Part shown: positions 1 through 64,000 of the stretch, one piece after another | Position numbering within the stretch: the first letter of the stretch is position 1 | Layout of the letters: every line of letters starts with the position of its first letter | Origin: a virus | Taxonomy: Duplodnaviria > Caudoviricetes | Direction: 5' to 3' (one strand) | Virus record (IMG/VR): IMGVR_UViG_3300037310_000131 | Location: 1 to 64,000 of that record | DNA length: 64,000 bases | Notes under the pieces: generated by a model | The model's database searches: none | What the model was told of the DNA's origin: nothing | Seen by the model: only the letters and a program-made list of their open reading frames with translations | Program-made: the position numbers and the translations under genes

Positions 1-112
1 CGTTGGCGGCGATCAGCTCTGAGTGACTATCGGTGGTGTGGCTGTGAATCAAAGCAAAGCCCCCCTTGTTGCGGGGTTCGCGGACTACAATTGCTGATTT
101 AAACTGGCACAT
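1..112 (-). CDS. 5' part of a second copy of the 143..988 repeat-protein gene (runs off the window)
   Basis: nt 1-127 are identical to 877-1003, which hold the ATG and first 37 codons of ORF 143..988. Confidence 0.6.
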   Translation of the reverse strand, partial: MCQFKSAIVVREPRNKGGFALIHSHTTDSHSELIAAN

Positions 113-127
113 GGTATTTGGGTTTTC
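1..127. repeat. 127-bp exact direct repeat, copy 1 (copy 2 at 877..1003)
   Basis: direct comparison; the copies diverge after ggttttc. Confidence 0.95.
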
Positions 128-142
128 TGAAAATTCAGGTTG

Positions 143-988
143 TTACTTGAGAGCCTGTTTGCCCGACACGATGACACCTTTGCCGTAGTCCTTTAGGTTT
201 TGGACAACCGCGCCATAGTTGTCCGTGACCGTGCCGCGGTTGCGGGTGATTGTGCCATGGTTGTCGGTGACCGTGCCATCGTTGTCGGTGACAGTGCCAG
301 AGTTGTAGGCGACCGCGCCATAGTTGTCCATGACCGCGCCATCGTTGTCGGTGACCGTGCCGTGGTTGTAGGCAACGTCGCCACGGTTGTAGGTGACCGT
401 GCCGTGGTTGTAGGTGACCGTGCCATCGTTGCGGGCGACCGTGCCACCGTTGCGGGCGACCGTGCCGTGGTTGTCGGCGACCGTGCCATGGTTGCGGGCG
501 ACCGTGCCATGGTTGCTGGCGACCGTGCCATGGTTTTCGGTGACCGTGCCATGGTTGTCGGTGACCGTGCCATGGTTGTCGGCGACCTTGCCATAGTTGG
601 CCACAATCCGAGTCATCGGCCCAACCGAAACCTCGCAGTCGGGGGGCACGATCCATGCCCCACCAAGCAGCGTCATGCCCGACCTGGGCACGATCATTGC
701 CTTGACGACTTCTGCCAGCTTGGCTGCGACCGCCTGCTTCATGTCCCTGTCAAACCATTCCGGGGTGCGTCCCTCATCAATGCGCAGGCTGTAGGTGTCC
801 AGCAGGTGTGCCTTGCTGGCGTCCTCGGGAGAATACTCCACCCGCGCAAAGCGAAGCCGCCCATCATCGCGCAATTCGTTGGCGGCGATCAGCTCTGAGT
901 GACTATCGGTGGTGTGGCTGTGAATCAAAGCAAAGCCCCCCTTGTTGCGGGGTTCGCGGACTACAATTGCTGATTTAAACTGGCACAT
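143..988 (-). CDS. phage protein with C-terminal heptapeptide (NHGTVAD-like) repeats, probable beta-solenoid
   Basis: 281-aa ORF, globular N-terminus MCQFKSAIV..., then ~17-19 N-x-G-T-V-x-x units. Confidence 0.8.
   Translation of the reverse strand: MCQFKSAIVVREPRNKGGFALIHSHTTDSHSELIAANELRDDGRLRFARVEYSPEDASKAHLLDTYSLRIDEGRTPEWFDRDMKQAVAAKLAEVVKAMIVPRSGMTLLGGAWIVPPDCEVSVGPMTRIVANYGKVADNHGTVTDNHGTVTENHGTVASNHGTVARNHGTVADNHGTVARNGGTVARNDGTVTYNHGTVTYNRGDVAYNHGTVTDNDGAVMDNYGAVAYNSGTVTDNDGTVTDNHGTITRNRGTVTDNYGAVVQNLKDYGKGVIVSGKQALK
196..605. repeat. 21-bp coding tandem repeat
   Basis: units such as gtgaccgtgccatggttgtcg inside ORF 143..988. Confidence 0.9.
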
Positions 989-1106
989 GGTATTTGGGTT
1001 TTCAGGTTATTTGTATTGCTGGCTTCAGCTTTCATGCAGGCAAGGTGCCTGTTTGATTGCCGTGGTCAAGTTGTCCGCGTCGGGACTACGCACCTATTAG
1101 GGCGGC

Positions 1107-1280
1107 TTATTTGGCTGCCTTGGCCGCTTCTGCGGCACGCTTGGCACGGGCCAGCCCCCCAATGCGGCCAATCTCCATGTAGTGCTCCCTGGTCCTGCGC
1201 TTGGCTTCGCCGGTTCCAGACTTGCCACCCATCTTGCCAATGGCACTAAGGGCGGAACGCTGTGCTTGTGTCAGTTTCAT
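1107..1280 (-). CDS. 57-aa basic protein with KGG-like stress-repeat motifs (below ORF-track cutoff)
   Basis: manual translation MKLTQAQRSALSAIGKMGGKSGTGEAKRRTREHYMEIGRIGGLARAKRAAEAAKAAK. Confidence 0.65.
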   Translation of the reverse strand: MKLTQAQRSALSAIGKMGGKSGTGEAKRRTREHYMEIGRIGGLARAKRAAEAAKAAK

Positions 1281-1383
1281 TTTGTCGTTCTCTTTTTCTT
1301 GTTGGTTGGTTTGCGGAAAATCCTGACATAGCTCTCATCCCACTTCTTTGGGTCAACTGGGCGCGGTCTGCTACCTTTCCCAT

Positions 1384-1602
1384 TCATGGCAGTGAAACCA
1401 GCCTTAAGACTTCGCTTATGTCCCTGCGAACCTTCTCCGCGAGGGCCGTGCGGTCTGGTAATTCATCAGGGAAGCCGTGCTTCAGCATCGCCCTCATTGC
1501 TTCATCCAGGCGGCGCAACACACCATGCATTTCCCCGGAATTAACAGCGAAGATGTACTCGTCGCGCTCCTCTGGAAGGCTGAACTCTAGTGTAGCTTTC
1601 AT
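1384..1602 (-). CDS. conserved phage hypothetical protein (MKATLEFxLPEE type)
   Basis: N-terminus is typical of a common small phage family. Confidence 0.65.
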   Translation of the reverse strand: MKATLEFSLPEERDEYIFAVNSGEMHGVLRRLDEAMRAMLKHGFPDELPDRTALAEKVRRDISEVLRLVSLP

Positions 1603-1681
1603 TGTTTGATCCCCATCTTCACCTGGATGCCCTTGGCGGCGAGGAGCGCGAGGCAAGCGGCGTGGGGGAAGGTGGGGGCGG

Positions 1682-2239
1682 TCATGGCTTCGGCCCCTCC
1701 TCTAAGTTCTCAAGGGCGCGGATGGCGTGGTCCACCTGTTCCGCAATAGTCGCCAAACGCCGTGACATCTCGCTAGCCGCTTCGTTGTCTCCGTATGCGT
1801 GGACAGGGATGCAGTGGTAAGCCTGCGCCCCAACCACCTCCAGCGCCTCCCGCACCAGTTCCATCGTCTCGGGCGCGGGGAAGTGGCGGCGGATGATCGC
1901 GGCCATGTCAGCCGACGTTGGCAGCATGTCCATGCGGTTGTCCGGCCAGTGGAAAATCTCCTTCGCCGCCTCCAGCGCGGGGTCGGGCTGTTGTTCGTTG
2001 GTCATGGTGATAAGATCGCAGGCTTGGTTGCACTTTTCGCAGACGTAGTAGCAGGTGCCCTCGTCTGACGAGGATACGCGGGCGGGAGCGCGGCAGCACC
2101 TGGAGGGGCTCATTTGCTGTCCTCCAGCGGCCACAGAGAGCGGCATTGCGCCTGCGCTCAGGCTGGCGTTGAACGCGCGTTCTGCCGCTGCACAGTTTTC
2201 GCGGAAGGCATCGATGGGTTGGCGTAGTTGGTCAGTCAT
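1682..2239 (-). CDS. hypothetical protein with Zn-ribbon (CC...CEKCNQAC)
   Basis: 185-aa ORF in the minus-strand run. Confidence 0.55.
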   Translation of the reverse strand: MTDQLRQPIDAFRENCAAAERAFNASLSAGAMPLSVAAGGQQMSPSRCCRAPARVSSSDEGTCYYVCEKCNQACDLITMTNEQQPDPALEAAKEIFHWPDNRMDMLPTSADMAAIIRRHFPAPETMELVREALEVVGAQAYHCIPVHAYGDNEAASEMSRRLATIAEQVDHAIRALENLEEGPKP

Positions 2240-2345
2240 TGGTGCGGCCTCCTTGTTCGGGGTGCGGCAGTCTTCGCAAGTCAGGGAGACGACGCGGAGT
2301 TTTTGGGGCGGGTAGCCTCTTGGGTGGTGGTTTTCATGTTGTTTT

Positions 2346-3062
2346 TTAGTCCTTTTTGTATTCGGGAAGCCGCCGGATAAGTGTCAAAAGCGTCTCGCGC
2401 TGCCAGTCGGCTTCGGCGGCCATCGCGGCACTAAGCGCGTCCCTCGCCGCATCAAACGGGCCACCCCCCTCGGCATCAACCGCATCCCATGCAATACTCC
2501 CGGCGGCTCGCGCCGCGGTGCTCGCCGCATCGCAAGCGGCTTCCCAAGAAGCGGAAAGCGCGGCATCACTCGCGGAACTAAGCGCGGCGGAAATCCCTGG
2601 GTCTGGAGATGCTATTGAGGCAGACCTTGCGGAGCCCCGAGCGGCATCCAATTCCGCACATGTGGTTTTGCAACCCATCCAGAGCCGTTTTGCCTCGATG
2701 GCACGCAAACCTCGCGGGTCTTTAACATTCGCCGCCCGTAGCGCACGCTCTGCGCACCGGCACGCGAACTCGTTCAGCATCCCGTCCGCATCTGCGATCC
2801 ACAGCACCTTATGGCGCGATGCGCAGAGCTTGTCAGCGCCGCACAAAATGTCGCCGGACAACTGCACCCGGCAGAGCATTGGGCCGGCGGCGTAGGTAAG
2901 CGCGCGCAGCGGGCACAGGCTTGCGTTAAGGCCAACATCGCACAGTTCCAGTGGCCGGTTTCCCTTGAGTGTCTTTCCAGCGACGATGCGCTCATTGCTG
3001 TGTTGCGTGCGCAGGCTGCTCTTGGCCCAGTGCCACGCGAAGATTCTGTTTTTGGAGTTCAT
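2346..3062 (-). CDS. phage protein with Ala-rich SAAW-like repeats and Imm5-like C-terminal region
   Basis: EFACRCAERAL...AIEAKRLW motif followed by degenerate AAWDAA repeats. Confidence 0.6.
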   Translation of the reverse strand: MNSKNRIFAWHWAKSSLRTQHSNERIVAGKTLKGNRPLELCDVGLNASLCPLRALTYAAGPMLCRVQLSGDILCGADKLCASRHKVLWIADADGMLNEFACRCAERALRAANVKDPRGLRAIEAKRLWMGCKTTCAELDAARGSARSASIASPDPGISAALSSASDAALSASWEAACDAASTAARAAGSIAWDAVDAEGGGPFDAARDALSAAMAAEADWQRETLLTLIRRLPEYKKD

Positions 3063-3179
3063 GGCTCACACTAAGAACAACCGCTTGGGGCTATTGCAAG
3101 ACCAAATTGGCTATCGCCCAGAAAAACCAGCGGATCGCCGCGTCGGCAATCGCATCGGGCGTGATCCTGTGAACCGTGC

Positions 3180-3500
3180 TCATTCCTCGTCCCCCGCGGC
3201 TATATCCATCATGAACTCCTCGACGCTCAGCCCACCGAGATCAAAGCGCAGCGGGTCGAACCCCCGGAAGTCCGGGAAGTAGCACGCATCGGCCTTCGCC
3301 TTTGCCGCATACGTGCGGGCGATGGCGTGGTCGGCCCTAATCTTGGTCTTGAACACTGCATCGACACACGCCTTTCCGGCTGGCACCACGCACCCAAGCT
3401 CATGAAAGTCGAAAACCACCTTGCACGGCGCTCCGTTGTGCAGAACGCGGAATCGTTTCACAGAGCGCTTTTCTGCGCTTTTATTTTTGGTCGCACTCAT
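3180..3500 (-). CDS. hypothetical protein
   Basis: 106-aa ORF, co-oriented with neighbours. Confidence 0.55.
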   Translation of the reverse strand: MSATKNKSAEKRSVKRFRVLHNGAPCKVVFDFHELGCVVPAGKACVDAVFKTKIRADHAIARTYAAKAKADACYFPDFRGFDPLRFDLGGLSVEEFMMDIAAGDEE

Positions 3501-3648
3501 TGGTTTGTTTTAGTTTCTGTTTCTAAGCCTTACTATCAAAGCAAGCACGACAGCGATTGCAAGCAGAAAAAGCCCATGCGCCCCGGGCTCTGGCACGACG
3601 GGATTGTTGCCTGTGCCTTTGCCCTTGCTGTCGTACGACTGCCACGCG

Positions 3649-3879
3649 TTACCCACGGCCGCGTGCCCCCAGTCGCCCCATGGCGTCTATGAACGCGCGG
3701 TGCGCCTCACCGGCATCGTCAATGCGCTTGCCCATGTATACCATGCCATCCTTGTCGATGCGCATGATTTCTGCGCCACCGGGCGTAAAGGTGGCGAAGG
3801 CGGCGGCTGGCACCTGTATCCCTTGGATTGGCGGGTGAACGTCCAGACTGGTAATCTTGTTGGCTTCTGTGTTGCTCAT
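3649..3879 (-). CDS. hypothetical protein
   Basis: start MSNTEANK inside ORF 3649..3942. Confidence 0.5.
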   Translation of the reverse strand: MSNTEANKITSLDVHPPIQGIQVPAAAFATFTPGGAEIMRIDKDGMVYMGKRIDDAGEAHRAFIDAMGRLGARGRG

Positions 3880-3960
3880 GGCTTGTGCTTCCTTGATTGC
3901 ATGGCTTCGTCTATGCGGTTCGGGGACTGGGCCCTCGCCCAAAGAATGGAGCGCGCAAAA

Positions 3961-4152
3961 TCACGGCCAGTGACTAGCGCGAACACGCTTCTTGCGGCCG
4001 TAAATGCGCTCCCACCCTGCGGCATAGGCTTCGTGGTTTGACGACTGCCTTCGCGCTGACCCCTTGCCTTGGGCTCGCTGTCGGGCGCGCAGCTCGGCGC
4101 GGGCGGCGGCGTTGATGGCGTCGATGGCTGGTGTGGGGCCGCCTTCATTCAT
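3961..4152 (-). CDS. small phage hypothetical protein (WERIYG motif)
   Basis: 63 aa, AYAAGWERIYGRKK motif common in phage ORFs; start overlaps stop of the upstream gene. Confidence 0.5.
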   Translation of the reverse strand: MNEGGPTPAIDAINAAARAELRARQRAQGKGSARRQSSNHEAYAAGWERIYGRKKRVRASHWP

Positions 4153-4561
4153 CGTTGTGCCTGTCCGGCCTTGGGTACCCGCGCAGCTTGAATCCGTTCA
4201 TGGGCAGCACGGTTTCCCCCCATGCGGACATGTCGGAATAGACAAGCTGCGTCAGATAGCCGCACAGGTAGGCGTGTGGCTCGTTGCTGCCGCGCTTGAA
4301 CTTGGCCCCGATGTACCGCAGCATGCGGTGGGTGGCATGAAAGACCTCGTGGCCGATGACCTCGTGGCAGAGCTCGTCGCGCTGGAACACGAGGCCGAAG
4401 TTGGCGTTGCGCCACAGGCACGAGGCAATGTTGACGCCGACGTCGATCTCGCCGAACATCGGCCTCAACCGCGCATTAATGGCCTCGGGCTTGTGATATA
4501 CGCCGACCAGCAGGCGCAGGTCGTATATCGGGACATGGTGAAGCTTGGTCACAACCTTCAT
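4145..4561 (-). CDS. HExxH zincin-like putative metallopeptidase
   Basis: VIGHEVFHATH followed by NEPHAY. Confidence 0.6.
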   Translation of the reverse strand: MKVVTKLHHVPIYDLRLLVGVYHKPEAINARLRPMFGEIDVGVNIASCLWRNANFGLVFQRDELCHEVIGHEVFHATHRMLRYIGAKFKRGSNEPHAYLCGYLTQLVYSDMSAWGETVLPMNGFKLRGYPRPDRHNDE

Positions 4562-5112
4562 TGGTGGCCTCCGGTTGGCCGATTGACACGGGATGCCTCG
4601 ATCTCCTTTTGCAAGAGGGCGAGGGCGCGCCACGCCACCTTGGCCGTGTGGCGCAGGCCATCCGCATCCCGGGTTCCGCGCTGCACAAAGTGGCGCATCA
4701 GGGCGTCGGCCTCGTCTGTGCTCTTGGAGCGGTCCCAGTGTAGCGGTTGCCCCGGGTGATGCTGCTCATTGCCAACAAAGCTGACGTTGGCGACCTCCAT
4801 GATGGCGTCAGGGAAGTAGTCGATTACCCCGCTGGCCACCGGAATGCGCTTGCGCGACTGCGGGTCCGACAGGCTGGGCACCGGGTTCCCCTGTGCCGTC
4901 ACGCCCGCGCCACCCTGCTTGGCCACCGGCACCTTGCGGTACACGCAAAAACCGATGCCGTTCAGCAGCCAAACCGGAGCACCATGATACGCGTCCGGTA
5001 TCAGCTCAAGCTCGCGTCCGCCGCACTCGCTCTCGAAGGAGTAGTAGTCACCGGGCTCTACCGGCCCGCGCTCCACGTGCTGCATGCCGGAGAAATGCTG
5101 TGGGTTGTTCAT
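4558..5112 (-). CDS. DUF5664-type dATP/dGTP diphosphohydrolase-domain protein
   Basis: RKRIPVASGVIDYFPDAIMEVANVSFVGNEQHHPGQPLHWDRSKSTDEADALMRH...HTAKVAWRALA matches the family pattern. Confidence 0.75.
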   Translation of the reverse strand: MNNPQHFSGMQHVERGPVEPGDYYSFESECGGRELELIPDAYHGAPVWLLNGIGFCVYRKVPVAKQGGAGVTAQGNPVPSLSDPQSRKRIPVASGVIDYFPDAIMEVANVSFVGNEQHHPGQPLHWDRSKSTDEADALMRHFVQRGTRDADGLRHTAKVAWRALALLQKEIEASRVNRPTGGHQ

Positions 5113-5114
5113 GT

Positions 5115-5306
5115 TTACACCAGCACGAGCGTCACCGCTCGCACCTGAACCTGATTGCCTGTTGTTTTGTGTTGCCATAGAGTGTATTCGTCAGAGAACG
5201 GGTCATAGCCCTTGCGGATGTACGCTGCGGCCTTGCGCCCAACGGCATCGAAGTCGCTTCCGTAGACCATGATGGCGTTGGTTCCAATGATTTTGACCTT
5301 GCTCAT
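5115..5306 (-). CDS. hypothetical protein
   Basis: 63 aa, stop abuts the next ATG at 5112. Confidence 0.5.
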   Translation of the reverse strand: MSKVKIIGTNAIMVYGSDFDAVGRKAAAYIRKGYDPFSDEYTLWQHKTTGNQVQVRAVTLVLV

Positions 5307-5387
5307 ATGAAAATCGTGCGTGCGTTCGACCTTGGTCGCAAGATTTTTCTTGCATGCTCACAGCATAGTAGCCAACCTAATGGAACA

Positions 5388-5549
5388 ATGAAGCCACAGA
5401 AGCCAAAACCAGCCTCCATCGACGTCGTACAGGACATTCTCGACCAGCTGGCGAGCGCCAAGCGCGCGCCGGCCAAGGCGCGAAAGCAGGGCAGGCTGTC
5501 TCAGCTCAACAAGCATCACAGAAGGCGTCGCTCCGCACTAGCGGAATAG
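5388..5549 (+). CDS. small basic hypothetical protein
   Basis: 53 aa, opposite strand to neighbours. Confidence 0.35.
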   Translation: MKPQKPKPASIDVVQDILDQLASAKRAPAKARKQGRLSQLNKHHRRRRSALAE

Positions 5550-5723
5550 TTTTGCGTGGTCTAGGTGGACCACCATGGCCGAGCATCGCCCCGTCTTTAC
5601 GATCACGTAAGGCCGATGGCAGACAGTTCCGCCTTGCTTGCCAGCGGCGGCGGCTGGCCTTGCGCGCGCCGCCTTGCGCTCCGGCTTGATGGGCGCGCCG
5701 AACAGGTCTACTTCATCGGACAT
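5538..5723 (-). CDS. hypothetical protein
   Basis: MSDEVDLFGAP start overlaps stop of the FkbM gene. Confidence 0.45.
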   Translation of the reverse strand: MSDEVDLFGAPIKPERKAARARPAAAAGKQGGTVCHRPYVIVKTGRCSAMVVHLDHAKLFR

Positions 5724-6309
5724 ACAGGGCGTCTCCAAATTGACCACCATGCCAGTCTGTCTCCACGCGCCGAAACCCATGGCCGGCCAAGAATGAGTCG
5801 ATTTCCTCGATCTTGGCGCAGCCCTCAAAGACCTCGTCACGGTTGACCTCAGTGAAGATGGCGTCGATCGCGCGCAGCCTCTTGCTGGCACCGCGCAGCA
5901 CTTCGAGCTCGTAGCCCTGAACGTCCATGTAGATGATGTTATAGTTGTCAGGCAGGCCGACATCGTCCAGCCGGCACACGCTGACGCCCTCCTTGCCGGT
6001 GAACTCTATCCACGGCAAGATGTCTAGGTGCGTCTTTGGCCCCAGAAGCGAGCACGACTGTCCGCCGTTGACTGTTTCCGTGTGCATTTCCGCCCTGTGG
6101 TTCTTGCTTCCAAGCGCAATTGGGTAGAGCACGGCATCGGGGTGCAGCTCCTTGAGCTTTGCGCAGTTGGACTCCAGCGGCTCAAAGTGCACAATGTGCT
6201 GCATGTTTAGCCCGACCCATACGGGGTGCTCCTCACCCCAGTGCGAGCCCACTTGGATCACTCCGTGTGGCCTGATACCGTGCTTGGCAATCATCTCTGG
6301 GATGTTCAT
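5713..6309 (-). CDS. FkbM-family SAM methyltransferase
   Basis: VIQVGSHWGEE, HFEP, RLDD, IIYMDVQGYELEVLRGA, IFTEVN. Confidence 0.9.
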   Translation of the reverse strand: MNIPEMIAKHGIRPHGVIQVGSHWGEEHPVWVGLNMQHIVHFEPLESNCAKLKELHPDAVLYPIALGSKNHRAEMHTETVNGGQSCSLLGPKTHLDILPWIEFTGKEGVSVCRLDDVGLPDNYNIIYMDVQGYELEVLRGASKRLRAIDAIFTEVNRDEVFEGCAKIEEIDSFLAGHGFRRVETDWHGGQFGDALYVR

Positions 6310-6354
6310 GTCTTTTTGACGATGTGAGAATCGGACTCAGCGCCGAGGGCGCGC

Positions 6355-6525
6355 TCAATCCACATTGATACCCTGACCCCAAATACCGAGCCGGCGACCG
6401 TTCCGATACAGCGGGCGGGGAACAGCTCCAGCGTCATATTTGAAGTCACCAGCATCTTGAAACGCCGCGTTCTGGCAAAACGCGAGGGCGAGCAGCGTGA
6501 GCTGTGACAGGATTTGTGTTAGCAT
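6355..6525 (-). CDS. small protein with signal-peptide-like N-terminus
   Basis: MLTQILSQLTLLALAFC. Confidence 0.35.
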   Translation of the reverse strand: MLTQILSQLTLLALAFCQNAAFQDAGDFKYDAGAVPRPLYRNGRRLGIWGQGINVD

Positions 6526-6530
6526 GGTGA

Positions 6531-7937
6531 TTACCTCCCAAACAGATTGTGCTGCAGGCGGCAGATTGGGCCGGTCTCGTAGTCGTATACCCACGCCATC
6601 GCCCCGCGCTTCTGGTGGTTGAACCCCTTGAGGCGGTGCCACTCATTGGGGGCAGTGAGACCGGGGATGAACTCCACGCTGACGCCCTGTTCTTCAAAGG
6701 CGGCCGGATTGCTGCTGCCCTTGCGGTGTTGGTCGCCAAGGTGCCACTCGCGGTAGTGGCACTCTGAAAAGTCGCGCCCGCGCTCGTTGGCCATGAGGGC
6801 GGCCAGACGGATCGGGCTCACAGAGTGTCCGTGCTCGTAGCCGATGAGCGTGGCTCCGTACCGATGGAACTTGTAGGGCGACGACGACGCGTCCACATGC
6901 ACGTTTTTGTCCTTGCGATAGTAGGCCCTCAGCGTGTGGGCGAGCGTGAAGTCGCACATGCGGCTGTGGTTGCCGGGCACTTCGTAGACGAAGACCTCCT
7001 TGGCCACCGCGCGCAGGTCGTCAATCATCCTGATGGCAATATTCTCGGCGCGCTCATAGACGTGGTGCCATGCCACCGATTCGGGCTGCCCGGTGCCAGC
7101 GGTCGTGGTGTGGAACACGTTGTCGGAATGCACAAAGTCGTTTCCGAACGGGAGAAAGACCTGCTCGAACGGGCCAAAGCGATTGGCCTTGTCCACGAGG
7201 TCGTGAATGGAGCCCATGATGGCCGCTTCGGCAATGTCGATGCCCCACGCCGCGTCGGCCTCCGGCTTTTCGCACAGCAGGCCAACGTGCGGGTCCATGA
7301 TGCAGACCTCAAGGGCGCGCCGGCTCGACAGCCGCCGCCTGCGGATGGCCGGGACATAGAGCGCTGGCGCGCTTTTCTCAAGCCGCCGTATGAGTGACTC
7401 CGTGGCAACGACCTTTGGGTTCTTGCGACGCAGCCAAACGTCGACCTTCCACAGCTCTTCGCGCACCGGCTGGCTGCTGGCGCGTGTCCATAGCGTTGAC
7501 TTGGCGCCACTGTTGGACGTGGAGATCACGGCGTCGCGTCCGGCACCACCAACGGTCGTTGCAGGCTCCCGCATCACAACCTCCCACCTGTTGACGCGGT
7601 ACTTCTCGACCTCCCAAATCGTGAGGTCAACCTTCGCCGCCTCAAGCAGCTGGTCCTTGCTGCGGATGGTTGCCGAGCGCGACGAGAGCACGGCACCAGT
7701 GTCCGTCTCCTCGTGCGCAAACTGCTCTCCGTTCCCCGGCGGGACCAAGCCGCCATCCGGCGCTGACGCCGACTTTTTCTTGCCGCTGATCACCAGCATT
7801 GCGCGCTGTACGGCACCTTGCGAAATGCCGAGCGCCTTGGCGATGCGGCACCTTCCATGCTCCGGGTTGCCCTCCATATACTGCCTGACTGCTTCAATGC
7901 GTTCTGCAAAATCACGCGAGCGTTGGTTATTCCTCAT
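6531..7937 (-). CDS. calcineurin-like metallophosphoesterase with N-terminal HTH
   Basis: DPHVG, GNDFVHSD, PGNH, EHGH, GDQH motifs; N-terminal GRCRIAKALGISQGAV. Confidence 0.8.
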   Translation of the reverse strand: MRNNQRSRDFAERIEAVRQYMEGNPEHGRCRIAKALGISQGAVQRAMLVISGKKKSASAPDGGLVPPGNGEQFAHEETDTGAVLSSRSATIRSKDQLLEAAKVDLTIWEVEKYRVNRWEVVMREPATTVGGAGRDAVISTSNSGAKSTLWTRASSQPVREELWKVDVWLRRKNPKVVATESLIRRLEKSAPALYVPAIRRRRLSSRRALEVCIMDPHVGLLCEKPEADAAWGIDIAEAAIMGSIHDLVDKANRFGPFEQVFLPFGNDFVHSDNVFHTTTAGTGQPESVAWHHVYERAENIAIRMIDDLRAVAKEVFVYEVPGNHSRMCDFTLAHTLRAYYRKDKNVHVDASSSPYKFHRYGATLIGYEHGHSVSPIRLAALMANERGRDFSECHYREWHLGDQHRKGSSNPAAFEEQGVSVEFIPGLTAPNEWHRLKGFNHQKRGAMAWVYDYETGPICRLQHNLFGR

Positions 7938-7971
7938 AAGACCTGCCTTTGTGTAGTGTTGGTTTTTGCTG

Positions 7972-8190
7972 TCAACGGAAAACGGGCGCACCAACGAGGG
8001 CGCACACGAGTGCCACTGCCTTAACTGGTGAGCTGCATTGCCCGACAAGTGTCGGGCCAACGTCCCTGTGCGCCCACGTCCATTGCCACCCTCCGCCGTG
8101 GGGCTCAAGCTTGAGCAGCCACCCGGAATTGCTGGCTTGCTTGGCCATGCGCAGTGCCGCCGCGTATGACGGCCACGAGCCGGTGCTCAT
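7972..8190 (-). CDS. hypothetical protein
   Basis: 72 aa, coupled to the upstream ORF. Confidence 0.45.
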   Translation of the reverse strand: MSTGSWPSYAAALRMAKQASNSGWLLKLEPHGGGWQWTWAHRDVGPTLVGQCSSPVKAVALVCALVGAPVFR

Positions 8191-8399
8191 TATCCGAACT
8201 TGAGCTTGCGCTCGATTTGCTTGTGAAGCTTCTCAGAAACCCCGTCCATCCGGTCTGCGCCATGGTACTGACGCACGCCAATGGAGTAGTCCTTTTTAGC
8301 CTTGCCGTTGGTCGCGCTGTCAGTGACCACGCACACGCCCTTCGCGCCACCGCGCGAGCGGTTGCCAGAGCAACGGTACTTCTTTTTCTGGAGTGCCAT
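8190..8399 (-). CDS. hypothetical basic protein
   Basis: MALQKKKY start, coupled stop/start. Confidence 0.45.
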   Translation of the reverse strand: MALQKKKYRCSGNRSRGGAKGVCVVTDSATNGKAKKDYSIGVRQYHGADRMDGVSEKLHKQIERKLKFG

Positions 8400-8400
8400 G

Positions 8401-8679
8401 TTAGTTGGTGAGGCAGATGGTTCCCTTGAACGGGATGAACTCTTCCTCGTTGAAGTCGTGGCGATACACCCCAAGAGACGGGGTGAAGTCTGTTGGTGGG
8501 GCGTCTTCACCAGTCGTAATGACGTTGACCACCACGCCAGCGTTTGGGGCGGTGAACAGGATCACATACAGCCAACCTGCGAGCGGCCGGCGCGTGATCT
8601 TGAGTGACGGCTGGTACCCTGCATCATGAGCGCCTGATTCCGGGTGTCCTTCGGATACTTGTGATTTCATGCCTGACAT
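8401..8679 (-). CDS. hypothetical protein
   Basis: C-terminus FIPFKGTICLTN is typical of small phage ORFs. Confidence 0.5.
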   Translation of the reverse strand: MSGMKSQVSEGHPESGAHDAGYQPSLKITRRPLAGWLYVILFTAPNAGVVVNVITTGEDAPPTDFTPSLGVYRHDFNEEEFIPFKGTICLTN

Positions 8680-8864
8680 ACGTAACACATCCGCCCGCGC
8701 GTGCAAGAAAAAAGTTTCGTTTGACTGCCCAGCGCGCTGCAGGCACACTGCGGCCAGTCTGGAAAAACACGGCCCCGCTCCGGGGAAACCATAAAGAACC
8801 CTCGAAAGTTTCATCCGTGGCGGTGGAGGGACGGGCAACTACCACCGCTCCAGACGCCCTTCAT

Positions 8865-9095
8865 ATGAACTACAGACAGAAACTGCCGAACCCAACAGAT
8901 GGTTGGCTGGCGCCCGAGCATGGGCGGATGGCATCAGGAATGCGGCGATTCAAACGCGGCATCCGTGGAAAGGACGGGCTGTGGATTGCGCGGCCCGGAG
9001 AAAGGATCATGCCAGAACCGGAGTGCCTTCGCCACCAACGAGAAACGGAGAAAATACTTCGAGAAAGAGCGCTTAGTCAACAGTTGACCTGTTAA
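8865..9095 (+). CDS. hypothetical protein
   Basis: 76 aa, first gene of the rightward unit. Confidence 0.4.
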   Translation: MNYRQKLPNPTDGWLAPEHGRMASGMRRFKRGIRGKDGLWIARPGERIMPEPECLRHQRETEKILRERALSQQLTC

Positions 9096-9621
9096 ACAAA
9101 GCTTGACAGCGCGCCCGGCGCGCGCCAATCGTGTGCAAAAGGAGCACAGGCTTTCTCGCTCCATCGGCAAAATCGTAAACGCGAACGCCAGAGAAAGCGG
9201 CGCGAAGCAGGTGCCGAGCGCGGGGCCGCCTTAAACAAGCCAGCCACCTGAAATAATCTGGACGCTGAACGGAGACCCAAACAGCGTTAAAGTAGCTAGG
9301 GGGACAGCAACCCCGGTGGGACCCACAGATGCAGATTTCTGCGACGCGGTTATCGAGCTAAGCCAGCGCGTTCTGTGGGGTGTTGTATACCATACGGATA
9401 CCACACTTGAGGACATTTCTTCAAACCATCTCCATCCCTCCGCAGGGGTGGAGTGTGCCCAGCCGTTTCCAGCCTTAACGACATCCCTCGGTCTTGGGGC
9501 TTGTGCCGGCCCGCTTTGCGCGGGCCTGTATTATGTAGAAAGTTGAAGCTTAGCCAATAATAGTGTTGCCATTTGCCGCAGAAATCTATCAATGACGCGG
9601 ATGGAAACCAGCAAAGCGAAC

Positions 9622-10038
9622 ATGCCACATGTCACAATCTACACAGATGGTGGGTGCGATCCAAATCCCGGCCTTGGGTCGTGGGCGTATGTGTTGGTGT
9701 ATGGCAAGCACCAAAAGGAGGGGTGCGGCGTCGAGGAGAGCTCGACCAACAATCGCGCCGAGTATATCGCCATGATCGAGGGGATGAAGGCCCTAAAGCG
9801 GCCGTGTAGGGTCACGATAGTCACCGATTCCATGAACAACGTATTTCTGTTGCGAGCCGGCAGGGTGAAGTCGCACAAAAGAAAGCACCAAGATTTGGTC
9901 AACCAGATTCTCGACCTGATGGACATTCATGTTGTTGATTATCAAATCATTAAGGGGCATTCTGGGGTCGTCGGAAACGAGCGGTGTGACCAGCTTTGCC
10001 ATCAGGCTAGAAGAGATTTTTTGAAAAAGTTTGCATAA
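9622..10038 (+). CDS. rnhA: ribonuclease HI
   Basis: IYTDGGCDPNPGLGSW, STNNRAE, IVTDS, KGHSGVVGNERCDQL. Confidence 0.95.
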   Translation: MPHVTIYTDGGCDPNPGLGSWAYVLVYGKHQKEGCGVEESSTNNRAEYIAMIEGMKALKRPCRVTIVTDSMNNVFLLRAGRVKSHKRKHQDLVNQILDLMDIHVVDYQIIKGHSGVVGNERCDQLCHQARRDFLKKFA

Positions 10039-10240
10039 ATGCTTGACGGCCCCGGCCACCGCGTGTTTCTGTGGTCCCAGTTCAAGATGGCCTTCAGGGT
10101 TGAGCCACCATCAACCTGACTCGGGAAAGGCTTTCCGCAGAACCAATCCGCCAAGTGGCGAGAGGGTCTGAAGCGATGTTCATTTTAGTTGTAGAGGACA
10201 GTGAGCGGAACCCTGCGGGGTATGGCCTTGTCCTCAACAC

Positions 10241-10315
10241 GCCTCAGTGATGTAGGAGTAAACATACGTCGTTGCCAACGATGATACCAGAGTGCGAATC
10301 TCTGCTGGGGCACCA
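10241..10315 (+). tRNA. tRNA-Gly(GCC)
   Basis: acceptor GCCTCAG/CTGGGGC, loop TT GCC AA, encoded CCA. Confidence 0.9.
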
Positions 10316-10320
10316 ATTTC

Positions 10321-10395
10321 GGGTCGCAAGCATTTCAAGCGATGCGCTAGGCTTTTACCCTTGAGAACTCGGGGCAGTACCGAGGCGACCCACCA
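10321..10395 (+). tRNA. tRNA-Lys(TTT)
   Basis: GGGTCGC/GCGACCC, loop CT TTT AC, CCA. Confidence 0.88.
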
Positions 10396-10401
10396 ATTTA
10401 T

Positions 10402-10476
10402 CGCGACTGACCAAGCAAGCGCATGGGCCTGCCCGCAAAGCAGTGAAGCCGGGAGCGTTACCCGGAGTCGCGTCCA
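10402..10476 (+). tRNA. tRNA-Cys(GCA)
   Basis: CGCGACT/AGTCGCG, U73, loop CC GCA AA, CCA. Confidence 0.85.
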
Positions 10477-10482
10477 CTTAGT

Positions 10483-10551
10483 TGCCAGTTTGGTATTCAA
10501 CTGCAACCTTCACCTGGGGAGAGGCGCAGGCTCGAATCCTGCACTGGGGTA
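10483..10551 (+). pseudogene. degenerate tRNA, anticodon undetermined
   Basis: clean T-arm GCAGG CTCGAAT CCTGC and partial acceptor; poor anticodon stem, no CCA. Confidence 0.5.
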
Positions 10552-10702
10552 AAATCTCAGTTCGTATAGCGGATAGTATACTCCCTGCTCCAGCTATAGG
10601 CGACACAATGCCACTCAGTCTTGTAAGAAAAGCGCAGCAGTTTTTCTTACATGGTGCTCACGAAAGTTGTGCGACAGCCGGGAGAGACCGACACCTGAAC
10701 AT

Positions 10703-10779
10703 GGGCCAAAAGCATTGTTGGTAATGCGCCTCCTTTGCACGGAGAATGCTGGCGGGTTCGACTCCCCCTTGGTCCACCA
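10703..10779 (+). tRNA. tRNA-Ala(TGC)
   Basis: GGGCCAA/TTGGTCC with G3:U70, loop TT TGC AC, CCA. Confidence 0.92.
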
Positions 10780-10784
10780 ATTTC

Positions 10785-10860
10785 GTGCGCGTGGCTCATA
10801 TAGCTGAGCACCATCCTTCCAAGCTGGCCCAAGCAGGTGCAAGTCCTGTCGCGCACTCCA
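10785..10860 (+). tRNA. tRNA-Gly(TCC)
   Basis: GTGCGCG/CGCGCAC, U73, loop CT TCC AA, CCA. Confidence 0.88.
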
Positions 10861-10863
10861 TTT

Positions 10864-10923
10864 GGTCCTGCGGGCACTGCCGCCCGCTCCCCTCGGGGGC
10901 ACCTGAAAGAACAGGTCTGGACC
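10864..10923 (+). ncRNA. 60-nt four-way-junction RNA, unknown
   Basis: GGTCCTG/CTGGACC closing three GC-rich hairpins. Confidence 0.5.
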
Positions 10924-10931
10924 CCCTTTTT

Positions 10932-11018
10932 CCAGTCGTGCCAGAGCAGCAATTGGAGTGCGCTGTAAACGCATTGCCCCAGCGGGCTACATAGGTGCAA
11001 GTCCTTTCGACTGGACCA
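10932..11018 (+). tRNA. tRNA-Tyr(GTA), long variable arm, C1:G72
   Basis: CCAGTCG/CGACTGG, loop CT GTA AA, CCA. Confidence 0.9.
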
Positions 11019-11024
11019 CTTCAT

Positions 11025-11101
11025 TGTCTCGTAGCTCAGATAGTCAGAGCGCCCGCTTGATAAGCGGTAGGTCGTCGGTGCGAAACCGACCGGGACAACC
11101 A
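11025..11101 (+). tRNA. tRNA-Ile(GAT)
   Basis: TGTCTCG/CGGGACA, loop TT GAT AA, CCA. Confidence 0.92.
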
Positions 11102-11102
11102 T

Positions 11103-11420
11103 TTACACCACGACAATTCCTTCACGGATTTCGTGATGGCAGTTCGAGCAAACCAAAACACGCTTCTTGGCTTCTTCTAAAAGAGCCTCAAAGTTCTGGC
11201 CATGACCCTTGGTAGGGATGCCAAGTGACCTTTGTTGTGGGTCGCGGTGGTGAAAGTGAAGTGCAGATATGCAGGTTTTGTAGCCACAAGCACTGCGCTC
11301 GCCGCCAAATAGAGCAACAAGCCGTTGCTTGTTCTTGAGCCTGTTTACCTTGATATGTGCGTAGTTCCCTGTGCGTTTCTTTGAACCACCGGGAGCGGTA
11401 ATAACTTTTGAAATAGACAT
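11103..11420 (-). CDS. HNH endonuclease, possibly decayed, antisense within the tRNA array
   Basis: ACGYKTCISALHFHHRDP...LVCSNCHHEI. Confidence 0.75.
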   Translation of the reverse strand: MSISKVITAPGGSKKRTGNYAHIKVNRLKNKQRLVALFGGERSACGYKTCISALHFHHRDPQQRSLGIPTKGHGQNFEALLEEAKKRVLVCSNCHHEIREGIVVV

Positions 11421-11455
11421 AGCTAATCAAATGACGATTAGCATGGTCTGTCGAT

Positions 11456-11527
11456 AGGGCCGTGGCGAAGTCGCCAAGCAGAACTCCAAATCCTGTTATG
11501 GGAGCGCAATACTCTCCGGCTCTGCCA
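11456..11527 (+). tRNA. tRNA-Trp(CCA), shortened D-arm
   Basis: AGGGCCG/CGGCTCT, G73, loop CT CCA AA, CCA. Confidence 0.82.
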
Positions 11528-11649
11528 ATTTATGTTAGAGATAGCAGTCACAGCGTACGTCGCGTTCTGGATGATCCTTCTTCCGGCGCGGCGTAAGAAC
11601 TAGCAAATCAACAGGGCGAGCGGCCCACTCCGCCGCCCTTTAACTTTCT

Positions 11650-11724
11650 GGGCGTGTAGCTGAGATAGATTAGCGCGTGTCTGAAGAACACGAGACGCTG
11701 GAGCGTTACCAGCCTAGCCCACCA
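11650..11724 (+). tRNA. tRNA-Phe(GAA)
   Basis: anticodon arm CGTGT CT GAA GA ACACG, mismatched acceptor, CCA. Confidence 0.85.
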
Positions 11725-11729
11725 CTTTA

Positions 11730-11801
11730 TGCCGGGAGCTTCGGAAGCCGGCAAGGCTCATACCCTTGTCGAAGCACGTTCGACCCGTGCCCCAGCACCC
11801 A
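11730..11801 (+). tRNA. tRNA-Met-type(CAT), degenerate D-arm
   Basis: CAAGG CT CAT AC CCTTG, T-arm GCACG TTCGACC CGTGC, CCA. Confidence 0.75.
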
Positions 11802-11870
11802 TTTGGGCCAACGCAGTGAAAAGTACCGAAATGCCAAAGTAGCGAAAATCGAGTCGTTGTGCCCATTTAT

Positions 11871-11946
11871 CCATCCGAAGTGTTATCTGGTTGCACGTTC
11901 CGTTTGGGGCGGAATTGTCTCGGTTCAAATCCGGGCGGGTGGACCA
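11871..11946 (+). tRNA. tRNA-Pro(TGG)
   Basis: CCATCCG/CGGGTGG, loop TT TGG GG, CCA. Confidence 0.92.
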
Positions 11947-11952
11947 CTTTAT

Positions 11953-12027
11953 GGGGCTATGGAGTAGTGGTAACTACAGCGCACTGTCCATGCGCAGTCC
12001 GGGGTTCGATTCCCCGTAGCCTCGCCA
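11953..12027 (+). tRNA. tRNA-Asp(GTC)
   Basis: GGGGCTA/TAGCCTC, G73, loop CT GTC CA, CCA. Confidence 0.93.
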
Positions 12028-12032
12028 TTTAT

Positions 12033-12108
12033 GCGCGATTAGAATAGCGGCTAATTCGACAGTCCTACACACTGTTCATCGGGGGTTCGAGTCCCTCATT
12101 GCGCACCA
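12033..12108 (+). tRNA. tRNA-Val(TAC)
   Basis: GCGCGAT/ATTGCGC, loop CC TAC AC, CCA. Confidence 0.92.
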
Positions 12109-12133
12109 CTTTATTGTTGACTGCGTATATCTG

Positions 12134-12307
12134 GTGTGTACTGAAACATGGATTAGTTGCCATATAGATAAAACCTTGCACAAGAACGGACAATGCCGGG
12201 CAACACATGGCAAAATAAGGTGTTATCAAAACGGATGCAGGTGCGAAAGGTGTCGCGCAGCAAACGCAGAGCGTTCTAGAATTTATAGAGCAAAGTCTTT
12301 ATTGTAG
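12134..12307 (+). pseudogene. 57-codon HNH-endonuclease C-terminal remnant
   Basis: manual translation VCTETWISCHIDKTLHKNGQCRATHGKIRCYQNGCRCERCRAANAERSRIYRAKSLL; GTG start uncertain. Confidence 0.55.
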
Positions 12308-12378
12308 AGAAGGCAAATGGCTAGCCGGTTGTCTGTTAAACAACGTCGTTGATAGTTCGATTCTATCCTCTACAGCCA
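12303..12378 (+). tRNA. tRNA-Asn(GTT) copy 1
   Basis: TGTAGAG/CTCTACA, G73, loop CT GTT AA, CCA. Confidence 0.9.
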
Positions 12379-12382
12379 CTTC

Positions 12383-12457
12383 GGGTCGGTAGCTCAGCGG
12401 TAGAGCGTTCGATTGTTAATCGAATGGTCATTGGTTCAATCCCAATCCGTCCCTCCA
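12383..12457 (+). tRNA. tRNA-Asn(GTT) copy 2
   Basis: GGGTCGG/CCGTCCC, loop TT GTT AA, U73, CCA. Confidence 0.88.
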
Positions 12458-12458
12458 G

Positions 12459-12534
12459 CCCCGCTTAGCTCAGCAGTTAGAGCGTCTGCCTGACATGCAG
12501 AAGGCGGCTGGCGCGACACCAGCAGCGGGGACCA
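12459..12534 (+). tRNA. tRNA-Val(GAC)
   Basis: CCCCGCT/AGCGGGG, loop CT GAC AT, CCA. Confidence 0.9.
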
Positions 12535-12535
12535 T

Positions 12536-12611
12536 CGGAGCCTAGCCTAGCGGTTGAGGCACTTGTTTCGGGAACAAGACGAGGCGAGTTCGACTCTCGC
12601 GGCTCCGACCA
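12536..12611 (+). tRNA. tRNA-Pro(CGG)
   Basis: CGGAGCC/GGCTCCG, loop TT CGG GA, CCA. Confidence 0.95.
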
Positions 12612-12617
12612 TTTTAT

Positions 12618-12693
12618 GGACCATTGGTGTAGCGGCACTGCACGTCGAGCTTTGAACTCGAAGGTCTTGGGTCAGCACCAAGATGGTCTGCCA
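12618..12693 (+). tRNA. tRNA-Gln(TTG)
   Basis: GGACCAT/ATGGTCT, loop CT TTG AA, CCA. Confidence 0.9.
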
Positions 12694-12698
12694 ATTTC

Positions 12699-12772
12699 CG
12701 CCCTCTGGTGTAGTAGTAGCACCACGGATTCTGAACCCGTTAGTCTTGGAGCGTAACCAAGGGGGGCGGCCA
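12699..12772 (+). tRNA. tRNA-Gln(CTG)
   Basis: CGCCCTC/GGGGGCG, loop TT CTG AA, CCA. Confidence 0.9.
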
Positions 12773-12835
12773 TTTTAGTCTCGCGTACCATGAGTACAAG
12801 GAGCAACGGCCCCGTATTTTTGCGCGGCCAGCCAA

Positions 12836-13055
12836 TTTCCAGCAGGAGCGCATTCGCTGTTCGCAAATTGCGAATGGAGGAAGTTCGCGTCTGCGCAACA
12901 CACCGAGGCAGGGCTTGTTCTTTGGTTCAAGTCCGCTATGACCTCATGGTAGCAGCAACCCAAACAGACTGAGGATGAGTGTTGTCCTGCGATGTCGGGT
13001 TGGGGCTTAGACAAATGAATGCGGTCAACAGAAACGCGGCTACGTCCACTGGAAA
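12836..13055 (+). ncRNA. rnpB: minimal RNase P RNA (catalytic domain, rudimentary S-domain, no P18)
   Basis: GAGGAAGTTCGCG (12877-89) pairs with ACAGAAACGCGGCTA (13028-42) as P4 with bulged U; P2 CGCATTC/GAATGCG; TTAGACAAATG junction; P6 CAACAC/GTGTTG; P15 AACCC/GGGTT. Confidence 0.8.
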
Positions 13056-13062
13056 AATTTTT

Positions 13063-13139
13063 GGAAGCGAAGCCACAGTAGACGGGCACCCGGCTCTTAC
13101 CCGGATTTCGTGAGGCTGCGACTGCCTCCGCTTCCACCA
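13063..13139 (+). tRNA. tRNA-Lys(CTT)
   Basis: GGAAGCG/CGCTTCC, loop CT CTT AC, CCA. Confidence 0.88.
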
Positions 13140-13205
13140 CCTTCCAGTCAAGATGCCGTAAACTCACAGTGTGTGTTCGGGACCTTCATCTTGGCTGGGT
13201 TCTTT

Positions 13206-13277
13206 GGCCGGTGATTCAGCAATCCACAGGGTTTCATAAGCCCAGTGAATCGGGGGCAGCACCCGGACCAGCCACCA
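13206..13277 (+). tRNA. tRNA-Met/Ile2-type(CAT)
   Basis: GGGT TT CAT AA GCCC, acceptor GGCCGGT/ACCAGCC, CCA. Confidence 0.78.
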
Positions 13278-13281
13278 ATTT

Positions 13282-13357
13282 GCCTGTGAAGTTCATATAG
13301 CTGAACGTGTCCTTGGTAAGGACAATGCAGCGGGTGCAAGTCCCGCCTCAGGCTCCA
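13282..13357 (+). tRNA. tRNA-Thr(GGT)
   Basis: TGTCC TT GGT AA GGACA, CCA. Confidence 0.9.
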
Positions 13358-13358
13358 T

Positions 13359-13442
13359 GGGCGCGTGGTTAACTACGAATAGCAGAGTATTCTGCCTTAG
13401 AAGCAGACAGCCTTGGGGGTGCAAGTCCCTCCGCGCCTACCA
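13359..13442 (+). tRNA. tRNA-Leu(TAG), short variable region, enlarged D-loop
   Basis: GGGCGCG/CGCGCCT, loop CT TAG AA, CCA. Confidence 0.82.
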
Positions 13443-13449
13443 ATTTCAT

Positions 13450-13524
13450 GGCCCAATCGACAACCAGCTAAGTCACTGCGCTTTCAACGCGGAGTACCGG
13501 GGGCAGCACCCGGTTGGGCTACCA
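13450..13524 (+). tRNA. tRNA-Glu(TTC)
   Basis: GGCCCAA/TTGGGCT, loop CT TTC AA, CCA. Confidence 0.9.
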
Positions 13525-13530
13525 CTTCAT

Positions 13531-13605
13531 GGCCGCATCGTATAGAAGTCAGTACGCTGCCCTCTCAAGGCAGGAACCCCGGAGCGTTACCGGGTGCGGC
13601 TACCA
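13531..13605 (+). tRNA. tRNA-Glu(CTC)
   Basis: GGCCGCA/TGCGGCT, loop CT CTC AA, CCA. Confidence 0.92.
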
Positions 13606-13608
13606 TTT

Positions 13609-13693
13609 CGCCAACTGGATGGAATAGCAGACACGGGGCACTCAAAACGCCCTGCCGAAAGGCGTCCCGGTGCAAGTCCGGGGTTGGCGACCA
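13609..13693 (+). tRNA. tRNA-Leu(CAA)
   Basis: CGCCAAC/GTTGGCG, loop CT CAA AA, V-arm with GAAA loop, CCA. Confidence 0.92.
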
Positions 13694-13694
13694 C

Positions 13695-13787
13695 GGTCCC
13701 GTGGTGTAATGTTAGCACCGCTAGTTTTATAAACTGGGCGCACTAGATTGGTGCCGTGTGCTGGTTCAAGTCCAGCCGGGACTACCA
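13695..13787 (+). tRNA. tRNA with TAT (Ile) anticodon and long variable arm
   Basis: GGTCCCG/CGGGACT, CTAGT TT TAT AA ACTGG, 22-nt V region, CCA. Confidence 0.85.
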
Positions 13788-13791
13788 CTTT

Positions 13792-13866
13792 GGTCTGTAA
13801 GTGTTGAGAGATACACGCGGCTTTCGTAAAGCTGAATACTCGGAGCGTTACCGAGACGGACCTCCA
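13792..13866 (+). tRNA. tRNA-Thr(CGT)
   Basis: GGTCTGT/ACGGACC, loop TT CGT AA, CCA. Confidence 0.9.
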
Positions 13867-13870
13867 TTTT

Positions 13871-13946
13871 GTTCTGCAAGCATTGCTGGCGATGCGGCTG
13901 CCTTGTAAGCAGCAGATAGTCGGTTCGATTCCGGCGCGGAACTCCA
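13871..13946 (+). tRNA. tRNA-Thr(TGT)
   Basis: GTTCTGC/GCGGAAC, loop CT TGT AA, CCA. Confidence 0.95.
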
Positions 13947-14025
13947 TCAGGAGCAGTAGTGTAACCGGCAAACACAGGAGCCTGTGAAGCTCCGGTAGAG
14001 AGTTCGAGCCTCTCCCTCCTGACCA
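13947..14025 (+). tRNA. tRNA-His(GTG), atypical acceptor
   Basis: GGAGC CT GTG AA GCTCC, CAGGAG/CTCCTG, A73, CCA. Confidence 0.85.
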
Positions 14026-14029
14026 CTTT

Positions 14030-14105
14030 GCAAGACTCGGCAATGGATAGTCAGTCTCCCCGCGAAGGAGGTTTAGTCCCAGTTCAAGTCTGGGGTCTTG
14101 CGCCA
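14030..14105 (+). tRNA. tRNA-Arg(GCG)
   Basis: GCAAGAC/GTCTTGC, loop CC GCG AA, CCA. Confidence 0.85.
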
Positions 14106-14199
14106 TTTGCTTGACACAGATACCGATATTACAAATGCCGTTGCGAACTGTGTAGAAAAGCGTCTACAGAGGCGTCAAGGAAATGGAGACAATCACTTT

Positions 14200-14275
14200 G
14201 TCGCGTTCAGCCAAGCAGACAGGCGCTGGTCTTCTAAGCCAAGCAATGCGGGTGCAACTCCTGCACGCGGCACCA
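14200..14275 (+). tRNA. tRNA-Arg(TCT)
   Basis: GTCGCGT/ACGCGGC, loop CT TCT AA, CCA. Confidence 0.88.
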
Positions 14276-14278
14276 TTT

Positions 14279-14353
14279 GCTCCATTCGTCCAATGTATAG
14301 GGCCTGCGTCTTCGGAACGCATGATGAGGGTTAGATTCCTTCATGGAGCGCCA
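14279..14353 (+). tRNA. tRNA-Arg(TCG)
   Basis: GCTCCAT/ATGGAGC, loop CT TCG GA, CCA. Confidence 0.9.
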
Positions 14354-14354
14354 C

Positions 14355-14430
14355 TTTCTCGTAGCCTAAGGGATAGGCCCCGGTTTCCTAAACCGTGCGC
14401 ATGCAGGTTCGAGTCCTGTCGAGAAAGCCA
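14355..14430 (+). tRNA. tRNA-Arg(CCT)
   Basis: TTTCTCG/CGAGAAA, loop TT CCT AA, CCA. Confidence 0.93.
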
Positions 14431-14434
14431 CTTC

Positions 14435-14502
14435 GGGCCAAATACAGATTCGATTGGTCCTTCGGGCCCAAGACGCGGGGGCGGTGCCCGCTTGGTCCAC
14501 CA
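14435..14502 (+). ncRNA. mini-tmRNA-like RNA: tRNA-like domain only
   Basis: Ala acceptor with G3:U70, stemless D-loop ATACAGATTCGA, UUCG-capped hairpin in the P2 position, GAC-GCGGG/CCCGC T-arm, ACCA. Confidence 0.7.
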
Positions 14503-14506
14503 CTTT

Positions 14507-14592
14507 GGAGACGCAATCCAGCAGGGCTGGAACGGGCCTTGAAAACCCAGTGACGCGCAAGCGTTGGGATTCGACTTCTCGCGTCTCCGCCA
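14507..14592 (+). tRNA. tRNA-Ser(TGA)
   Basis: GGAGACG/CGTCTCC, G73, loop CT TGA AA, V-arm, CCA. Confidence 0.88.
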
Positions 14593-14593
14593 C

Positions 14594-14681
14594 GGAGGGT
14601 GAACTGCTCAGGGAGCAGGGCGCTCTGGAAAGGCGTACGCCCGGTCAACCGGGTGGGTTTCGATTACTCCTCCCTCCGCCA
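14594..14681 (+). tRNA. tRNA-Ser(GGA)
   Basis: loop CT GGA AA, long V-arm, G73, CCA. Confidence 0.88.
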
Positions 14682-14685
14682 CTTT

Positions 14686-14771
14686 GGAAGCAACTGAGGG
14701 CAGTTCCTCAACCGGCCTCGAAACCCGGAGTGCCCGCAAGGGCAATGGCGCAACTCCATTTGCTTCCGCCA
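14686..14771 (+). tRNA. tRNA-Ser(CGA)
   Basis: GGAAGCA/TGCTTCC, loop CT CGA AA, V-arm, CCA. Confidence 0.88.
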
Positions 14772-14772
14772 T

Positions 14773-14863
14773 GGTGAGTTAAGCAGCCGAGGCGCTGCCG
14801 GGGTTTGCTAAACCCTTGGACCGGCTAGCCCCGGTTGTGTGGCAGGAACACAACTCACCGCCA
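14773..14863 (+). tRNA. tRNA-Ser(GCT)
   Basis: GGTGAGT/ACTCACC, loop TT GCT AA, V-arm, CCA. Confidence 0.88.
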
Positions 14864-14921
14864 CTTTGTTCTTGCAATCGCCGCCGGGCGGGTACAAGGA
14901 TGTCAACGAAACGCAACTAAG

Positions 14922-15557
14922 ATGAGCATCGCAAACATACTGAACAGGCCCGTGCTTGTTCTGAATGCCAACTGGCAGGCCATCAGCGCCGCGAAGTCGG
15001 TCAAGCGCGCAATCGAGGACATGACAAGCGGAAGGCCCGAAGACGGATGGCTACCGCCTTTTCGCGGCATGGATGTCGAGCTAAACGCAGACGGCACCCT
15101 GTTCTACGCCAACCCGGTTGACTGGGACGAATGGGTGCGCCTTCCTGTGCGCCCCGGCATAGACGAGTTCGTTTCCACGGCGTTCCTCAAGATTCGCGCT
15201 CCCCGCGTCATCATATCGCGCAACTACAACAAGTCGCGCGTGCGCGTGGTTGCGCTTTCCAAGGGGGCCATCAAGCGTCGCGACGGGGGCCAGTGCCAGT
15301 ACTGCCACAGGTTCTTCCCGATGGACGAGCTGAACATTGACCACGTGATTCCGCAGCACCATGGCGGCGAGGACACGTGGGAAAACATGGTTTGCTCTTG
15401 CATTACTTGCAATTCGCGGAAGGGTCACAAGTTCAACCACGAGATTGGATACAAGCTGCTCAAGGAGCCGTCCAGTCCCGCGCCGGTTGCGGAAACAGCC
15501 ATCTACATTGAAATCAAACACCCAACATGGACACCATTCCTCAACCACCTGAAATGA
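14922..15557 (+). CDS. HNH endonuclease, McrA-like
   Basis: RPVLVLNANW N-terminus; RRDGGQCQYC...NIDHVIP...GGEDTWENMVCSCITCNSRKG. Confidence 0.9.
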   Translation: MSIANILNRPVLVLNANWQAISAAKSVKRAIEDMTSGRPEDGWLPPFRGMDVELNADGTLFYANPVDWDEWVRLPVRPGIDEFVSTAFLKIRAPRVIISRNYNKSRVRVVALSKGAIKRRDGGQCQYCHRFFPMDELNIDHVIPQHHGGEDTWENMVCSCITCNSRKGHKFNHEIGYKLLKEPSSPAPVAETAIYIEIKHPTWTPFLNHLK

Positions 15558-15946
15558 GCGAGAACATCGGAGAGGAGTCCATTCGCAAAATGCACGAGTG
15601 GATGAGGCTCCAGCGCGGCGAGCGCAACACCAACTTCTACCTCACGTCCGCCATACTCTACCTGTGCGGCAGGGTTGAGGAGCTCGAGCGGAAGCTGGTA
15701 GAGCGCTCCCGCGCTTTCCAGCCGCCCGCTCCGCAGGATGTCGAGGAATATGCAAAGACCATCAACTTCACGGTTGACGGCGAGGCGTTTTGCTCATTCT
15801 ATGAAGCTCGCGGGTGGATGATGGGCAAGGCCAAGATGAAGTCTTGGAAGGCCGCAGTCCGCACGTGGAAGCAGCGCCGCATGCCAGAGCAGAAGAAGGC
15901 CGGCCGCCTGCCAGACAATCTCTCCAACCTACATGACATCCCATAA
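15554..15946 (+). CDS. phage replication/helicase-loader-type protein
   Basis: FCSFYEARGWMMGKAKMKSWKAAVRTW motif; overlaps the start of dnaB. Confidence 0.7.
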   Translation: MSENIGEESIRKMHEWMRLQRGERNTNFYLTSAILYLCGRVEELERKLVERSRAFQPPAPQDVEEYAKTINFTVDGEAFCSFYEARGWMMGKAKMKSWKAAVRTWKQRRMPEQKKAGRLPDNLSNLHDIP

Positions 15947-17306
15947 CAACGACCGCTCGCCGCCCCACAACGCAGAGGCAGAGGAGCACGTGATTGCGTG
16001 TTGCCTTCTGGACAGCGGGGAAACCATGACTCGCGCCATCTGCCATGGCGTTCGCGAGGAAACCTTCTACTTGCCGCAGAACCGCGTCATCTGGCGCGCG
16101 ATGCTGGGCCTTTTCACGCAGAAGAACACGGTCACGCTTGAGATGCTTATCGCAGAGCTCACCGTGCGCCGCCAGATAGATGAGGTTGGCGGCTTTCCAT
16201 ACCTCATGCAGGTAACCGGCAGGGTGCCAACCACGGTGCATGCTGGATACTTCATCGAGAAGGTGATTCAGATGCGCGCCCTCCGCGAGGCAATTCGCAT
16301 CGGTACCTCCATTGTGGAGTCGTCGTACGGCTATGCCGGCGAGAGCATGGCGGAGCACCTAGCGCCATGGCTGGATGAGCTGTCCAAGGTGCAGAACGGC
16401 CTTACGGTGCGCGACGAGAAGACGCTGCAGGACGCCGCCGCCGACACCATCGAGATTGTCCGCAAGATGGCGTCTGGCGAGAACGTCGAGCCGGGCTTGG
16501 TGTCGTGGGGCTTCGCAGACCTAGACCGCATCTTCTACCCAATGACACCGGGGGAGCTGGTCATCGTGGCCGCTCGGCCGAGCGTCGGCAAGACCACCTT
16601 CGCCGACCAGATTGCCATTGCCAACGCGTTTCGCGACAGTCGCCACGTCGGAATCTTCAGCCTTGAGGTCACGGTTGAGCAGAAGCCGAGGAAGTTTGCC
16701 CAGATTATGTCGGGGCACTCGTGGCGTCGCCTGCCCAAGTTGCACGAGAAGGACCGCATTGAGTTCATTCAGGCTCTGGATGATCTCAAGAAGAACAAGT
16801 ACCTTCACTGCTTCTACCGCGAGCAGTCGATCGATGGCATTTGCGCGCGCATCCGGGCCCTCAACCAGCAGGGCAAGTTGCAGCTGGCCATCGTGGACTA
16901 TCTGCAGCTTCTGGAGGTCGGCGGAAAGGCAACGTCGCGCAATGACTCCATTGGTGACGCAACGCGCAAGCTGAAGCTGTTGGCGCTGGAGCTAAACATA
17001 CCCATAATCCTCCTCTCTCAGCTCAGCCGAGCAAACGAGCGAGAGGGCCGTGAGCCGCGTCTGTCTGACTTGCGCGACTCAGGAAACATCGAGCAGGACG
17101 CTGACCGCGTGCTGTTGTTGCACCGACCGCAAATCAATCCAATCACGAACATGCCTCAGGACACGCACGACGAGTCTGTCGATACTTTTTATACTGACAT
17201 CATCCAAGCGAAGGGTAGGGATGTCGGCACGTTCAGGATTGGGGTCTACCTCAAGCGCAGCCGCACAACCTTCGTCCCAATCACAAGAAATGAAGTTCAG
17301 GTTTAA
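15933..17306 (+). CDS. dnaB: DnaB-like replicative helicase
   Basis: PPHNAEAEEHVI, AARPSVGKTT, FSLEV, IVDYLQL, LSQLSR, PRLSDLRDSGNIEQDAD. Confidence 0.96.
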   Translation: MTSHNNDRSPPHNAEAEEHVIACCLLDSGETMTRAICHGVREETFYLPQNRVIWRAMLGLFTQKNTVTLEMLIAELTVRRQIDEVGGFPYLMQVTGRVPTTVHAGYFIEKVIQMRALREAIRIGTSIVESSYGYAGESMAEHLAPWLDELSKVQNGLTVRDEKTLQDAAADTIEIVRKMASGENVEPGLVSWGFADLDRIFYPMTPGELVIVAARPSVGKTTFADQIAIANAFRDSRHVGIFSLEVTVEQKPRKFAQIMSGHSWRRLPKLHEKDRIEFIQALDDLKKNKYLHCFYREQSIDGICARIRALNQQGKLQLAIVDYLQLLEVGGKATSRNDSIGDATRKLKLLALELNIPIILLSQLSRANEREGREPRLSDLRDSGNIEQDADRVLLLHRPQINPITNMPQDTHDESVDTFYTDIIQAKGRDVGTFRIGVYLKRSRTTFVPITRNEVQV

Positions 17307-17868
17307 CCGCTCCCACCACAGCCAGCCAGACCGCTGGTCCTACACGGTTCCAGATGGCCCGGTGTTCTCTGCCGACAGGCCGGGCGCACCGGGGTTGGAC
17401 GAGTTGATCGAGAAGCTGTCAAAGTTCAGGCGGGCCAACGGGCTTCCTCCCGGTGACCCCGAGCACGACATCGCCATAACCTACGCTGTGCGCTATCCAT
17501 GGCTTGTGCGCTCCGAGGATTCGGTTGGCAGTCCCGAGTCGATAGCCGAAGAGGCTGAGATGTGGCTCAATCGTATGTGGAGGTCGGCCCCGCTTCAGCT
17601 GGTCGAGGCCCGCGCGCGCGACGAGCGGTTTGATCGGTGCCTGAGGTGCCCATACTTCGAGCCTACGGACTGGGCCTCTGATGCCCCGGATGCCGCCCGC
17701 AAGCTTTTCATTCTGAACCCGGCCAAGCCGCGCGACGATCACGGTTGGTGCGTTGCGTATGGTGTTGTGCCGTCAGTGTTTGTTCAGTTGTTGACACCAA
17801 GTCAGCACGCCGACACAACGGACCCGGCGAAGGGGTGCTGGATAACCGATCCACCAAAACAGGAGTAA
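17290..17868 (+). CDS. hypothetical protein with Cys motifs
   Basis: MKFRFN start overlaps the dnaB end; CLRCPY...GWC. Confidence 0.6.
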   Translation: MKFRFNRSHHSQPDRWSYTVPDGPVFSADRPGAPGLDELIEKLSKFRRANGLPPGDPEHDIAITYAVRYPWLVRSEDSVGSPESIAEEAEMWLNRMWRSAPLQLVEARARDERFDRCLRCPYFEPTDWASDAPDAARKLFILNPAKPRDDHGWCVAYGVVPSVFVQLLTPSQHADTTDPAKGCWITDPPKQE

Positions 17869-17872
17869 TGCC

Positions 17873-18067
17873 ATGCCAAGAAACGGAGCCAAAGCGTTCG
17901 GAGGAATGTACAACCATGACGTAATCAAGGAATTGCGTGCGTCTAATGCGCAACTGCGGCTCATTCTCGCCGCCCTTGTGGAGCACACCGGAACATCGCA
18001 GGAGCAGCTCAACGACATCGCGTCCAAGTACCTGATGCAAAAGGCAAGCGAGGCCAAGCGAAATTGA
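17873..18067 (+). CDS. hypothetical protein
   Basis: 64 aa, co-oriented. Confidence 0.5.
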   Translation: MPRNGAKAFGGMYNHDVIKELRASNAQLRLILAALVEHTGTSQEQLNDIASKYLMQKASEAKRN

Positions 18068-18126
18068 TGAGAGCTGGTCTCATTATGCCTTGACTGTCCC
18101 CGCATTTCTGTGTTTTCTGCGCATAA

Positions 18127-20358
18127 ATGGCGCGAAAACAGCAAAAACTGTCACAATCTGCAGACCTGCCCGACCTGACCGATGGAGAGGCCGATGCCTA
18201 CGCGGAAAGCATGGGCAACGCACCAGAGGTTTCTCCACAGGGTCTTGAGGTACAAAACCGCACCATCACGTCGGTAGACCAAGCCGTCGGCGTCATCGAG
18301 GGCTTGGAGTTCGGTGCGCAAAAGCTGGTCAAGAACGCCGGCCGAATTACGTCGCTGAAGCAGGGCAGGAAGCCGTACGACTCCAAGAAACTTGAGAAGC
18401 AGGGCAAGGGCTACAAGCTCAACATCAGCCCCGGTACGTTCTCGACCACGCTGCGGCGCGTGGCCCCGCGTCTCTACATGCCCCTTCTGCAAGCGTCCAC
18501 GCTGACGGCCGCGGAGCTCCCTGCCGGTACGATCAACGCCGAAGAGAAACAGAACCACTACCGTGAGGTCGTCACTCGCGCGATACGCTCATGGCCGCGC
18601 TGGCAGACGTTTGTGCGCCTCTTGGCCCAAGAGGTCGTGGATTACGGGTTTGCCTTTGCCGCGTTCACCGACCCGTTCGAGTGGCAGCCGCACCTGTGCC
18701 GCATGGACCGTGGCTTCGTCCCGGCGGGCACCGAAATCATGGACCTCTCCCCGTCTTTCTTCGCGATGAAGTGGGACTACCAGCCCGACCAGCTCATTGG
18801 CATCGTGAAGGACGCCGAGGATGCTGGGGTGGCGGGATGGGACAAGGAGGCTGTTGCAAAGGCGGTTCAGGCATCTGCGCCGAGCACCGCGCCCCAGCGG
18901 GACCCCGTTGGCTGGCGCAAGTGGGAGGAGCTGGTTCGTGAGCAGGTCTGGAGCTACGGAACGTCCAAGAACTATCGCGTCATCGAGACGACTCACCTGT
19001 TTGCACTGGAGGCTAGCGGCAAGGTGTCGCACTACATTCTCAACGTGCGTGAGGACCACGCGGCCAATCTGCTGTACGAGAAGCACGACGCCTTTGAGAA
19101 GATGTCGGACGCCGTGATTCCAGTCACGTTCAACTCGACCGACGGAACCATCCATGGGTCATGGGGTGCTGGCCACCTGCTGTATGACTTGGGCGGCCTT
19201 TCCGAGAAAATCTTCTGTGACATGGTAGACAACCTGCGCAACGCCAACAAGCAGCGCCTGCAGGTAAACGACCCGAAGGACATCAATGATGTCAAGCAGG
19301 TTGTCAACGATACCGAGGTCATCGTGTCTGGGGCCCAGTTCGCCAACAACATGGGCGGCGTTCAGCAAAACGTGGAGGCGTATATCAAGCTTCGCGACAT
19401 CGTGCAGCAGACCATGGACTCCAAGGTTGGTGCCTACGTTCCGCCGATCCCGACGCAGTCCAGCGATGTCAAGGCCGCGCAGGTCAATGCGGCGATGCAG
19501 CAGGAGAAGGAGGTCAGCGACGACTCCATCGAGTTCTTCCTGAGCCAGATTGCATTTATCACCCATGCCATGAGTAGGCGTCTCACCGACCCGTCGTCCC
19601 CGAATGACGAGGCCAAGGAGGTGCTGAAGCGCCTGCGCGAGAAGCTGACGGACGACGAAATCAATACGCTGCGGCAGCAGCCCGTCATCCGCTCGGTCGC
19701 GGAGTTCACCCCGATGGCGGCGCAGGCCCGCGCCCAGTTCGCCGCCCAGTTCTTGGGTAATCAGCTCTACAAGCAGACGGAGCTGGCCCGCCTCACGGCA
19801 GAGGGCGTCCCGTTCGGTGGCACCCGCCTCGCCTCGCTTGTTGTCATCCCGGATGGCGACCAGACGCAGCAGACCGTCGCCACCCGCGACCAGATCACCG
19901 AGAACACCACCATGATGTTCGGGGTCGAGGTTCCTGTCGCGATCACCGACAACCACTGGGTCCACATGCAGGCGCTCAAGCAGCCGCTCATCGAAGGCGT
20001 CAACGCCAAGCAGTTCGGCCCCGCGCAGGTTGCGCTCAAGCACTACGCGCAGCACTGGGCAACCGGCGTGGCTCAAAAGGTTCTTCCGCCAGACCAGATC
20101 AACACCGAGAAGTCCTTCATCGCCGACGTTGAGAAGGCCATCAAGAAGGGTTTGGAGCAACAGCAGCAGGAACAGATGCTTCAGCAGCAGATGGCCCAGC
20201 AGCAGCAAATGCCCCAGATGCAAGGTGGCGGGATGTCGCAAGGACAAATTCCGGGTCTACCGGGCGAGCAGGGAATGCCAGTTCAGCAGGGCGTTCCAGA
20301 GTTCGGCCCGAATGAGGTGTCGCCAGCTGCATCCATGGGCGTACCACAGGTGCAGTAA
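18127..20358 (+). CDS. putative portal protein
   Basis: 743 aa, first gene of the structural module, Q/M/P/G-rich tail typical of podovirus portals; assigned by size and position. Confidence 0.65.
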
Positions 20359-20372
20359 CATACTCCAACCCG

Positions 20373-21986
20373 ATGTCGCAAGGACCGCTAATTGGAGACA
20401 ACACAAATCTGCTGCTTAACAAAATCAGCATGGCTGGCTACCGACCTAAACTAAGCGATCCGCAGAATCTTCTCATCAAGAAGCTCGTCAACGCGATCAA
20501 TCAGCTACAGACTGGAGGTGGCTCGACGGGTCCGACCGGATACACTGGATACACGGGCCCAGCAGGTGGCGGCGGTGCGACTGGGCCCACGGGTTATACG
20601 GGACCGGCTGGTGCGGATGGCGCGACTGGTCCAACTGGTTACACTGGCTACACCGGCACGGCAGGCGCTCCGGGATCAACCGGCTACACAGGCTACACCG
20701 GACCCGCTGGTATTGATGGTGCCACTGGCTACACAGGCTACACCGGACCCGCTGGAGTAGACGGGGCGACGGGCCCCACGGGATACACGGGTTACACAGG
20801 TCCCGGCAACTTTACCGGATACACGGGCCCTACGGGTTACACGGGATATACCGGGCCCAATGGGTCAAACGGAAGCACCGGCCCAACTGGTTACACCGGC
20901 CCGGCTGGTCCTGATGGTCTTGACGGCCCTACTGGCTACACGGGATACACCGGTCCACGCGGAGAGACTGGGCCAACCGGACCAACAGGCTATACTGGTC
21001 CCGGAAACTTCACTGGATACACGGGGCCCACTGGATACACGGGCCCGGATGGAGCGACTGGCCCCACCGGGTACACTGGCCCCCAAGGCCCAACCGGATT
21101 CACCGGCTACACTGGCCCGGGCAACTTCACCGGCTACACTGGCTATACTGGTTACACCGGTCCTCAGGGGGCAACCGGGTTCACTGGCTACACCGGCCCA
21201 ATTGGTCCCACTGGCGCAACTGGCTACACGGGCCCGGGCAACTTCACAGGATACACTGGACCAACTGGCCCGACCGGATACACCGGACCGGGGAATTTTA
21301 CGGGGTATACAGGCTACACTGGGCCCGCCGGTCCAACCGGCTACACTGGCGACACGGGTCCGCAGGGCCCGACAGGACCGACTGGGTACACCGGTTATAC
21401 TGGTCCCGGCAATTTTACCGGATACACTGGCTACACGGGGTACACCGGTTATACTGGTCCCGGCAACTTCACTGGGTACACCGGGCCAACGGGACCAACC
21501 GGGTACACCGGCCCAGCGGGCCCGACTGGCCCAACCGGCTACACCGGTTACACGGGACCATCAGCGCTCTACGCCGCAGCCACGGCTGGAACGACGACCT
21601 CAACAAGCTTGGTTGACCTCAATGGTCTTTCGCTTGCCCTTACTGCTGGCACTTGGATTTTTGAGGCACTCATAAGCGGAAGCGCGGGCACTGGAACGGC
21701 TGGTGCAAAGTTTGGTGTACAGTACTCAGGCTCAACTACGTCTATTGATGCGCTTCATGTCGGCCAGCTCAACACCACGGGGTGGGCGGCAACGGCAAGG
21801 ATAACGGCCTTCAATACCGCCAGCACGACTGTTATGACAACCAGTGCGGCCCAGTGCCATGTAAAGATATTCGGCAAGGTTGTTGTTGCTGGTTCCGGCA
21901 ACCTTACCATCAGGGGCCTAAAGGTCACATCCGGCACCCTGACCTACAACGGCTCGTCTATGATGTGGGCATTCAAGGTGGCCTAA
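20373..21986 (+). CDS. collagen-like (G-x-T) fibre protein 1
   Basis: ~350 aa of GPT/GYT triplets followed by a beta-rich head domain. Confidence 0.85.
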
Positions 21987-22028
21987 ATGGTGTTGACATC
22001 ACGACCGGCAAGCGTACAGTATCCCGCC

Positions 22029-22301
22029 ATGGAACAGCCCATATTCACCGTAGTGTGCCGTGACGGCGTGGCCGCCCGCGTGCAAATGGTTGAGTACCAC
22101 GGCCCCGGTGGCGGGCGCGTCCTTTTTGGCTTTCGCAACACGGCGCTCAAGCGGTTCGACAGAAACGGAATGGCCAACGAGGGCGGCGACATCTGGCGGA
22201 TGAATGGCCGCTGGCGCTATGATGGCACTGAACACCCATTTGACATCGTGAGAAACGTGCCGCCTTCCACAATTAACATCGCATCATATGCCGAGAACTA
22301 A
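22029..22301 (+). CDS. hypothetical protein
   Basis: within ORF 21987..22301; start uncertain. Confidence 0.5.
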   Translation: MEQPIFTVVCRDGVAARVQMVEYHGPGGGRVLFGFRNTALKRFDRNGMANEGGDIWRMNGRWRYDGTEHPFDIVRNVPPSTINIASYAEN

Positions 22302-22545
22302 AGACGAGATTCTGTCCAAGGCCCACATGCAGGAGTGGGGGAGGTTTCTGGCCTCCGAGGCCGGTACGCGTGGCATGCTTTACATGCGCATGGCCTGCCC
22401 GCGGCTCGATCCCGCGACGGATGACGCCCTGATTCGGAACTCTGTTGGCTTTGAGTTCTGGCAAAAGGCGCTTGACAGGATTGAGCAGATTTCCGAAATT
22501 CCCCCGCGACCGATTCGAGACGAAATCGAGCCACTGGAAACATAA
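22288..22545 (+). CDS. hypothetical protein
   Basis: 85 aa, coupled to neighbours. Confidence 0.6.
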   Translation: MPRTKDEILSKAHMQEWGRFLASEAGTRGMLYMRMACPRLDPATDDALIRNSVGFEFWQKALDRIEQISEIPPRPIRDEIEPLET

Positions 22546-22547
22546 TC

Positions 22548-24110
22548 ATGAGCACACCAAACGACAAACTCGCGGAGCCAAACGTGGTTCCGGCAGAACT
22601 GCCACAGCGCGGCGCAGCTCAGGCTGCGGACAATGTAGACACGCAAACCAGCGCCCTTGGCGATATTCTTGGCGGCATGCAGAAGCTGCGTCCCGTTGAG
22701 CCAGAGGAGTCCGCCGCCCAGCGCGCGAGCGAGGCAACGCAGGAGCCCGAGAAGAAGGAGTTCCCTCCCGTTGGAACGAGTGACATCAAGGAGCAGAAGC
22801 AGGTCGAGTCCAAGATGGATGAGCAGGCCGAGCCGGGCTCCGCGCTTGAGGGCTTCCAGTCCGATCTTAGGAAGGCAAGGCGTGCCAAGGAGCGGGCCGC
22901 TCGCAAGCCGGCGGACCAGCAACAGGAGCCGCAGCCAGAAGAACAGAAGCCCGCCGAAGAGGGCAAGGCGGAGACGCCAAAGGTAGAGACGCCAAAGGTA
23001 GAGACGCCACCGGCGGATGACGCTCCGGTTAGCGAGGAAGAGATTCAGAAGACAATCAACGACCCCGCCATCTCCAAGCGCCACCAGAAACGCATGATCT
23101 ACCTCGCCAACAAGGCGAAGGAGCTGGAGAAGAAGCTTGCGGACGCCGAGGCCAAGAAGTCCTCCCCGGAGAACGACGAAAAGGTCAAGGAGCTGGCAGC
23201 CAAGGTGGAGGCCAACGAGAAGGAGCTCATCAAGTACCAGCGCCGCTACTCGCTTGAGTCCGACCCCGAGCTCAAGAAGTTCGATGACATAGCCAAGCAG
23301 GCCGATGAGGCCATCTATGGCCGACTGTCTGGATTGCTTTCCGAAAAGACCGTTGACCTAATCAAGAAGATGGGTGGCCTTGAGGGCTTCTCGCGCTCAA
23401 ATCAGGTGTTCACTGTCGATGTCGCTGAGGACGGCGAGACGGTGCAGCGTCAGGTCACGGCAGCCGACCTGACTCGCCAGTGGCTGAATACCATGAACGT
23501 GGCAGACTCCGAGTTCATTCGCGCCAAGCTTGGTGAGCGCATCAACGCCGCCGACGCCAAGCAGCGCAAGGCTCAGGAGCTTGTGGAAGACTCCGAGAAG
23601 TGGTTCGCAGAAAGGCAGCGGGAGGCGGCCAAGCAGCAGGAGGCGCAACAAAACGCCGCCAAGGAGTACTACGGAACGTACGAAAAGCGCACCGCAGAGT
23701 TCATCGAGAAGGAGGCGCTGCTCAAGGACAGGGTTGTCCCGCCCAACGCCACGCCCGAGGAGCGCAAGGAAATCGAGGACTACAACGCCCACAACGCCGG
23801 AGTTCGCGCCCTCGTCAAGATGGCTGCTGCGCCCAAGTCGGTTGATGACCATGTCGCCGTCGTGCAGGAGGCTGCCCGCTCGCTGGTCAACGCCCGCGAG
23901 GTCAAGCGCCTGTCCAAGGAAGTAGAGCGCCTCACCGAGGAGCTGAACAAGGTCCGCAAGGGCGTGTCCACTACGGGCAAGCCCGGCAGCGCGTCCATCT
24001 CCCGCACCCCGCCCAAGGCCCCCGACACGTCTGCCGCTTCGCAGCTCAAAACCCCAGTCGCAGATAGCCTGCGCGAGGCGATGGAAAACCTGCGCAACCG
24101 AAGCGAATAA
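22548..24110 (+). CDS. putative capsid scaffolding protein
   Basis: 520 aa, E/K/A-rich coiled coil upstream of the capsid gene. Confidence 0.6.
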   Translation: MSTPNDKLAEPNVVPAELPQRGAAQAADNVDTQTSALGDILGGMQKLRPVEPEESAAQRASEATQEPEKKEFPPVGTSDIKEQKQVESKMDEQAEPGSALEGFQSDLRKARRAKERAARKPADQQQEPQPEEQKPAEEGKAETPKVETPKVETPPADDAPVSEEEIQKTINDPAISKRHQKRMIYLANKAKELEKKLADAEAKKSSPENDEKVKELAAKVEANEKELIKYQRRYSLESDPELKKFDDIAKQADEAIYGRLSGLLSEKTVDLIKKMGGLEGFSRSNQVFTVDVAEDGETVQRQVTAADLTRQWLNTMNVADSEFIRAKLGERINAADAKQRKAQELVEDSEKWFAERQREAAKQQEAQQNAAKEYYGTYEKRTAEFIEKEALLKDRVVPPNATPEERKEIEDYNAHNAGVRALVKMAAAPKSVDDHVAVVQEAARSLVNAREVKRLSKEVERLTEELNKVRKGVSTTGKPGSASISRTPPKAPDTSAASQLKTPVADSLREAMENLRNRSE

Positions 24111-24112
24111 CC

Positions 24113-24694
24113 ATGGGAGACATCAACTACAAGTCATACGGGCATGCCGTGGGCCTCAGGCTTTTGGGCATCGCCTATCCAGACCCCGGGGTCAACCCGA
24201 AGGACTACGCTGACATCCAGAAGTTCTCCCTCTGTACGGACGTGCGCTCGGAAGAGTGTGAGGTCATGTGCGGAAAGGAGAACTGCTGTGACGCCGTTCG
24301 CGGCGCGGCCTACGAGTGGGTTGGCTGCCGCTTCATCACCCGCCCCCCGTCCAAGGGGGCGTTTACCATCAAGGGCTCCATCGACGGCTGGAGGATCGAG
24401 TCGTGCATTTTCGATGGCCACGGCGACGAGTTCGACATCGAGGTCGGGCAGTTCGACAACTACTGGTATTTGGGCCGCAAGCCAACCCGCCGGGGTGTTG
24501 TGATGAATTGTCTTGCAACCGACGACCGGCCAATCAAGATCGTTGTGTGGGACGGCGAACCCCCTGTGGTTTCTGGCAGCAACGTCAAGGTGACGAAGGT
24601 GCCCAAGACCATTTGGCTCCCCTACTTCTGTTTCCGCTACATCCAAATCCGAATCCATAACCTGTTCAGCAAAAACAAGATAATCACAAAATGA
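24113..24694 (+). CDS. hypothetical protein, possibly a short beta-helix
   Basis: 193 aa, repeating xCxF / xCxA strands. Confidence 0.55.
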   Translation: MGDINYKSYGHAVGLRLLGIAYPDPGVNPKDYADIQKFSLCTDVRSEECEVMCGKENCCDAVRGAAYEWVGCRFITRPPSKGAFTIKGSIDGWRIESCIFDGHGDEFDIEVGQFDNYWYLGRKPTRRGVVMNCLATDDRPIKIVVWDGEPPVVSGSNVKVTKVPKTIWLPYFCFRYIQIRIHNLFSKNKIITK

Positions 24695-24993
24695 GCACAC
24701 CCGAAAACAAAGAATGCGCGCAGGCATGCGCGCAGGCATGCGCCAAGTCACTCGTAGAGAGCGCAACCTTCCAGAGCCTCCACAAGCTGGTTGCTAAGAT
24801 GGTGGGCATCGAGCAGGACCCAGACCTGCAGTCCGTGTTCAGTATCGCCCGGGCACACGGCTACAAGGTTACCAGCCGCTTCTGGCACGACGAGCTCAAG
24901 GAGGCTGTTGAGTATGTCAATGCCACGCTTCAACGCGCCGCGGACGAGAAAAAGGCCTCCGCTGAGTCCAACGTGGTACCGTTCGAGAAGTAA
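24691..24993 (+). CDS. hypothetical protein
   Basis: 100 aa, ATGA overlap. Confidence 0.6.
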   Translation: MSTPENKECAQACAQACAKSLVESATFQSLHKLVAKMVGIEQDPDLQSVFSIARAHGYKVTSRFWHDELKEAVEYVNATLQRAADEKKASAESNVVPFEK

Positions 24994-25025
24994 CGCAACT
25001 TTGGGTTGGTTGGTTTGGTTGTTGG

Positions 25026-25066
25026 CCCCCTGTCGCCACAATGCGGCAGGGGGTTTGCGTTTTTTT
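25026..25066 (+). terminator. intrinsic terminator
   Basis: CCCCCTGTCG/CGGCAGGGGG stem followed by a T-rich tail. Confidence 0.7.
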
Positions 25067-25077
25067 CAACATAGTAG

Positions 25078-25106
25078 TTGACAGACCAATAGGCCATATT
25101 TATACC
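25078..25106 (+). promoter_or_regulatory. sigma70-like promoter for the capsid gene
   Basis: TTGACA-17 nt-TATACC. Confidence 0.6.
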
Positions 25107-25291
25107 TCGACACGCTGGTGTAATACTAAATCAAAAGGCCGCAAGTGCGGTGCTTTCCGCCACCACTAGCAGCGGGGAGAGGGCGCTTTACAGCTATCGC
25201 CACGGCAAACGCATGAGGTGCTGAATCATCGGCCCGCAAGCACCCTGTGCGCAACCCGTAAGATAAGCGAGCCGGTAAAGACACATTTCAA

Positions 25292-26554
25292 ATGTCCCTC
25301 CCTACCTGCACACTAGACGCCGCTGAGGTTTCCCAGCTTGTGACCGCCCAAAATCCCAAGATTTATCTTGAGGTTCTCCAGAAGGTCTCGACGGAATCCC
25401 CGTGGGCCAACATCATCCCCGCCTCCACGACCGAGGCTAACATGGGCGACACGATTGAGTCCGTTGTCACGCCTCGCGCTGTGACGAATCAGGACCAAGT
25501 CGAGCCTGCGTTCACCAACTTCACATCCACTGGCTGCACGCTGACCGGCGAACAGTCCCAGATGGGTAACATCCGCTTCTCCACTCAGTTGGAGATTCTC
25601 CGTGGCGAGACAGAGTACATCTGTTTGTTCGCCAACTGGGACACCGTGTACGGCGCGCTCGCCCAGAGCATTCAGGCGCTCAAGACGGAAATCACCTACC
25701 TCTACAACACGGACGTCAAGTCCAAGCTCGTCCGCTACTCCGGCCTCAAGGCCAGCGTGCAGGAAGGCGTTTCGCCGGCCGCATCGCTCAACGGTGGCGA
25801 GTGGGAGGTTCAGGTTGACTTCCCGGCCTCCTTGCCGACGGCGAACATCACGTTCGCGTGGGCCAAGGCGCTGCTCAACCACATCACGGAAGTGTATGAG
25901 GTCCAGATGTACGGCGCTGGCGCTGACGCGCACGCGAAGCTCATCGCCTCGGCTGCCGTCCTCGATGCGTTCCGCAACGAAGTCGGTGCCGCTGGCCCGA
26001 ACACGTCGCTCATCGCCGGCACGACCGGTGGCTTCAGTGACGCCAAGAAGCAGCTGTGGGAGTTCATGTGGGAAGAGTCGAACTTCCGTGGCATGAAGTT
26101 CGCAAAGGACCGCTACCCGCTGCGCTTCAACAACGTGGATGGCAACGGCTACCCGATCTGGATTGCCCCGCGCGTCAAGCAGCTCGTGACGGCCACTAAC
26201 TCCGGCTCCGGCTATCGCCTCGCCCCGAATCCAACGTGGGCAAACGCGGTATACGAGGTCGCGGTGCTGGTCTTCGCGGACTCGTTCCGCCGCCGCACGC
26301 CGGCTCAGTTCGCGGGTCAGGGTGACATCAAGTACCCGTCCCAGAACTTCGGTGGCGACCTTCGCTGGTCCTTCCTGCAAGACCAGTGCAACAAGTGGGG
26401 TGACAAGGGTCAGTTCCTGTACCAGATCGCCCGCGCCTATCAGGTTGGTGCGAACGGTGCGCACAGCATCATTCCTATCGCCTTCAAGCGCTGCCCGGTT
26501 GACTACGGCCTGAGCACCTGCTCCTCGGTAGTTGCGAACAGCTCCAGCAACTAA
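25292..26554 (+). CDS. major capsid protein (putative)
   Basis: 420 aa, strongly biased codon use, own promoter and terminator, follows the scaffold gene. Confidence 0.8.
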   Translation: MSLPTCTLDAAEVSQLVTAQNPKIYLEVLQKVSTESPWANIIPASTTEANMGDTIESVVTPRAVTNQDQVEPAFTNFTSTGCTLTGEQSQMGNIRFSTQLEILRGETEYICLFANWDTVYGALAQSIQALKTEITYLYNTDVKSKLVRYSGLKASVQEGVSPAASLNGGEWEVQVDFPASLPTANITFAWAKALLNHITEVYEVQMYGAGADAHAKLIASAAVLDAFRNEVGAAGPNTSLIAGTTGGFSDAKKQLWEFMWEESNFRGMKFAKDRYPLRFNNVDGNGYPIWIAPRVKQLVTATNSGSGYRLAPNPTWANAVYEVAVLVFADSFRRRTPAQFAGQGDIKYPSQNFGGDLRWSFLQDQCNKWGDKGQFLYQIARAYQVGANGAHSIIPIAFKRCPVDYGLSTCSSVVANSSSN

Positions 26555-26565
26555 GTAGGGTTTTC

Positions 26566-26592
26566 GAGCCCCTTCTAGCGAGGGGGCTCTTT
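26566..26592 (+). terminator. intrinsic terminator after the capsid gene
   Basis: GAGCCCCTT/AGGGGGCTC + TTT. Confidence 0.75.
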
Positions 26593-26713
26593 ACACCCAA
26601 TTTAGAATTGGCCGCGCCGCAGGGTTAGCGGTCTGGCCGAAACCCAGACCACAATGCAAATCCTCGGCAATTTCCAGAAACTAGCGAGGTGCGGGTTCAT
26701 GCCAAGCGCCTCC

Positions 26714-27460
26714 ATGTCAGTGCTCATTTCTTGCGCACTTCTGCTCATTGTTGTTGCCCCGGGATGCGCGAGCCAGTCGGGCTCCCGGGGTGGGTTTGCC
26801 ACGGTTAGCGGCGCAATTGGTCGCACGGTTACCGCCCCGTTTCGTCATTTCGCCAAGGAGTCTCGCAACCCTGCCGCCAGTGGATCGTCCAAGGCCGGTG
26901 GGGCAACGATCCCCGACGTAGCCACCATCCAGCAGTCGGCCAACCCGTCCGGTCCGAGCGCGCAGAACTACGACTTCGGCAAGACCGATGAAATCATCTA
27001 CTCGCAGGACACCGCCATCGTGACCGAGCACAAGCAGCCTGACGGCTCATCCATCGTGGTGACACAGCACATTCCGGCCGGCTCCAAGCAGCGTGTGAGC
27101 ACCAACCAGCGGGTCGGGCAGGTCATCGGCGCGGCACAGGTGGACCAGTCGGCCAATCTCACGGCCAAGCTTGGGTCGTTCAGGATGATCCAGTGGATTG
27201 GTGCCATCGCCCTTCTGGTGGGCTGCGCGGGCTTTGCCCACCCGGCGGGGCGAGTGCTGATTGGCGGCAAGGACACCGCCATCATGGTCGGCCTGTCCGG
27301 CCTAGTGATGATTTTCGGGCCAGTCCTCTTTGTGACCTACGAGAAGTATTTCTTCTTGGCGATTGTGGCGGCTGTTGCGTATTGGTTCTGGTCGCGGGCA
27401 AAGCACAAGGAGGGAGTATTAGACGGACTTATGTCTGGACAGACCAAGGATTCGTCGTAA
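26714..27460 (+). CDS. putative lipoprotein with three C-terminal TM helices (lysis/membrane candidate)
   Basis: hydrophobic leader ending VAPGC; hydrophobic segments near the C-terminus. Confidence 0.6.
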   Translation: MSVLISCALLLIVVAPGCASQSGSRGGFATVSGAIGRTVTAPFRHFAKESRNPAASGSSKAGGATIPDVATIQQSANPSGPSAQNYDFGKTDEIIYSQDTAIVTEHKQPDGSSIVVTQHIPAGSKQRVSTNQRVGQVIGAAQVDQSANLTAKLGSFRMIQWIGAIALLVGCAGFAHPAGRVLIGGKDTAIMVGLSGLVMIFGPVLFVTYEKYFFLAIVAAVAYWFWSRAKHKEGVLDGLMSGQTKDSS

Positions 27461-27473
27461 AAACAATACAACC

Positions 27474-31347
<3,874 letters not shown>

Positions 31348-31348
<1 letters not shown>

Positions 31349-31860
31349 TGCCTATTTCAGCAAAAGTCTCCGGTTCTTGGCAGACCATAACCAAGCCCGC
31401 GACGAAGGTGTCGGGGACTTGGAGGCCGCTCGGCGGCGTCTGGACGCGCGTGTCTGGCGTGTGGCAGCGCGTTTACACGGCGGCGGCAATCTCCAATCAG
31501 TTTGCAAATGCGTCCTTCACGTCCGGCACGGTAACGGCCACGTACGAACTGAACTCGAATGGCATCGCGTATCTCACCGACAACGTGAGCTATGGCGACA
31601 ACTTGCTACACGCCATCTCGAACGAGTGGCAGGGCGGCGGAACAAACTCCGACTTTGAGGCGCGCATGACCGTCAACAGCGGCTCGCTATCAGCCGGCAC
31701 CACTGGCTCGTGGGTGGCCCTGAGCAGTACGCAGACGTGGACCCTCTCGCGCGCCACCGCGGGCATAAGCACAGCCAGCGCAACACTTGAAATCAGGCTG
31801 GCCGGAAGTGCTACCGTTCTCGACTCGGCCACAATCGACTTTGAGGCCGAGCGCGCGTAA
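31348..31860 (+). CDS. fibre-associated protein
   Basis: KVSGSW/KVSGTW/RVSGVW repeats typical of fibre-tip partners. Confidence 0.65.
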
Positions 31861-31868
31861 CCTATTTT

Positions 31869-32012
31869 ATGTCCAAAGAACTAGCATCCATCATTATCGC
31901 GGTGGCCGCGCTCGCACTGGCCTACTTTTTCGTGTTCCGCAGGAAGTCGTCCAAGCTGCAGTCGGGTGGGTCCGTCGGCGGATCGAACTACAAGGACGCC
32001 AGCAAGCCGTAA
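31869..32012 (+). CDS. 47-aa single-TM protein (below ORF-track cutoff)
   Basis: MSKELASIIIAVAALALAYFFVFRRKSS... Confidence 0.55.
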   Translation: MSKELASIIIAVAALALAYFFVFRRKSSKLQSGGSVGGSNYKDASKP

Positions 32013-32056
32013 CAATACCGGCTTGACCTGTCGCCCGCTTGCGCTATGGGTGGCGC

Positions 32057-33820
32057 ATGAGGTTTTCTGTTGTCCTGATTTGCCGAAACGAGGAGAAGAC
32101 GATTCCGCGACTGATGGCCTCCCTGAGGGAGTTCCAGTCCCGGGGCGGAGAGGTAATCCTGATGGATACCGGCTCCTCCGACAAGAGCGCCGAAGTGGCC
32201 CGCGCCCATGGCTGCACAGTGCATGAGGTTGGGGAGCGCTTCATGGGCACCATCGACGACTCGCTGGCCGAGCGCATCAACAACTTCTTCCTGCGTGATC
32301 CCGGATATAAGATCGTTAGGGTCGGTGACAGGTACTTCGATTACTCCGCCGCCCGCAACTACGCGGCCTCCCTGTCCAAGACGGACATGGTGGCGATGCC
32401 GGACTGCGACGAGGAGTACACGAAGCTGGACTTGGACAAGATCAACGATGTCATTGAGCGCGGCGCAGAGCAGCTCGAGTACGAGTTCGTCTTCGCCCAC
32501 GCGCCTGACGGCAGCGACCTCATCAAGTTCCGCCACTGCAAGTTTTACAATCGCACCAAGCTGAAGTGGACTGGCGTGGTGCATGAGGTTCTGGCGGGCC
32601 ACGCAAGCCGGGTCTACCTCGACACCTCTACCATCAAGCTTGAGCACTGGCAGAACCCGTCCGACAATCGCACCCGCTATCTGACCGGGTTGGCGGTGGA
32701 CTGCTACAAGAATCCCGACAACGACCGCAACTCACACTACTTCGCCCGGGAGATGCTGTTCTGCGGCCTGGCGAAGTCGGCCTACCATGAGTTCTCGCGC
32801 CACATTGCCATGAAGAAATGGCCAACAGAAGCCGCGCAAAGCATGATATATCAGGGGGATGCGTTGATGATTATGGGCAAACGGGAGGAGGCAATTGCCC
32901 GCTGGCACGATTCCGTCACTCACTACGGAAACAGGCGAGAGGCGTGGATGCGGCTGGCCTCCCACTACCACAAGGCCAACGATTACCAGCGTGCGGCGAG
33001 CTACGCCAATGCCGCCCTCGCGGTTCCATATAACGACTTCTATGGAAACAACATGGAACACTATCGCCACGGGCCGCACGAGATTCTCTACTGGGCCTAC
33101 TGGTGGCTCGGCGACAAGTCGGCAAGCTTCGAGCACTGGAAGCGGGCCAAGTCCTATTGGCCAGACAATCGCAAGTTCATGCACGACAGCGTGTTCTACC
33201 TAGACATGCTGCGCCCCAAGGTGGTGGTCATAATCCCGGCGCTGGGCGGCGACGGCAGGAGCGCCGACGAGACCCGGGACTTGGTCAAGCAGCGGGCGGG
33301 GTGGTGGAACACCGAGGTCGAGGTGGTCGTGGACGACCCGGCATGCCGCAAGGGCTGCCCAATCACCCTAAAGAGGGGCGTAGAGGGCACCCACAGCGAC
33401 TTTGTGCTGTTCTTGGGGTCAGATTGCGTCCCGGAGAACGGCTTCGTTCTAAAGGCATTGGAGTGCATGTATCGGTCCTTCCCCGAGGCCGACGGACTGG
33501 TCGGGCTGAACGACGGAATCTGGAAGAAGGGGGAGATTGCCTGCCACTGGCTGGCGTCCCGCAAGCTCCTGCCCCACTTGGATGGTGAGTTCTTCTACAC
33601 CGGCTACCATCACCTAGGGTGCGACAACGAGCTTACGGCCCGCTGCCAACTCATGGGCAGGTATGTCTGGTGTGAGGAAGCCAAGATTGAGCACCGGCAC
33701 CCAGCCTCTGGGTTTCCGGCGGACAAGACCCATGAACTCGCGTGGAGCAGGAAGGACGAGGACCGGGCCCTGCTGAGGTCCCGCGCCAAGGCCATGGGAT
33801 TTGAGCACCTGCTTATTTGA
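32057..33820 (+). CDS. GT2 glycosyltransferase with TPRs and a second GT-A domain
   Basis: FSVVLICRNEE, LMDTGSSDKS, DYSAARN, DCDEE; TPR helices; C-terminal FLGSDC...GCDNEL. Confidence 0.88.
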   Translation: MRFSVVLICRNEEKTIPRLMASLREFQSRGGEVILMDTGSSDKSAEVARAHGCTVHEVGERFMGTIDDSLAERINNFFLRDPGYKIVRVGDRYFDYSAARNYAASLSKTDMVAMPDCDEEYTKLDLDKINDVIERGAEQLEYEFVFAHAPDGSDLIKFRHCKFYNRTKLKWTGVVHEVLAGHASRVYLDTSTIKLEHWQNPSDNRTRYLTGLAVDCYKNPDNDRNSHYFAREMLFCGLAKSAYHEFSRHIAMKKWPTEAAQSMIYQGDALMIMGKREEAIARWHDSVTHYGNRREAWMRLASHYHKANDYQRAASYANAALAVPYNDFYGNNMEHYRHGPHEILYWAYWWLGDKSASFEHWKRAKSYWPDNRKFMHDSVFYLDMLRPKVVVIIPALGGDGRSADETRDLVKQRAGWWNTEVEVVVDDPACRKGCPITLKRGVEGTHSDFVLFLGSDCVPENGFVLKALECMYRSFPEADGLVGLNDGIWKKGEIACHWLASRKLLPHLDGEFFYTGYHHLGCDNELTARCQLMGRYVWCEEAKIEHRHPASGFPADKTHELAWSRKDEDRALLRSRAKAMGFEHLLI

Positions 33821-33872
33821 TACAATTAGTTGACTAGCCAGAGCGTTATAGGATAAGACATCCCGCGACGCC

Positions 33873-34151
33873 ATGAGCTGCACTAATTGTACTACGCCAA
33901 ACCATTGCGATTCGACAGCGTTTGACTCGTCCTGCACCGATGAGGGTCAGGGCTTTCCGTTGTCATACGCAGTTGGTTGCGGCAGCCCCGGCACGGCTGG
34001 GTACGCGCCCGTCCCCGGCATCGTCGGGGTGTGGAACGGCACGGAGTTCGTGCTAGACACCGACAGCTCATCGACCGCGTCATCGTCAACGGCCAGCTCT
34101 TCAGCAGCAGCCAGCTCTTCGTCTGAGCCACCGCCGCTTCCGCCACCATAA
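33873..34151 (+). CDS. Cys-rich, Ser-rich small protein
   Basis: 92 aa with S-run and polyproline end. Confidence 0.55.
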   Translation: MSCTNCTTPNHCDSTAFDSSCTDEGQGFPLSYAVGCGSPGTAGYAPVPGIVGVWNGTEFVLDTDSSSTASSSTASSSAAASSSSEPPPLPPP

Positions 34152-34167
34152 TCCTGCACGCATCACC

Positions 34168-34530
34168 ATGAAGTCACAAAAATACGACCTCGGCCAAAGG
34201 CCAGAACCGCTGGTTACACAGGCCACAGATCAAGCGCCATCGCGCATCGAGTACCCCTGCTTGTCCATCGGCTACCCTTCTGAAATCGAGCTGCCAGACG
34301 GCGAGTTCGACGCGGTTGTCACGCTGCGCACCAAGCGCAAGGAGTGGTCCGAAAGCGAGAGGGGCGAGAAGCGCATGACCTACAGCTTCGACGTGTTGAG
34401 CATCACCCCGTCAGAGGGTTCGGAAGAGGCCGAGGAACCCGAGGTCGAGGAAGAAGAGGATGCAGCTGCCAAGATCATGAAGGGCATGCGTGGCGCGCGC
34501 TCGAAGAAGATTGCCGGGGAGGAGGACTAA
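34168..34530 (+). CDS. acidic hypothetical protein
   Basis: 120 aa. Confidence 0.6.
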   Translation: MKSQKYDLGQRPEPLVTQATDQAPSRIEYPCLSIGYPSEIELPDGEFDAVVTLRTKRKEWSESERGEKRMTYSFDVLSITPSEGSEEAEEPEVEEEEDAAAKIMKGMRGARSKKIAGEED

Positions 34531-34535
34531 TCCCC

Positions 34536-35492
34536 ATGCTAGTCAGCGACATTTACGATGACCTAATCGACGCCCTTGGGCGCTGCAACCAAGCGGTAGC
34601 GTTCCGTCGCCTGACCGAGGCAATCGCCATGCTGCAGAACAAGGCGAAGTGGAACCCCAACCTGCAGGAAATCGACATTTGCGTGACGGAGGGCTACGTC
34701 ACGCTTCCGCGCATCGTCAAGACGGTCATCGGCGTGCTGGCCAACGGCAAGCCGAATTACCTCACGGATGCCTCTTGGTTCGACTACCACCTGAATGGTC
34801 CCGGCGTGCAGGACTGCGTGGGAATCGGCTACGCCCAGCTCGCTGGCGCGTTCTGTACTATCCGCGACCCGTCAGCGCCGGTCTACTTGGTGGCAGAGCT
34901 GGAAAGCGCGGCGGACAACAACAAGGAGCTGCGCGTGTTCGGTCTGGACGCAAACGGCGACGAAATATTTTCGACCAATCCAACGACAGGCGAGAAGGAG
35001 CGCGGATTCCTCGTGCCCACGGTGTACGGCTTTTCTGTGCGGGCCGCAGACATCCCGCCCATCGCCCGCATCACACGCGTGCAGAAGGCCGTCACCAGCG
35101 GGCGCGTGAAGCTCATCGCGGTGAACACCGCCGACCTGTCAGCTCACACGCTCATCGGCTACTATGAGCCCGACGAGACCAACCCGCAGTACCAGCGTCT
35201 CAAGGTGCCGGAGAATACGTGGGTGCGCGTGAAGTTCCGCAAGGCCGACTACATCATCCGCAGTCTCAATGACTGGATTTCGCTGAACTCGTCTCAGGCG
35301 CTCATCATGGGCGTCAAGGCCGTGAAGTTCCGCTACGACGACAAAGCCGACCTTGCCGCAGCCTACGAGAAGGAGGCCACCCGCCTGCTGTCTGAGGACC
35401 AAGCCGCCAATCAGGCAGACGTGGTCATTGCTCCTCAAATCGTGAACTCTGACCAGTTTAGCCAGACCCAGCAGGAGGGCCTGATTTACTAA
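34536..35492 (+). CDS. putative head-tail adaptor / tail tubular protein A
   Basis: 318 aa directly before the tubular-B-like gene; assigned by position. Confidence 0.5.
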   Translation: MLVSDIYDDLIDALGRCNQAVAFRRLTEAIAMLQNKAKWNPNLQEIDICVTEGYVTLPRIVKTVIGVLANGKPNYLTDASWFDYHLNGPGVQDCVGIGYAQLAGAFCTIRDPSAPVYLVAELESAADNNKELRVFGLDANGDEIFSTNPTTGEKERGFLVPTVYGFSVRAADIPPIARITRVQKAVTSGRVKLIAVNTADLSAHTLIGYYEPDETNPQYQRLKVPENTWVRVKFRKADYIIRSLNDWISLNSSQALIMGVKAVKFRYDDKADLAAAYEKEATRLLSEDQAANQADVVIAPQIVNSDQFSQTQQEGLIY

Positions 35493-35496
35493 GCCA

Positions 35497-37518
35497 ATGG
35501 CAAATGAGTCTCAACAGGGTGACACACTGGTCGCGGGTAGCTCCTACCTCGTGGGTGGGTGCGATTCGTTCACGCAGCCGATAGCGCTCAAGGACACCGA
35601 GATTGTGATGTCCATGAACACCGTGAATCGCGGTGGCTACTATCGCGCGCGCCCGGGCACGCGCATCATGGCTGCGGTGCCGGGTGCCAACCCTCAGGGT
35701 GGGCGGTTCTTTGCCCCGAGCAGCGGAACCCCGGCCTACATCTGTGCGGTGGACGGCAAGATTTACGTGTCTGTAGCCCCGTTCCGTACCTTTGTTCAGC
35801 TGACGGGACTGCAGTTCAATCCGCTCTCACGCTTTGTCACATTCACGCAGTGCGAGCAGTCCACATACTACGACGATGAGGGCGACCTGCAGTACTTGGA
35901 CGTGCCGAAGAGCGTCATGATTATCCAAGACGGCGTTACGCGCGCTGCGTATTGGGACGGCGTGACTGCGGAGCATATCGACCCAACGCCATCAACCACG
36001 GGCGTCACATCGCCGGGGTTTGATGGCACCAAGATTGGCCTGTGGTCGGTCTGGTCTAACAACAGGCTATGGGTGACCAACGGCAGCCAGCTGTACGCGA
36101 GCGACATCGGCAACCCGCTCAAGTTCACCGAGGCCCAGTACATCAACGAGGCGCGCGCGTTCTATCTTTCCGGCCCATGCACCGGTATCATCGAGACGCC
36201 CGACAAGCAGGGCATCCTCGTCTTCACGACGAACGACTGCACGCTGTTCCAGTCTGGCATTCAGGACCGTACGCGCTGGCTGGATACGGTAGACTTTCAG
36301 AACACCATCATCCCGGGCTCCGGCTGCGTGGCCCCGCGCTCTGTCGTCAACCAGTACGGCCTGACGTGGTGGTTCTCGCCAACCGGCCTGCAGAACATCA
36401 ATTCCGCGCTCAACCAGAACATAAGCTCTCGCATCGACTATCAGGACTCCGAGATGTCTGCCTCCAAGCAGAACATCTCATCCGACATGGCCGGGGCGTG
36501 CGCCGGGTTTTACGAGAACTATCTTCTGCTCAGCGTGCCGTCTGGTGACCCGTACAACCGCCACACGTGGGTGCTCGACCAAGCCCCGACTGAGGACAAC
36601 CAGAACGCTTGGGCCGGGTACTGGACGGGCTGGCGTCCTGTCCAATGGAGCAAGACGATCATCGGCGGTCGTGAGCGCGTTTTCTTCCTCTCATATGACT
36701 ACGACGGCGTGTGCCGCGTGTGGGAGGCCTTCTTGGCCGCGCACACTGACAACGGCTGCGCCATCACCTGCACGCTGCAGACCAAGCAGCACGACTTCGG
36801 CAGCCTCAAGCGCAAGAAGTTCCGCTTTGCCCGGGCCTACGTGTCGCAGTTGCTCGGCAACGTCTCCTTCAGGTGGTGGGTGCTGCCAGAGAACGGCGCA
36901 CCGTACACCATTGGCAGCAAGGAGATGGTGGCCACGGCTGGTCAGGTGTACGACGAGACGGCCTACGGGGCCACGGCCACCAACCATCTGTTCCGGCCCA
37001 ACCGCACGCAGCACCGCATGATTTCCTCAGAAGAGGACCCGGCGCCTGAGTCCACCTGCACAGCTTGTGGGGTAGAGCGGGATGAAACCGACGACCGCGA
37101 CTATGCGTTCGGCTTGTTCTTGGTGTGGAGCGGGGACATGGCCATCACGGCTTATCAGGTGTTCGCGACCTGCGACACCGAGCCGGAGCGCGGAAGGTGC
37201 GAGGCGGATGAAGAGGGCCCGCGTTCGACCAATCTGTTTGGGTGCTCCGATCTATCGCTGTTCCCTGACGGCAACCCATTTGGACCGACGCTGGAGGCTA
37301 CGGCAACCGAGTGTGTTACATCGAACGGAAGCTCTTCTAGCGTCGGTTCCTCTTCCTCATCGTCCTCGTCGTCCTCCTCTTCTTCGTCAAGCTCGTCCAC
37401 GAGGACCATTTGCTCCACGCAGACAAAGACGAGCATTATCTCTCAGGCCGACGCTGACAGGAAGGCGTCCTGCGCCGCCAACTTCGACGCGAGCTTCCGG
37501 TCTGGTATCTACATCTAA
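35497..37518 (+). CDS. putative tail tubular protein B / stabilisation protein (beta-propeller)
   Basis: 673 aa beta-rich, WSNNRLWV...LYASDIG pattern. Confidence 0.6.
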   Translation: MANESQQGDTLVAGSSYLVGGCDSFTQPIALKDTEIVMSMNTVNRGGYYRARPGTRIMAAVPGANPQGGRFFAPSSGTPAYICAVDGKIYVSVAPFRTFVQLTGLQFNPLSRFVTFTQCEQSTYYDDEGDLQYLDVPKSVMIIQDGVTRAAYWDGVTAEHIDPTPSTTGVTSPGFDGTKIGLWSVWSNNRLWVTNGSQLYASDIGNPLKFTEAQYINEARAFYLSGPCTGIIETPDKQGILVFTTNDCTLFQSGIQDRTRWLDTVDFQNTIIPGSGCVAPRSVVNQYGLTWWFSPTGLQNINSALNQNISSRIDYQDSEMSASKQNISSDMAGACAGFYENYLLLSVPSGDPYNRHTWVLDQAPTEDNQNAWAGYWTGWRPVQWSKTIIGGRERVFFLSYDYDGVCRVWEAFLAAHTDNGCAITCTLQTKQHDFGSLKRKKFRFARAYVSQLLGNVSFRWWVLPENGAPYTIGSKEMVATAGQVYDETAYGATATNHLFRPNRTQHRMISSEEDPAPESTCTACGVERDETDDRDYAFGLFLVWSGDMAITAYQVFATCDTEPERGRCEADEEGPRSTNLFGCSDLSLFPDGNPFGPTLEATATECVTSNGSSSSVGSSSSSSSSSSSSSSSSSTRTICSTQTKTSIISQADADRKASCAANFDASFRSGIYI

Positions 37519-37521
37519 GTC

Positions 37522-37707
37522 ATGCCCCCGAAGGACTCCATCTTCACGCCCAAGCCGATTCCGCGCACTATCAACAGTCGTATCGGCCTTGGCACGCTTA
37601 TCAAGACGGCCACAACCGCGATGGGAATCCGTCCGTGCGGCGGGTGCCGTCGTCGCGCCAAGAAGCTAGACCAGATGTTCCCCAACGTCAACCCGTTTGC
37701 TAGGTAA
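37522..37707 (+). CDS. small CGGC-motif protein, copy 1
   Basis: GIRPCGGCRRRAKKLDQMFP. Confidence 0.65.
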   Translation: MPPKDSIFTPKPIPRTINSRIGLGTLIKTATTAMGIRPCGGCRRRAKKLDQMFPNVNPFAR

Positions 37708-38051
37708 TGGCCACACCGTTCAAGTCACTGGCAGCTGCGCTGCCGCGCGCGGCTGAACTTGAATATGTTCCTCCGCTGGTGAACCCATTGACGGTCAGCG
37801 CGGGTCCAAACCAGACTGTCAGTGGAGCTCTGGACGGCATCTTGGTCGGGGCCGTGTCCAGTTATTCAACGGCCGCCGTCACGGTTGAGTGGACGCTGGT
37901 CAGCGGCCCGGGTTCGGCCACGTTCGGCACGCCAACTGCAACGTCCACAACTGTGACCGTGTCGGAAGCGGGTGCCTATGTGTTCAAGCTGACGGCCACG
38001 CAGGGCGACTGGAGCATTGATGACGAGTCGTCCGTACTATTTACAGCCTAA
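37707..38051 (+). CDS. PKD/Ig-like domain protein, copy 1
   Basis: VSAGPNQTV...WTLVSGPGSATF...GAYVFKLTA. Confidence 0.75.
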   Translation: MATPFKSLAAALPRAAELEYVPPLVNPLTVSAGPNQTVSGALDGILVGAVSSYSTAAVTVEWTLVSGPGSATFGTPTATSTTVTVSEAGAYVFKLTATQGDWSIDDESSVLFTA

Positions 38052-38052
38052 C

Positions 38053-38235
38053 ATGCGCCCAATCGAGAGACTCATCCAGAAGGCAAGGGCTCGCGGGGCT
38101 GGCGACTTGGTCGCGGCCGTCGCCCAGCCGGTCGCGCGCGCCATCGATCGCGCGTTTGGTACACACGTGGCCGATTGTGGTGGGTGCAAGCAGCGCCAAG
38201 AGGCTCTCAACAAAGCGTTCCCGTTTGACAAGTAA
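38053..38235 (+). CDS. small CGGC-motif protein, copy 2
   Basis: VADCGGCKQRQEALNKAFP. Confidence 0.65.
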   Translation: MRPIERLIQKARARGAGDLVAAVAQPVARAIDRAFGTHVADCGGCKQRQEALNKAFPFDK

Positions 38236-39374
38236 TGTCCACCCCATTCAAGTCATTGGCTACTTCTATTCGCGGCTCCATCGACGTCGATTACTTTGCG
38301 CCGCTGGTGAATCCGCTGTCGGTGGACGCTGGACCGAATCAGGTGATCGACAACAGCCCCACGCTGGAGGGCGCGCTCACGGGCACGGCGAGTTCGGTTA
38401 ACAACGGGGAGCTTGCGCTGCTGTGGGAACTGGTCTCCGGCCCCGGCACCGCCACGTTCGGCTCCAGTGGCGCACTGGTCACGACCTTCCAAGTCTCAAC
38501 CGAGGGCACCTACGTGTTCAAGCTCACGGCTACGGTGGGTGAGTGGTCGGAAAGCGATGAGACAACGGTGGTGATGTACGCAGTGCCACAGCCACAAGCG
38601 GCGCTGGCTTGCACCAGTGAGACCGGGACGGCCACCCTGTGCGGAAAGAAGGAGTTTGTCGGCTATGAATCGGTGCCGCCAAAAACCTACTTGCGGTGCG
38701 ACGTGAGCGGAATCTCGGACCTGATTCAGTATACGTCTGGGCCATGCGCGGGTGCGCCGGGTCCGACCTCGGTGTACTCCACGCTCAGCGGCTATATCAC
38801 GTGGGACCCGGTTACGTGCGCGGTGAACGACCAAACCAATCGGCTCACGTTGGACCAAGGTGGTGCTACGGTCTACAATGGAACCGTCGGTATTACGGAC
38901 AGTTCTCCTGCCTCCCCGTCGGACTGCCTATATTCCAGAACATACACATCGACCACGCGAACGGTCGACGGAACGGGTGTGTGCTGTGCCGGGGACCAGC
39001 GCGCCACGCTTGGTAAGGTGTGGACCCAGACGCTGTCGGACGAGGATACTGAGCTCAACGCCATGGCGCGCGCAGCGGTGATTGTAGGGACCGCGTGTAC
39101 GGCCAAGCTGGAGGCACGCGGTGCCGGCGACTACTCGTTCCAGTTTGTTGCCGTCGGCTACGACATCTCATGCTCGAACCTGCAGGCGGGGGTGGGTTAC
39201 GTCGCCACGGTCGAGCTGCTGGAGGAAGACTACGGTGGCGGCAACCCCGGCGCATCGACCCAGCAGTACCAGTTCACGGCGGGCGGCACAACCCACCTCA
39301 TCTCCGACGTGGTCTCCTGCCCGAGCGGCAAGCAGGTCACTGTGCAGAATGTGTCCATCGCGTTCGCCCCATAA
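38235..39374 (+). CDS. PKD/Ig-like domain protein, copy 2, with Cys-rich extension
   Basis: N-terminal ~115 aa paralogous to 37707..38051. Confidence 0.75.
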   Translation: MSTPFKSLATSIRGSIDVDYFAPLVNPLSVDAGPNQVIDNSPTLEGALTGTASSVNNGELALLWELVSGPGTATFGSSGALVTTFQVSTEGTYVFKLTATVGEWSESDETTVVMYAVPQPQAALACTSETGTATLCGKKEFVGYESVPPKTYLRCDVSGISDLIQYTSGPCAGAPGPTSVYSTLSGYITWDPVTCAVNDQTNRLTLDQGGATVYNGTVGITDSSPASPSDCLYSRTYTSTTRTVDGTGVCCAGDQRATLGKVWTQTLSDEDTELNAMARAAVIVGTACTAKLEARGAGDYSFQFVAVGYDISCSNLQAGVGYVATVELLEEDYGGGNPGASTQQYQFTAGGTTHLISDVVSCPSGKQVTVQNVSIAFAP

Positions 39375-39433
39375 GCAACAGAAGTGCTTGACTAACCCGG
39401 GCATAACCATAAGAACCCTTAATACTAGAACCA

Positions 39434-40708
39434 ATGTCTAATCCACTGCCCCTTACAATCGACTTTGGTGCCCTCCCGAACACTGGACAGGGGTACACGC
39501 CGCAGGAGTTTGCCGACCGCTTGGCCCTCAATGGTCGCATCTTCACGGAGCAGGCGTTCGCGCTTTTCACGACAGGTGCGACCGCGCCCACAAGCGACAC
39601 CGGCCCGTGGGCCAAGAACGGGAACTCGTGGTACTACTGGGACACCGTCAGCGGGCAGTACGTCCCGTTCGTTCTTGAGCCAGAGAGTCTTGGATACTAT
39701 GTAGGCTCGGCCACCCCGGACCACACCGTCTACACAGTGTGGGTTCAGCTCGATGGCGGCGGCAGCCCGACGGCGCTCAAGACGTACTACGGGGGCGCGT
39801 GGGTGGATGTATACGCGACGACGCTGGCTGGCTACCTGACTACGGCGGCGGCGGCGGCGACCTACCTCACCATCGCCAATGCGGCGGCAACCTATCAGCC
39901 GCTCAACTCGAATCTCACGCTGCTTACCAGCTCGACGCTGGGCGACATCATCTACTCGTCCAACACGAACACGTTGGCCAAGCTGGGAGGCAACACCACG
40001 ACCAACAAGCGCTTCCTTACGCAGACGGGCACGGGCGTGGCGAGCGCGGCTCCGGCATGGGCGGCGATTGTGGCTGGGGATATCCCCGACGTCTCGGCCA
40101 CCTACCTGACGGTGGCCACTGCGGCCGCGACGTATCAGCCACAGGCCAGCATGTCATCGTACCTGACGACAGCAAGCGCGGCCGCCACGTATCAGACGAT
40201 TGCGTCGATGGCCAACTACAGCACGACGTCGCAGATGAACACGGCCATCAACAATGCCGTGTCTGGCCTTGTTGCTGGTGCTGCCTCGTTCTCGGCCCAC
40301 CCAACGGCCACACAGAGCGTAGTGTTCGGCGGCGCGGGCAACCAGACTGGCGCGGTGACGCTTGGCACGGAAGACTTTGACCCAGACAATGTGTTCGCGG
40401 CATCGACCTTCACGGCCCCGGCGACCGGCTACTACCAGTTCAACCTCCTGCTCTCCGTATCGGTTTCATCCGGTTCCCCGACCCACCTCGACATCATTGC
40501 CCTGCTCACGAAGAACGGTTCTGCAGTGGCCTACGCGAACCAGCTTGACGGTGGCGAGACGCTCAACGGCGGCGTGTTTACCGGAAGCGCGTACCTGTAC
40601 CTCGCGGCCAACGACGCCATCGAGCTCCGTTATGACATCACGTCAGACGCGGCCGCCACCGTTGACATTGACTCCAACAGCAAGCTGTCCGGCTACCGCA
40701 TGAAGTAA
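39434..40708 (+). CDS. fibre/spike protein with C-terminal C1q-like domain
   Basis: AAATYLT coiled-coil repeats; SFSA...FDPDNVF...FTAPATGYYQFN...LYLAANDAIEL. Confidence 0.75.
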   Translation: MSNPLPLTIDFGALPNTGQGYTPQEFADRLALNGRIFTEQAFALFTTGATAPTSDTGPWAKNGNSWYYWDTVSGQYVPFVLEPESLGYYVGSATPDHTVYTVWVQLDGGGSPTALKTYYGGAWVDVYATTLAGYLTTAAAAATYLTIANAAATYQPLNSNLTLLTSSTLGDIIYSSNTNTLAKLGGNTTTNKRFLTQTGTGVASAAPAWAAIVAGDIPDVSATYLTVATAAATYQPQASMSSYLTTASAAATYQTIASMANYSTTSQMNTAINNAVSGLVAGAASFSAHPTATQSVVFGGAGNQTGAVTLGTEDFDPDNVFAASTFTAPATGYYQFNLLLSVSVSSGSPTHLDIIALLTKNGSAVAYANQLDGGETLNGGVFTGSAYLYLAANDAIELRYDITSDAAATVDIDSNSKLSGYRMK

Positions 40709-41194
40709 GTGCCAACCGAGATAACAGTCGAGCAAACCACCGACGAACCCTACATCAAGTCCGTGTTCCTCAACCCCGCAATCTATGGCTCCATGAAGGA
40801 CGACTCCTGCCCCGAGTCGCCCATGATTCTGCAGGGCGTGGACATCAAGGCGGTTCCGGGCTTCTTCCTCAAGGCCTGCGTAGATGGCGTGCCTGCTGGT
40901 GCGTGGTGGTTCGTGTGGAAGGGGGAGAACGTGGAGGCGCACACCGCACTACTGGAGAACTGCCGGGGTCGCGATGCCATCCGCGCGGGGCGCATGGCTA
41001 TCGCTTGGGTGTGGCAACACACCGGGGCCAAGGCCATCCAGTCCTACGCATGGTCCGACGCCCCTGCCGTGCACTGGTTCTGCCGCGCCGTAGGCCTCAA
41101 AGCTGGCGACACCGCGCCATGGCCAAACACCCGCAACGGGGCAACGGTGGACATCACGCACTTCTCAATCAGCAGGCCAACGGAGACCAAATAA
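40709..41194 (+). CDS. GNAT-fold protein, P22 gp14-like position
   Basis: 161 aa, CRGRDAIRAGR...HWFCRAVGLK; precedes the ejection genes. Confidence 0.6.
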   Translation: MPTEITVEQTTDEPYIKSVFLNPAIYGSMKDDSCPESPMILQGVDIKAVPGFFLKACVDGVPAGAWWFVWKGENVEAHTALLENCRGRDAIRAGRMAIAWVWQHTGAKAIQSYAWSDAPAVHWFCRAVGLKAGDTAPWPNTRNGATVDITHFSISRPTETK

Positions 41195-41195
41195 C

Positions 41196-42632
41196 ATGCC
41201 AGTAGTACCAGTCCTAGCAGCAATCGGTGGTGGCTCAGCGGCGGCGGGCGCACTGTCCGCTGGCACGGCTGCCCTCGGCGCTTACAGCACCATCAAGGGA
41301 ATATCTGATGCCAAGAAGGCCCAGGCTCAGGCCCAGCAGTCCGCGCAGAACGCGGGCGTCAACATCTCCGAGGTCTCCCGAATGGCAGAGGATCAGGCCA
41401 TGCGCAACATCCAGCGCAGCCGCGAGGTAGAGCAGCAGTACGCGCCCGAGAATGCGCAGTTCCGCACCGCCTCCATGCATAACCTCCTGAGCGAGCTTGG
41501 CCGCGGCGCAGTCTCACCGGAGACGATGGAGTTCATCAACCAGCAGATGGGCCGCACGACCGGTGTTGGCCCGATTGGCGTCACCGGCATGAACGCCGCC
41601 CAGTTTGGCGTTTCCGACACCGCTGCCCCGTCCCGCTTTGATGCGGTTACCATGAGCCCAGAGCAGTACGCGGCTTCCACCACCGCGACCCGTGAGGCTA
41701 ACTCCGCGCTGCTTGGCAACGCCATCGCCCGCGCCCAGCAGGAGCTGGACATGGGCGGGGCCCTTCCTCAGGACGTTCGCAACCTGATTGCAAGAACGGC
41801 TGCCGCAAGGTCTGGCGTGAACACCGGCAATCTTGGCCTTGGCCGCGACATGACCGCCCGAGACCTTGGGCTGACCAGCCTCCAGCTGCGCCAGCAGCGC
41901 CTCGACAACGCCTCCCGCCTTGGTCAGGCCCAGCTTGGGGCGGATCAGTTCAACGTCGGCACCGGCCTGCAAGCTGGTCTGGCCAACATGGCCGCGCTGA
42001 ACGCTGCCGCACAGGGCAACGCTGCGATGCGCCAGAGCGCCTCCCAGTTCAACGCTGGAAGCCAGAACAACATCCTTCAATTCCTCGCGCAGCTCCAGCA
42101 GCAGACGGCGCTGGCGAACACGCAGGGGCGCAACCAAGCCGCTGCCCAGAACGCCCAGCTCCAGCAGCAGGCCGCGCTCGCAAACGCGGACGCAAGCAAC
42201 GTGGCCGCACGGCAGGGCGCGCAGATGGCCCAGCAGGCCAATCAGTTTGATGTCGGTCAGGGAATGAGTCTCGCCCAGCTTCTTGCCCAGCTTGGCCAGA
42301 ATAACTTCGGCAACGCGCTCAATGCGGCCCAGTTTGGGCAGACCATCCAGTCGCCGGTCGTTGGGCTGGACCCAAGTGCAATCGCCAACCTAGCGGTAGG
42401 AAACTCCAACGTGCAGTCAGGCGCGGCCCAGAACGCGGCGGCAATTACGGCGAACAGGGCTCAGGGAGCAAGTCAACTTGGCGGTCAGCTTCTCGGCCTT
42501 GGTGCTAGCATGTACGGCAATAGGCCGCAGCAACAGCAGCAGACGCCGACGCTCCCATCTTATACGGTTCCAACCGGCCTAAACCTAGGCTCTAATCTTC
42601 CATCGGTCCCGGGCTTTAGCCCAAGCAAATAA
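41196..42632 (+). CDS. DNA ejection/pilot protein
   Basis: hydrophobic G/A N-terminus, A/Q/N-rich body. Confidence 0.65.
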   Translation: MPVVPVLAAIGGGSAAAGALSAGTAALGAYSTIKGISDAKKAQAQAQQSAQNAGVNISEVSRMAEDQAMRNIQRSREVEQQYAPENAQFRTASMHNLLSELGRGAVSPETMEFINQQMGRTTGVGPIGVTGMNAAQFGVSDTAAPSRFDAVTMSPEQYAASTTATREANSALLGNAIARAQQELDMGGALPQDVRNLIARTAAARSGVNTGNLGLGRDMTARDLGLTSLQLRQQRLDNASRLGQAQLGADQFNVGTGLQAGLANMAALNAAAQGNAAMRQSASQFNAGSQNNILQFLAQLQQQTALANTQGRNQAAAQNAQLQQQAALANADASNVAARQGAQMAQQANQFDVGQGMSLAQLLAQLGQNNFGNALNAAQFGQTIQSPVVGLDPSAIANLAVGNSNVQSGAAQNAAAITANRAQGASQLGGQLLGLGASMYGNRPQQQQQTPTLPSYTVPTGLNLGSNLPSVPGFSPSK

Positions 42633-42639
42633 CAATACC

Positions 42640-43731
42640 ATGGCAGCAGGCATCCAACCCTCAGGCTTTCAGGTAAGCGTAATGCCCCAGTTTCAGGGCG
42701 CTGACCCTCGCGTGTTCAACCCCTACGGCTCGTTCGGGGCGGGGCTGACCTCTGGCCTGTCCAGCGGTGCCCAGCTTGCCGACATCAGCTTCCGCCGCGA
42801 GCAGGCCGCCCGAGATGCTGTCATGGACGTTTATCGCGAGGAACTGCTAAACAGCCAGATAGCCGATGCTCGAAACCGCGCCGCCATCGGTGACATCGTG
42901 TGGGGTGACGTAAAACAGGAGGAGGCCCCGGGGCGCGAGTTTCCTGCCGCGCAGGCTCCGTATGGGGGGCTTGTCCTAGAGGGCAGTCCGCTCAATGAGT
43001 TTGCCGCAAAGCGCGATGCAAGCGGGCTGCCGATCATGGTTTCCACTGGAAGGCCGTCATACGCGCCGGGAGACCTTTACGAGGTCCAGACCGGCGAGCG
43101 CTTTGTTGGCGGCCGTTCGGTTGGAAGCGTGACCAAGCGCAAGCTCCTGCAGTCTGCGGACGAGCGTGAGTCGGCCCAGATTGCGGAGAGCTACAAGAGG
43201 CGGCTGGATGAGTCTATTCTGGACACCCGCGAGCGCACCGCCGAGGCGGCGGGAATCAGGGCTGAAGAGACCGCCCGCCACAACAGGGTGCTTGAGGAGT
43301 TGCAGAGGATGAGGTACGAGAACGAGCAGCTCAAGATAGCCGACGCCAAGGCCCGCGGCATGCATAACCGAACTATCGAGCGAGAGGGCAAGAAGTGGAC
43401 GCAGTACTACTTCCCAAGCACCCCAGATAAAGTAGAGTACGAAATAGAGTCCGGGGCCGTGAAGGAGAGTGTCGCTCAGGCTATCGAGCGCCTCATCGGT
43501 GGGGCCGCCCCGGCCCCCCTTCCTGGGATGCCAGTAGGCGCCTCTGGCCAAGCCGGGCCAGCTTTGTTCTCAATTCCGGGCGTTACCCCCGTGCAGCCTT
43601 CCCAAGCCCCGGTCGTGCCCACGCCACCTGCAGCGGCAATCCGGCTTTTGAGGTCCAACCCGGGGCTGGCCAGCGAGTTTGCGGCAAAGTACGGCGAACA
43701 GGCCCTGAGAGAGGCCATGGGCGGAATGTAA
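42640..43731 (+). CDS. internal virion protein
   Basis: 363 aa between ejection-type genes. Confidence 0.55.
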   Translation: MAAGIQPSGFQVSVMPQFQGADPRVFNPYGSFGAGLTSGLSSGAQLADISFRREQAARDAVMDVYREELLNSQIADARNRAAIGDIVWGDVKQEEAPGREFPAAQAPYGGLVLEGSPLNEFAAKRDASGLPIMVSTGRPSYAPGDLYEVQTGERFVGGRSVGSVTKRKLLQSADERESAQIAESYKRRLDESILDTRERTAEAAGIRAEETARHNRVLEELQRMRYENEQLKIADAKARGMHNRTIEREGKKWTQYYFPSTPDKVEYEIESGAVKESVAQAIERLIGGAAPAPLPGMPVGASGQAGPALFSIPGVTPVQPSQAPVVPTPPAAAIRLLRSNPGLASEFAAKYGEQALREAMGGM

Positions 43732-43774
43732 TAATTTGCTTGCGTTGCCACGCCAAGCATAGGCTAATTACATA

Positions 43775-46700
43775 ATGCCAAACGTATTCGACCAGTTCGA
43801 CGCGCCGACCCAGCCACGGGCATCCGCGCAGGCAAACGTGTTCGATCAGTTTGACGAACAGCCGGTTGCCACTCAGGCTGCTCCGGTTCCGCAACCAGCC
43901 GAGCCGCTTCCAGACATCTCCACTATTCCGGTCGAGGCGCGAGAGGACATCGGTGAAATTCGTGCCTACGAGCCAAGGGCGATGGATCGTTTTTCCCGCG
44001 CCACGCAGCCGCTCAACGAGCTGATGGGAAAGCTTGCTGCTCCGCCCCCGGGTCTGCACATCCCCCAGATTCCAGACATCGACAAGCTCCAGCCCGGCCT
44101 CGATCCATCGAGGAGCCCGAATGTCCAGCCGGGAAATCTCTTTCTTGGCATGGCCCCGACGCCATCCAATGCAACGGGCCCGCTGTCGGTTGCTACGGGT
44201 GTTGTCAATGCCGCGACCGAAGTTATCCCGTCGCTTATGTCGCCCGTTGGCGTGGCCACGGTGGTCCACAAGGTTCCGTCCTACATCACCCAGCTTCTGT
44301 TGAAGCCCGGCATGGCGGTGAACACCATCGACCAAGTCAATAAGCTGGCGGCGATGTGGGACGACCCATCCATCACGATGGCAGAAAAGACGAAGGCAAT
44401 CACGTCGCTTGTGCTGTCAGCCGGTGCGACCGCCGCGCCACTCATTGGTTCCTCCGGTAAGTATGCCGAGGATGTCCGTGCGGCCGCGGATATGGGCCTC
44501 CGTGGCCCCCGCAGAAAGATGCAAGCGGCCGGCAGGATCATCAACGAGGCCCGTGCTGCTGGGTTCAGGGGCAAGACTGCCGTTGACCTAGAGCGATGGA
44601 TCGCCGAGCGCGTTAATGCGGCCGTTGCCGCGGCGCGTCGCGTCGGCGACGCAGAGATGCCGCCAATCCAGAGGCAGCTTCTTGATCGCACCGCCGAGAA
44701 GACCCCGGAGCAGGCCCTGAAGACGTTCCGCGAGGAGGCCAAGCTGACGGAAGACCCGACCCAGAAGGCCAAGCTGGTGGACATCGCCGACAACCTTGAG
44801 CGCCAGATCATGGAGGCGGACAATGCCAAGGCCGCAGCGGATGACATGCTGGCCGCGCAGAAGGAGCAGCAGAAAATTGCCGAGGAGCAGGCTGCGGTGC
44901 AGGCCAAGGACCAAGCCGTGCAGCAGCTTCCGGCCTCGCTTCAGGGGCTTAATCCGGAGGGCCAGCTTGCGGTTCTTGAGGATGTCTACAAGAAGCACAA
45001 GGCGAACCTTTCCACCGAGGAGGTTGCTCAGTACCAGCAGCTCAAGCAGGGTCTTGAACAGCAGATTGAGGCCACCAAGCAGGCCCAGCAGGCCATCGAC
45101 GCTCAGAACGACCTAGGCAAGCGGCAGGCCCAGCTCGCGCAGGAGGCTGCGCAGCCGCTGATCCAGCCCAAGGCAATCAATCTCGCCAACGCTTCGGCCC
45201 AGTTGGCCAAGAACATGGAAGACCAGCCCGCAGCGGCTCAGTCCGTGCTGAATCGGGGCCAGCCCTCCACCCGGCCTGCACCGCTTGCCGAGCCAGCGCC
45301 GGTTGCTCAGCCGGGCATGCCAGAGCCAGCCGCCGCCAATGCTCCAGCCGCGCAGTCCGAGTCGCTGCCTGATGCACTGCGCAACGCAGAGGTCAATCCG
45401 GATGGCCCGGTTGGTGAGCCGGCTCCCGTGGCCAAGAGCACGCCGGCTGAGCCATCCGCAGCCCCAACAGCGCCCAAGCCAACAAAGCGACTCACCCTGA
45501 AGCAAGCCGAGAAGCAGCTCGCGAAGATTGATGAGGGCAAGCTTGAGTACCTGCGCGAGCAGCTCGCCGCCAAGGAGCTTTCCAAACAGGACTACGAGCA
45601 GCGCGTGCGCGAGTCTCTCAATGTGACAACCGTCGGCGGTGGAGAGGTCGTGTCCAGCATGTCGGAGTATACCGTTGGTAAGGTCGAGCCCAAGCGGGCG
45701 GAGGCAAAGCCAAAGGTTCGTGGCGCTGCCAACACCGGCCGAATCCTGCGGATGATGGGCGACAAGCTATACTCTGCGGACACGTCAAAGACCACGGGCA
45801 AGGAACTTTGGCAGAACTCGGCTGACGCGGTAATGCGCAACCCCGACGACTCCCCACGGAGGGTGTTCATTGGCGCCGATTCAGCCAGCCGCGAGTTCTT
45901 GATGGCCGACACGGGCCCCGGCATGACCCCGGACATCATTATCGACAAGTTCCTGCCCGCAGGGGTTAGCGGCAAGGAGGTTGGGGCGGCTGGCGGTCTT
46001 GGCTTGGCGAAGCTTGCGATCCTCGGCGGCAATGAGGCGTGGACGGTGACAACCGTCGCGGTTGATCCCACCGGCAGGAAGGTTAAGACGGTTTTGAACG
46101 GAAGCGGCATGGCCTACCATGAGTACGCTGAGGGTGGCCCACCCGCAGGCCTTCAGCTCACCCCGGACACGGACATCGAGCTTGGTGACGGGATAACAAT
46201 GCGCTACAGCTACGGTGATGTTGGCCCAGAGACGCCGACCGGAACATCTGTTGTTGTCAAGACAAAAGACCCGTGGAGCGCCCAAGAGTTTGCCAAGAGG
46301 TCGGCAAAGTATTTACCGGATATTGAGGTGTACGACTATTCGCACAAGGTCGACAGCTCGTCTAACAAAGACCCGCTTGAAATGGCGGGGTGGCAGTACA
46401 GTCTGGACGAGAGGGTGCAGCCCGCAGACATGGGCGTCTTCGACTCCGTGGAGACCCCGTTCGCAACGATTGACTTCTTGGCAGACAAGGACCCCAAGAC
46501 GCAGAACGTCCAGTATGTTAATTACGACGTGCTTAATCGCGGAATCCTACAATTCCGTGGCGAAATGGCGCTCCGTGACGTGGCACCGCTTCCGTCCGGC
46601 TTTTCCGTGAACATAAAGCCCAAGGTTCTCGCAGAGGATGCGGCGTACCCATTCAACACGTCGCGTGAATCCGTGACCACCGAGACACAGGGAATAATTG

Positions 46701-49700
46701 AGGGGTATATAAAGAAGCTGGCCGACAAGCATCGCGAGGCAATGCTGGCCAGGTACAAGGACTCCCTTAACTCAGCAGTCAAAATGGAGTTAAATAAGGG
46801 CCTCGTTTTCTTGGACGCCGCAGGCACGGCACCCCGCGAGGTGCTGGAGCGCGTTTCGAGCGACCCAATCGTATCAGAGGTAACCAGAGAGCTTGCTGAA
46901 ATTCAGAACAGAATCCTGAAGATGCTTGCGTACAAGTACCCCGACTCGGGCTACGGTCGCGCATCCTTCGCTGGGCTTCTGACCGGTGGAAACGCCTACG
47001 GTGTTCACTTCGGCAAACAGTACTCCTCGGAGCCGAGCAAGATATATCACGACATCTTTCTTACTTGGGACGATGCGCGCGCCGACGCCGAAAGGTTCCT
47101 GTCAAAGGACTACCCGCAAGACCCGCAAATCGTTGACCAGCTTTTGCCAGAGGCCACCTACAGGTTCTGGAGAAACAAGACGGCTGGCATTGCGCTTCAC
47201 GAAGGCGCGCACCAGATAACGCCATCAGAGGGCGAGCCGCTCTCTAGGGAATTGACATTCAGGGCAGGCGATGCCATTGAGGCACTGGCAGACACACCAC
47301 ACCGCAAGAGGACGCAAGAACAATATGAGCAAATCCATAACACCATCGACAGTTTTGGAAAAGAACTCGCGCTTTCAAGACGCGCTGAAGATGCAGGCAA
47401 TTTCATCGTATCTCAGGGCGGCTACAACGGATACGCCTTCTCGCGTACTGAACCCACTTCGGAGGGAGCTGGCCAAGCTGGAGGAGCGGGTGGCCCGCAG
47501 CCGCCGGAAGGAGCGGGGTCTGGAGTAGGCGGTCAGGCTGGCTCAATCGACCCAACCATACTGTCTCACGCCGGAAGCTCTGCTGCGGGATTCTTGAGCG
47601 GTTACATCTCCGCCGAGAAAGAGAAGGACGAGACCGAGGAGGAGTTTCAGGCCCGCCGACTCAGCCGCGCCCTTGTATTGGCCGCTGGCGGCTTCATGGT
47701 TTCCCACGCGACGAACAACATCATCAAGAATCGTGGTGCGATTGGCCGCTCCAAGACCGTTAGGCAGATGCACGAAGAGGCACTCGGCCTTGAGGGCATG
47801 CCGAACTGGTACTTGGACCTGCGCAAGGCTAACTTCAGGCTTCCGGTGATTGGGAATGTGAGCATGCAGGGCATTCGCACCCACCTAGTCAGCAGCCGCG
47901 CCCGCATCAAGGACATGGTGGCAGAGACCGTTCGTTTGGGCTACAACGACCCGATGGAGGGGGCGAACCCATACCTTGCTGGAAAGCTTTTCCCGGGTGC
48001 CCTTGCCGCAGCCGTACGCCGTGGCGGAAAAGTTGTTGAGGAGACCGAAAAGAAGCTGGTCTCCACCGCGCTTGCCTCTGGCATGGACCCGGTGCTGTTT
48101 GCGGCCAACCTAAACCTGTGGATGGAGCTAAAGCACACGCCGTACTACAACGCCATGCTGGCCTCCCGCGCAGAGCCGGGAACAGTCCCCGGCGGGCACC
48201 GCTTCACCGACGCGGATGCACTTGCTGGCCTGAGGGCGCTGGACGTAAATGGAATGGGCGCAGTGTACGAAGACCTAGCCAAGGACTTCTACAAGATTAC
48301 CCGCATGACCCGTGAAATCATGCGCGACGGTGGCCTTATCAGCGACGAGACGATGAAGGAGTGGGAGAAGATCATGCCATACTATGTGCCGTTCCGCCGC
48401 AACATGCCGGACGACATCAATGGTATTGCTGCCCTCTCCAATCTCGGTGGCGGGCCCGGCCTGAATATCCGAAGCTCTGGCGTCTACCGCATCTCGGACG
48501 CGGGCAGTGACCTCGACGTGTCGGACGTAACGGCAAACATCTACGCCAACCTCAATGACGCCATCGTGCGCGCTCAGAAGAACAAGGTGCAACAGGAGCT
48601 GGTGCGCTTTGTCGAGGATCAGGTCTATCAGGGCAGCCCACGGTTCCTGACCCAGTTCAGGGCTGGTGGATTGGGTCGTCCGGTTACCTCAGTTGGCCCA
48701 GACATTCAGGTTGTCACCCCAAACAGGGTTAGCAAATTTGACGAAAGCCGGATGGTCTCAGTCATGTTCAACGGCAGGCCGAAGTGGGTTGTGTTCCGAG
48801 ACCCGCTTGTGGCCAAGGCGGCAAGCAACCTAAACGCTGACCAGCTTCCTCGCTGGGCGCGGATTGTCGGGGCCCCGGCTCGCGTCCTGTCCGGCCTGTA
48901 TACGAAGTACTCCCTGAACTTCTTGCTCAACAATCCTATTCGTGACCGTGGCGAAGTGGCGTTCAAGCTTGCCTCGCAGGGAGACCTGAAGGGCGCGCTT
49001 GGGCAGCTCAACCCGAAGGACGCCGCTGCGTCCCTGCGCGCACCATGGGACTGGCACATGGGCAACAACACCCCGGAAGCCCGGGAGTTCCAGGACTTCC
49101 TAGACCTTGGCGGCATGACTGATGTGGCCCGCTCAATGAACCGCGAGGGCGTAATCGGGGAGATAAACTCGGGCCGCCATCGTGGGCAGAGCGTACTTCT
49201 GGGCGGGACCGAGAGCATCAAGCGTTTTGTTGACCTGTTGACCGAGCTTTCCGAAGGCTCCACCCGCTACGGTGTGTATGAGCGGGCACTGCGATACGGG
49301 GCAACCCCACAGGAGGCGGCTCTGGCTGCGCGCAACTCGTCCATCGACTTCGGCCAGAAGGGAACCATGGCCCCGACCATGAACGCGATGTATGCGTTCT
49401 GGAACCCGGGCGTTCAGGCCCCGGTTAACGTCGCCAAGTCCATCATCCGCAACCCCGGCGCACTCAGCGCTGCTGCGCTGGCATTCACTGGCCTGATTGT
49501 CCTGAGCGACATCATCAACTCGTCCACAGACCCCGACTGGAAAAAGAACAAAGCCATGGCGGTCAAGCGCAGCATCGGTGTTCCGTTCATTTACGGCCAA
49601 GACCCGAAGACGGGAGAGTACACCACCGTCACGATCCCTGTCCCGTATGGGCTCCGCGCCATCAAGGGCTCCGTCGATCTTTCGATTGACTACGGCAACG

Positions 49701-50590
49701 GTGAGCTAAGTGGCGAGCACGGCAAGCAGGAGTTCGGTCGTTTTGGCGGCATGTTGATGGATAGCTTCAATCCGCTTGGGACCATCAACCTGTCCTCCGC
49801 CGCGCTGCCCACGGCCACGAAGCCGCTGATGGACATCTGGACCAACGAAGCCTTCTCTGGCCGACCCATTGTCCCGACTTGGATGCACAGCGACCCGAAC
49901 CTGCCGGATAGCGCCAAGAGATTTGCCAACAGTCGCGCCAACTTCCTTGGCAATATGTCGGTCAAGTTCGCAGACCAGCTATCCGATGCGGGAATCGAAA
50001 TCAGCCCGGACAGGATGCGCTATCTTGTCAGCTCCTATGCCGGTGGTCCGGGCAGGCTGCTCGGGGACACCATCAATAGCCTTGCCGCCCCTCCGTCTGG
50101 CGCAGAGACTCGCGCCTCGGACGTCCCGGGCATGAGCGCATTCTTCGGTCGCGCCAGCACCGAGGGTAAGGAGTACCAGACCGATGACTACATTGACGCC
50201 AAGGCCGCGATGATTAAAGCCAAGGGCGTGGTCTCCAAGGTGGGCACAGACGCGGCGTTCTTCTACAACCAGAACCTCAAGGACAAGAGTCTGAAAGAAC
50301 AGGTCGAGGCCGTGCGTGGAGCCATCGAGAAGGGCGAGGCCCCGCGTGACCCGGTTTTCATCAGGAACATTGTCAACAGGATTCTTGAGGACACCAAGGG
50401 CCGCGAGCCCACCGAAAAGGTCATCGCCGAAATCCCCAATGACTACGATATGCGGGCCGAGTTCATCTACAGCCGTTACGTCAAGATGCCGAAGGAGGAG
50501 GGCAACAAGATGCTGCTGGAGCTGGCGGAGCGGGGGGTTATCAATGACGACACCGTCGCGGGCCTTGCCAGAGTCATGGCCCCAAAATAA
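43775..50590 (+). CDS. large polyvalent ejection protein with GHKL ATPase, HExxH motif and LPD38-like C-terminus
   Basis: NVFDQFD repeats; ELWQNSADA, DTGPGM, GGLGLAK; HEGAH; YAFWNPGVQ...IPVPYG...TNEAFSGRPIVP. Confidence 0.75.
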   Translation: MPNVFDQFDAPTQPRASAQANVFDQFDEQPVATQAAPVPQPAEPLPDISTIPVEAREDIGEIRAYEPRAMDRFSRATQPLNELMGKLAAPPPGLHIPQIPDIDKLQPGLDPSRSPNVQPGNLFLGMAPTPSNATGPLSVATGVVNAATEVIPSLMSPVGVATVVHKVPSYITQLLLKPGMAVNTIDQVNKLAAMWDDPSITMAEKTKAITSLVLSAGATAAPLIGSSGKYAEDVRAAADMGLRGPRRKMQAAGRIINEARAAGFRGKTAVDLERWIAERVNAAVAAARRVGDAEMPPIQRQLLDRTAEKTPEQALKTFREEAKLTEDPTQKAKLVDIADNLERQIMEADNAKAAADDMLAAQKEQQKIAEEQAAVQAKDQAVQQLPASLQGLNPEGQLAVLEDVYKKHKANLSTEEVAQYQQLKQGLEQQIEATKQAQQAIDAQNDLGKRQAQLAQEAAQPLIQPKAINLANASAQLAKNMEDQPAAAQSVLNRGQPSTRPAPLAEPAPVAQPGMPEPAAANAPAAQSESLPDALRNAEVNPDGPVGEPAPVAKSTPAEPSAAPTAPKPTKRLTLKQAEKQLAKIDEGKLEYLREQLAAKELSKQDYEQRVRESLNVTTVGGGEVVSSMSEYTVGKVEPKRAEAKPKVRGAANTGRILRMMGDKLYSADTSKTTGKELWQNSADAVMRNPDDSPRRVFIGADSASREFLMADTGPGMTPDIIIDKFLPAGVSGKEVGAAGGLGLAKLAILGGNEAWTVTTVAVDPTGRKVKTVLNGSGMAYHEYAEGGPPAGLQLTPDTDIELGDGITMRYSYGDVGPETPTGTSVVVKTKDPWSAQEFAKRSAKYLPDIEVYDYSHKVDSSSNKDPLEMAGWQYSLDERVQPADMGVFDSVETPFATIDFLADKDPKTQNVQYVNYDVLNRGILQFRGEMALRDVAPLPSGFSVNIKPKVLAEDAAYPFNTSRESVTTETQGIIEGYIKKLADKHREAMLARYKDSLNSAVKMELNKGLVFLDAAGTAPREVLERVSSDPIVSEVTRELAEIQNRILKMLAYKYPDSGYGRASFAGLLTGGNAYGVHFGKQYSSEPSKIYHDIFLTWDDARADAERFLSKDYPQDPQIVDQLLPEATYRFWRNKTAGIALHEGAHQITPSEGEPLSRELTFRAGDAIEALADTPHRKRTQEQYEQIHNTIDSFGKELALSRRAEDAGNFIVSQGGYNGYAFSRTEPTSEGAGQAGGAGGPQPPEGAGSGVGGQAGSIDPTILSHAGSSAAGFLSGYISAEKEKDETEEEFQARRLSRALVLAAGGFMVSHATNNIIKNRGAIGRSKTVRQMHEEALGLEGMPNWYLDLRKANFRLPVIGNVSMQGIRTHLVSSRARIKDMVAETVRLGYNDPMEGANPYLAGKLFPGALAAAVRRGGKVVEETEKKLVSTALASGMDPVLFAANLNLWMELKHTPYYNAMLASRAEPGTVPGGHRFTDADALAGLRALDVNGMGAVYEDLAKDFYKITRMTREIMRDGGLISDETMKEWEKIMPYYVPFRRNMPDDINGIAALSNLGGGPGLNIRSSGVYRISDAGSDLDVSDVTANIYANLNDAIVRAQKNKVQQELVRFVEDQVYQGSPRFLTQFRAGGLGRPVTSVGPDIQVVTPNRVSKFDESRMVSVMFNGRPKWVVFRDPLVAKAASNLNADQLPRWARIVGAPARVLSGLYTKYSLNFLLNNPIRDRGEVAFKLASQGDLKGALGQLNPKDAAASLRAPWDWHMGNNTPEAREFQDFLDLGGMTDVARSMNREGVIGEINSGRHRGQSVLLGGTESIKRFVDLLTELSEGSTRYGVYERALRYGATPQEAALAARNSSIDFGQKGTMAPTMNAMYAFWNPGVQAPVNVAKSIIRNPGALSAAALAFTGLIVLSDIINSSTDPDWKKNKAMAVKRSIGVPFIYGQDPKTGEYTTVTIPVPYGLRAIKGSVDLSIDYGNGELSGEHGKQEFGRFGGMLMDSFNPLGTINLSSAALPTATKPLMDIWTNEAFSGRPIVPTWMHSDPNLPDSAKRFANSRANFLGNMSVKFADQLSDAGIEISPDRMRYLVSSYAGGPGRLLGDTINSLAAPPSGAETRASDVPGMSAFFGRASTEGKEYQTDDYIDAKAAMIKAKGVVSKVGTDAAFFYNQNLKDKSLKEQVEAVRGAIEKGEAPRDPVFIRNIVNRILEDTKGREPTEKVIAEIPNDYDMRAEFIYSRYVKMPKEEGNKMLLELAERGVINDDTVAGLARVMAPK

Positions 50591-50627
50591 TCCTTGACCC
50601 GCAGCCCCAGCGTGGTAGGGTGTCTGC

Positions 50628-51038
50628 ATGAAATCGTGCCCTCAGGAGAAGACGGAAGTATTGAGCATCGCTCAGGCCAAGGCCCTGCCAGACGGGGCCA
50701 TTGTGCCGGCGGTGGATGGGCAGCTCAGGTGCTTTGGGCTCATCGAGAAGCGCTTCCGCCCGGATGGGACGGCGTACACGTCCCAGTCGTTCACCCTGTG
50801 GGACGGCAAGGATGAGATTGACGGGACGGCCTACGACCAGAACGACCTTGCGTACTGGCCGCCCATGATGTGGCTTGTGTTCTCGTCCAAGAAGTCTCGC
50901 AATGGCCGATACGGCGGTGTCACGGTCCACGTGGACATGGCCGGGCATAGTGTATTTCGCAAGCAAAGGCTTTCTGCAGCCCTCAGGGTCTCCAAGGCGG
51001 CAGTCATTCGTTCATCGGGGACCGTTAACGCTCAGTAA
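50628..51038 (+). CDS. OB-fold-like protein
   Basis: 136 aa, SFTLWDGKDEIDGTAY strand pattern. Confidence 0.5.
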   Translation: MKSCPQEKTEVLSIAQAKALPDGAIVPAVDGQLRCFGLIEKRFRPDGTAYTSQSFTLWDGKDEIDGTAYDQNDLAYWPPMMWLVFSSKKSRNGRYGGVTVHVDMAGHSVFRKQRLSAALRVSKAAVIRSSGTVNAQ

Positions 51039-51049
51039 AAGACAAGTAC

Positions 51050-51754
51050 ATGCCCATCAAGCTCAATGACAAAGGCGGCTCGGACTTCGAGCCTATCCCA
51101 GCCGGTGTACATCAGGCTGTTTGCTACGGTGTCGTGGACATTGGAACCCAGCCGTCCAAGAACTCCAAGTACGGTCCCAAGCGGGAGATGCGCATCCTCT
51201 TTGAACTTCCTCACGAGCGCGGGGACTTCGGCGAGGGCAAGGAGAACCTGCCTCGCGGCATCAGCGTGAAGTACAGCCAGTCGCTCAGCCAGAAGGCGAA
51301 CCTCCGCAAGGCGCTGGAAAGCTGGCGCGGCCGGGCGTTCACCCCTCAGGAGCTGGAGGGCTTCGACCCCAAGGTGCTGATCGGTGTCAACGCACAGCTC
51401 AACCTCGTCCACGAGGACAAGGGCGACAAGACCTACGTCAACGTCAAGGCCATCATGCCGCTTGGCAAGGGCCAGCCGAAGGTGGCGCAGGAGAACAAGT
51501 CGCTCTACTTCTCGCTGGATGACCAGCCAGACCTGAGCAAGATCAAGTACCCTGAGAACATGCCCAACTGGCTCAAGGAGCAGATCGCGTTCTCCGACGA
51601 AGTGCTGGCTGCCAGTGGTCATGGCGACCCGCACGGCGAAGACGGCGACGGGGGTGAGCCCGGCGAGCCTCAAGGCCGCCCCGCAAGCTCGAGGCCTGCC
51701 GCCAATCCGGCCCATCAGGAGCCTGAGGGCCTAGACGAAGATGTCCCGTTCTAA
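51050..51754 (+). CDS. phage ssDNA-binding/replication protein
   Basis: FEPIPAGVHQAVCYGVVDIGTQ family start; acidic DEDVPF tail. Confidence 0.7.
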   Translation: MPIKLNDKGGSDFEPIPAGVHQAVCYGVVDIGTQPSKNSKYGPKREMRILFELPHERGDFGEGKENLPRGISVKYSQSLSQKANLRKALESWRGRAFTPQELEGFDPKVLIGVNAQLNLVHEDKGDKTYVNVKAIMPLGKGQPKVAQENKSLYFSLDDQPDLSKIKYPENMPNWLKEQIAFSDEVLAASGHGDPHGEDGDGGEPGEPQGRPASSRPAANPAHQEPEGLDEDVPF

Positions 51755-51755
51755 G

Positions 51756-52172
51756 ATGACGCGCGCGCCCAGTAAGCCGATGCGGCACATGACGGAGCGG
51801 GAGCTGGAAGCCCTCGCCCCCAATCGTGTGCGGTCGGCGATTGGCATGCGCAGATACTCGCTCGGCCTCTTTGCCGAGGCCGCCACACTGGCAAGCAAGA
51901 TAGGGGTTGCGGCTGCCGCCAAGGAGGCCGGGATGAGCGAGGCAACGCTCAAGCACTACATACGCGCCAAGCGAATTGCGGCCGGCTACAGGCCAAAGCG
52001 TCGCTCGGCTCAGAACGAGAAGAAGAAACTGTGCTGCAAGGTCTTTGAGGACCTGATGCGGGCCGGCTTCTCAAAGAACAAGCGGAAATGTTGGACAGAG
52101 GCGGGCCGTATCACCGGAGTGAATGGCCGCTCGGTCGAGTTCCAAGTCGATAGAGGAATCTGGAAACCATGA
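51756..52172 (+). CDS. HTH DNA-binding protein
   Basis: GVAAAAKEAGMSEATLKHY. Confidence 0.55.
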   Translation: MTRAPSKPMRHMTERELEALAPNRVRSAIGMRRYSLGLFAEAATLASKIGVAAAAKEAGMSEATLKHYIRAKRIAAGYRPKRRSAQNEKKKLCCKVFEDLMRAGFSKNKRKCWTEAGRITGVNGRSVEFQVDRGIWKP

Positions 52173-52975
52173 TACTGAAAGACAACGCGCCCAAGCAGCA
52201 GTTTGTAAAGACGGACGAGTCTGCGCACTGGTACGAATACAAGGGCGGCGTGGTGCTGCCGCGCTACGAGGCCACCCTGCGTGAGGCGCGCAAGCAAAAC
52301 CTGTTCCCGTCGCCCACCAGCATCGAGAAGGATGTTCGGGCCAATCCAATGCTGGCGCGCTGGATTCGCAACGAGACCGTCAAGGCCTTCATCAACAACC
52401 CGCGCACGCCGGGCGAGGACGACGACGCCTACGCCCAGCGCTGCCTCGCGGTGTCTGACAACATCGCTAAGGAGGCGGCGGAGCGCGGCACCAACATCCA
52501 CGACGCCATCGAGCACAATGGCACCCTGCTTCAGGACATTGTTCCGTTCTTCGAGGCATACGTTCCGTGGCACAACGAGTTTGTGCAGGAGACGGAAGCC
52601 TGCGAGGCGTCCTTGGTGGACCTCGGCATCGGAGTGGCCGGACGCGTGGACCGGGTGGCTATCGTCAAGGGCGTTGGGCGCACCATCATCGACTACAAGA
52701 CTCAGCGGGTGAAGGCCAAGGCATCCTTCTATGAGTCCTTTCCCCGCCAGCTATCGTTCTACGCCAAGGCCTACCAGAACATGTATGGCGGAGACTTGCC
52801 GCGCATCATGTCGGTGGTCATCGACTCGCAGACGCCGTCGCGCCCGGTGGAAAAGCTGTACTCGGTCGAGGAACAGGAGCAGGCGCACAAGGAGTTCATG
52901 TGCCACGCTTGGTTGTGGTTCTCGTCCAAGAACTTCTGGCCCGTCGGACGATGGGACGTTTCATTCGGACGCTAA
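52169..52975 (+). CDS. PD-(D/E)XK exonuclease (Cas4-like)
   Basis: PSPTSI, RGTNIHDAIE, GVAGRVD, IIDYKT, QLSFYA. Confidence 0.88.
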   Translation: MILKDNAPKQQFVKTDESAHWYEYKGGVVLPRYEATLREARKQNLFPSPTSIEKDVRANPMLARWIRNETVKAFINNPRTPGEDDDAYAQRCLAVSDNIAKEAAERGTNIHDAIEHNGTLLQDIVPFFEAYVPWHNEFVQETEACEASLVDLGIGVAGRVDRVAIVKGVGRTIIDYKTQRVKAKASFYESFPRQLSFYAKAYQNMYGGDLPRIMSVVIDSQTPSRPVEKLYSVEEQEQAHKEFMCHAWLWFSSKNFWPVGRWDVSFGR

Positions 52976-52993
52976 CCCATAAATCACACCACC

Positions 52994-53266
52994 ATGGACA
53001 GAGGAAACCCCAAGCTTCGGCTCACCAAAACGGACTTCGCAAGGTACCTGAATAACAACTGGGAGCAGTACCCCGAGCTCTCCAAGTACTACGACCGATA
53101 CATGGAACGATGCGGCCGCGCGCGCAAGATGGCCAACTCCCAGTTTGGGTTCTGGCTGCGCGACAACATGGCAGAAAAATTCAACAAGGCCTACCGGGTG
53201 GCATCTAAGCACCCCGAGCTGCTGGCCGAGATATATCCCGATGCCGATTCCCAAGCCACAATTTAA
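52994..53266 (+). CDS. hypothetical protein
   Basis: 90 aa. Confidence 0.55.
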   Translation: MDRGNPKLRLTKTDFARYLNNNWEQYPELSKYYDRYMERCGRARKMANSQFGFWLRDNMAEKFNKAYRVASKHPELLAEIYPDADSQATI

Positions 53267-53516
53267 GCCGTACGACTCGCCCACCCGCTGGGAAATCAGG
53301 AGCCAGCGCAGCAGTAACGTGTCGTACATCGTGGACCTAGGCATGATGGAGTGCCAGTGCCGCTACCACCAGTGCGACGTGGGCCCCAAGCTAAGAAAAG
53401 GCTTGCGTCCCAAGATGTGTACCCACTATAACATTGCCCGCGAACGCTTTGCCGATTGGGCGATTTGGGCGTTCCACAACAACGACCTGAACCGAGAACA
53501 CGACGACAATCTATGA
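53241..53516 (+). CDS. SWIM-type zinc-finger protein
   Basis: YIVDL...CQCRY...CTH. Confidence 0.65.
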   Translation: MPIPKPQFKPYDSPTRWEIRSQRSSNVSYIVDLGMMECQCRYHQCDVGPKLRKGLRPKMCTHYNIARERFADWAIWAFHNNDLNREHDDNL

Positions 53517-53869
53517 GCAAGACAGCCACTACATCATTGCGCCAGCGATACAAGGCGCTGGAGCGAATCAACAAGACCCTGCTGCTGAACTCCAACAACG
53601 CGACTCTGGTTGCGAATGCGATGTTTTGGCGGCTCGGCTTGAAGAATCGCGAGGAAATCAAGGCCATCGTTGACGGGTTCATCCAGTTCACCACCGCCCA
53701 GATCGAAAAAGCCAAGGCCGAGAAGGCCGAGAGGGAGCGCGAGGAGGGCACGCTGACGGTGGAGGAGTTCATCGACCCGGTGCTGCTGGAGAAGGCCCGC
53801 CAGATTGAGGGCGGCGAGGACATCGAGGACATCGAGGACGTAACCGACAGCACGGACAGCGATGTATGA
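53513..53869 (+). CDS. hypothetical protein with acidic tail
   Basis: ATGA overlap. Confidence 0.55.
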   Translation: MSKTATTSLRQRYKALERINKTLLLNSNNATLVANAMFWRLGLKNREEIKAIVDGFIQFTTAQIEKAKAEKAEREREEGTLTVEEFIDPVLLEKARQIEGGEDIEDIEDVTDSTDSDV

Positions 53870-55391
53870 CATGAGGCACCGTGGCCCTCGCGCGGTGGCG
53901 GCATCTAAGCCGCGCAGGATTTACATCAACCTAGGCCGCACGGGTGACGCCATAGCCAGTGTGCCGCTCTGCTGGCTGTATTGGAAGGAGACGGGTCAGA
54001 AGTGTGCCCTCATGGTGGCGCGCCAGTTCTCGTCGTTTCTTGAGGGCATCAGCTACATCCACCCCGAGATATGGGGCGGCGACTTCAAGGACGTGGGCGG
54101 TGCCCGGCTGCATGCCCAGCGGATTGGGTACAAGGAGGTCAAGGTTGCGCAGATATACGGCCACGGCCTGCGCGTACCACACAGCACTTCGTCGTTCATC
54201 CTTGAGTCATGGAAGCAGGTCGGTCGCCTCGAGGACTTTGGCGCTCCGCTTGTGTTCGACCGGCGCAACCACGTGCGAGAGGCCGAGCTGGCCAGCGGGA
54301 TGCCAACGGGCAAGCCGGTGATTCTTGTAGCCGTGAGCGGCCACAGCGCCCCGGTGCCAAATCCAGACAAGCTGTTCGCCGCTCTGGAGAACAGGTACGG
54401 AGATTCGGCGCACGTCGTGGACATGGCCAAGTTTCAGACCAGCCATTTTCACGACCTGCTTGGGGTGATCGACCGGGCCGCCTGTTTGGTGACGGGGGAC
54501 ACGGCCTTCGGCCAGCTAGCCTGTGCCAGCCGCACGCCAGTGTGTGCGCTGATTGCCTATCAGCCCACGTTGTGGCACGGCTCCCCACGCCGGCCAAGCC
54601 ACGCGTGCTACATACGCTACAACGAGCTGGACCACAAGATGGACGAGCTCTACCGGGCCATCGACCTCAGCCTTGACCGCCACACCGTTCCGAAGATCAC
54701 CCACGTTTGGTCGGGTGTCAACATGGGCCGGGACGCCATGCGCCGGCACACGATTGCAGCCGCCACGTGGGACAGGGAGGCGCAGGTCTACGGCAACTGG
54801 CAAACCATCCGCTTCACCGCAGAGATGATGTCCCGGTCGGCCATCGACATCGGCGAGGACGTCGGGCTGCCCTACATACAGGACATGCTCGACTGCGCGG
54901 CATCCGGCGGGCGGGACGCCGACATCGTGGTTATCAGCAATGCCGACATCAACTTCGTGCCGGGTCTGGCGGGGGACATCGCGGAGCAGTGCACGCGGCA
55001 TGGAGCGGCCTACTGCCACCGCTGGGACTTCCCAAGCGTGGAGACCCCGGTTGATCGGAACGGCCTCCTTGGTGCCAGCTGGTACGTGGGGTGCGACCTA
55101 TTTGCATGCACCGTGGGGTGGTGGAAACAGCACAAGAGCGAGTTTCCCCCCATGCTCTTGGGCCGAGAGTGCTGGGACTGGGTGCTCCGCAAGCTGATTG
55201 ACATGCACGGCGGGGCGCAAATCGAGCGAGGCATCTACCACGAGAAGCATCCGTCGCCATGGGAGCTGAACCGCAGCCTGCCCGGCAACCTTTACAATCG
55301 CGGCTACGCCCGTGCATGGCTGACCCAGCACGGCATCGACCTCGCCGAGATTACCAACCTGCCCTATGCGAAGGTGCAGTGGCCGGCATGA
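53862..55391 (+). CDS. GT9 (heptosyltransferase-like) domain fused to a GT-A-like domain
   Basis: GRTGDAI, LLGVIDRAACLVTGDTAFGQLA; C-terminal VISNADI. Confidence 0.8.
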   Translation: MYDMRHRGPRAVAASKPRRIYINLGRTGDAIASVPLCWLYWKETGQKCALMVARQFSSFLEGISYIHPEIWGGDFKDVGGARLHAQRIGYKEVKVAQIYGHGLRVPHSTSSFILESWKQVGRLEDFGAPLVFDRRNHVREAELASGMPTGKPVILVAVSGHSAPVPNPDKLFAALENRYGDSAHVVDMAKFQTSHFHDLLGVIDRAACLVTGDTAFGQLACASRTPVCALIAYQPTLWHGSPRRPSHACYIRYNELDHKMDELYRAIDLSLDRHTVPKITHVWSGVNMGRDAMRRHTIAAATWDREAQVYGNWQTIRFTAEMMSRSAIDIGEDVGLPYIQDMLDCAASGGRDADIVVISNADINFVPGLAGDIAEQCTRHGAAYCHRWDFPSVETPVDRNGLLGASWYVGCDLFACTVGWWKQHKSEFPPMLLGRECWDWVLRKLIDMHGGAQIERGIYHEKHPSPWELNRSLPGNLYNRGYARAWLTQHGIDLAEITNLPYAKVQWPA

Positions 55392-55738
55392 ACGAGCTCG
55401 AGGCATGGCTGAAGCGCAGGCCCAAGGGCAGGAAGCCTCGTAAGCGCATACGCCGGCAGTCGGAAACCCTCAGGCAGAAGATGGCCCGGTACCGGGCAGT
55501 CAGAGGGCGGTGGCTCTTGGGGCATCCCAAGTGCGAGATTGGACCAATCATCGAGGCAGCCGGGTACAAGGTGAGGTGCACCAGGGTGGCCACCCACCCG
55601 CACCACATGAAGGGCAGGGTGGGCGAGCTGCTGTTCGACACAAAGTTCTGGCTTGCCTCATGCAGCGGAGAATGCCATCCTGTGTGGGTACATCAGTCGC
55701 ATGTGGCTGAGGCAAAGAAGCTTGGAATCACACTATGA
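55388..55738 (+). CDS. small HNH/NinG-like nuclease
   Basis: CEI...C...HPHHMKGR...WLASCSGECH. Confidence 0.65.
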   Translation: MNELEAWLKRRPKGRKPRKRIRRQSETLRQKMARYRAVRGRWLLGHPKCEIGPIIEAAGYKVRCTRVATHPHHMKGRVGELLFDTKFWLASCSGECHPVWVHQSHVAEAKKLGITL

Positions 55739-57204
55739 ACAAAATCATTCACGTTTGGTCCGGTGAGGCGCGGGATGAGGCAACGGCCCAGCGCATGGCC
55801 ATGGCCAAGATAACATGGGAGCGCGAGCGCGCGGCCTACGGGGGGTGGCTGTCAATCCAGCATGAGGTCTCTCCGTCGCAGAACGCCACGCTGGTTGGCG
55901 ATCCTGTTGCCCTTCCATTTATCCACGACATGGTGAACGATGCGTCGCGCCTGTGCGAGGACGGGAGCGACATCATCCTTATCACCAACGCGGACATCGG
56001 GCTGTTCCGTGGGTTCGCCACCGAGCTAGCGGCCAAGGTGTCTGCAAGCGGGGCGGTCTTCTGTCATCGCTGGGACTTTCCTGCGCTGGCCGAGCCGCTG
56101 CAGACCAAGGCCGGCATCAAGACAGGCAAGAAGTACCCGGGCATGGATGCGTTCGGGTTCTCTCGTCGCTGGTGGCTTGAGAATCGGGACGACATCCCGC
56201 CCTTCATCCTCGGAAGGGAGTGCTGGGACTGGATTCTCCGGGAGAAGATCAAGGAGACTGGCGGGACAGAGATGCAATCCGCCATCTTCCACATCGCGCA
56301 CAATTCTGACTGGAAGAAGGGCCGCGCCAAGCACCCGGGCAACATATACAATCGCAGCTACGCGCGCGCATGGCTCATGAAGCGCAAGATGGACCTGCGG
56401 GAGATTGCCAACGCGCCGTACAATGAGGTAGCATGGCCGCCCGTGCAGTTCGCCAAGAGGCAAGCGCCCAAGCCGGCCGGCTCGGTGGATGTCCTGTACG
56501 TCATTGGCCGTGGCAGCAAGTGGGATAATCAGGAGCTGCGCTACAGCCTGCGTTCGCTTGAGAAGTACGCATGTGGCGTGGGTAACGTGTTCGTCGTCGG
56601 CCATGTCCCCGTGTTTCTGAGCGACAAGGTAACAACCCTGCAGAGAGAGGACTTCGGCAAGAACAAGGAGCACAACATTGCAGAGCAGATCGAGTTTGCT
56701 GCCGCCAACCTCAGCCTCAGCGAGCGGTTCCTGTGGGTGAACGACGACTGCTTCTTCACACAGGAGACGGACATCACCGGATACCCGTACTATTCCGATG
56801 GCTCGTTGGAGGCCAAGTGGCGGTCAACGGCCATGAATGGGTACCGGGTTGCACTGGCTCAAGCGGATGCGCAGCTGCGCGCGCGTGGGTTCCCAACCCA
56901 CAATTTCGAGAACCACGTGCCAATCATCTACACGCGCGCCGGCATGGCCAAGATGGCCCCTTGGGTCAGGCTCTCCGGTCGCATGCCCTATGGCATGACC
57001 TTCCGCTCGGTCTACTGCAATGCGCTTGGCATTCCCCCGGGCCCCCAGTACCGGGACCTCAAGATTGGCAACTGCTCCACGCCGGCAGAACTGGAGGCGC
57101 GCATCAAGGGCAGGCATGTGTTTTCCATTGGCGACGGCTTCTCAGATGCCGCCAAGGCGCACTTCGACGTCCTCTATCCAGAGAGATCATCCTACGAAAA
57201 ATGA
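55735..57204 (+). CDS. GT-A-like domain fused to a Stealth-like (CR1/CR2) phosphotransferase domain
   Basis: ITNADI domain; DVLYV...ELRYSLRSLEKY...VFVVG...FLWVNDDCFF. Confidence 0.75.
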   Translation: MNKIIHVWSGEARDEATAQRMAMAKITWERERAAYGGWLSIQHEVSPSQNATLVGDPVALPFIHDMVNDASRLCEDGSDIILITNADIGLFRGFATELAAKVSASGAVFCHRWDFPALAEPLQTKAGIKTGKKYPGMDAFGFSRRWWLENRDDIPPFILGRECWDWILREKIKETGGTEMQSAIFHIAHNSDWKKGRAKHPGNIYNRSYARAWLMKRKMDLREIANAPYNEVAWPPVQFAKRQAPKPAGSVDVLYVIGRGSKWDNQELRYSLRSLEKYACGVGNVFVVGHVPVFLSDKVTTLQREDFGKNKEHNIAEQIEFAAANLSLSERFLWVNDDCFFTQETDITGYPYYSDGSLEAKWRSTAMNGYRVALAQADAQLRARGFPTHNFENHVPIIYTRAGMAKMAPWVRLSGRMPYGMTFRSVYCNALGIPPGPQYRDLKIGNCSTPAELEARIKGRHVFSIGDGFSDAAKAHFDVLYPERSSYEK

Positions 57205-57572
57205 AAAGAGCCACCGAGTTTCATGCCTGCTGCGCCCTCGTTGAGTGGTGGACCTACGCCTGCCGTGCGTACAAGGTGCCGGAGCAGACGCTGTTCCACT
57301 GCCCGAACGCATCGCCCGGCAGCATCAAGTACAGGGTCAACAACAAGCGCATGGGCGTACGGTCTGGCACGCCGGACTACTTCCTTGCCGTTGCGCGCGG
57401 GCCGTACCACGGAATGTTCATAGAGATGAAGGGCCCCGATGGGAGGCCCAGCCCCGAGCAGGTGGAAACACTGCGCATTTTGGGCTTGCAAGGCTACGCC
57501 ACCGTGCTTTGCTATTCAACCGATGCGGCAAGAACCGCCATCGAGAACTACCTAAAACTCGCAAATCCATGA
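57201..57572 (+). CDS. VRR-NUC domain nuclease
   Basis: GVRSGTPDYF...FIEMK...GRPSPEQ. Confidence 0.88.
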   Translation: MKRATEFHACCALVEWWTYACRAYKVPEQTLFHCPNASPGSIKYRVNNKRMGVRSGTPDYFLAVARGPYHGMFIEMKGPDGRPSPEQVETLRILGLQGYATVLCYSTDAARTAIENYLKLANP

Positions 57573-57694
57573 AGAGCAACAAGACACCATACACACTGCC
57601 TAGGCGTCAGTACTCCTACGTGGAGCGCGTTCGCCTGTCCATTGCCCGTGCGCTCCGCCGGTTGGCCAATCGGGTTAGCCCCGACAACTTCTGA
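57569..57694 (+). CDS. 41-aa basic protein
   Basis: coupled at both ends. Confidence 0.4.
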   Translation: MKSNKTPYTLPRRQYSYVERVRLSIARALRRLANRVSPDNF

Positions 57695-58080
57695 TGCGCC
57701 GCGTCATCCTTTCCGCCATGGTGGCGGCCTCTTTTGCACTGGCCAGCGCCAGAGAGCCCAACCGTTCGGCGCTGCTTGAGGCCATCCGCCTCAGGGAAAA
57801 CAGCCACACGCGTGGCGCGGCCGGAGAGCTTGGGCCGTACCAGATGGTGCCCAAGACCGTGCGCGATGCGGGCGGTTACGACCGTGCCGCCGCCACGCGC
57901 CATCTGATGTGGATTGAACGACAGCTCGCGCGCAAGCGTGTGGCGGTGAGTGCATTCAACATCGCCCTGTGCTGGAACGCCGGCCTTGAGCGCGCAACAT
58001 CAGGCAGGGCCAAGGAGTCGAGCTACTGGTACGCTACGGATGTCGAGCGGATTTACCACTCCTTGCGTCCTCAACCATGA
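57694..58080 (+). CDS. lysozyme-fold / lytic transglycosylase with signal peptide
   Basis: AIRLRENS, GELGPYQM, WNAG. Confidence 0.75.
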   Translation: MRRVILSAMVAASFALASAREPNRSALLEAIRLRENSHTRGAAGELGPYQMVPKTVRDAGGYDRAAATRHLMWIERQLARKRVAVSAFNIALCWNAGLERATSGRAKESSYWYATDVERIYHSLRPQP

Positions 58081-58888
58081 TGGCCGCCAGCTCTGGCATG
58101 CTGGTCGTGAAGCAGTCGGCAAACCTGTAGTCGCGGGTAACCGATGTCAGCGAGTACTCGCGCGTGGCCGTCATGCTGACCATCCCATGCGGCTCACGCC
58201 CAGCGTAGCGCATGCAGGCGCTGAGGAAATCCAGCACCGTGTGGCACCGGCACGAGCCAAGCACCGCCTCATAGTGCTCGCTGTTGACCTGCCTCCACAC
58301 GGCTCCCATCATGTCGCGCGCATGGTTCCACTCCTTGCGGTCGTATGGGTCTAGGCAGGTGACCGCGCCATCTTGCAGGGCCAGCCTTGCGAGCTTCTTG
58401 GCAAGGAACCCCCCGGGCCGCCTTGGGCTGTCGTGATGCGACAGGTAGCCGACGTACACCCTGATGCCAAGCTGGCGGTAGTATCTGGCCAGCTCGACGG
58501 AGGCGTTGCGCTGGGCGGCGTAGATGGTGTCGTATCGCCGATGGCTGGTGGGCGTTATGTCAGGTCCCTTTAGTTGCAGAATGCTTCCGGTGATGAACAC
58601 GCGGCAGGTTGGGCGATACAGCTTCACGGCCTCAAGCACGTGCGCCGTTCCGTCTACTATCGCCCGGTGGTTGGCGGCATGAAATTCATGGGCCACGCTT
58701 GAAATGGCGGCCAGATGGAACACGTAGTCGGGCCGCAGTCTGGCTACCTCATGGAAGACGTAGCCCTGCACGCCCACATCGCACTCCTTGCGGCCGAAGG
58801 CGTGGACCTCCACCCCGTGCTTGCGCAGTATCTCGCCAAGGTAAAACCCGTCCTGCCCAGAAGCCCCAAGGATTATGGCCCGGCTCAT
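58034..58888 (-). CDS. gmd: GDP-mannose 4,6-dehydratase-like SDR
   Basis: ILGASGQDGFYL, FHLAAISSV, YAAQR (Y-x3-K replaced), HDSPRRPGGFLAKK. Confidence 0.8.
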   Translation of the reverse strand: MSRAIILGASGQDGFYLGEILRKHGVEVHAFGRKECDVGVQGYVFHEVARLRPDYVFHLAAISSVAHEFHAANHRAIVDGTAHVLEAVKLYRPTCRVFITGSILQLKGPDITPTSHRRYDTIYAAQRNASVELARYYRQLGIRVYVGYLSHHDSPRRPGGFLAKKLARLALQDGAVTCLDPYDRKEWNHARDMMGAVWRQVNSEHYEAVLGSCRCHTVLDFLSACMRYAGREPHGMVSMTATREYSLTSVTRDYRFADCFTTSMPELAAIMVEDARSGKSARHP

Positions 58889-60120
58889 AGTGCGGTCTTG
58901 TCGATAACCTGAATGTCAGGCAGCGGAAAGATAAGCTTGCCGCCGTTACGCAGGTACTTGGCCTCGCGCTGGATGATGCCTTCGCGAAAGTGCCAAGGCA
59001 GCACAAGCATGTAGTCTGGCTGCTGGCTGCGGGCGTACTCTTCTGACACGATGGGAATGTGGGAGCCCGGAGTCACGCAGCCATGCTTGTGCTCGTTGAC
59101 ATCGGCGATGAACGCAATGTCCCTTGGCCCGAGGCCGCAGTACTGGAGAATGACATTGCCTTTCGTGCTCGCGCCAAGCCCGGCAACCGTCTTTCCGCTG
59201 GACCGAAGGTGGCGAATCAAGCTGACCAATCGCTCGGCGTGGTCGCCCATGTCCACGCCAAATGCGTGCATGATATTCTCCCATGCCTCGGAGCCGTCGG
59301 GCTCGGAGTCGGTCACGTTCTCAACGTTGTGGTTGGCCGTCCGGTTTGAGCCATTGCGCACAGCCGTCACGGCAAAGCTGCCGCCATTGACTTGGTTGAG
59401 CCGTACATCAATGGCACGCATGCCGGCGTCCTTGAGGATGCGCTGGATGACGCGCATGCTGTAGTATTCCAGATGCTCGTGGCAGATGGTGTCATACGCG
59501 CGCATCATTATCATGGATGGAAGGTAGCTTTGCTCGAAGTGCCACACCCCGTTCGGCCTGAGCGAGCGGCACACCGCCTTCGCGAACCCGACGGGCGACG
59601 GCATATCGTAGAAGCAGGCGATGCTGGTGATAATGTCGTACCTCTGGTCGTCTGGAACCTCGCCAAAGAAGGCCGGCTGCACAACGATGCCAGTGTCCTT
59701 CAGGTACTCGGCCCACTTGGGGGCGGTCGGGTCCACCAACTTGCGGTACAGCCCCTCGACCGCGTAGCCCTTGAGCAGCGTGCCGTCGTTGCCGCCGATG
59801 TCGAGCACGTGCGACTCGGCATCGAGTCCCACTAGGGCCTGCAGCTCGCGCGCCTTCGCCTGTAGGTGTTTCACCATGCTGGCGTTGAGCCCCGAGCGGT
59901 AGCCGTAGTTGTCGCCATACATGTCCTTCAGGCTGTAGCCCTGCTTCATCTGGAGCAGGCTGCAGTTGGCGCACAGGCACAGCGACACCGGGCCCTTCTC
60001 GACCCGTACGCCGGGGTGGCGCGGGAACTCTCCCGTCATGGCCATGTGACCCATGTCAATGGAGGGTATCAGTTCGGCGCCGCCGCACACGCGGCACTGG
60101 GTGATCTCATGGTAGGGCAT
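58885..60120 (-). CDS. NDP-sugar C-methyltransferase (Zn-ribbon + class I SAM + C-terminal domain)
   Basis: CRVCGG, CANCSLLQ, YGYRS, VLDIGGNDG, YDTICHEH, GASTKGN, LPWHF. Confidence 0.92.
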   Translation of the reverse strand: MPYHEITQCRVCGGAELIPSIDMGHMAMTGEFPRHPGVRVEKGPVSLCLCANCSLLQMKQGYSLKDMYGDNYGYRSGLNASMVKHLQAKARELQALVGLDAESHVLDIGGNDGTLLKGYAVEGLYRKLVDPTAPKWAEYLKDTGIVVQPAFFGEVPDDQRYDIITSIACFYDMPSPVGFAKAVCRSLRPNGVWHFEQSYLPSMIMMRAYDTICHEHLEYYSMRVIQRILKDAGMRAIDVRLNQVNGGSFAVTAVRNGSNRTANHNVENVTDSEPDGSEAWENIMHAFGVDMGDHAERLVSLIRHLRSSGKTVAGLGASTKGNVILQYCGLGPRDIAFIADVNEHKHGCVTPGSHIPIVSEEYARSQQPDYMLVLPWHFREGIIQREAKYLRNGGKLIFPLPDIQVIDKTAL

Positions 60121-60207
60121 AGTGTTTTCTGTGTACACACTGACACCGCGCATCAGGCAGTCAAATACTTATTGACGGAATGAGGCAAACACCCCAGCCT
60201 TTCCGCA

Positions 60208-60684
60208 ATGGATACGGATGACAAACCAAATGAAAGCGCGCCAGCCAAGCGCGAGTCGAAGAAGGTCAAGCTCAGCAACCTTGTACACCGGGTCAAGGTC
60301 ACACTGGACGACGGCCGTTTCGTCATGGTGCCGGTCGGCAAGGCTGCCTACGACAGCACCCGCAGCGTTTTGGTGGCCAAGACCACGGACTTCTTGCAGG
60401 AGCAGTTGGACAAGATGAAGGACAAGACACTAACCCCTGCCGAGGTTCGCGACGTGGTTAAGGCAGTGGCAGACATGGATGCCTTGCTCAGAGAACAATG
60501 CGTCACCCAGCTCAACAACAATCAGCCGTCGAGCGACGCTCCGGGGGTGGCCGGGGCAATTGTCAAAGGAGCAACGCAGGGCGTGGCGACTGCATTCATG
60601 GAAAAGATGGAGCAGATGGACAGGGCCGCAAAGCAAATAAAGTCTGCGGAAAAGGTTGATGCAGACAATGTAACGGATGTCTAA
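60208..60684 (+). CDS. putative terminase small subunit
   Basis: 158 aa directly upstream of and overlapping terL; assigned by position. Confidence 0.5.
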   Translation: MDTDDKPNESAPAKRESKKVKLSNLVHRVKVTLDDGRFVMVPVGKAAYDSTRSVLVAKTTDFLQEQLDKMKDKTLTPAEVRDVVKAVADMDALLREQCVTQLNNNQPSSDAPGVAGAIVKGATQGVATAFMEKMEQMDRAAKQIKSAEKVDADNVTDV

Positions 60685-63607
60685 CATGCCCGGGACTGCG
60701 CTGTCCATCGCCCAGATCAAGCTGGTCCACGCGGAACTGGCCAAAGGGGACTTTGTGACCGGGGCCAACCTGCTGCTATACGGGCAAGGAAAGGCCCCTA
60801 ACATCGACGCATATGACGCGGCGCTACCTGTGGTCAGAAAGTTCTTCAACGCATGCGTAGACGCAAAGGATTACGTCTCTGCCGCCGCCCTGTGCTTCGG
60901 CCCACCGCTATTCCACCCCGAGCTTGAGAGCGTGCGGATGGTCATGGGTGCCGCCGCCGAGCACGACATGCTCCTGTCCATGGGTGCCTCGTCCATGGGA
61001 AAGACGTACAACTTGGTCATCTTCTGCTACTTGGACTGGTTGCGCGACCCAGAGTGGACCAGTGTAAAGCTCATGTCGCAGTCAGACAAGCACTTGACCG
61101 ACAACGTGTGGCCGCACTTGGTACAGATGCACGAGGCGTGCGTCTTGCGCCCGGAGGGGAAGATCAGGCTTATTGAGTCCGACCTGTGGATGGGTATCGA
61201 CCAGAAAGCGGCCCGCTCGTACGGGTTCACTGGCATGGCGTTCAAGCAGAGCCAGTTGTCCTCGGGTGCGTGGAAGGGGTTCAAGACGCAGCCCAAGCGG
61301 CCGGTGACAGACCCAAACTACGCCGTGTTCGGGCCAATGACAAGGCTGCGGGTGCTCATGGACGAGGCCCAGCAGATTCCTGAGGGCGTGTGGCAGGACC
61401 TGAACTCCATCAAGGCGTCCATTGGTTCCGGTCGTGTGAAGATATTCGCAGCTTTCAATCCCGAGGATGTTTCGCAGCCGGTCGTGAAGCGCGCCGAGCC
61501 GGTGGGCGGATGGCACAGCGACCAGCAGGAAACGCTGTACTCCTATGAGTCGGCGCATGGCTGGTGGGTCATCCGTCTGGACGGCGCGCGGTGTGAGAAC
61601 GTAGTGCAGAGAAAGGAGCTTTACCCGGGCGTTATGCGGTACGAGGCGTATCTTGACACGCTGAAGGGTGGCGGAGACACGTCGCCAAAATATTGGTGTG
61701 CAGACGAGCTGACTGAGGTTCTCTCTGGCAGGGGATGGCTTAAATACAACGAGGTCGTCACGGGCGACAGAATCTACACCATCAACATGGAGACCGGCCT
61801 TGCGGAATGGTGCGCTGTTGATGAGGTTTTTGTAAAGCACTTCGATGGATGTCTGGTGTCGCTTGAGGGGCGCGGGTTTTCGGCCCTTGTTACGGCTAAC
61901 CACAGGTGGCCCGTTACGCACAAGCAGCGCGCAGAAAGCGGAAAGACAAACTTCACTTTCAAAGAGACTGATGCACTACTGAAAAATGACTTGATTCCGC
62001 TGCGCGCCCCGCCATCTGATGTGTCGTGCTCCTTGTACTCAAGCGACTTTGCTGAGCTGATCGGGTGGGTGGTGAGCGACGGATCGATTGGGCGACACAA
62101 CCACGTTGTCGTTTACCAATCCGTGGACGCCAATCCTGAGAAATGTGCCCGCATTGAGGCGCTTCTTGAGCGCCTTGGCGCGAGCGTGAATATATTTACA
62201 AACAAGCACGGCGTCGTGCGTTACAAGTTCTCTGGCCCGCTAGGTAAGCGCGTGCATGCGGTGCTTGGAAGGCGCAAAAAACTCACAATGGATTTCATTG
62301 AGGCGCTCGACCATAGCGGAAGGCTTTCCCTCATGGAGTCCATGCTCCTTGGGAACGGGGGCATGCAGGGCGGTGGGACGCGCTGCTATTCGCAGAAGGA
62401 TGAGCACGATGCGGGTATCTTCTCGGCGCTTGCATGCCGATGCGGGTACTCAACGACAACGCACAGAAGATGGGTCAGGCCAGATTCCCGCAATCCCAAC
62501 GGTCACTACATGCACTATGTGAACGTCGGGAGGTCGATGACGACTAGGCTTGGCAACATCAAGAAGTCGTCGGCTTCATATTCTGGAAACGTTTGGTGTC
62601 CAAGAACGAGAAATGGAACGTTCCTCGCTAGAAGAAACGGAACGACATACTTCACTGGAAACACCTTTGCGCGTGGCTTCCCGCCCCTACAGAACTCGGC
62701 CTTTACGGTCATCCCGCCCGACTGGGCGAGCAAGCAGCGCGGCGAGGCGCTGTACGTTGGCGACGTGGAGAACGTGGCCTCCGTGGACTTGGCGTATCAG
62801 GGGCAGGACAAGGCACTGATTGCGGTGGGCAGGTGGGGGCTGGCGTACGGCTGGCGTGACAACAAGGGCGCGGTGACGCAGTTCGTCAATCGCCTAAACC
62901 CAAGCCAAAAGCTTCCGCGCCACGTTCTGACCATAGACCAGCTCTTCGCCATCCCGAAGAACTTGGATGCCGTTGGCGTGACGCAGCAAATTATGGGCCA
63001 GTGCAAAATGATGCACATCCCGCCGAACTGGGTAGCGATGGACATGACGGGCAATGGAGTGGCCACCTACTCGTATGCCTACAACTTCTGGGGAAAGATT
63101 CTGGGCATCAACTGGGCCGAGAAGGCGTCCGACATGAAGGTACTGACCGACGATCTCAAGCCGGCCATCGACCGTTTTGACGGCGTGCCATCCGAGATGT
63201 GGTTCGCCTTCAAGCACTGGCTTGACCCGAATGTGTGTGCCGTGCTGCTCAACCCGACCATCCAGAGTCAGGACCTGTACACACAGATGACCACGCGCCG
63301 GTATCACTCCATGCGAAACGGCCGCCTGCACATCGAGTCCAAGGACGAGTACAAGGCCCGCAACGGAGGCAAGTCCCCAGACGAGATGGATGTCATCGTC
63401 ATGCTGCTGCACCTCGTGCGCATGCGCGGGGGTGTCATTCCCGGCATGGTTGAGCAGAAGAACAACAACGCCACGACATCCTCGGGCGAGCGGCCGGTTA
63501 CCCCGGTGGCCCAGACCATCGACAACGATACGCCGCTCGACATGGACAACTCCCCCCTGGACCTCGGTGAGGAAGCGAGGGGGGAGCTGGACATGGGCGA
63601 CGACTAG
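60677..63607 (+). CDS. terL: terminase large subunit with intein
   Basis: GASSMGKT Walker A, VLMDEAQ Walker B, nuclease acids SVDLAYQGQDK, MDMTGNG, SPDEMD. Confidence 0.9.
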   Translation: MSNMPGTALSIAQIKLVHAELAKGDFVTGANLLLYGQGKAPNIDAYDAALPVVRKFFNACVDAKDYVSAAALCFGPPLFHPELESVRMVMGAAAEHDMLLSMGASSMGKTYNLVIFCYLDWLRDPEWTSVKLMSQSDKHLTDNVWPHLVQMHEACVLRPEGKIRLIESDLWMGIDQKAARSYGFTGMAFKQSQLSSGAWKGFKTQPKRPVTDPNYAVFGPMTRLRVLMDEAQQIPEGVWQDLNSIKASIGSGRVKIFAAFNPEDVSQPVVKRAEPVGGWHSDQQETLYSYESAHGWWVIRLDGARCENVVQRKELYPGVMRYEAYLDTLKGGGDTSPKYWCADELTEVLSGRGWLKYNEVVTGDRIYTINMETGLAEWCAVDEVFVKHFDGCLVSLEGRGFSALVTANHRWPVTHKQRAESGKTNFTFKETDALLKNDLIPLRAPPSDVSCSLYSSDFAELIGWVVSDGSIGRHNHVVVYQSVDANPEKCARIEALLERLGASVNIFTNKHGVVRYKFSGPLGKRVHAVLGRRKKLTMDFIEALDHSGRLSLMESMLLGNGGMQGGGTRCYSQKDEHDAGIFSALACRCGYSTTTHRRWVRPDSRNPNGHYMHYVNVGRSMTTRLGNIKKSSASYSGNVWCPRTRNGTFLARRNGTTYFTGNTFARGFPPLQNSAFTVIPPDWASKQRGEALYVGDVENVASVDLAYQGQDKALIAVGRWGLAYGWRDNKGAVTQFVNRLNPSQKLPRHVLTIDQLFAIPKNLDAVGVTQQIMGQCKMMHIPPNWVAMDMTGNGVATYSYAYNFWGKILGINWAEKASDMKVLTDDLKPAIDRFDGVPSEMWFAFKHWLDPNVCAVLLNPTIQSQDLYTQMTTRRYHSMRNGRLHIESKDEYKARNGGKSPDEMDVIVMLLHLVRMRGGVIPGMVEQKNNNATTSSGERPVTPVAQTIDNDTPLDMDNSPLDLGEEARGELDMGDD
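61697..62662 (+). mobile_element. 322-aa intein with LAGLIDADG-type endonuclease
   Basis: KYW|CADELTEVL...VWCPRTRNGTFLARRNGTTYFTGN|T; LIGWVVSDG and LMESMLLGNG blocks. Confidence 0.92.
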
Positions 63608-63786
63608 CGCATGTAGCGGGTCACGCGCGTGGCGAGACTGCCATCCGCCAGTCGGTAGGTCTCTAGGAACAGGTCATTGCTGCACGTTCGGCACAGCAGC
63701 GACCGGCTCACTAGCTGGGGCTCCAGCTGCTTGCCGTATTTCACTCCAAGCACCCTGCGCGCCCAGAGGATGGGCTTGATTATCAC
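63604..63786 (-). CDS. small Zn-ribbon protein
   Basis: CRTCSNDLF, 60 aa. Confidence 0.5.
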   Translation of the reverse strand: MIIKPILWARRVLGVKYGKQLEPQLVSRSLLCRTCSNDLFLETYRLADGSLATRVTRYMR

Positions 63787-64000
63787 TTAGTACACGCTCC
63801 CGTCTGGGTTCACTTTCTCCAGCCGTACCGAGGCCGTGTTCGGGGTGATGGTGACCCTCTCCATCACCATGATGCAGTCTGGCGGAGCGTTCCGCCGTCG
63901 GGATTTCGACGGATACTCCTCCCATCCCACATGCTTGTATCCTTGGGCCATCAGGCTGTCCCGAGATGTTATCTGGGCCGCCGTTGGTTGGTGTGTTCGC
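63787..64000 (-). CDS. 3' end of a hypothetical gene (partial)
   Basis: open frame ...VTITPNTASVRLEKVNPDGSVY* running off the window. Confidence 0.4.
   Translation of the reverse strand, partial: RTHQPTAAQITSRDSLMAQGYKHVGWEEYPSKSRRRNAPPDCIMVMERVTITPNTASVRLEKVNPDGSVY

What the first reader, a model, noticed from the sequence alone, without database searches (positions are those of the whole stretch)
10241..14863. 38-tRNA array with mostly non-canonical T-loops, co-located with an S-domain-less RNase P
Seen: 38 tRNAs, all 20 amino acids, each with encoded CCA. By my count 23 lack T54-T55-C56; loops include TGCAAGT, AGCGTTA, GGCAGCA, CGCGACA and GGCAGGA. Most keep C56, and many D-loops lack GG. 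Known: the RNase P S-domain reads the tRNA elbow (D/T loops), and TrmA/TruB act on U54/U55. Inference: elbow-remodelled tRNAs could be poor substrates for host RNase P or for elbow-reading defence nucleases, and a catalytic-domain-only RNase P would mature them. With the mini-tmRNA and adjacent RNase H, this may be a self-contained RNA-processing module.
Basis: partly seen in the sequence, partly recalled or inferred. Interest (0 to 1): 0.78.

Follow-up and report, generated by a model that had tools for sequence, protein, structure and literature searches.

The report
Phage tRNAs with rewired elbows
A freshwater phage carries 38 tRNA genes, most of which replace two near-universal elbow nucleotides (G18 and U55) with a matching A18/G55 pair; the same compensated change turns up in hundreds of other phage tRNAs and may make them immune to enzymes that attack the standard T-loop.

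Summary
There are 38 CCA-ending tRNA genes for all 20 amino acids. 23 lack T54-T55-C56 and 21 have G55. A 216-nt RNase P-like RNA sits mid-array.

New here:
- G55 always comes with A18 instead of G18, and G19:C56 is kept. Across about 2,700 phage tRNAs the counts are GG/U55 1728, AG/G55 877 and mixed 91.
- Seven orthologous tRNAs in a sister phage switched both positions together.
- The loops follow the YGNRA, GGNAG and AGNRU T-loop types, so the elbows are rebuilt, not broken.
- Such arrays are widespread in viral contigs and in provirus-like clusters of Verrucomicrobiota. The dispersed chromosomal T-arm motifs there are canonical.

The RNase P-like RNA belongs to a real phage family of more than 60 loci, with full covariation in P4, P5 and P15. 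It is not dedicated to G55 tRNAs. It occurs in 10/60 G55 phage records against 1/50 controls. However, 12/15 near-complete G55 genomes lack it, and 34/37 RNase P-bearing arrays are canonical.

The best reading is functional tRNAs with an alternative elbow. They may be selected to escape U54/U55-directed enzymes such as T-loop-cutting Schlafen nucleases.

Earlier first-reader notes flagged both features; none had been followed up.

The parts
10241..10315 (+). tRNA-Gly(GCC), T-loop TGCGAAT, A18-G19
10321..10395 (+). tRNA-Lys(UUU), T-loop GGCAGTA, A18-G19; missed by default tools
10402..10476 (+). tRNA-Cys(GCA), T-loop AGCGTTA, A18-G19; found only at a relaxed ARAGORN threshold
10703..10779 (+). 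tRNA-Ala(UGC), canonical TTCGACT, G18-G19; the ortholog in L037 is G55/A18
10785..10860 (+). tRNA-Gly(UCC), T-loop TGCAAGT, A18-G19; the ortholog in L037 is U55/G18
10932..11018 (+). tRNA-Tyr(GUA), long variable arm, T-loop TGCAAGT, A18-G19
11025..11101 (+). tRNA-Ile(GAU), T-loop TGCGAAA, A18-G19
11103..11420 (-). 105-aa ORF inside the array, function unknown (weak zinc-ribbon match only)
11456..11527 (+). tRNA-Trp(CCA), T-loop CGCAATA, 4-nt D-loop containing AG; missed by all tools
   Evidence: by eye
11650..11724 (+). tRNA-Phe(GAA), T-loop AGCGTTA, A18-G19
11730..11801 (+). tRNA-Met(CAU), canonical TTCGACC, miniature D-arm (atypical)
11871..11946 (+). tRNA-Pro(UGG), canonical TTCAAAT
11953..12027 (+). 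tRNA-Asp(GUC), canonical TTCGATT
12033..12108 (+). tRNA-Val(UAC), canonical TTCGAGT
12303..12378 (+). tRNA-Asn(GUU) copy 1, canonical TTCGATT
12383..12457 (+). tRNA-Asn(GUU) copy 2, canonical TTCAATC; the ortholog in L037 is G55/A18
12459..12534 (+). tRNA-Val(GAC), T-loop CGCGACA, A18-G19
12536..12611 (+). tRNA-Pro(CGG), canonical TTCGACT
12618..12693 (+). tRNA-Gln(UUG), T-loop GTCAGCA (G54, U55, G58), G18-G19
12699..12772 (+). tRNA-Gln(CUG), T-loop AGCGTAA, A18-G19; the ortholog in L037 is U55/G18
12836..13053 (+). RNase P-like RNA. It has P1, P2, P3, P4 with a bulged U, P5, P15 and a GGU-containing L15. The S-domain is replaced by a stub of about 57 nt (12895-12951).
   Evidence: 139.9 bits to family model R1
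13063..13139 (+). tRNA-Lys(CUU), T-loop TGCGACT, A18-G19
13193..13277 (+). Atypical tRNA-like gene with CAU anticodon, T-loop GGCAGCA. Its 8-bp anticodon stem covaries with the L037 copy.
13282..13357 (+). tRNA-Thr(GGU), T-loop TGCAAGT, A18-G19
13359..13442 (+). tRNA-Leu(UAG), T-loop TGCAAGT, AG in D-loop; the ortholog in L037 is U55/G18
13450..13524 (+). tRNA-Glu(UUC), T-loop GGCAGCA, A18-G19; missed by default tools
13531..13605 (+). tRNA-Glu(CUC), T-loop AGCGTTA, A18-G19
13609..13693 (+). tRNA-Leu(CAA), T-loop TGCAAGT, AG in D-loop
13695..13787 (+). tRNA with UAU anticodon and a 22-nt variable arm, canonical TTCAAGT, D-loop without GG
13792..13866 (+). tRNA-Thr(CGU), T-loop AGCGTTA, A18-G19
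13871..13946 (+). tRNA-Thr(UGU), canonical TTCGATT
13948..14025 (+). tRNA-His(GUG), canonical TTCGAGC
14030..14105 (+). tRNA-Arg(GCG), canonical TTCAAGT; the ortholog in L037 is G55/A18
14200..14275 (+). tRNA-Arg(UCU), T-loop TGCAACT, A18-G19
14279..14353 (+). tRNA-Arg(UCG), T-loop TTAGATT (A56) with G18-U19: a compensated 19:56 pair, identical in L037
14355..14430 (+). tRNA-Arg(CCU), canonical TTCGAGT
14435..14502 (+). 68-nt tRNA-like element: G3:U70, A73, CCA, T-loop GGCGGTG, and a UUCG-capped hairpin in place of an anticodon arm. Not called as tmRNA; absent at the syntenic site in L037.
14507..14592 (+). tRNA-Ser(UGA), canonical TTCGACT
14594..14681 (+). tRNA-Ser(GGA), canonical TTCGATT
14686..14771 (+). 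tRNA-Ser(CGA), T-loop CGCAACT, A18-G19
14773..14863 (+). tRNA-Ser(GCU), T-loop GGCAGGA, AG present in D-loop
9592..10038 (+). RNase HI-domain protein upstream of the array (context only; not shown to belong to the system)
   Evidence: PF00075, E 2e-27
14835..15557 (+). HNH endonuclease ORF downstream of the array (context only); DnaB helicase follows at 15933-17306

Best explanation
The array encodes working translational tRNAs. In 21 of them the standard elbow lock (G18 intercalated into a U54-U55-C56-R57-A58 T-loop) has been exchanged for a different but equivalent lock. In the new lock, A18 intercalates into a T-loop with G at its second position. The outer G19:C56 pair is kept.

The new loops are not random. 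They fall into three classes:
- Y-G-C-R-A, the T-loop type used by FMN and cobalamin riboswitches together with an intercalating adenosine.
- G-G-C-R-G, which resembles the rRNA GGAAG T-loop.
- A-G-C-R-U, in which the 54:58 pair is swapped.

Such tRNAs cannot receive pseudouridine-55. They no longer present the U54-U55 dinucleotide that T-loop-directed enzymes need.

The most likely advantage (inferred, about 40-45%) is resistance to host nucleases or other factors that attack or depend on the canonical T-loop. One example is Schlafen-type nucleases that cut 5' of U55. With that resistance, phage translation would continue when host tRNAs are destroyed.

The trait belongs to phage and provirus tRNA arrays, mostly associated with Verrucomicrobiota, not to host tRNAs.

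The 216-nt RNase P-like RNA in the middle of the array is a member of a widespread phage RNA family. It keeps the bacterial catalytic core and the CCA-binding GGU loop, and it has a short stub in place of the S-domain. It probably boosts 5' maturation of the densely packed, CCA-encoding pre-tRNAs with the host RnpA protein. It is a general companion of large phage tRNA arrays, not a dedicated processor of G55 tRNAs.

Shown: the genes, the covariation, the distribution, the RNA family and its helices. Inferred: aminoacylation and use in translation, nuclease resistance, ribozyme activity.
For: (1) Intact genes. There are 38 cloverleaf genes with encoded CCA and 20 amino-acid specificities. The scanner gives 0 hits elsewhere in the window.

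(2) Tertiary covariation.
- In the window, the D-loops of the G55 tRNAs carry an AG where GG is expected (12 AG/G55, 1 GG/G55, 7 GG/U55 among the 22 scanner-called tRNAs; the rest read by eye).
- In the first set of loci the counts were GG/U55 531, AG/G55 83, mixed 12, Fisher p 2e-89.
- Over all viral loci the counts were 1728, 877 and 91.
- In arrays found in bacterial assemblies the counts were AG/G55 859, GG/U55 265 and mixed 61.
- 19:56 also covaries. Arg-UCG has A56 with U19, and other phages show U19/A56.

(3) Sister phage L037. Seven orthologous tRNAs differ at position 55, and all seven differ concordantly at position 18, in both directions.

(4) Loop classes across 1,003 G55 tRNAs: TGCAA 353, TGCGA 306, GGCAG 100, AGCGT 67, CGCAA 30. 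Riboswitch T-loops have the consensus YGNRA with an intercalating adenosine, tRNA T-loops are UUCRA, and an rRNA T-loop is GGAAG (bioRxiv 10.1101/2022.12.26.521914).

(5) G55 tRNAs exist for all 20 amino acids, making up 49-95% per amino acid in G55-rich arrays.

(6) Not a host trait. In four verrucomicrobial genomes the canonical T-arm motif has 60-87 dispersed hits. The G55 motif is concentrated in one or two clusters. Several viral records are classed as provirus.

(7) A T-loop nuclease exists. CbCash cuts immediately 5' of U55, and single U54 or U55 mutations abolish cleavage (PMC13462974).

(8) The RNase P-like RNA.
- 61 of 71 pattern hits have perfect, varied P4 pairing.
- P4, P5 and P15 have 0-2 broken pairs in 46 sequences, with 1-30 double changes per variable pair; four P4 pairs never vary.
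- GGU in L15 is invariant or nearly so.
- The family lies next to canonical arrays in 34/37 loci.
Against: - No expression, aminoacylation or modification data exist for any of these tRNAs.
- In this phage the G55 set is incomplete. Ala, Asp, Asn, His and Pro are served only by canonical tRNAs, and Met by a canonical tRNA plus an atypical G55 CAU element. A nuclease hitting every UUC T-loop would still cripple it.
- Frequent switching in both directions between the window and L037 fits near-neutral exchange as well as selection.
- No T-loop nuclease has been tied to Verrucomicrobiota or to this phage's unknown host.
- The RNase P-like RNA is about ten-fold enriched in G55 records (10/60 against 1/50, p=0.011). 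Some functional or lineage link is therefore not excluded.
- My 18/19 assignment rests on a simple D-loop rule.
- The loci were chosen with patterns that favour YGCRA loops and encoded CCA.
Confidence: 0.55

Rival explanations
1. The remodelled elbows make these pre-tRNAs poor substrates for host RNase P, whose S-domain reads the elbow. The phage therefore brings its own S-domain-less RNase P to mature them.
For: - The RNA sits inside the array and lacks a normal S-domain.
- Whole-record searches find it in 10/60 records chosen for G55 tRNAs against 1/50 chosen for canonical tRNAs (p=0.011).
- Classes GGCRG and AGCRU change A58, a position with interference effects in RNase P binding (PMC11143913).
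Against: - 12 of 15 near-complete G55 phage genomes lack the RNA.
- 34 of 37 RNase P-bearing arrays with at least 5 tRNAs are dominated by canonical T-loops, for example 25/25, 19/19 and 13/13.
- After matching for array size the enrichment is not significant (8/40 against 0/13, p=0.18).
- G19:C56 and the T-stem backbone, which are what the S-domain contacts, are conserved.
Confidence: 0.12
2. Neutral or relaxed-constraint exchange. In short-lived phage tRNAs the need for pseudouridine-55, m5U54 and their chaperone enzymes is relaxed. The elbow then drifts between two structurally equivalent states by compensatory mutation, with no adaptive value.
For: - Switching occurs in both directions between the window and L037.
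- Many arrays are mixed.
- Sporadic G55 tRNAs, about 2%, occur even in arrays chosen for canonical loops (16/705).
- Rare mixed intermediates exist (91 of about 2,700).
Against: - Many arrays are 90-100% G55 across 20-35 different tRNAs (for example 26/26, 21/21, 32/35). That is hard to reach by drift alone.
- There is strong clustering in one host phylum (49 of 80 listed titles).
- Host tRNAs in the same cells stay canonical.
Confidence: 0.25
3. The non-canonical genes are decaying pseudogenes or non-translational tRNA-like RNAs. Examples would be decoys, or carriers for non-ribosomal reactions like the staphylococcal cell-wall tRNA-Gly.
For: - Default tRNA finders reject 11 of 38.
- Staphylococcal non-proteinogenic tRNA-Gly also carry UGC T-loops and lack GG (L357; PMC4574755).
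- Two window genes are atypical.
Against: - All four stems, 7-nt anticodon loops, CCA ends and compensated tertiary pairs are maintained.
- All 20 specificities occur with G55.
- In the window the only Lys, Cys, Trp, Tyr, Phe, Glu and Gly tRNAs are G55 types.
- The staphylococcal tRNAs have U18/U19 or C18/U19, not A18-G19.
Confidence: 0.04
4. Host mimicry. The host lineage itself uses G55/A18 tRNAs and the phage simply copies them.
For: Arrays with G55 tRNAs are found mostly in assemblies of Verrucomicrobiota.
Against: - In four verrucomicrobial genomes, dispersed T-arm motifs presumed to be tRNA genes carry the canonical sequence (60-87 hits against 2-17 control).
- G55 motifs above background are confined to one or two tight clusters.
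Confidence: 0.03

Closest known systems
Phage tRNA sets that evade tRNA-targeting defences (T5-like phages; anticodon-loop variants; PARIS, retron Eco7 and PrrC escape)
   Same: Phage-encoded tRNA arrays carry sequence changes at the site a host nuclease reads. Phage translation survives when host tRNAs are cut (PMC10264068, PMC11464382, listed).
   Different: The known cases change the anticodon arm or variable loop of a few tRNAs. Here the change is in the D-loop/T-loop elbow, needs two coordinated substitutions, and affects most or all tRNAs of an array. No cognate defence has been shown.
YGNRA T-loop with intercalating adenosine (FMN and cobalamin riboswitch T-loop/receptor modules); rRNA GGAAG T-loop
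   Same: The sequence rule is the same. G at T-loop position 2 goes with an adenosine inserted between positions 4 and 5. C is tolerated at position 1.
   Different: Those modules join helices within riboswitches and rRNA. Use of this module in place of the UUCRA/G18 module inside tRNAs was not found in the literature searched.
Staphylococcal non-proteinogenic tRNA-Gly(UCC)
   Same: These are bacterial tRNAs with UGC T-loops (TGCAAGT, TGCAAAT) and no G18-G19 (L357; PMC4574755).
   Different: They have U18/U19 or C18/U19, so the elbow is weakened rather than compensated. They serve one amino acid only, bind EF-Tu poorly and feed cell-wall synthesis.
Type T RNase P RNA of Pyrobaculum, and engineered bacterial C-domain ribozymes
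   Same: An RNase P RNA reduced to the catalytic domain. The isolated bacterial C-domain cleaves pre-tRNA with lower affinity (PMC5839562, PMC13462272, listed; PMC11143913).
   Different: The phage RNA has bacterial-type features (L15 GGU, P4 with a bulged U). It keeps a conserved stub of about 57 nt, is virus-encoded and lies within tRNA arrays. It scores below the Rfam gathering thresholds.
tRNA array units of mycobacteria and their phages and plasmids
   Same: Dense clusters of 20-40 tRNA genes on mobile elements, proposed as anti-defence cargo (PMC5966550, PMC12803027).
   Different: No elbow rewiring is reported for them. The arrays examined here as controls (Xanthomonas phage BUDD, Caulobacter phage CcrColossus) have U55 throughout.

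Membership tests
tRNA (elongator, bacterial type) | Cloverleaf with 7-bp acceptor stem, D-arm, 5-bp anticodon stem with 7-nt loop, and 5-bp T-stem with 7-nt loop | tested here: met
   36 of 38 fit the standard geometry. 11730-11801 and 13193-13277 are atypical.
tRNA (elongator, bacterial type) | Score above the curated threshold of general tRNA models | tested here: inconclusive
   Rfam RF00005 reaches its gathering score for 24/38 with sensitive filters. ARAGORN at default finds 24/38. 11 are found by neither.
tRNA (elongator, bacterial type) | Conserved G18, G19, T54, U55 (pseudouridine-55 in mature tRNA), C56 and A58 | tested here: not met
   23/38 lack TTC and 21 have G55 with A18. G19 and C56 are kept in 37/38.
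tRNA (elongator, bacterial type) | Tertiary pairs 18:55 and 19:56 maintained (L-shape) | tested here: met
   Maintained by covariation only: GG/U55 1728, AG/G55 877, mixed 91. There are 7/7 concordant switches against L037, and U19/A56 in Arg-UCG. No structural experiment was done.
tRNA (elongator, bacterial type) | Aminoacylation and use on the ribosome | not testable with these tools
   No RNA holder is listed among public runs.
Bacterial RNase P RNA (type A, RF00010) | P4 helix with a bulged U, flanked by the conserved GAGGAA and ACAGAA...GGCU blocks | tested here: met
   Present in the window. There are 8 P4 pairs with 0 broken in 46 family members; 4 of them covary, with 7-17 double changes.
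Bacterial RNase P RNA (type A, RF00010) | P1, P2, P3, P5 and P15 helices, and an L15 GGU that pairs with the tRNA 3' CCA | tested here: met
   P5 and P15 covary. P1 and P2 covariation was seen by inspecting alignment A1. G168, G169 and T170 are invariant or at least 90% conserved.
Bacterial RNase P RNA (type A, RF00010) | Specificity domain (P7-P14) with the double T-loop platform | tested here: not met
   Only about 57 nt lie between the P5 strands (12895-12951). The model's S-domain positions are deleted in the Rfam alignment.
Bacterial RNase P RNA (type A, RF00010) | Score above the Rfam gathering threshold | tested here: not met
   RF00010 has no match in the record. The best clan member, RNaseP_arch, scores 35.1 bits against 84.
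Bacterial RNase P RNA (type A, RF00010) | Endonucleolytic 5' maturation of pre-tRNA, with RnpA in vivo | not testable with these tools
   No RnpA gene was found in the 73-kb record. Host RnpA is assumed.
tmRNA | tRNA-like domain plus a tag reading frame and pseudoknots | tested here: not met
   ARAGORN finds no tmRNA. The 68-nt element 14435-14502 has only an acceptor/T-arm and a UUCG hairpin, and it is missing at the syntenic site in L037.

The most novel reading that the evidence does not exclude
Phage and provirus tRNA arrays carry an 'elbow-orthogonal' tRNA set. It is a complete or near-complete complement of tRNAs whose A18/G55 T-loop module makes them invisible to nucleases or modifiers that key on the universal U54-U55 motif. 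This would let the phage keep translating while the canonical host pool is destroyed, either by the cell's own T-loop-directed immunity or by a phage-encoded weapon. A virus-encoded mini RNase P would help mature the set in some lineages. That would be a second, structurally distinct solution to the tRNA elbow, in natural use and under conflict-driven selection.
Probability: 0.35. Interest if true: 0.9.

Novelty: new variant of a known kind. Interest (0 to 1): 0.8.

Why it matters
- T54, pseudouridine-55, C56 and G18-G19 are textbook near-invariants of cytoplasmic tRNA. Here nature uses a second, compensated elbow (A18 with G55) in about a thousand tRNAs of all 20 specificities, confined to mobile arrays.
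- This gives a direct handle on what the canonical nucleotides are for: modification, quality control or immunity targets.
- It offers a testable link to the newly described T-loop-cutting Schlafen nucleases.
- It supplies natural designs for orthogonal or nuclease-resistant tRNAs.
- There is a practical consequence. Standard tRNA finders miss about a third of these genes, so phage tRNA content and codon-supply analyses are biased. In this phage, Lys, Cys, Trp and Ser tRNAs would be reported as absent.
- The work also shows that a reduced RNase P RNA is a recurrent phage gene. No paper in the searched library describes this.

Tried and rejected
- **Relatives through proteins.** DnaB back-translation found no relative in viral contigs. 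Cultured-phage searches with the array, DnaB and the RNase P-like RNA gave only generic tRNA or helicase hits. PHROGs named almost none of the structural proteins.
- **Host assignment.** A portal-sized protein searched against 401 genomes of the phylum of G001 (a Verrucomicrobiae MAG) gave one weak hit. The host remains inferred only from array similarity and the taxonomic skew.
- **Expression.** No RNA holder is listed among public runs.
- **Promoters and terminators.** No sigma-70-like promoter was found, and terminator-like hairpins were not above the shuffled expectation.
- **Single-sequence fold of the RNase P-like RNA.** It is not better than shuffles (z -0.66). This is expected for a pseudoknotted RNA and was superseded by comparative evidence.
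- **Locus-level absence of the RNase P-like RNA near G55 arrays.** The counts were 11/113 loci against 0/118 controls. This proved misleading because the RNA can lie elsewhere in the genome, so it was replaced by whole-record searches.
- **Rfam YrlA, mascRNA and similar sub-threshold hits.** These are overlaps with tRNAs.
- **Literature.** Searches for A18/G55, phage T-loop variants and phage-encoded RNase P RNA found no description.

Full report
**What is there**

The window is the first 64 kb of a 73-kb IMG/VR viral contig. It is linear and about 81% complete. It comes from freshwater metagenomes and has no close cultured relative.

Between an RNase HI gene (9592-10038) and an HNH endonuclease and DnaB helicase lies a 4.6-kb stretch on the + strand. 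I parsed it into 38 tRNA-like genes, each ending in an encoded CCA, plus a 68-nt anticodon-less tRNA-like element and a 216-nt RNase P-like RNA.

- Most genes are separated by only 1-8 nt, usually N-TTT-N.
- The anticodons cover all 20 amino acids.
- ARAGORN at default finds 24. Rfam finds 17 with default filters and 24 with sensitive filters.
- Eleven genes are missed by both, including the only Lys, Cys, Trp and Ser tRNAs.
- A strict cloverleaf scanner finds 22 in the array and none in the remaining 123 kb of both strands. Chance is therefore excluded.
- Two genes are structurally atypical (11730-11801 and 13193-13277). The second is conserved in a sister phage, with compensatory changes in its long anticodon stem.

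**The T-loops**

- 21 have G at position 55, one has G54 with U55, and one has A56.
- The G55 loops fall into three classes: T/C-G-C-R-A (12), G-G-C-A-G (4) and A-G-C-G-T (5).
- C56 is kept in 37 of 38.

**The key new result: the change is compensated**

In the window the D-loops of the G55 tRNAs carry an AG where canonical tRNAs have G18-G19, and most U55 tRNAs have GG (scanner counts: 12 AG/G55, 1 GG/G55, 7 GG/U55; the remainder read by eye). The single A56 tRNA (Arg-UCG) has G18-U19, which restores a 19:56 pair.

The rule holds far beyond this phage.

| Data set | GG with U55 | AG with G55 | Mixed |
|---|---|---|---|
| First set of loci (Fisher p 2e-89) | 531 | 83 | 12 |
| All viral loci fetched | 1728 | 877 | 91 |
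| Arrays recovered from bacterial assemblies | 265 | 859 | 61 |

The sister contig L037 shares gene order and the RNase P-like RNA. It gives seven orthologous pairs that differ at position 55: Ala-UGC, Gly-UCC, Asn-GUU copy 2, Gln-UUG, Gln-CUG, Leu-UAG and Arg-GCG. In all seven, position 18 differs concordantly, with switches in both directions. This is classical evidence for a maintained tertiary contact, and therefore for folded, selected tRNAs.

**Why these sequences**

A study of T-loop modules reports the following (bioRxiv 10.1101/2022.12.26.521914):
- Riboswitch T-loops have the consensus YGNRA (UGNRA 89%, CGNRA 11%).
- They almost always use an adenosine that intercalates between positions 4 and 5.
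- tRNA T-loops are UUCRA.
- One rRNA T-loop is GGAAG.

The phage classes TGCRA/CGCRA with A18, and GGCAG, match those alternatives. Across 1,003 G55 tRNAs the counts are TGCAA 353, TGCGA 306, GGCAG 100, AGCGT 67 and CGCAA 30. The elbows have thus been rebuilt with another known version of the same motif, and the outer G19:C56 pair is unchanged.

**Distribution**

- A tandem G55 T-arm pattern has a by-hand chance expectation of a handful of hits.
- Those loci hold 1,538 scanner-called tRNAs, of which 909 have G55. Many arrays are 90-100% G55, for example 26/26, 21/21 and 32/35.
- G55 occurs in tRNAs of all 20 amino acids.
- Arrays chosen with the equivalent canonical pattern contain 2% G55 (16/705).
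- Two cultured-phage arrays (Xanthomonas phage BUDD, Caulobacter phage CcrColossus) have none.
49 of the 80 listed titles were Verrucomicrobiota. The hits are dense arrays of up to 30 tRNAs.
- In four verrucomicrobial genomes the canonical T-arm motif occurs 60-87 times, dispersed round the chromosome. The G55 motif rises above background only in one or two tight clusters.
- Several viral records are classed as proviruses.

The trait therefore belongs to mobile arrays, not to host tRNAs. The window's nearest array relatives outside L037 also come from verrucomicrobial assemblies. The host itself is unproven.

**The RNase P-like RNA**

- Rfam gives only a sub-threshold match: RNaseP_arch 35.1 bits against 84, with the S-domain positions deleted. 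RF00010 gives nothing.
- A pattern built from the two P4 flanks found 71 viral stretches. In 61 of them the four free P4 nucleotides pair perfectly, with many different sequences.
- In an alignment of 46 distinct members, RNAalifold recovers four helices. P4 has 8 pairs and a bulged U. The others are P5, P15 and a P16-like helix. Broken pairs number 0-3, and each variable pair has 1-30 double changes.
- P1 and P2 also covary, by inspection of the alignment.
- A GGU in the L15 position is invariant or nearly so. In bacteria this is the partner of the tRNA 3' CCA (PMC11143913).
- Between the P5 strands lie only about 50-60 nt, with their own conserved motif. This is a stub, not a full S-domain.
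- No RnpA gene is in the record.
- None of the reviews or jumbo-phage surveys in the searched library mention a phage-encoded RNase P RNA.

**Are the two features linked?**

I built model R1 from the family and searched whole viral records.

| Comparison | G55-selected | Canonical-selected | p |
|---|---|---|---|
| All records | 10/60 | 1/50 | 0.011 |
| At least 90% complete genomes | 3/15 | 0/15 | 0.22 |
| At least 10 tRNAs in the locus | 8/40 | 0/13 | 0.18 |

Conversely, of 37 RNase P-bearing loci with at least 5 tRNAs, only 3 are G55-rich. Arrays such as 25/25, 19/19 and 13/13 canonical are typical.

There is an enrichment, possibly through shared lineage, host or array size. There is no dependence in either direction.

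The RNase P S-domain contacts the elbow mainly by stacking, and through 2'-OH groups and C56. These features are conserved here. Nothing therefore predicts that host RNase P would reject these tRNAs.

**What drives G55?**

- G55 rules out pseudouridine-55, and the non-T54 classes rule out m5U54. This follows from chemistry.
- A type III CRISPR-associated Schlafen nuclease, CbCash, cuts tRNAs mainly in the T-loop, immediately 5' of U55. It targets UUC and is blocked by single U54 or U55 mutations (PMC13462974).
- Phage tRNAs are already known to escape anticodon-directed nucleases by loop mutations (PMC10264068).

Escape from T-loop-directed enzymes is therefore my preferred driver, at about 40-45%. 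Three facts keep a near-neutral compensated drift model alive, at about 25%: the array in this phage is mixed, six amino acids are served wholly or mainly by canonical tRNAs, and switching is bidirectional.

Pseudogene, decoy and host-mimicry readings are disfavoured by the covariation, the complete anticodon sets and the canonical dispersed T-arm motifs in host genomes. The staphylococcal cell-wall tRNA-Gly share UGC loops but have U/C at 18-19 and are a different case.

**Other claims in the finding**

- The 68-nt 'mini-tmRNA' has an Ala-like acceptor and a T-arm. ARAGORN does not call it, and it is absent from the syntenic site of L037.
- The RNase H is an ordinary RNase HI domain, with a replication helicase just downstream of the array.
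- No tRNA-processing protein was found in the ORFs checked.
- A self-contained RNA-processing module is not demonstrated.

**Caveats**

- Positions 18 and 19 were assigned by a simple D-loop rule.
- Loci were drawn with patterns that favour YGCRA loops, GG/CC T-stems and encoded CCA.
- R1 was trained on one sequence subtype and its E-values are rough.
- Many viral records are fragments.
- No expression or biochemical data exist.

**Verdict**

The mechanistic link to RNase P is mostly not supported. The finding is a new structural variant of tRNA carried by phage arrays, together with a new phage branch of RNase P RNA.

Noticed in passing
L003-L073 and whole records behind L076, L084, L088, L093, L096, L099, L106, L111, L123, L181, L219: The RNase P-like RNA is a family in at least 60 viral contigs of 4-494 kb, both AT-rich and GC-rich, usually inside tRNA arrays. 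Besides the form of about 215 nt there are variants of 250-330 nt with larger inserts between the P5 strands. Some accompanying arrays encode CCA on every tRNA and others on none.
   Followed up: partly
L305-L423; G001:C1 1.276-1.280 Mb; G002:C1 2.388-2.392 and 2.425-2.431 Mb: G55 tRNA arrays in prokaryote assemblies are strongly concentrated in Verrucomicrobiota (49 of 80 listed titles). A few occur in Myxococcota, Planctomycetota, Gemmatimonadota and Cyanobacteria. One 5.2-Mb contig has two near-duplicate arrays about 35 kb apart.
   Followed up: partly
window 13695-13787: A tRNA with a UAU anticodon, a 22-nt hairpin-forming variable arm (class II-like) and a D-loop without GG. Its identity (Ile or something else) is unclear.
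   Followed up: no
window 13193-13277 and L037:6375-6458: A conserved atypical CAU-anticodon tRNA-like gene. It has an 8-bp anticodon stem with an internal A-A mismatch (two compensatory changes between the phages), only 2 nt between the anticodon stem and the T-arm, and a weak acceptor stem.
   Followed up: partly
window 14435-14502: A 68-nt tRNA-like element with G3:U70, A73 and CCA, and a UUCG-capped hairpin instead of an anticodon arm. It has no counterpart at the same place in L037.
   Followed up: partly
window 10477-10702, 10861-10931, 11528-11649, 12109-12302, 12773-12835, 14106-14199: Non-tRNA gaps inside the array. 10477-10551 is a CCA-less tRNA-like fold that ARAGORN reads with a 4-base anticodon at a relaxed threshold. 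12773-12835 ends in a hairpin followed by GCCA and ATTT just before the RNase P-like RNA, like the tRNA 3' ends.
   Followed up: no
window, all tRNA 3' ends in 10241-14863: The spacer after most of the encoded CCA ends is a short N-TTT-N (4-6 nt) before the next tRNA. The same signature is seen in L037, L016 and L053, which suggests a shared processing signal.
   Followed up: no
L001 (Xanthomonas phage BUDD, ON758385.1 about 145.5-152.2 kb): The deposited record annotates no tRNAs in a gap of about 4.5 kb. My scanner finds about 30 tRNAs with encoded CCA across that gap and the stretch just after it, all U55, and a few with A54.
   Followed up: partly
window 4558-5178 (-): An ORF with a dATP/dGTP diphosphohydrolase N-terminal domain (PF18909, E 2e-10). 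Such enzymes accompany modified-base DNA in some phages (from memory, not checked here).
   Followed up: no
window 20373-21986 (+) and 58034-60153 (-): A collagen-like tail-fibre protein with many PHROG tail-fibre hits. There is also a sugar epimerase/dehydratase plus C-methyltransferase pair, which suggests glycan modification genes.
   Followed up: no

Follow-up and report, generated by a model that had tools for sequence, protein, structure and literature searches.

A 220-nt stretch in the tRNA gene array of a tailed phage is almost certainly a genuine RNase P RNA homologue kept by selection. It is an RNase P RNA that is encoded by a virus, naturally cut to the catalytic domain and outside all Rfam model thresholds.

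An RNase P RNA homologue in a phage tRNA array

The window, i.e. the whole 64,000-nt stretch analysed, covers positions 1-64,000 of a 73,445-base IMG/VR virus record (IMGVR_UViG_3300037310_000131) that is 81% complete according to CheckV and has a GC content of about 60%; tail-fibre, DnaB helicase, RNase H and HNH genes are carried by the window. The phage is uncultured and of freshwater origin; of the sequencing runs listed as containing the stretch, two are freshwater metagenome DNA runs, possibly its source, and none is an RNA run. The features of the locus are as follows.

12836-13055, + strand: mini RNase P RNA, from the start of the P1 5' strand to the end of the P1 3' strand; 220 nt; matched by Rfam model RF00373 and by covariance model R1
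10241-14430, + strand: tRNA gene array, the presumed substrates; at least 27 tRNAs, with spacers mostly of 1-6 nt
13063-13139, + strand: tRNA-Lys(CUU) with CCA, 7 nt downstream of the P1 3' strand; missed by ARAGORN and Rfam
12773-12834 and 13140-13200 (the latter a hairpin, z -3.7): non-standard structured pieces in the array

The RNA lies between tRNA-Gln(CUG), at 12699-12772, and tRNA-Lys(CUU), which has a full cloverleaf fold with the anticodon loop CUCUUAC and the T-loop UGCGACU. ARAGORN reported 24 tRNAs of the array and Rfam three more, all on the + strand, the same as the RNase P RNA. CCA is encoded by 26 of the 27 array tRNAs, 15 of the 26 inter-tRNA gaps measure 1-6 nt, the spacers being rich in U (AUUUC and UUUAU, for instance), and position -1 is a U in 17/27 tRNAs.

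At Rfam curated (gathering) thresholds no RNase P RNA was reported, only tRNAs. The sequence-only reading had named a search with the Rfam RNase P models as a check. When matches were listed by E-value, the archaeal model for RNase P RNA (RF00373) matched the element end to end (12838-13053, model positions 1-288). Its score of 35.1 bits corresponds to E = 2.5e-8 over the 801 bases searched, or 5.4e-10 over the record as a whole, and is far below the gathering score of 84 bits. The locus was matched neither by RF00010, the model for bacterial class A, nor by RF02357, the archaeal type T model, even at E ≤ 10. In the RF00373 alignment, GAGGAAGUUC stands opposite the P4 5' consensus, GCAGCAA opposite P5-3'/J5/15, GCUUAGACAAAU opposite J15/2 and AACAGAA..GGCUAC opposite J2/4 and P4-3', and the S-domain positions of the model are skipped.

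Blastn of the element against deposited phages gave no match, and neither did blastn of a second family member (L010) against the same set. The minimum free energy fold of the element alone was unremarkable (z -1.2), as expected because the RNA is pseudoknotted. A promoter and terminator scan of 9-16 kb found sites no more numerous than in shuffles.

A phage family with a covarying fold

We scanned IMG/VR DNA with patterns that used only the conserved joiners as query; many contigs matched, with a GAGGAA motif 116-291 nt upstream of UAGAYRRAU..ACAGAA..GGCU. A covariance model, R1, was built from a MAFFT alignment of 10 other phage sequences, the window being left out. Searched against the 64-kb window, it gave a single match, at 12835-13059, covering model positions 1-212 of 212 (87.1 bits, E = 5.8e-27). 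This match is an independent membership test, and on sequence grounds it places the window RNA within a phage mini RNase P RNA family, which R1 defines and Rfam lacks. The viral loci analysed include at least 33 distinct R1 members, 189-297 nt in length and spanning 32% to 59% GC, and more occur in metagenome contigs. Three members lie on MAG-binned small contigs packed with tRNAs, and a pattern scan of 185,579 reference genomes found the family only on small tRNA-rich MAG contigs.

R1 had written P2 and P4 as nested, though P4 crosses P2, so that its partners were wrong for both helices, and its stored structure scored poorly at P2 and P4. Its E-values stand as computed; the structural counts come from a corrected structure (P2, P3, P5, P15 and P16 nested, with P4 and P6 pseudoknotted) applied to the same 33 aligned sequences. 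With the proposed partners 86.9% of the cells were paired, compared with 28-38% when the 3' partners were slid by 1-3 columns and 61.9% in shuffled columns, and the covariation score was 0.551, versus 0.04-0.08 when slid. Changes on both sides were seen in 29 of the 32 pairs (n = 33 homologues). By helix, pairing reached 96% for P4, 99% for P5, 94% for P15, 94% for P16 and 70% for P6; the figure for P2, 74%, is that of a helix mis-fitted by R1. In plain MAFFT alignments of 16 and of 10 sequences, each P2 column pairs in 15-16 and 9-10 of them, respectively, with many pair types, and every P2 pair shows both-side changes in the 33-sequence alignment.

The two outer pairs of P3 are formed in 94.7% of the cells and change on both sides (33 sequences), and the three pairs of P16 covary, with 94.2% of the cells paired (n = 33). 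Covariation across related phages, and conservation of the P4 and P6 pairings in particular, had been named beforehand among the checks of the assignment, and both were found. P4 is paired in 96.1% of the cells, its three inner pairs covarying (GC/AU/CG and others; n = 33). P6, a helix that the model left unfitted, is nonetheless paired in 69.5% of the cells (n = 33); the window RNA can make each of the six P6 base pairs, and across the family each of them changes on both sides, examples being UGCUU/AAGCA, CGCUC/GAGCG and UAACC/GGUUA. These data establish homology and a conserved fold under selection.

Anatomy of the mini RNase P RNA

The elements of the window RNA, in 5' to 3' order, are given below.

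12836-12842, + strand: P1 5' strand, UUUCCAG, pairing with 13049-13055 (read from sequence)
12849-12855, + strand: P2 5' strand, CGCAUUC, pairing with 13017-13023, 7 bp
12857-12877, + strand: P3 hairpin, CUGUUCGCA / loop AAU / UGCGAAUGG (read from sequence)
12877-12889, + strand: J3/4 and P4 5' strand, GAGGAAGUUCGCG, CR-I; bulged U12884, GAGGAA invariant
12891-12894 and 12952-12955, + strand: P5, CUGC / GCAG; 99.2% of cells paired, 4/4 pairs changing on both sides
12896-12901, + strand: P6 5' strand, CAACAC, forming a pseudoknot with GUGUUG at 12979-12984
12902-12950, + strand: S-domain remnant, P7 and one hairpin, 49 nt between P6-5' and P5-3'
12956-12958, + strand: J5/15 linker, CAA, 3 nt; AA invariant (33/33), C in 31/33
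12959-12962, + strand: P15 5' strand, CCCA, pairing with UGGG at 13001-13004 (re-assigned)
12968-12995, + strand: P16/P17 arm, AC/GU followed by AGGA (12972-75) / UCCU (12985-88)
12996-13000, + strand: L15 3' strand, CGGGU; G, G and U each kept in 30/33 aligned sequences
13005-13016, + strand: J15/2, GCUUAGACAAAU, CR-IV; UAGA..AU invariant, no P18 between P15 and P2
13017-13023, + strand: P2 3' strand, GAAUGCG, pairing with 12849-12855
13024-13041, + strand: J2/4, GUCAACAGAAA, and P4 3' strand, CGCGGCU, CR-V; ACAGAA and GGCU invariant
13049-13055, + strand: P1 3' strand, CUGGAAA, pairing with 12836-12842

When the sequence was re-read, the helices of the sequence-only reading were all present at their coordinates; only P15 failed in the comparison across the family. 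This helix had been drawn as AACCC/GGGUU, of which the 3' GGGU is essentially constant while the 5' strand drifts to GG/AG mismatches, with no both-side change. The register CCCA/UGGG is paired in 92.4% of the cells, through CG, UA, AU and GC types. Since CCCA/UGGG covaries and AACCC/GGGUU does not, CGGGU at 12996-13000 becomes the 3' side of the P15 internal loop. By analogy, it would be the equivalent of the tRNA-CCA-binding site of E. coli RNase P, in which G292-G293-U294 pairs with the tRNA 3'-RCCA end (RCCA-RPR interaction) (PMC11143913), and the J5/15 adenines may likewise be the equivalents of E. coli A248.

Three further points of the initial description, all of them reductions, withstood comparison with the relatives. 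The bulged-U P4 of RNase P RNA clan CL00002 (GAGGAA(A)GUYC + ACAGAA..GGCU(U)A) is present at 12877-89 and 13028-42, where A12882, G12883, the bulged U12884 and UCGCG at 12885-89 face CGCGGCU at 13035-41, and it is shorter by one A-U pair on both strands, as had been noticed. The short form is matched on the two strands (GAGGAAG with GGCUA) in 27 sequences and the canonical longer form (GAGGAAAG with GGCUUA) in 4, with no mixed form; two further sequences have the short 3' form GGCUA and a 5' strand unread by the pattern. P18 had been called absent, and 13005-13016 indeed goes directly from P15-3' into P2-3'; an insertion between P15 and P2 is present in the relatives L140, L039, L070 and DLP6 (the cultured phage described below) and there is none in the window. 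The single hairpin enclosed by P7 in place of P8-P14 is backed by covariation among orthologues, whose RNAs are 72-80% identical. P7 consists of ACC and GAGG (12902-08) opposite CCUC, an AU bulge and GGU (12942-50); its outer part covaries (ACC/GGU in the window, GUC/GAC in L138, GCC/GGU in L140), its inner GAGG/CCUC is invariant among the orthologues, and the enclosed hairpin (12911-34; GGGCUUG 12911-17 / CAAGUCC 12928-34 in the window) is variable in length.

The element is bracketed by P1 in most homologues, the closing helix being kept with a different sequence (UUUCAAUCGC/GCGAUUGAAA in L138, UCAGU/ACUGA in L140). The P6 3' strand lies in the P16/P17 loop, UUAGACAAAUG sits before P2-3' and ACAGAAA before P4-3' (both read from sequence), and the window keeps all family-invariant nucleotides of GAGGAA, UAGA..AU, ACAGAA and GGCU. 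Taken together, these features support a phage-borne RNase P RNA that retains the catalytic domain (P1-P6, P15-P17, J3/4-P4, J15/2, J2/4-P4 and the L15 GGU) and has neither P18 nor any of the S-domain beyond P7 and one hairpin.

Orthologues and distribution

A scan for the window's own P5-P6 signature retrieved two orthologous loci: L138 (= L139, L160), a 64.6-kb viral contig that is 94% complete, and L140, a 76-kb metagenome contig. The gene order orf8604, tRNA array, HNH, orf15527, orf18127 is common to the window, L138 and L140, the last also including the start of DnaB before the contig ends. Proteins of the window are 53-72% identical to those of L138 and L140, tRNA gene order is nearly identical in the three loci, and the RNase P RNA occupies the equivalent place in each array. 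Compensating changes among the orthologues were found in P1, P3, P7, one P15 pair, P16 and P17, a pattern in the aligned sequences that shows purifying selection on the RNA fold within this clade. In L138 an additional UUCG hairpin separates P2-3' from J2/4; given this and the P15-P2 insertions of L140 and DLP6, peripheral elements have therefore been gained or lost around a fixed core. Relatives sought via the neighbouring DnaB helicase were not found, the best tblastn match of DnaB among deposited phages being only about 32% identical.

In the wider family, the phage genomes L007 and L012, of about 50 kb (100% and 95% complete), carry members together with 28-33 tRNAs, and metagenomic phage genomes of 630-735 kb hold members identified by blastn similarity only. 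In all eight carrier loci scanned for tRNAs the family member lies in or beside the tRNA array, and a location among tRNA genes is established in many phages. A cultured T4-like Stenotrophomonas phage, vB_SmaS-DLP_6 (DLP6), has an unannotated member at record positions 105771-106023, directly upstream of tRNA-Arg(CCG), with an R1 score of 88.6 bits (E 1.9e-28). This member scores best with RF00010 (54.7 bits, below the cut-off), and members without the P15-P2 insertion score best with the archaeal Rfam model. The best Rfam model tracks the insertion; therefore the choice of model reflects architecture, not ancestry.

RNase P is not mentioned in the DLP6 genome paper (PMC5349666) or in a survey of huge phages (PMC7162821). 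We found no published description of a phage- or virus-encoded RNase P RNA, jumbo, huge and giant viruses included, in a full-text literature search that covered a minority of the subscription journals.

Proposed function and alternative explanations

In the mechanism that we propose, the 220-nt stretch would be a phage gene for a mini RNase P RNA, most likely co-transcribed with the tRNA array. The RNA would adopt the fold of a catalytic domain of bacterial type, comprising P1-P5 and P15-P17, the GGU loop included, with P4 and P6 as pseudoknots, and the ribozyme would cleave the 5' leaders from the phage's own densely packed pre-tRNAs. Its substrates would dock through the acceptor stem, the J5/15 linker adenines and pairing of the L15 GGU with the encoded 3'-CCA, the reading of the tRNA elbow by the S-domain having been given up, and its cofactor would probably be the host RnpA protein. 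Such an array needs cutting into single tRNAs, which RNase P cleavage at each 5' end does. Processing of the phage's own pre-tRNAs, probably with host RnpA, is the best explanation for the gene and one that we hold with reasonable confidence. From its sequence, the RNA is probably an active pre-tRNA 5'-processing enzyme during infection; transcription, catalysis, the CCA contact and a protein partner are what we infer for it.

Consistently with an active enzyme, the RNA retains all the elements known as needed for catalysis. Moreover, RNase P RNAs of E. coli and Pyrococcus furiosus that have been cut down to the C-domain cleave substrates; without the S-domain they can dispense with P18, and a P6-type contact is important (PMC5839562). 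Against activity, isolated C-domains are poor enzymes in vitro (PMC5839562), the one earlier viral RNase P-like RNA, that of camelpox virus, did not cleave pre-tRNA in vitro (PMC3001073), the RF00373 score is low and RF00010 has no match, and the host presumably has its own RNase P, leaving the need for a second one unexplained.

An RnpA gene (PF00825) was absent from this record and from five other carrier records; among the records searched were the DLP6 genome, which is complete, and three with a completeness of 94% or more. The partner, if any, would therefore be host RnpA or an unrecognised phage protein; host RnpA would fit the absence of PF00825. As for the substrate end of the mechanism, the idea that carriers always encode CCA was rejected, several carrier loci encoding none; since several of the carriers without encoded CCA keep the GGU loop, the co-occurrence of the two does not prove a CCA contact.

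A different account of the same RNA would make it a weak or dead decoy, whose RNase P-core fold soaks up host RnpA or pre-tRNA 3' ends to the phage's advantage. With phage RnpA absent, any bound protein would be the host's, and the region that binds RnpA in bacterial enzymes (P2-P4, J2/4 and J18/2) is retained. A sequestering or decoy role has also been discussed for the camelpox RNase P-like RNA (PMC3001073). However, a decoy would have no need for a bulged U, ACAGAA, J5/15 adenines, P6 and L15 GGU that are invariant or near-invariant across 33 phages, and if the cell ran short of RNase P, the tRNAs of the phage itself, at least 27 in number, could not mature either; we regard this account as improbable. 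Scarcely less unlikely is an active ribozyme that acts mainly on substrates other than tRNAs, such as phage mRNAs, tRNA-like marks or, in cis, its own polycistronic transcript. Bacterial RNase P does cleave phage regulatory RNAs and mRNAs too (PMC4919922), and the array contains the extra non-standard structured pieces at 12773-12834 and 13140-13200; against this stand the position of the family in or beside tRNA arrays in 8/8 carrier loci scanned and the nature of its best-kept loop, which is the equivalent of the site where E. coli RNase P binds the CCA of tRNA.

That the element is a functionless, decaying relic of a host rnpB fragment acquired along with tRNA genes would agree with a length below two-thirds of normal and with scores below every Rfam gathering score, but this is disfavoured and very hard to believe given the family data: the core helices are all kept by compensating changes in 33 lineages, phages whose proteins are 53-72% identical have the RNA at the same position, phages ranging from AT-rich to GC-rich share the reduced design, blastn shows no similarity to deposited phages, and where the pattern scan of 185,579 reference genomes met the family, it was always on small MAG contigs rich in tRNA genes.

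Comparison with known RNase P RNAs and phage ribozymes

The window RNA resembles type A RNase P RNA (E. coli M1/rnpB, RF00010) in its catalytic-domain topology, with P1-P5 and the bulged-U P4 pseudoknot, in the P6 pseudoknot into the P16/17 loop and the P15 internal loop with GGU, and in its 7-bp P2, 3-nt J5/15 linker CAA and UAGAYRAAU and ACAGAA joiners. It differs in size (220 nt versus about 350-400) and in the absence of P8-P14 and of the conserved S-domain regions (CR-II/III), only P7 and a hairpin being left; type A RNAs have roughly 150-190 nt between P6-5' and P5-3', versus 49 nt in the window. It also differs in lacking P18, in a P4 that is one A-U pair shorter on both strands, in being phage-encoded inside a tRNA array, and in giving no RF00010 match at E ≤ 10. 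Descent from a bacterial type A RNA is suggested by the 7-bp P2 together with the P6 pseudoknot and the P15-17 arm.

Type T RNAs of Thermoproteaceae (RF02357) are likewise natural RNAs of about 200 nt that have kept the catalytic domain and lost most of the S-domain, but they have a 3-bp P2, a 2-nt P5/P15 linker and a shortened P15 (PMC3579882), whereas P2 is 7 bp and the linker 3 nt (CAA) in the window, which RF02357 does not match. The archaeal type T kind of shrinkage was excluded by this bacterial-like P2 and P5/P15 linker; therefore the shrinkage looks independent, starting from a bacterial-type ancestor and taking place in a virus, not a cell.

The engineered C-domains of E. coli and P. 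furiosus (PMC5839562) share with the phage RNA the absence of an S-domain; they are active in trans, P18 is dispensable in them and the P6-type contact matters. They are laboratory deletions of reduced efficiency, whereas the phage family is natural, selected and equipped with a small P7-hairpin stub. The only earlier viral example that we found, the RNase P-like RNA of camelpox virus, does not cleave pre-tRNA in vitro (PMC3001073); it belongs to a eukaryotic poxvirus and has no linkage to tRNA genes, in contrast to the phage family, which has all the catalytic-core features and lies among tRNAs. Theta (HDV-like) ribozymes are also phage-encoded and tied to phage tRNA maturation, but these small RNAs cleave themselves, have an unrelated fold and lie next to single tRNAs; they are not a trans-acting RNase P (PMC10879173).

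Micrarchaeota RNase P RNAs were considered as a source of the phage family and rejected: they keep S-domain motifs, lack P15-P17 and reach only 19-24 bits with R1. A short P4 is common to the Micrarchaeota RNAs and the phage family.

Implications

RNase P RNA is among the few universal ribozymes and is regarded as a cellular housekeeping gene. If our reading is true, a ribozyme joins the translation-related genes carried by viruses, and a recurring unannotated gap in phage tRNA clusters is explained. The family would also be a natural experiment, with the S-domain deleted by nature, on the minimum RNA for RNase P catalysis and substrate choice, and the DLP6 member, in a cultured phage, provides a system that can be tested at the bench. 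It would further raise the question of why a phage should have its own tRNA 5'-processing enzyme, for which saturation of the host enzyme, off-standard tRNAs and host shut-off or defence are candidate reasons.

tRNA elbows in the carrier phages

In bacterial RNase P it is the S-domain that recognizes the corner formed by the T-loop and D-loop of the tRNA. The canonical T-loop U54-U55-C56 (TTC) is present in 12/27 array tRNAs; many of the other T-loops have UGC (e.g. UGCAAGU) and some AGC or CGC. Non-canonical T-loops occur in 11 of the 20 tRNAs of L138 and in 12/16 of L140, and most other carrier loci have 80-100% canonical TTC loops. A family-wide link between mini RNase P and off-standard T-loops was therefore rejected: phages without the S-domain do not as a rule have unusual elbows, and the two features coincide only in this clade, where a link is hypothetical.

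We advance tentatively, as possible rather than probable, the broader idea that phages have repeatedly kept an elbow-blind mini RNase P that frees their tRNA supply from the substrate rules of the host, and that would here mature tRNAs with UGC loops; such off-standard tRNAs would perhaps evade those enzymes or defences of the host for which the canonical elbow is the mark. Remodelled T-loops (UGC for UUC), in about half of the tRNAs, are a trait of this clade, common to the window, L138 and L140.

Variation in phage mini RNase P RNAs and in archaeal RNase P RNAs

Some homologues of the mini RNase P RNA contained an additional hairpin, placed after P2-3' and before the ACAGAA joiner. It occurred in the related phage contig L138 (6180-6200), where it was capped by a UUCG tetraloop, and in the loci L072, L092, L043 and L028. 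E. coli-type RNase P RNAs are not known to have a helix at this position. Short RNase P RNAs (200-217 nt) were also present on Micrarchaeota/archaeal MAG contigs (L168, L169, L170, L171 and L176), with scores of 53-93 bits against the Rfam archaeal model RF00373, two of them exceeding the cut-off. These RNAs shared the short P4 form (GAGGAAGUUC..GGCUA) with the phage family but, unlike the latter, appeared by eye to retain S-domain motifs and to lack the P15-P17 arm; theirs would be a shrinkage of the opposite kind.

Among the carriers, two small phages, L007 (51 kb, completeness rated at 100%) and L012 (47.5 kb, rated at 95%), combined the mini RNase P RNA with 28-33 tRNA genes in genomes of approximately 50 kb, packed nearly end to end and with no encoded CCA.

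tRNA array of the window

The canonical U54-U55-C56 T-loop was absent from 15 of the 27 program-reported tRNAs of the array (10241-14430, + strand), being replaced mostly by UGC and in some cases by AGC or CGC. The window had this trait in common with L138 and the related contig L140, but the majority of the remaining mini RNase P carriers did not show it. One further gene showed a full cloverleaf on folding:

13063-13139, + strand, tRNA-Lys(CUU), CCA encoded, T-loop UGCGACU

Since neither ARAGORN nor the Rfam tRNA model detected this gene, the array holds more than 27 tRNAs.

Structured pieces were also observed between the tRNAs. A hairpin of at least 12 bp (13140-13200, + strand; strands CCAGUCAAGAUG.../...CAUCUUGGCUGG), lying between two tRNAs and overlapping the tRNA-like gene that follows (13193-13277) in its acceptor stem, folded much more strongly than its shuffles (z -3.7). 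Upstream of the RNase P RNA, a 62-nt spacer (12773-12834, + strand) ended in GCCA, followed by AUUUC, the same spacer as behind true tRNAs. This segment, for which no tRNA fold was obtained, may represent either a degenerate tRNA or a signal for processing.

Other genes

In the cultured Stenotrophomonas phage DLP6, a stretch at about 102966-103065 of the record (L136 1-100, the start of that locus) matched tmRNA models; the permuted tmRNA model gave 42 bits, below the cut-off, with an alignment interrupted by the locus end. Because of these matches, DLP6 may also carry an unannotated tmRNA-like gene. The window itself contained the following ORF:

4558-5178, - strand, ORF matching Pfam PF18909 (E 2e-10)

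PF18909 is the N-terminal domain of dATP/dGTP diphosphohydrolase; this domain is tied to phage pathways of nucleotide-pool or DNA-base modification.

Follow-up and report, generated by a model that had tools for sequence, protein, structure and literature searches.

A 68-nt tmRNA gene reduced to its tRNA-like domain in the tRNA array of a phage

Positions 14435 to 14502 of the DNA analysed here are a real gene, encoding a tmRNA that consists only of the tRNA-like domain (TLD) and carries no tag reading frame. The window, as we call the whole stretch of 64,000 nt that was analysed, belongs to an IMG/VR virus contig of 73,445 nt that is estimated to be 81% complete. An initial annotation had claimed that this RNA equals the tRNA-like domain of tmRNA and nothing more, and its anatomy, its membership of a family of similar genes, the covariation within that family and the matches of its 3' half to Rfam models all agree with that claim. 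The parts of this mini-tmRNA, its two neighbours and the alanine tRNA gene with which it is compared are the following:

14435..14502, + strand: the whole TLD-only (tag-less) tmRNA gene, 68 nt with CCA encoded, by direct reading and by the covariance models R1 and R2
14435..14441, + strand: 5' strand of the acceptor stem, 7/7 pairs with 14492-14498, identical to 10703-10709 of tRNA-Ala
14437, + strand: G3 of the G3:U70 pair, in the 5' strand of the acceptor
14442..14453, + strand: stemless, unpaired D-loop analogue of 12 nt that ends in the tmRNA motif GATTCGA and aligns with the D-loops of 45 relatives
14454..14471, + strand: P2-like hairpin of 18 nt, a UUCG tetraloop on a 7-bp stem that contains one U.C mismatch
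14472..14474, + strand: GAC linker from P2 to the T arm, conserved tmRNA core that aligns to the GAC of the RF01849 and RF04321 consensus
14475..14491, + strand: T arm with a perfect 5-bp stem and the 7-nt loop GGCGGTG, an alpha-type tmRNA T-loop
14492..14498, + strand: 3' strand of the acceptor stem, with U70 at 14496
14499..14502, + strand: discriminator A73 (14499) and encoded CCA (14500-14502)
10703..10779, + strand: tRNA-Ala(UGC) of the same phage, identical in acceptor stem, discriminator and CCA to the mini-tmRNA
14355..14430, + strand: tRNA-Arg(CCU), the upstream neighbour, called by ARAGORN and separated from the mini-tmRNA by a 4-nt spacer (14431-14434)
14507..14592, + strand: class-II tRNA-like gene, probably Ser, the downstream neighbour after a 4-nt spacer (14503-14506), found by reading and fold and called by neither ARAGORN nor RF00005

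Direct reading of the gene shows an acceptor in which all seven pairs form and the third is G:U, and the annotated identity of this acceptor, with its G3:U70 pair and A-CCA end, to that of the phage tRNA-Ala was borne out at 10703-10779. The stemless D-loop, the UUCG hairpin at the site of P2, the GAC and the T stem that had been annotated also lie where they were placed. The hairpin, which closes on a C(UUCG)G tetraloop, is present as described, and two details have to be added to its description, namely the single U.C mismatch and the fact that its 5' strand copies the 3' strand of the acceptor. These 18 nt stand in for the entire mRNA-like and pseudoknot body of tmRNA. Resume codon, tag frame and stop codon are absent, there being only the hairpin with its 4-nt loop between the D-loop and GAC; a pseudoknot-rich body (PK1-PK4 or equivalents) is absent from the 68-nt gene as well, which has no sequence left for one, and direct reading of 14435-14502 finds no anticodon loop. 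The molecule therefore combines the 7-bp acceptor, G3:U70, A73 and CCA end of a tmRNA tRNA-like domain with its stemless D-loop bearing the UUCGA motif, its GAC linker and its type of T arm. It also has the traits of the class represented by the gene of Mycobacterium phage DS6A, namely standard order of the parts, a length below about 100 nt, the two halves of the TLD joined by a short helix, and no tag frame.

Standard annotation tools pass over this gene. ARAGORN makes no call at 14435-14502, and no Rfam family reaches its curated cut-off there; in a cmscan against all of Rfam, the tmRNA model RF00023, the mitochondrial tmRNA model RF02544 and the tRNA model RF00005 gave nothing for the window copy at E<=10. 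The check that the initial annotation had suggested, by ARAGORN, RF00023 and the mitochondrial tmRNA models, accordingly leaves the window copy unmatched by all three. Partial matches come from the models of permuted tmRNAs and involve the 3' half of the mini-tmRNA, by which we mean GAC, T arm, acceptor strand and CCA: RF04321 (tmRNA_permuted) aligned to it at a relaxed threshold with 22.9 bits (cut-off 47), and RF01849 (alpha_tmRNA), in a search of 76 nt, with 17.6 bits (E 4e-4, cut-off 50). The consensus T-loop of alpha_tmRNA is of the same GGCgGUA type as that of the mini-tmRNA. RF00023 does match four sister genes from other contigs, at 39.7-57.5 bits, with two of the four above the curated cut-off. 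Because ARAGORN, and for the window copy also Rfam, misses mini-tmRNA genes, such genes are absent from phage annotations; the covariance model that we built separates them cleanly.

Relatives were collected from IMG/VR and JGI metagenomes by pattern scans for a D-loop motif lying at most a few dozen bases from GAC and the T stem, together with a covariance model (R1) whose seed was a model-based alignment of the window copy and three other minis. R1 scores the window copy, a member of its own seed, at 78.2 bits, and finds members outside its training at 40-76 bits, the DS6A gene among them at 40 bits. After removal of duplicates, and with a 7/7 acceptor stem and G3:U70 as the criteria for retention, 47 distinct minis of 68-94 nt were left on viral and metagenome contigs, the window copy being of the smallest size among them. 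The discriminator is A in all 47, although it was not a criterion for retention, and CCA is encoded in 25 of them. The loops of their P2 hairpins range from 4 to 17 nt or more, and a 7-nt anticodon loop is not conserved among them. In the alignment of 46 of these sequences, window included, which was fitted to the model and hence favours the structure, 96.7% of the cells were paired, as against 49-54% when the partners were slid by 1-3 columns. Compensatory changes were seen in 12 of the 19 pairs of this alignment, all seven P2 pairs covary, and G3:U70 is present in every one of the 46 sequences, as its use for retention requires. The T stem is invariant, largely because the harvesting patterns fixed it.

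The window copy was tested with a second covariance model (R2), built from the 45 other sequences with the window copy excluded and run with filters off over the whole 64 kb. R2 scores the window copy at 58.5 bits (E 3.3e-13), so that the gene is recognised by a model of its class made without it. The runner-up in the window is tRNA-Phe with 23.1 bits and tRNA-Ala obtains 15.6 bits, leaving a gap of 35 bits to any tRNA. Since the training patterns fixed the TTCGA, GAC and T-stem motifs, R2 is to some extent circular in the corresponding columns; the patterns left acceptor pairing, A73, spacing and P2 pairing free. Close relatives of the phage were not met with: blastn of 14100-15100 against 50,697 phage records gave no match, a back-translated search with the neighbouring DnaB helicase gave no match in IMG/VR, and tblastn with DnaB gave only matches of 30-33% identity, which are uninformative on the host.

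The gene lies in a one-strand tRNA array that extends from about 10241 to 14771 and contains 24 tRNAs by ARAGORN and a few more by Rfam. All 24 ARAGORN-called tRNAs encode CCA, and the spacers of the array are mostly 1-7 nt long and often read CTTT, CTTC or TTT, a convention that the 4-nt spacers and the encoded CCA of the mini-tmRNA follow. No sigma-70-like promoter was predicted in 9900-15000 and no terminator-like site adjoins the mini-tmRNA. Open reading frames that overlap it were rejected as spurious, as they also run across tRNA genes. In the 73-kb record we found no SmpB gene, no full or permuted tmRNA and no separate tmRNA coding piece, and neither an integrase (the tyrosine type was searched for) nor an RtcB ligase of the kind that DS6A has.

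Several further observations concern the array and its surroundings. Directly downstream of the mini-tmRNA stand three serine-like class-II genes (14507-14592, 14594-14681 and 14686-14771, + strand, CCA encoded), probably serine isoacceptors with the anticodons UGA, GGA and CGA by reading; ARAGORN and RF00005 call none of the three, and the third folds as a cloverleaf. Two other tRNA-like genes that ARAGORN does not call, at about 13206-13277 and 13448-13523 (+ strand), have GGCAGCA T-loops that resemble the alpha-type tmRNA loop, and the notion that the T-loop of the mini-tmRNA is unique in the array, true of the 24 ARAGORN-called tRNAs, fails for these two. Many of the called tRNAs have non-canonical T-loops of their own (TGCGAAT, TGCAAGT, AGCGTTA, CGCGACA, GTCAGCA). 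A gap in the array at 12838-13053 (+ strand) matches the archaeal RNase P RNA model RF00373 with 35.1 bits (E 1e-8, cut-off 84) in an alignment that runs end to end, with the region of the specificity domain collapsed from about 89 to 16 nt. This sequence match lends some support to a putative phage RNase P RNA devoid of the S domain which, if real, would be the enzyme maturing the mini-tmRNA and the tRNAs. The array is preceded by an RNase H gene (9592-10038, + strand) and immediately followed by an HNH endonuclease gene (14835-15557, + strand), both by Pfam. Farther on, PHROGs identifies two large collagen-like tail-fibre proteins (20373-21986 and 27752-31348, + strand) and a glycosyltransferase (32039-33820), and most other large proteins of the phage have no PHROG match.

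The T arm and the junctions of the mini-tmRNA have counterparts in the two-piece tmRNAs of other phages. An identical T arm is found in the two-piece tmRNA of Mesorhizobium phage Cp1R7A-A1, and the junctions, TTCGATTGG on the 5' side and CAAGAC on the 3' side, are similar to the corresponding ones in the two-piece tmRNA of Caulobacter phage CcrPW. Among 127 viral-contig matches to this type of T arm roughly 110 are permuted, with the 5' acceptor downstream of CCA, and a handful are minis. Among cellular genomes, standard tmRNAs of Gracilibacteria, Saccharibacteria and Peribacteria (CPR) contain the exact T-arm 20-mer, as does one alphaproteobacterium (permuted), and chance matches to it occur in GC-rich genomes; the tmRNAs with this T arm include that of Pseudogemmobacter. 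The T arm is thus typical of tmRNA and names no host lineage.

In other phages, too, some minis lie in or beside tRNA arrays (contigs L158, L194, L205, L208, L220, L230/L005 and L006), and others are solitary; those of the L168 group, for instance, stand between terminase genes. Directly in front of the L208 copy is a promoter of consensus sequence, TTGACA-17-TATAAT. Five other mini-bearing phage records, two of which are 100% complete, yielded neither a full-length tmRNA nor an SmpB gene. Related arrangements were seen on further contigs. In L080 (IMGVR_UViG_3300010885_019006, 554-678 with flanks, - strand) a permuted tmRNA has its spacer and its 5' acceptor/D-loop piece duplicated on both sides of the acceptor piece, which looks like an intermediate on the way from permuted back to standard order. 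L093 (IMGVR_UViG_3300017527_000281, 5-84 and 1317-1395, + strand) bears two different minis that have one acceptor stem in common and differ in the T-loop, alpha-type in one and canonical in the other. The viral contigs L073, L125 and L133 have acceptor pieces of the permuted type with a protein gene directly after them and no 5' acceptor strand in the available downstream stretch (up to 300 nt; in L125 about 16 nt past CCA); these may be genes of the acceptor piece only, or their coding pieces may lie farther off.

A peculiarity of the window copy is the repeat within it. The 5' strand of P2 (14454-14460) is an exact copy of the 3' strand of the acceptor (14492-14498), so that the 5' strand of the acceptor is able to pair with either. 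The predicted energies of the two resulting structures are about -25 kcal/mol for the tRNA-like fold and -23.8 kcal/mol for a two-hairpin fold, and pairing is predicted with a probability of about 0.45 in the acceptor stem, as against about 0.54 in the alternative two-hairpin pairing. According to these models the competing fold could lower charging. The fold z-score of the mini-tmRNA is -0.24, by a measure that is usually uninformative for tRNA-like RNAs. No other member of the mini family has such an internal repeat of the acceptor strand (47 distinct sequences), and in two other phages that have both a tRNA-Ala and a mini the acceptor stems of the two genes differ. The repeat could be the scar of a recombination event, or it could act as a switch.

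G3:U70 and A73 are the alanine identity of tmRNA, and its D-loop, GA/GAC core and T arm form the elbow to which SmpB binds. In the role that we propose, the mini-tmRNA would, on the simplest reading, be co-transcribed within the long phage tRNA array and excised like the neighbouring tRNAs, by RNase P at the 5' end and by trimming to the encoded CCA at the 3' end. If established tmRNA biology applies, the host alanyl-tRNA synthetase would charge it by virtue of G3:U70 and A73, and host SmpB would bind it by way of the stemless D-loop, the GA/GAC core and the tmRNA-type T arm. Having no resume codon, tag frame or stop codon, the mini-tmRNA cannot complete trans-translation. It would instead vie with host tmRNA for SmpB, and perhaps also for EF-Tu and for the vacant A site in stalled ribosomes, with the outcome that ssrA tagging and the proteolysis of truncated proteins would be suppressed in the infected cell. 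On balance we lean towards the view that the mini-tmRNA contends with host tmRNA for SmpB and for stalled ribosomes and would in this way suppress tagging; charging, SmpB binding and inhibition are attributed to it by analogy with published TLD-only constructs, and what the phage would gain is speculation. According to the literature, tmRNA is strongly inhibited by a DS6A-like molecule, which may act by titration of SmpB (PMC4131195; PMC11915505, both citing Mao et al. 2009), in a test made in E. coli with a related construct and not with the RNA of the window (PMC4131195). A decoy of SmpB, as inferred in the initial annotation, would also agree with the reading of the DS6A-type molecule given in PMC4131195, citing Mao et al. 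2009.

The same anatomy would also serve a rescue function in which nothing is tagged. Charged with alanine and accompanied by SmpB, the mini-tmRNA would enter stalled ribosomes and take over the nascent chain, and the peptidyl-RNA would be freed by drop-off and peptidyl-tRNA hydrolase or by an ArfB-like factor, so that ribosomes are released without phage proteins being marked, as has been proposed for the CDS-less tmRNAs of mitochondria and plastids. We know of no bacterial mechanism that releases peptidyl-Ala-TLD, and no release factor-like partner was noticed in the record, where the dedicated search covered SmpB only. A TLD-only RNA does accept a peptide in vitro, as PMC3895274 reports, and CDS-less organelle tmRNAs are kept together with SmpB (PMC11915505), yet the sole in vivo test cited reports inhibition of tmRNA and not rescue (PMC4131195). 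A phage with 24 or more called tRNAs, to which reading adds others, clearly invests in translation capacity, which suits rescue, and we regard this account, the main rival of the decoy, as doubtful, with a real minority chance. It is unlikely that the gene is a functionless remnant, either an internally deleted tmRNA gene or a chimaera made of pieces of tRNA-Ala and tmRNA, which travels passively with the array. The window copy has no close relatives to show purifying selection on it, its internal acceptor repeat and its acceptor identical to that of tRNA-Ala resemble recombination scars, and its predicted fold is ambiguous. Against this, the 7/7 acceptor pairs, G3:U70, A73, CCA, the GA/GAC core and the perfect T stem are all intact and its spacing in the array is exact; the architecture is found again and again, with compensatory changes, in 47 distinct sequences, and some copies have a strong promoter of their own, such as that upstream of the L208 copy.

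Two other explanations fare worse. The alternative offered by the initial annotation, a D-armless alanine tRNA with a CCUUCGG loop, would make the middle hairpin an anticodon arm, for decoding or as a decoy for anticodon nucleases or tRNA-modifying enzymes. It would account for the location in a tRNA array and for the acceptor shared with tRNA-Ala, and unusual T-loops are common among the tRNAs of this array, but the silence of ARAGORN and RF00005, a UUCG tetraloop in place of a 7-nt anticodon loop, the relatives without a conserved loop of that size, the 35 bits by which R2 sets the gene apart from every tRNA of the window, and a D-loop motif and GAC linker that are features of tmRNA make it very improbable. 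The 3' ends of tmRNA genes are common sites of phage integration, and the gene could in principle be an attP copy of the 3' end of host ssrA for integration into the tmRNA gene, a fragment that one of our pattern matches (L010) resembles. We find this scarcely credible, as both acceptor strands and the D-loop are present, which an att core does not need, no tyrosine integrase was found in the 73-kb record and the gene is surrounded by a tRNA array.

Bacteria rely mainly on trans-translation for ribosome rescue and quality control, and should it be usual for phages to encode a small RNA that knocks this path out or gets around it, this would be an unstudied layer of host takeover. We put forward, tentatively and as something that may well not hold, a wider reading in which tag-less mini-tmRNAs are a widespread and repeatedly evolved phage tool against host trans-translation, arising by internal deletion of standard genes as well as by re-permutation of two-piece alpha-type genes. 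In the present phage the tool would sit in a self-sufficient island of translation RNAs, which would also hold tRNAs with remodelled elbows and the RNase P-like RNA devoid of the S domain, and the window copy might, by means of its duplicated acceptor strand, switch from a tRNA-like fold that can be charged to a two-hairpin fold that is inactive, and back.

The class to which the mini-tmRNA belongs is already known, having been published in 2009 and 2014, and its phage precedent, which the initial annotation had missed, is DS6A. Papers on the tmRNA databases list "Mycobacterium phage DS6A (TLD only)", and the 2025 tmRNA update counts nine "Standard, no CDS" sequences and names DS6A alongside plastid genes of about 65 bp and CDS-less mitochondrial tmRNAs (PMC11915505); a literature search under other names for such RNAs found no further phage examples. 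The DS6A gene, which we located at JN698994 28478-28556 (tmRNA Website tmID 11587), shares with that of the window its encoding by a phage, the standard, non-permuted order, the 7-bp acceptor, G3:U70 and A73, the stemless D-loop, the short P2 hairpin in place of message and pseudoknots, the T arm and the lack of a tag frame. It differs in being 79 nt long, with a canonical TTCGATT T-loop, a GCAC linker and no encoded CCA, and in standing alone between protein genes of a temperate actinophage, whereas the gene of the window has 68 nt, an alpha-type T-loop and an encoded CCA and belongs to a large tRNA array of an unrelated phage in which no integrase was found.

The permuted alpha-type phage tmRNAs (RF01849, RF04321), for example those of Mesorhizobium phage Cp1R7A-A1, Caulobacter phage CcrPW and Erythrobacter phage XM05, share with the gene of the window the GGCRGWR T-loop of the alpha_tmRNA consensus, the T arm being identical in Cp1R7A-A1, and CcrPW having in common with the gene of the window the CAAGAC junction and a P2 that starts with TTCGATTGG. 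In these permuted tmRNAs the 5' acceptor strand comes after CCA, and a tag frame and a structured body are present, while the gene of the window is in standard order and has no body. The CDS-less tmRNAs of organelles, from jakobid and oomycete mitochondria (RF02544) and from Mallomonadaceae plastids (about 65 bp), likewise have the tRNA-like domain only and no tag frame (PMC11915505). They are conserved together with SmpB, which suggests some tag-less activity (PMC11915505), and they differ in being organellar, with imported SmpB; RF02544 does not match the window at E<=10, and we read the two as independent reductions. The TLD-only constructs of the laboratory (Shimizu and Ueda 2006; Mao et al. 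2009) share the architecture of the gene of the window, with an acceptor, a D-loop, a capped P2 and a T arm. Derived by engineering from E. coli tmRNA, they inhibit tmRNA in vivo and accept a peptide in vitro, peptidyl transfer to a TLD-only RNA being described in PMC3895274, citing Shimizu and Ueda 2006 (for inhibition, PMC4131195, citing Mao et al. 2009). The RNA of the window is in contrast a natural phage RNA. What the window copy brings to this class is the alpha-type T arm, the place inside a tRNA array and the size of 68 nt, that is, added breadth and not a new principle.
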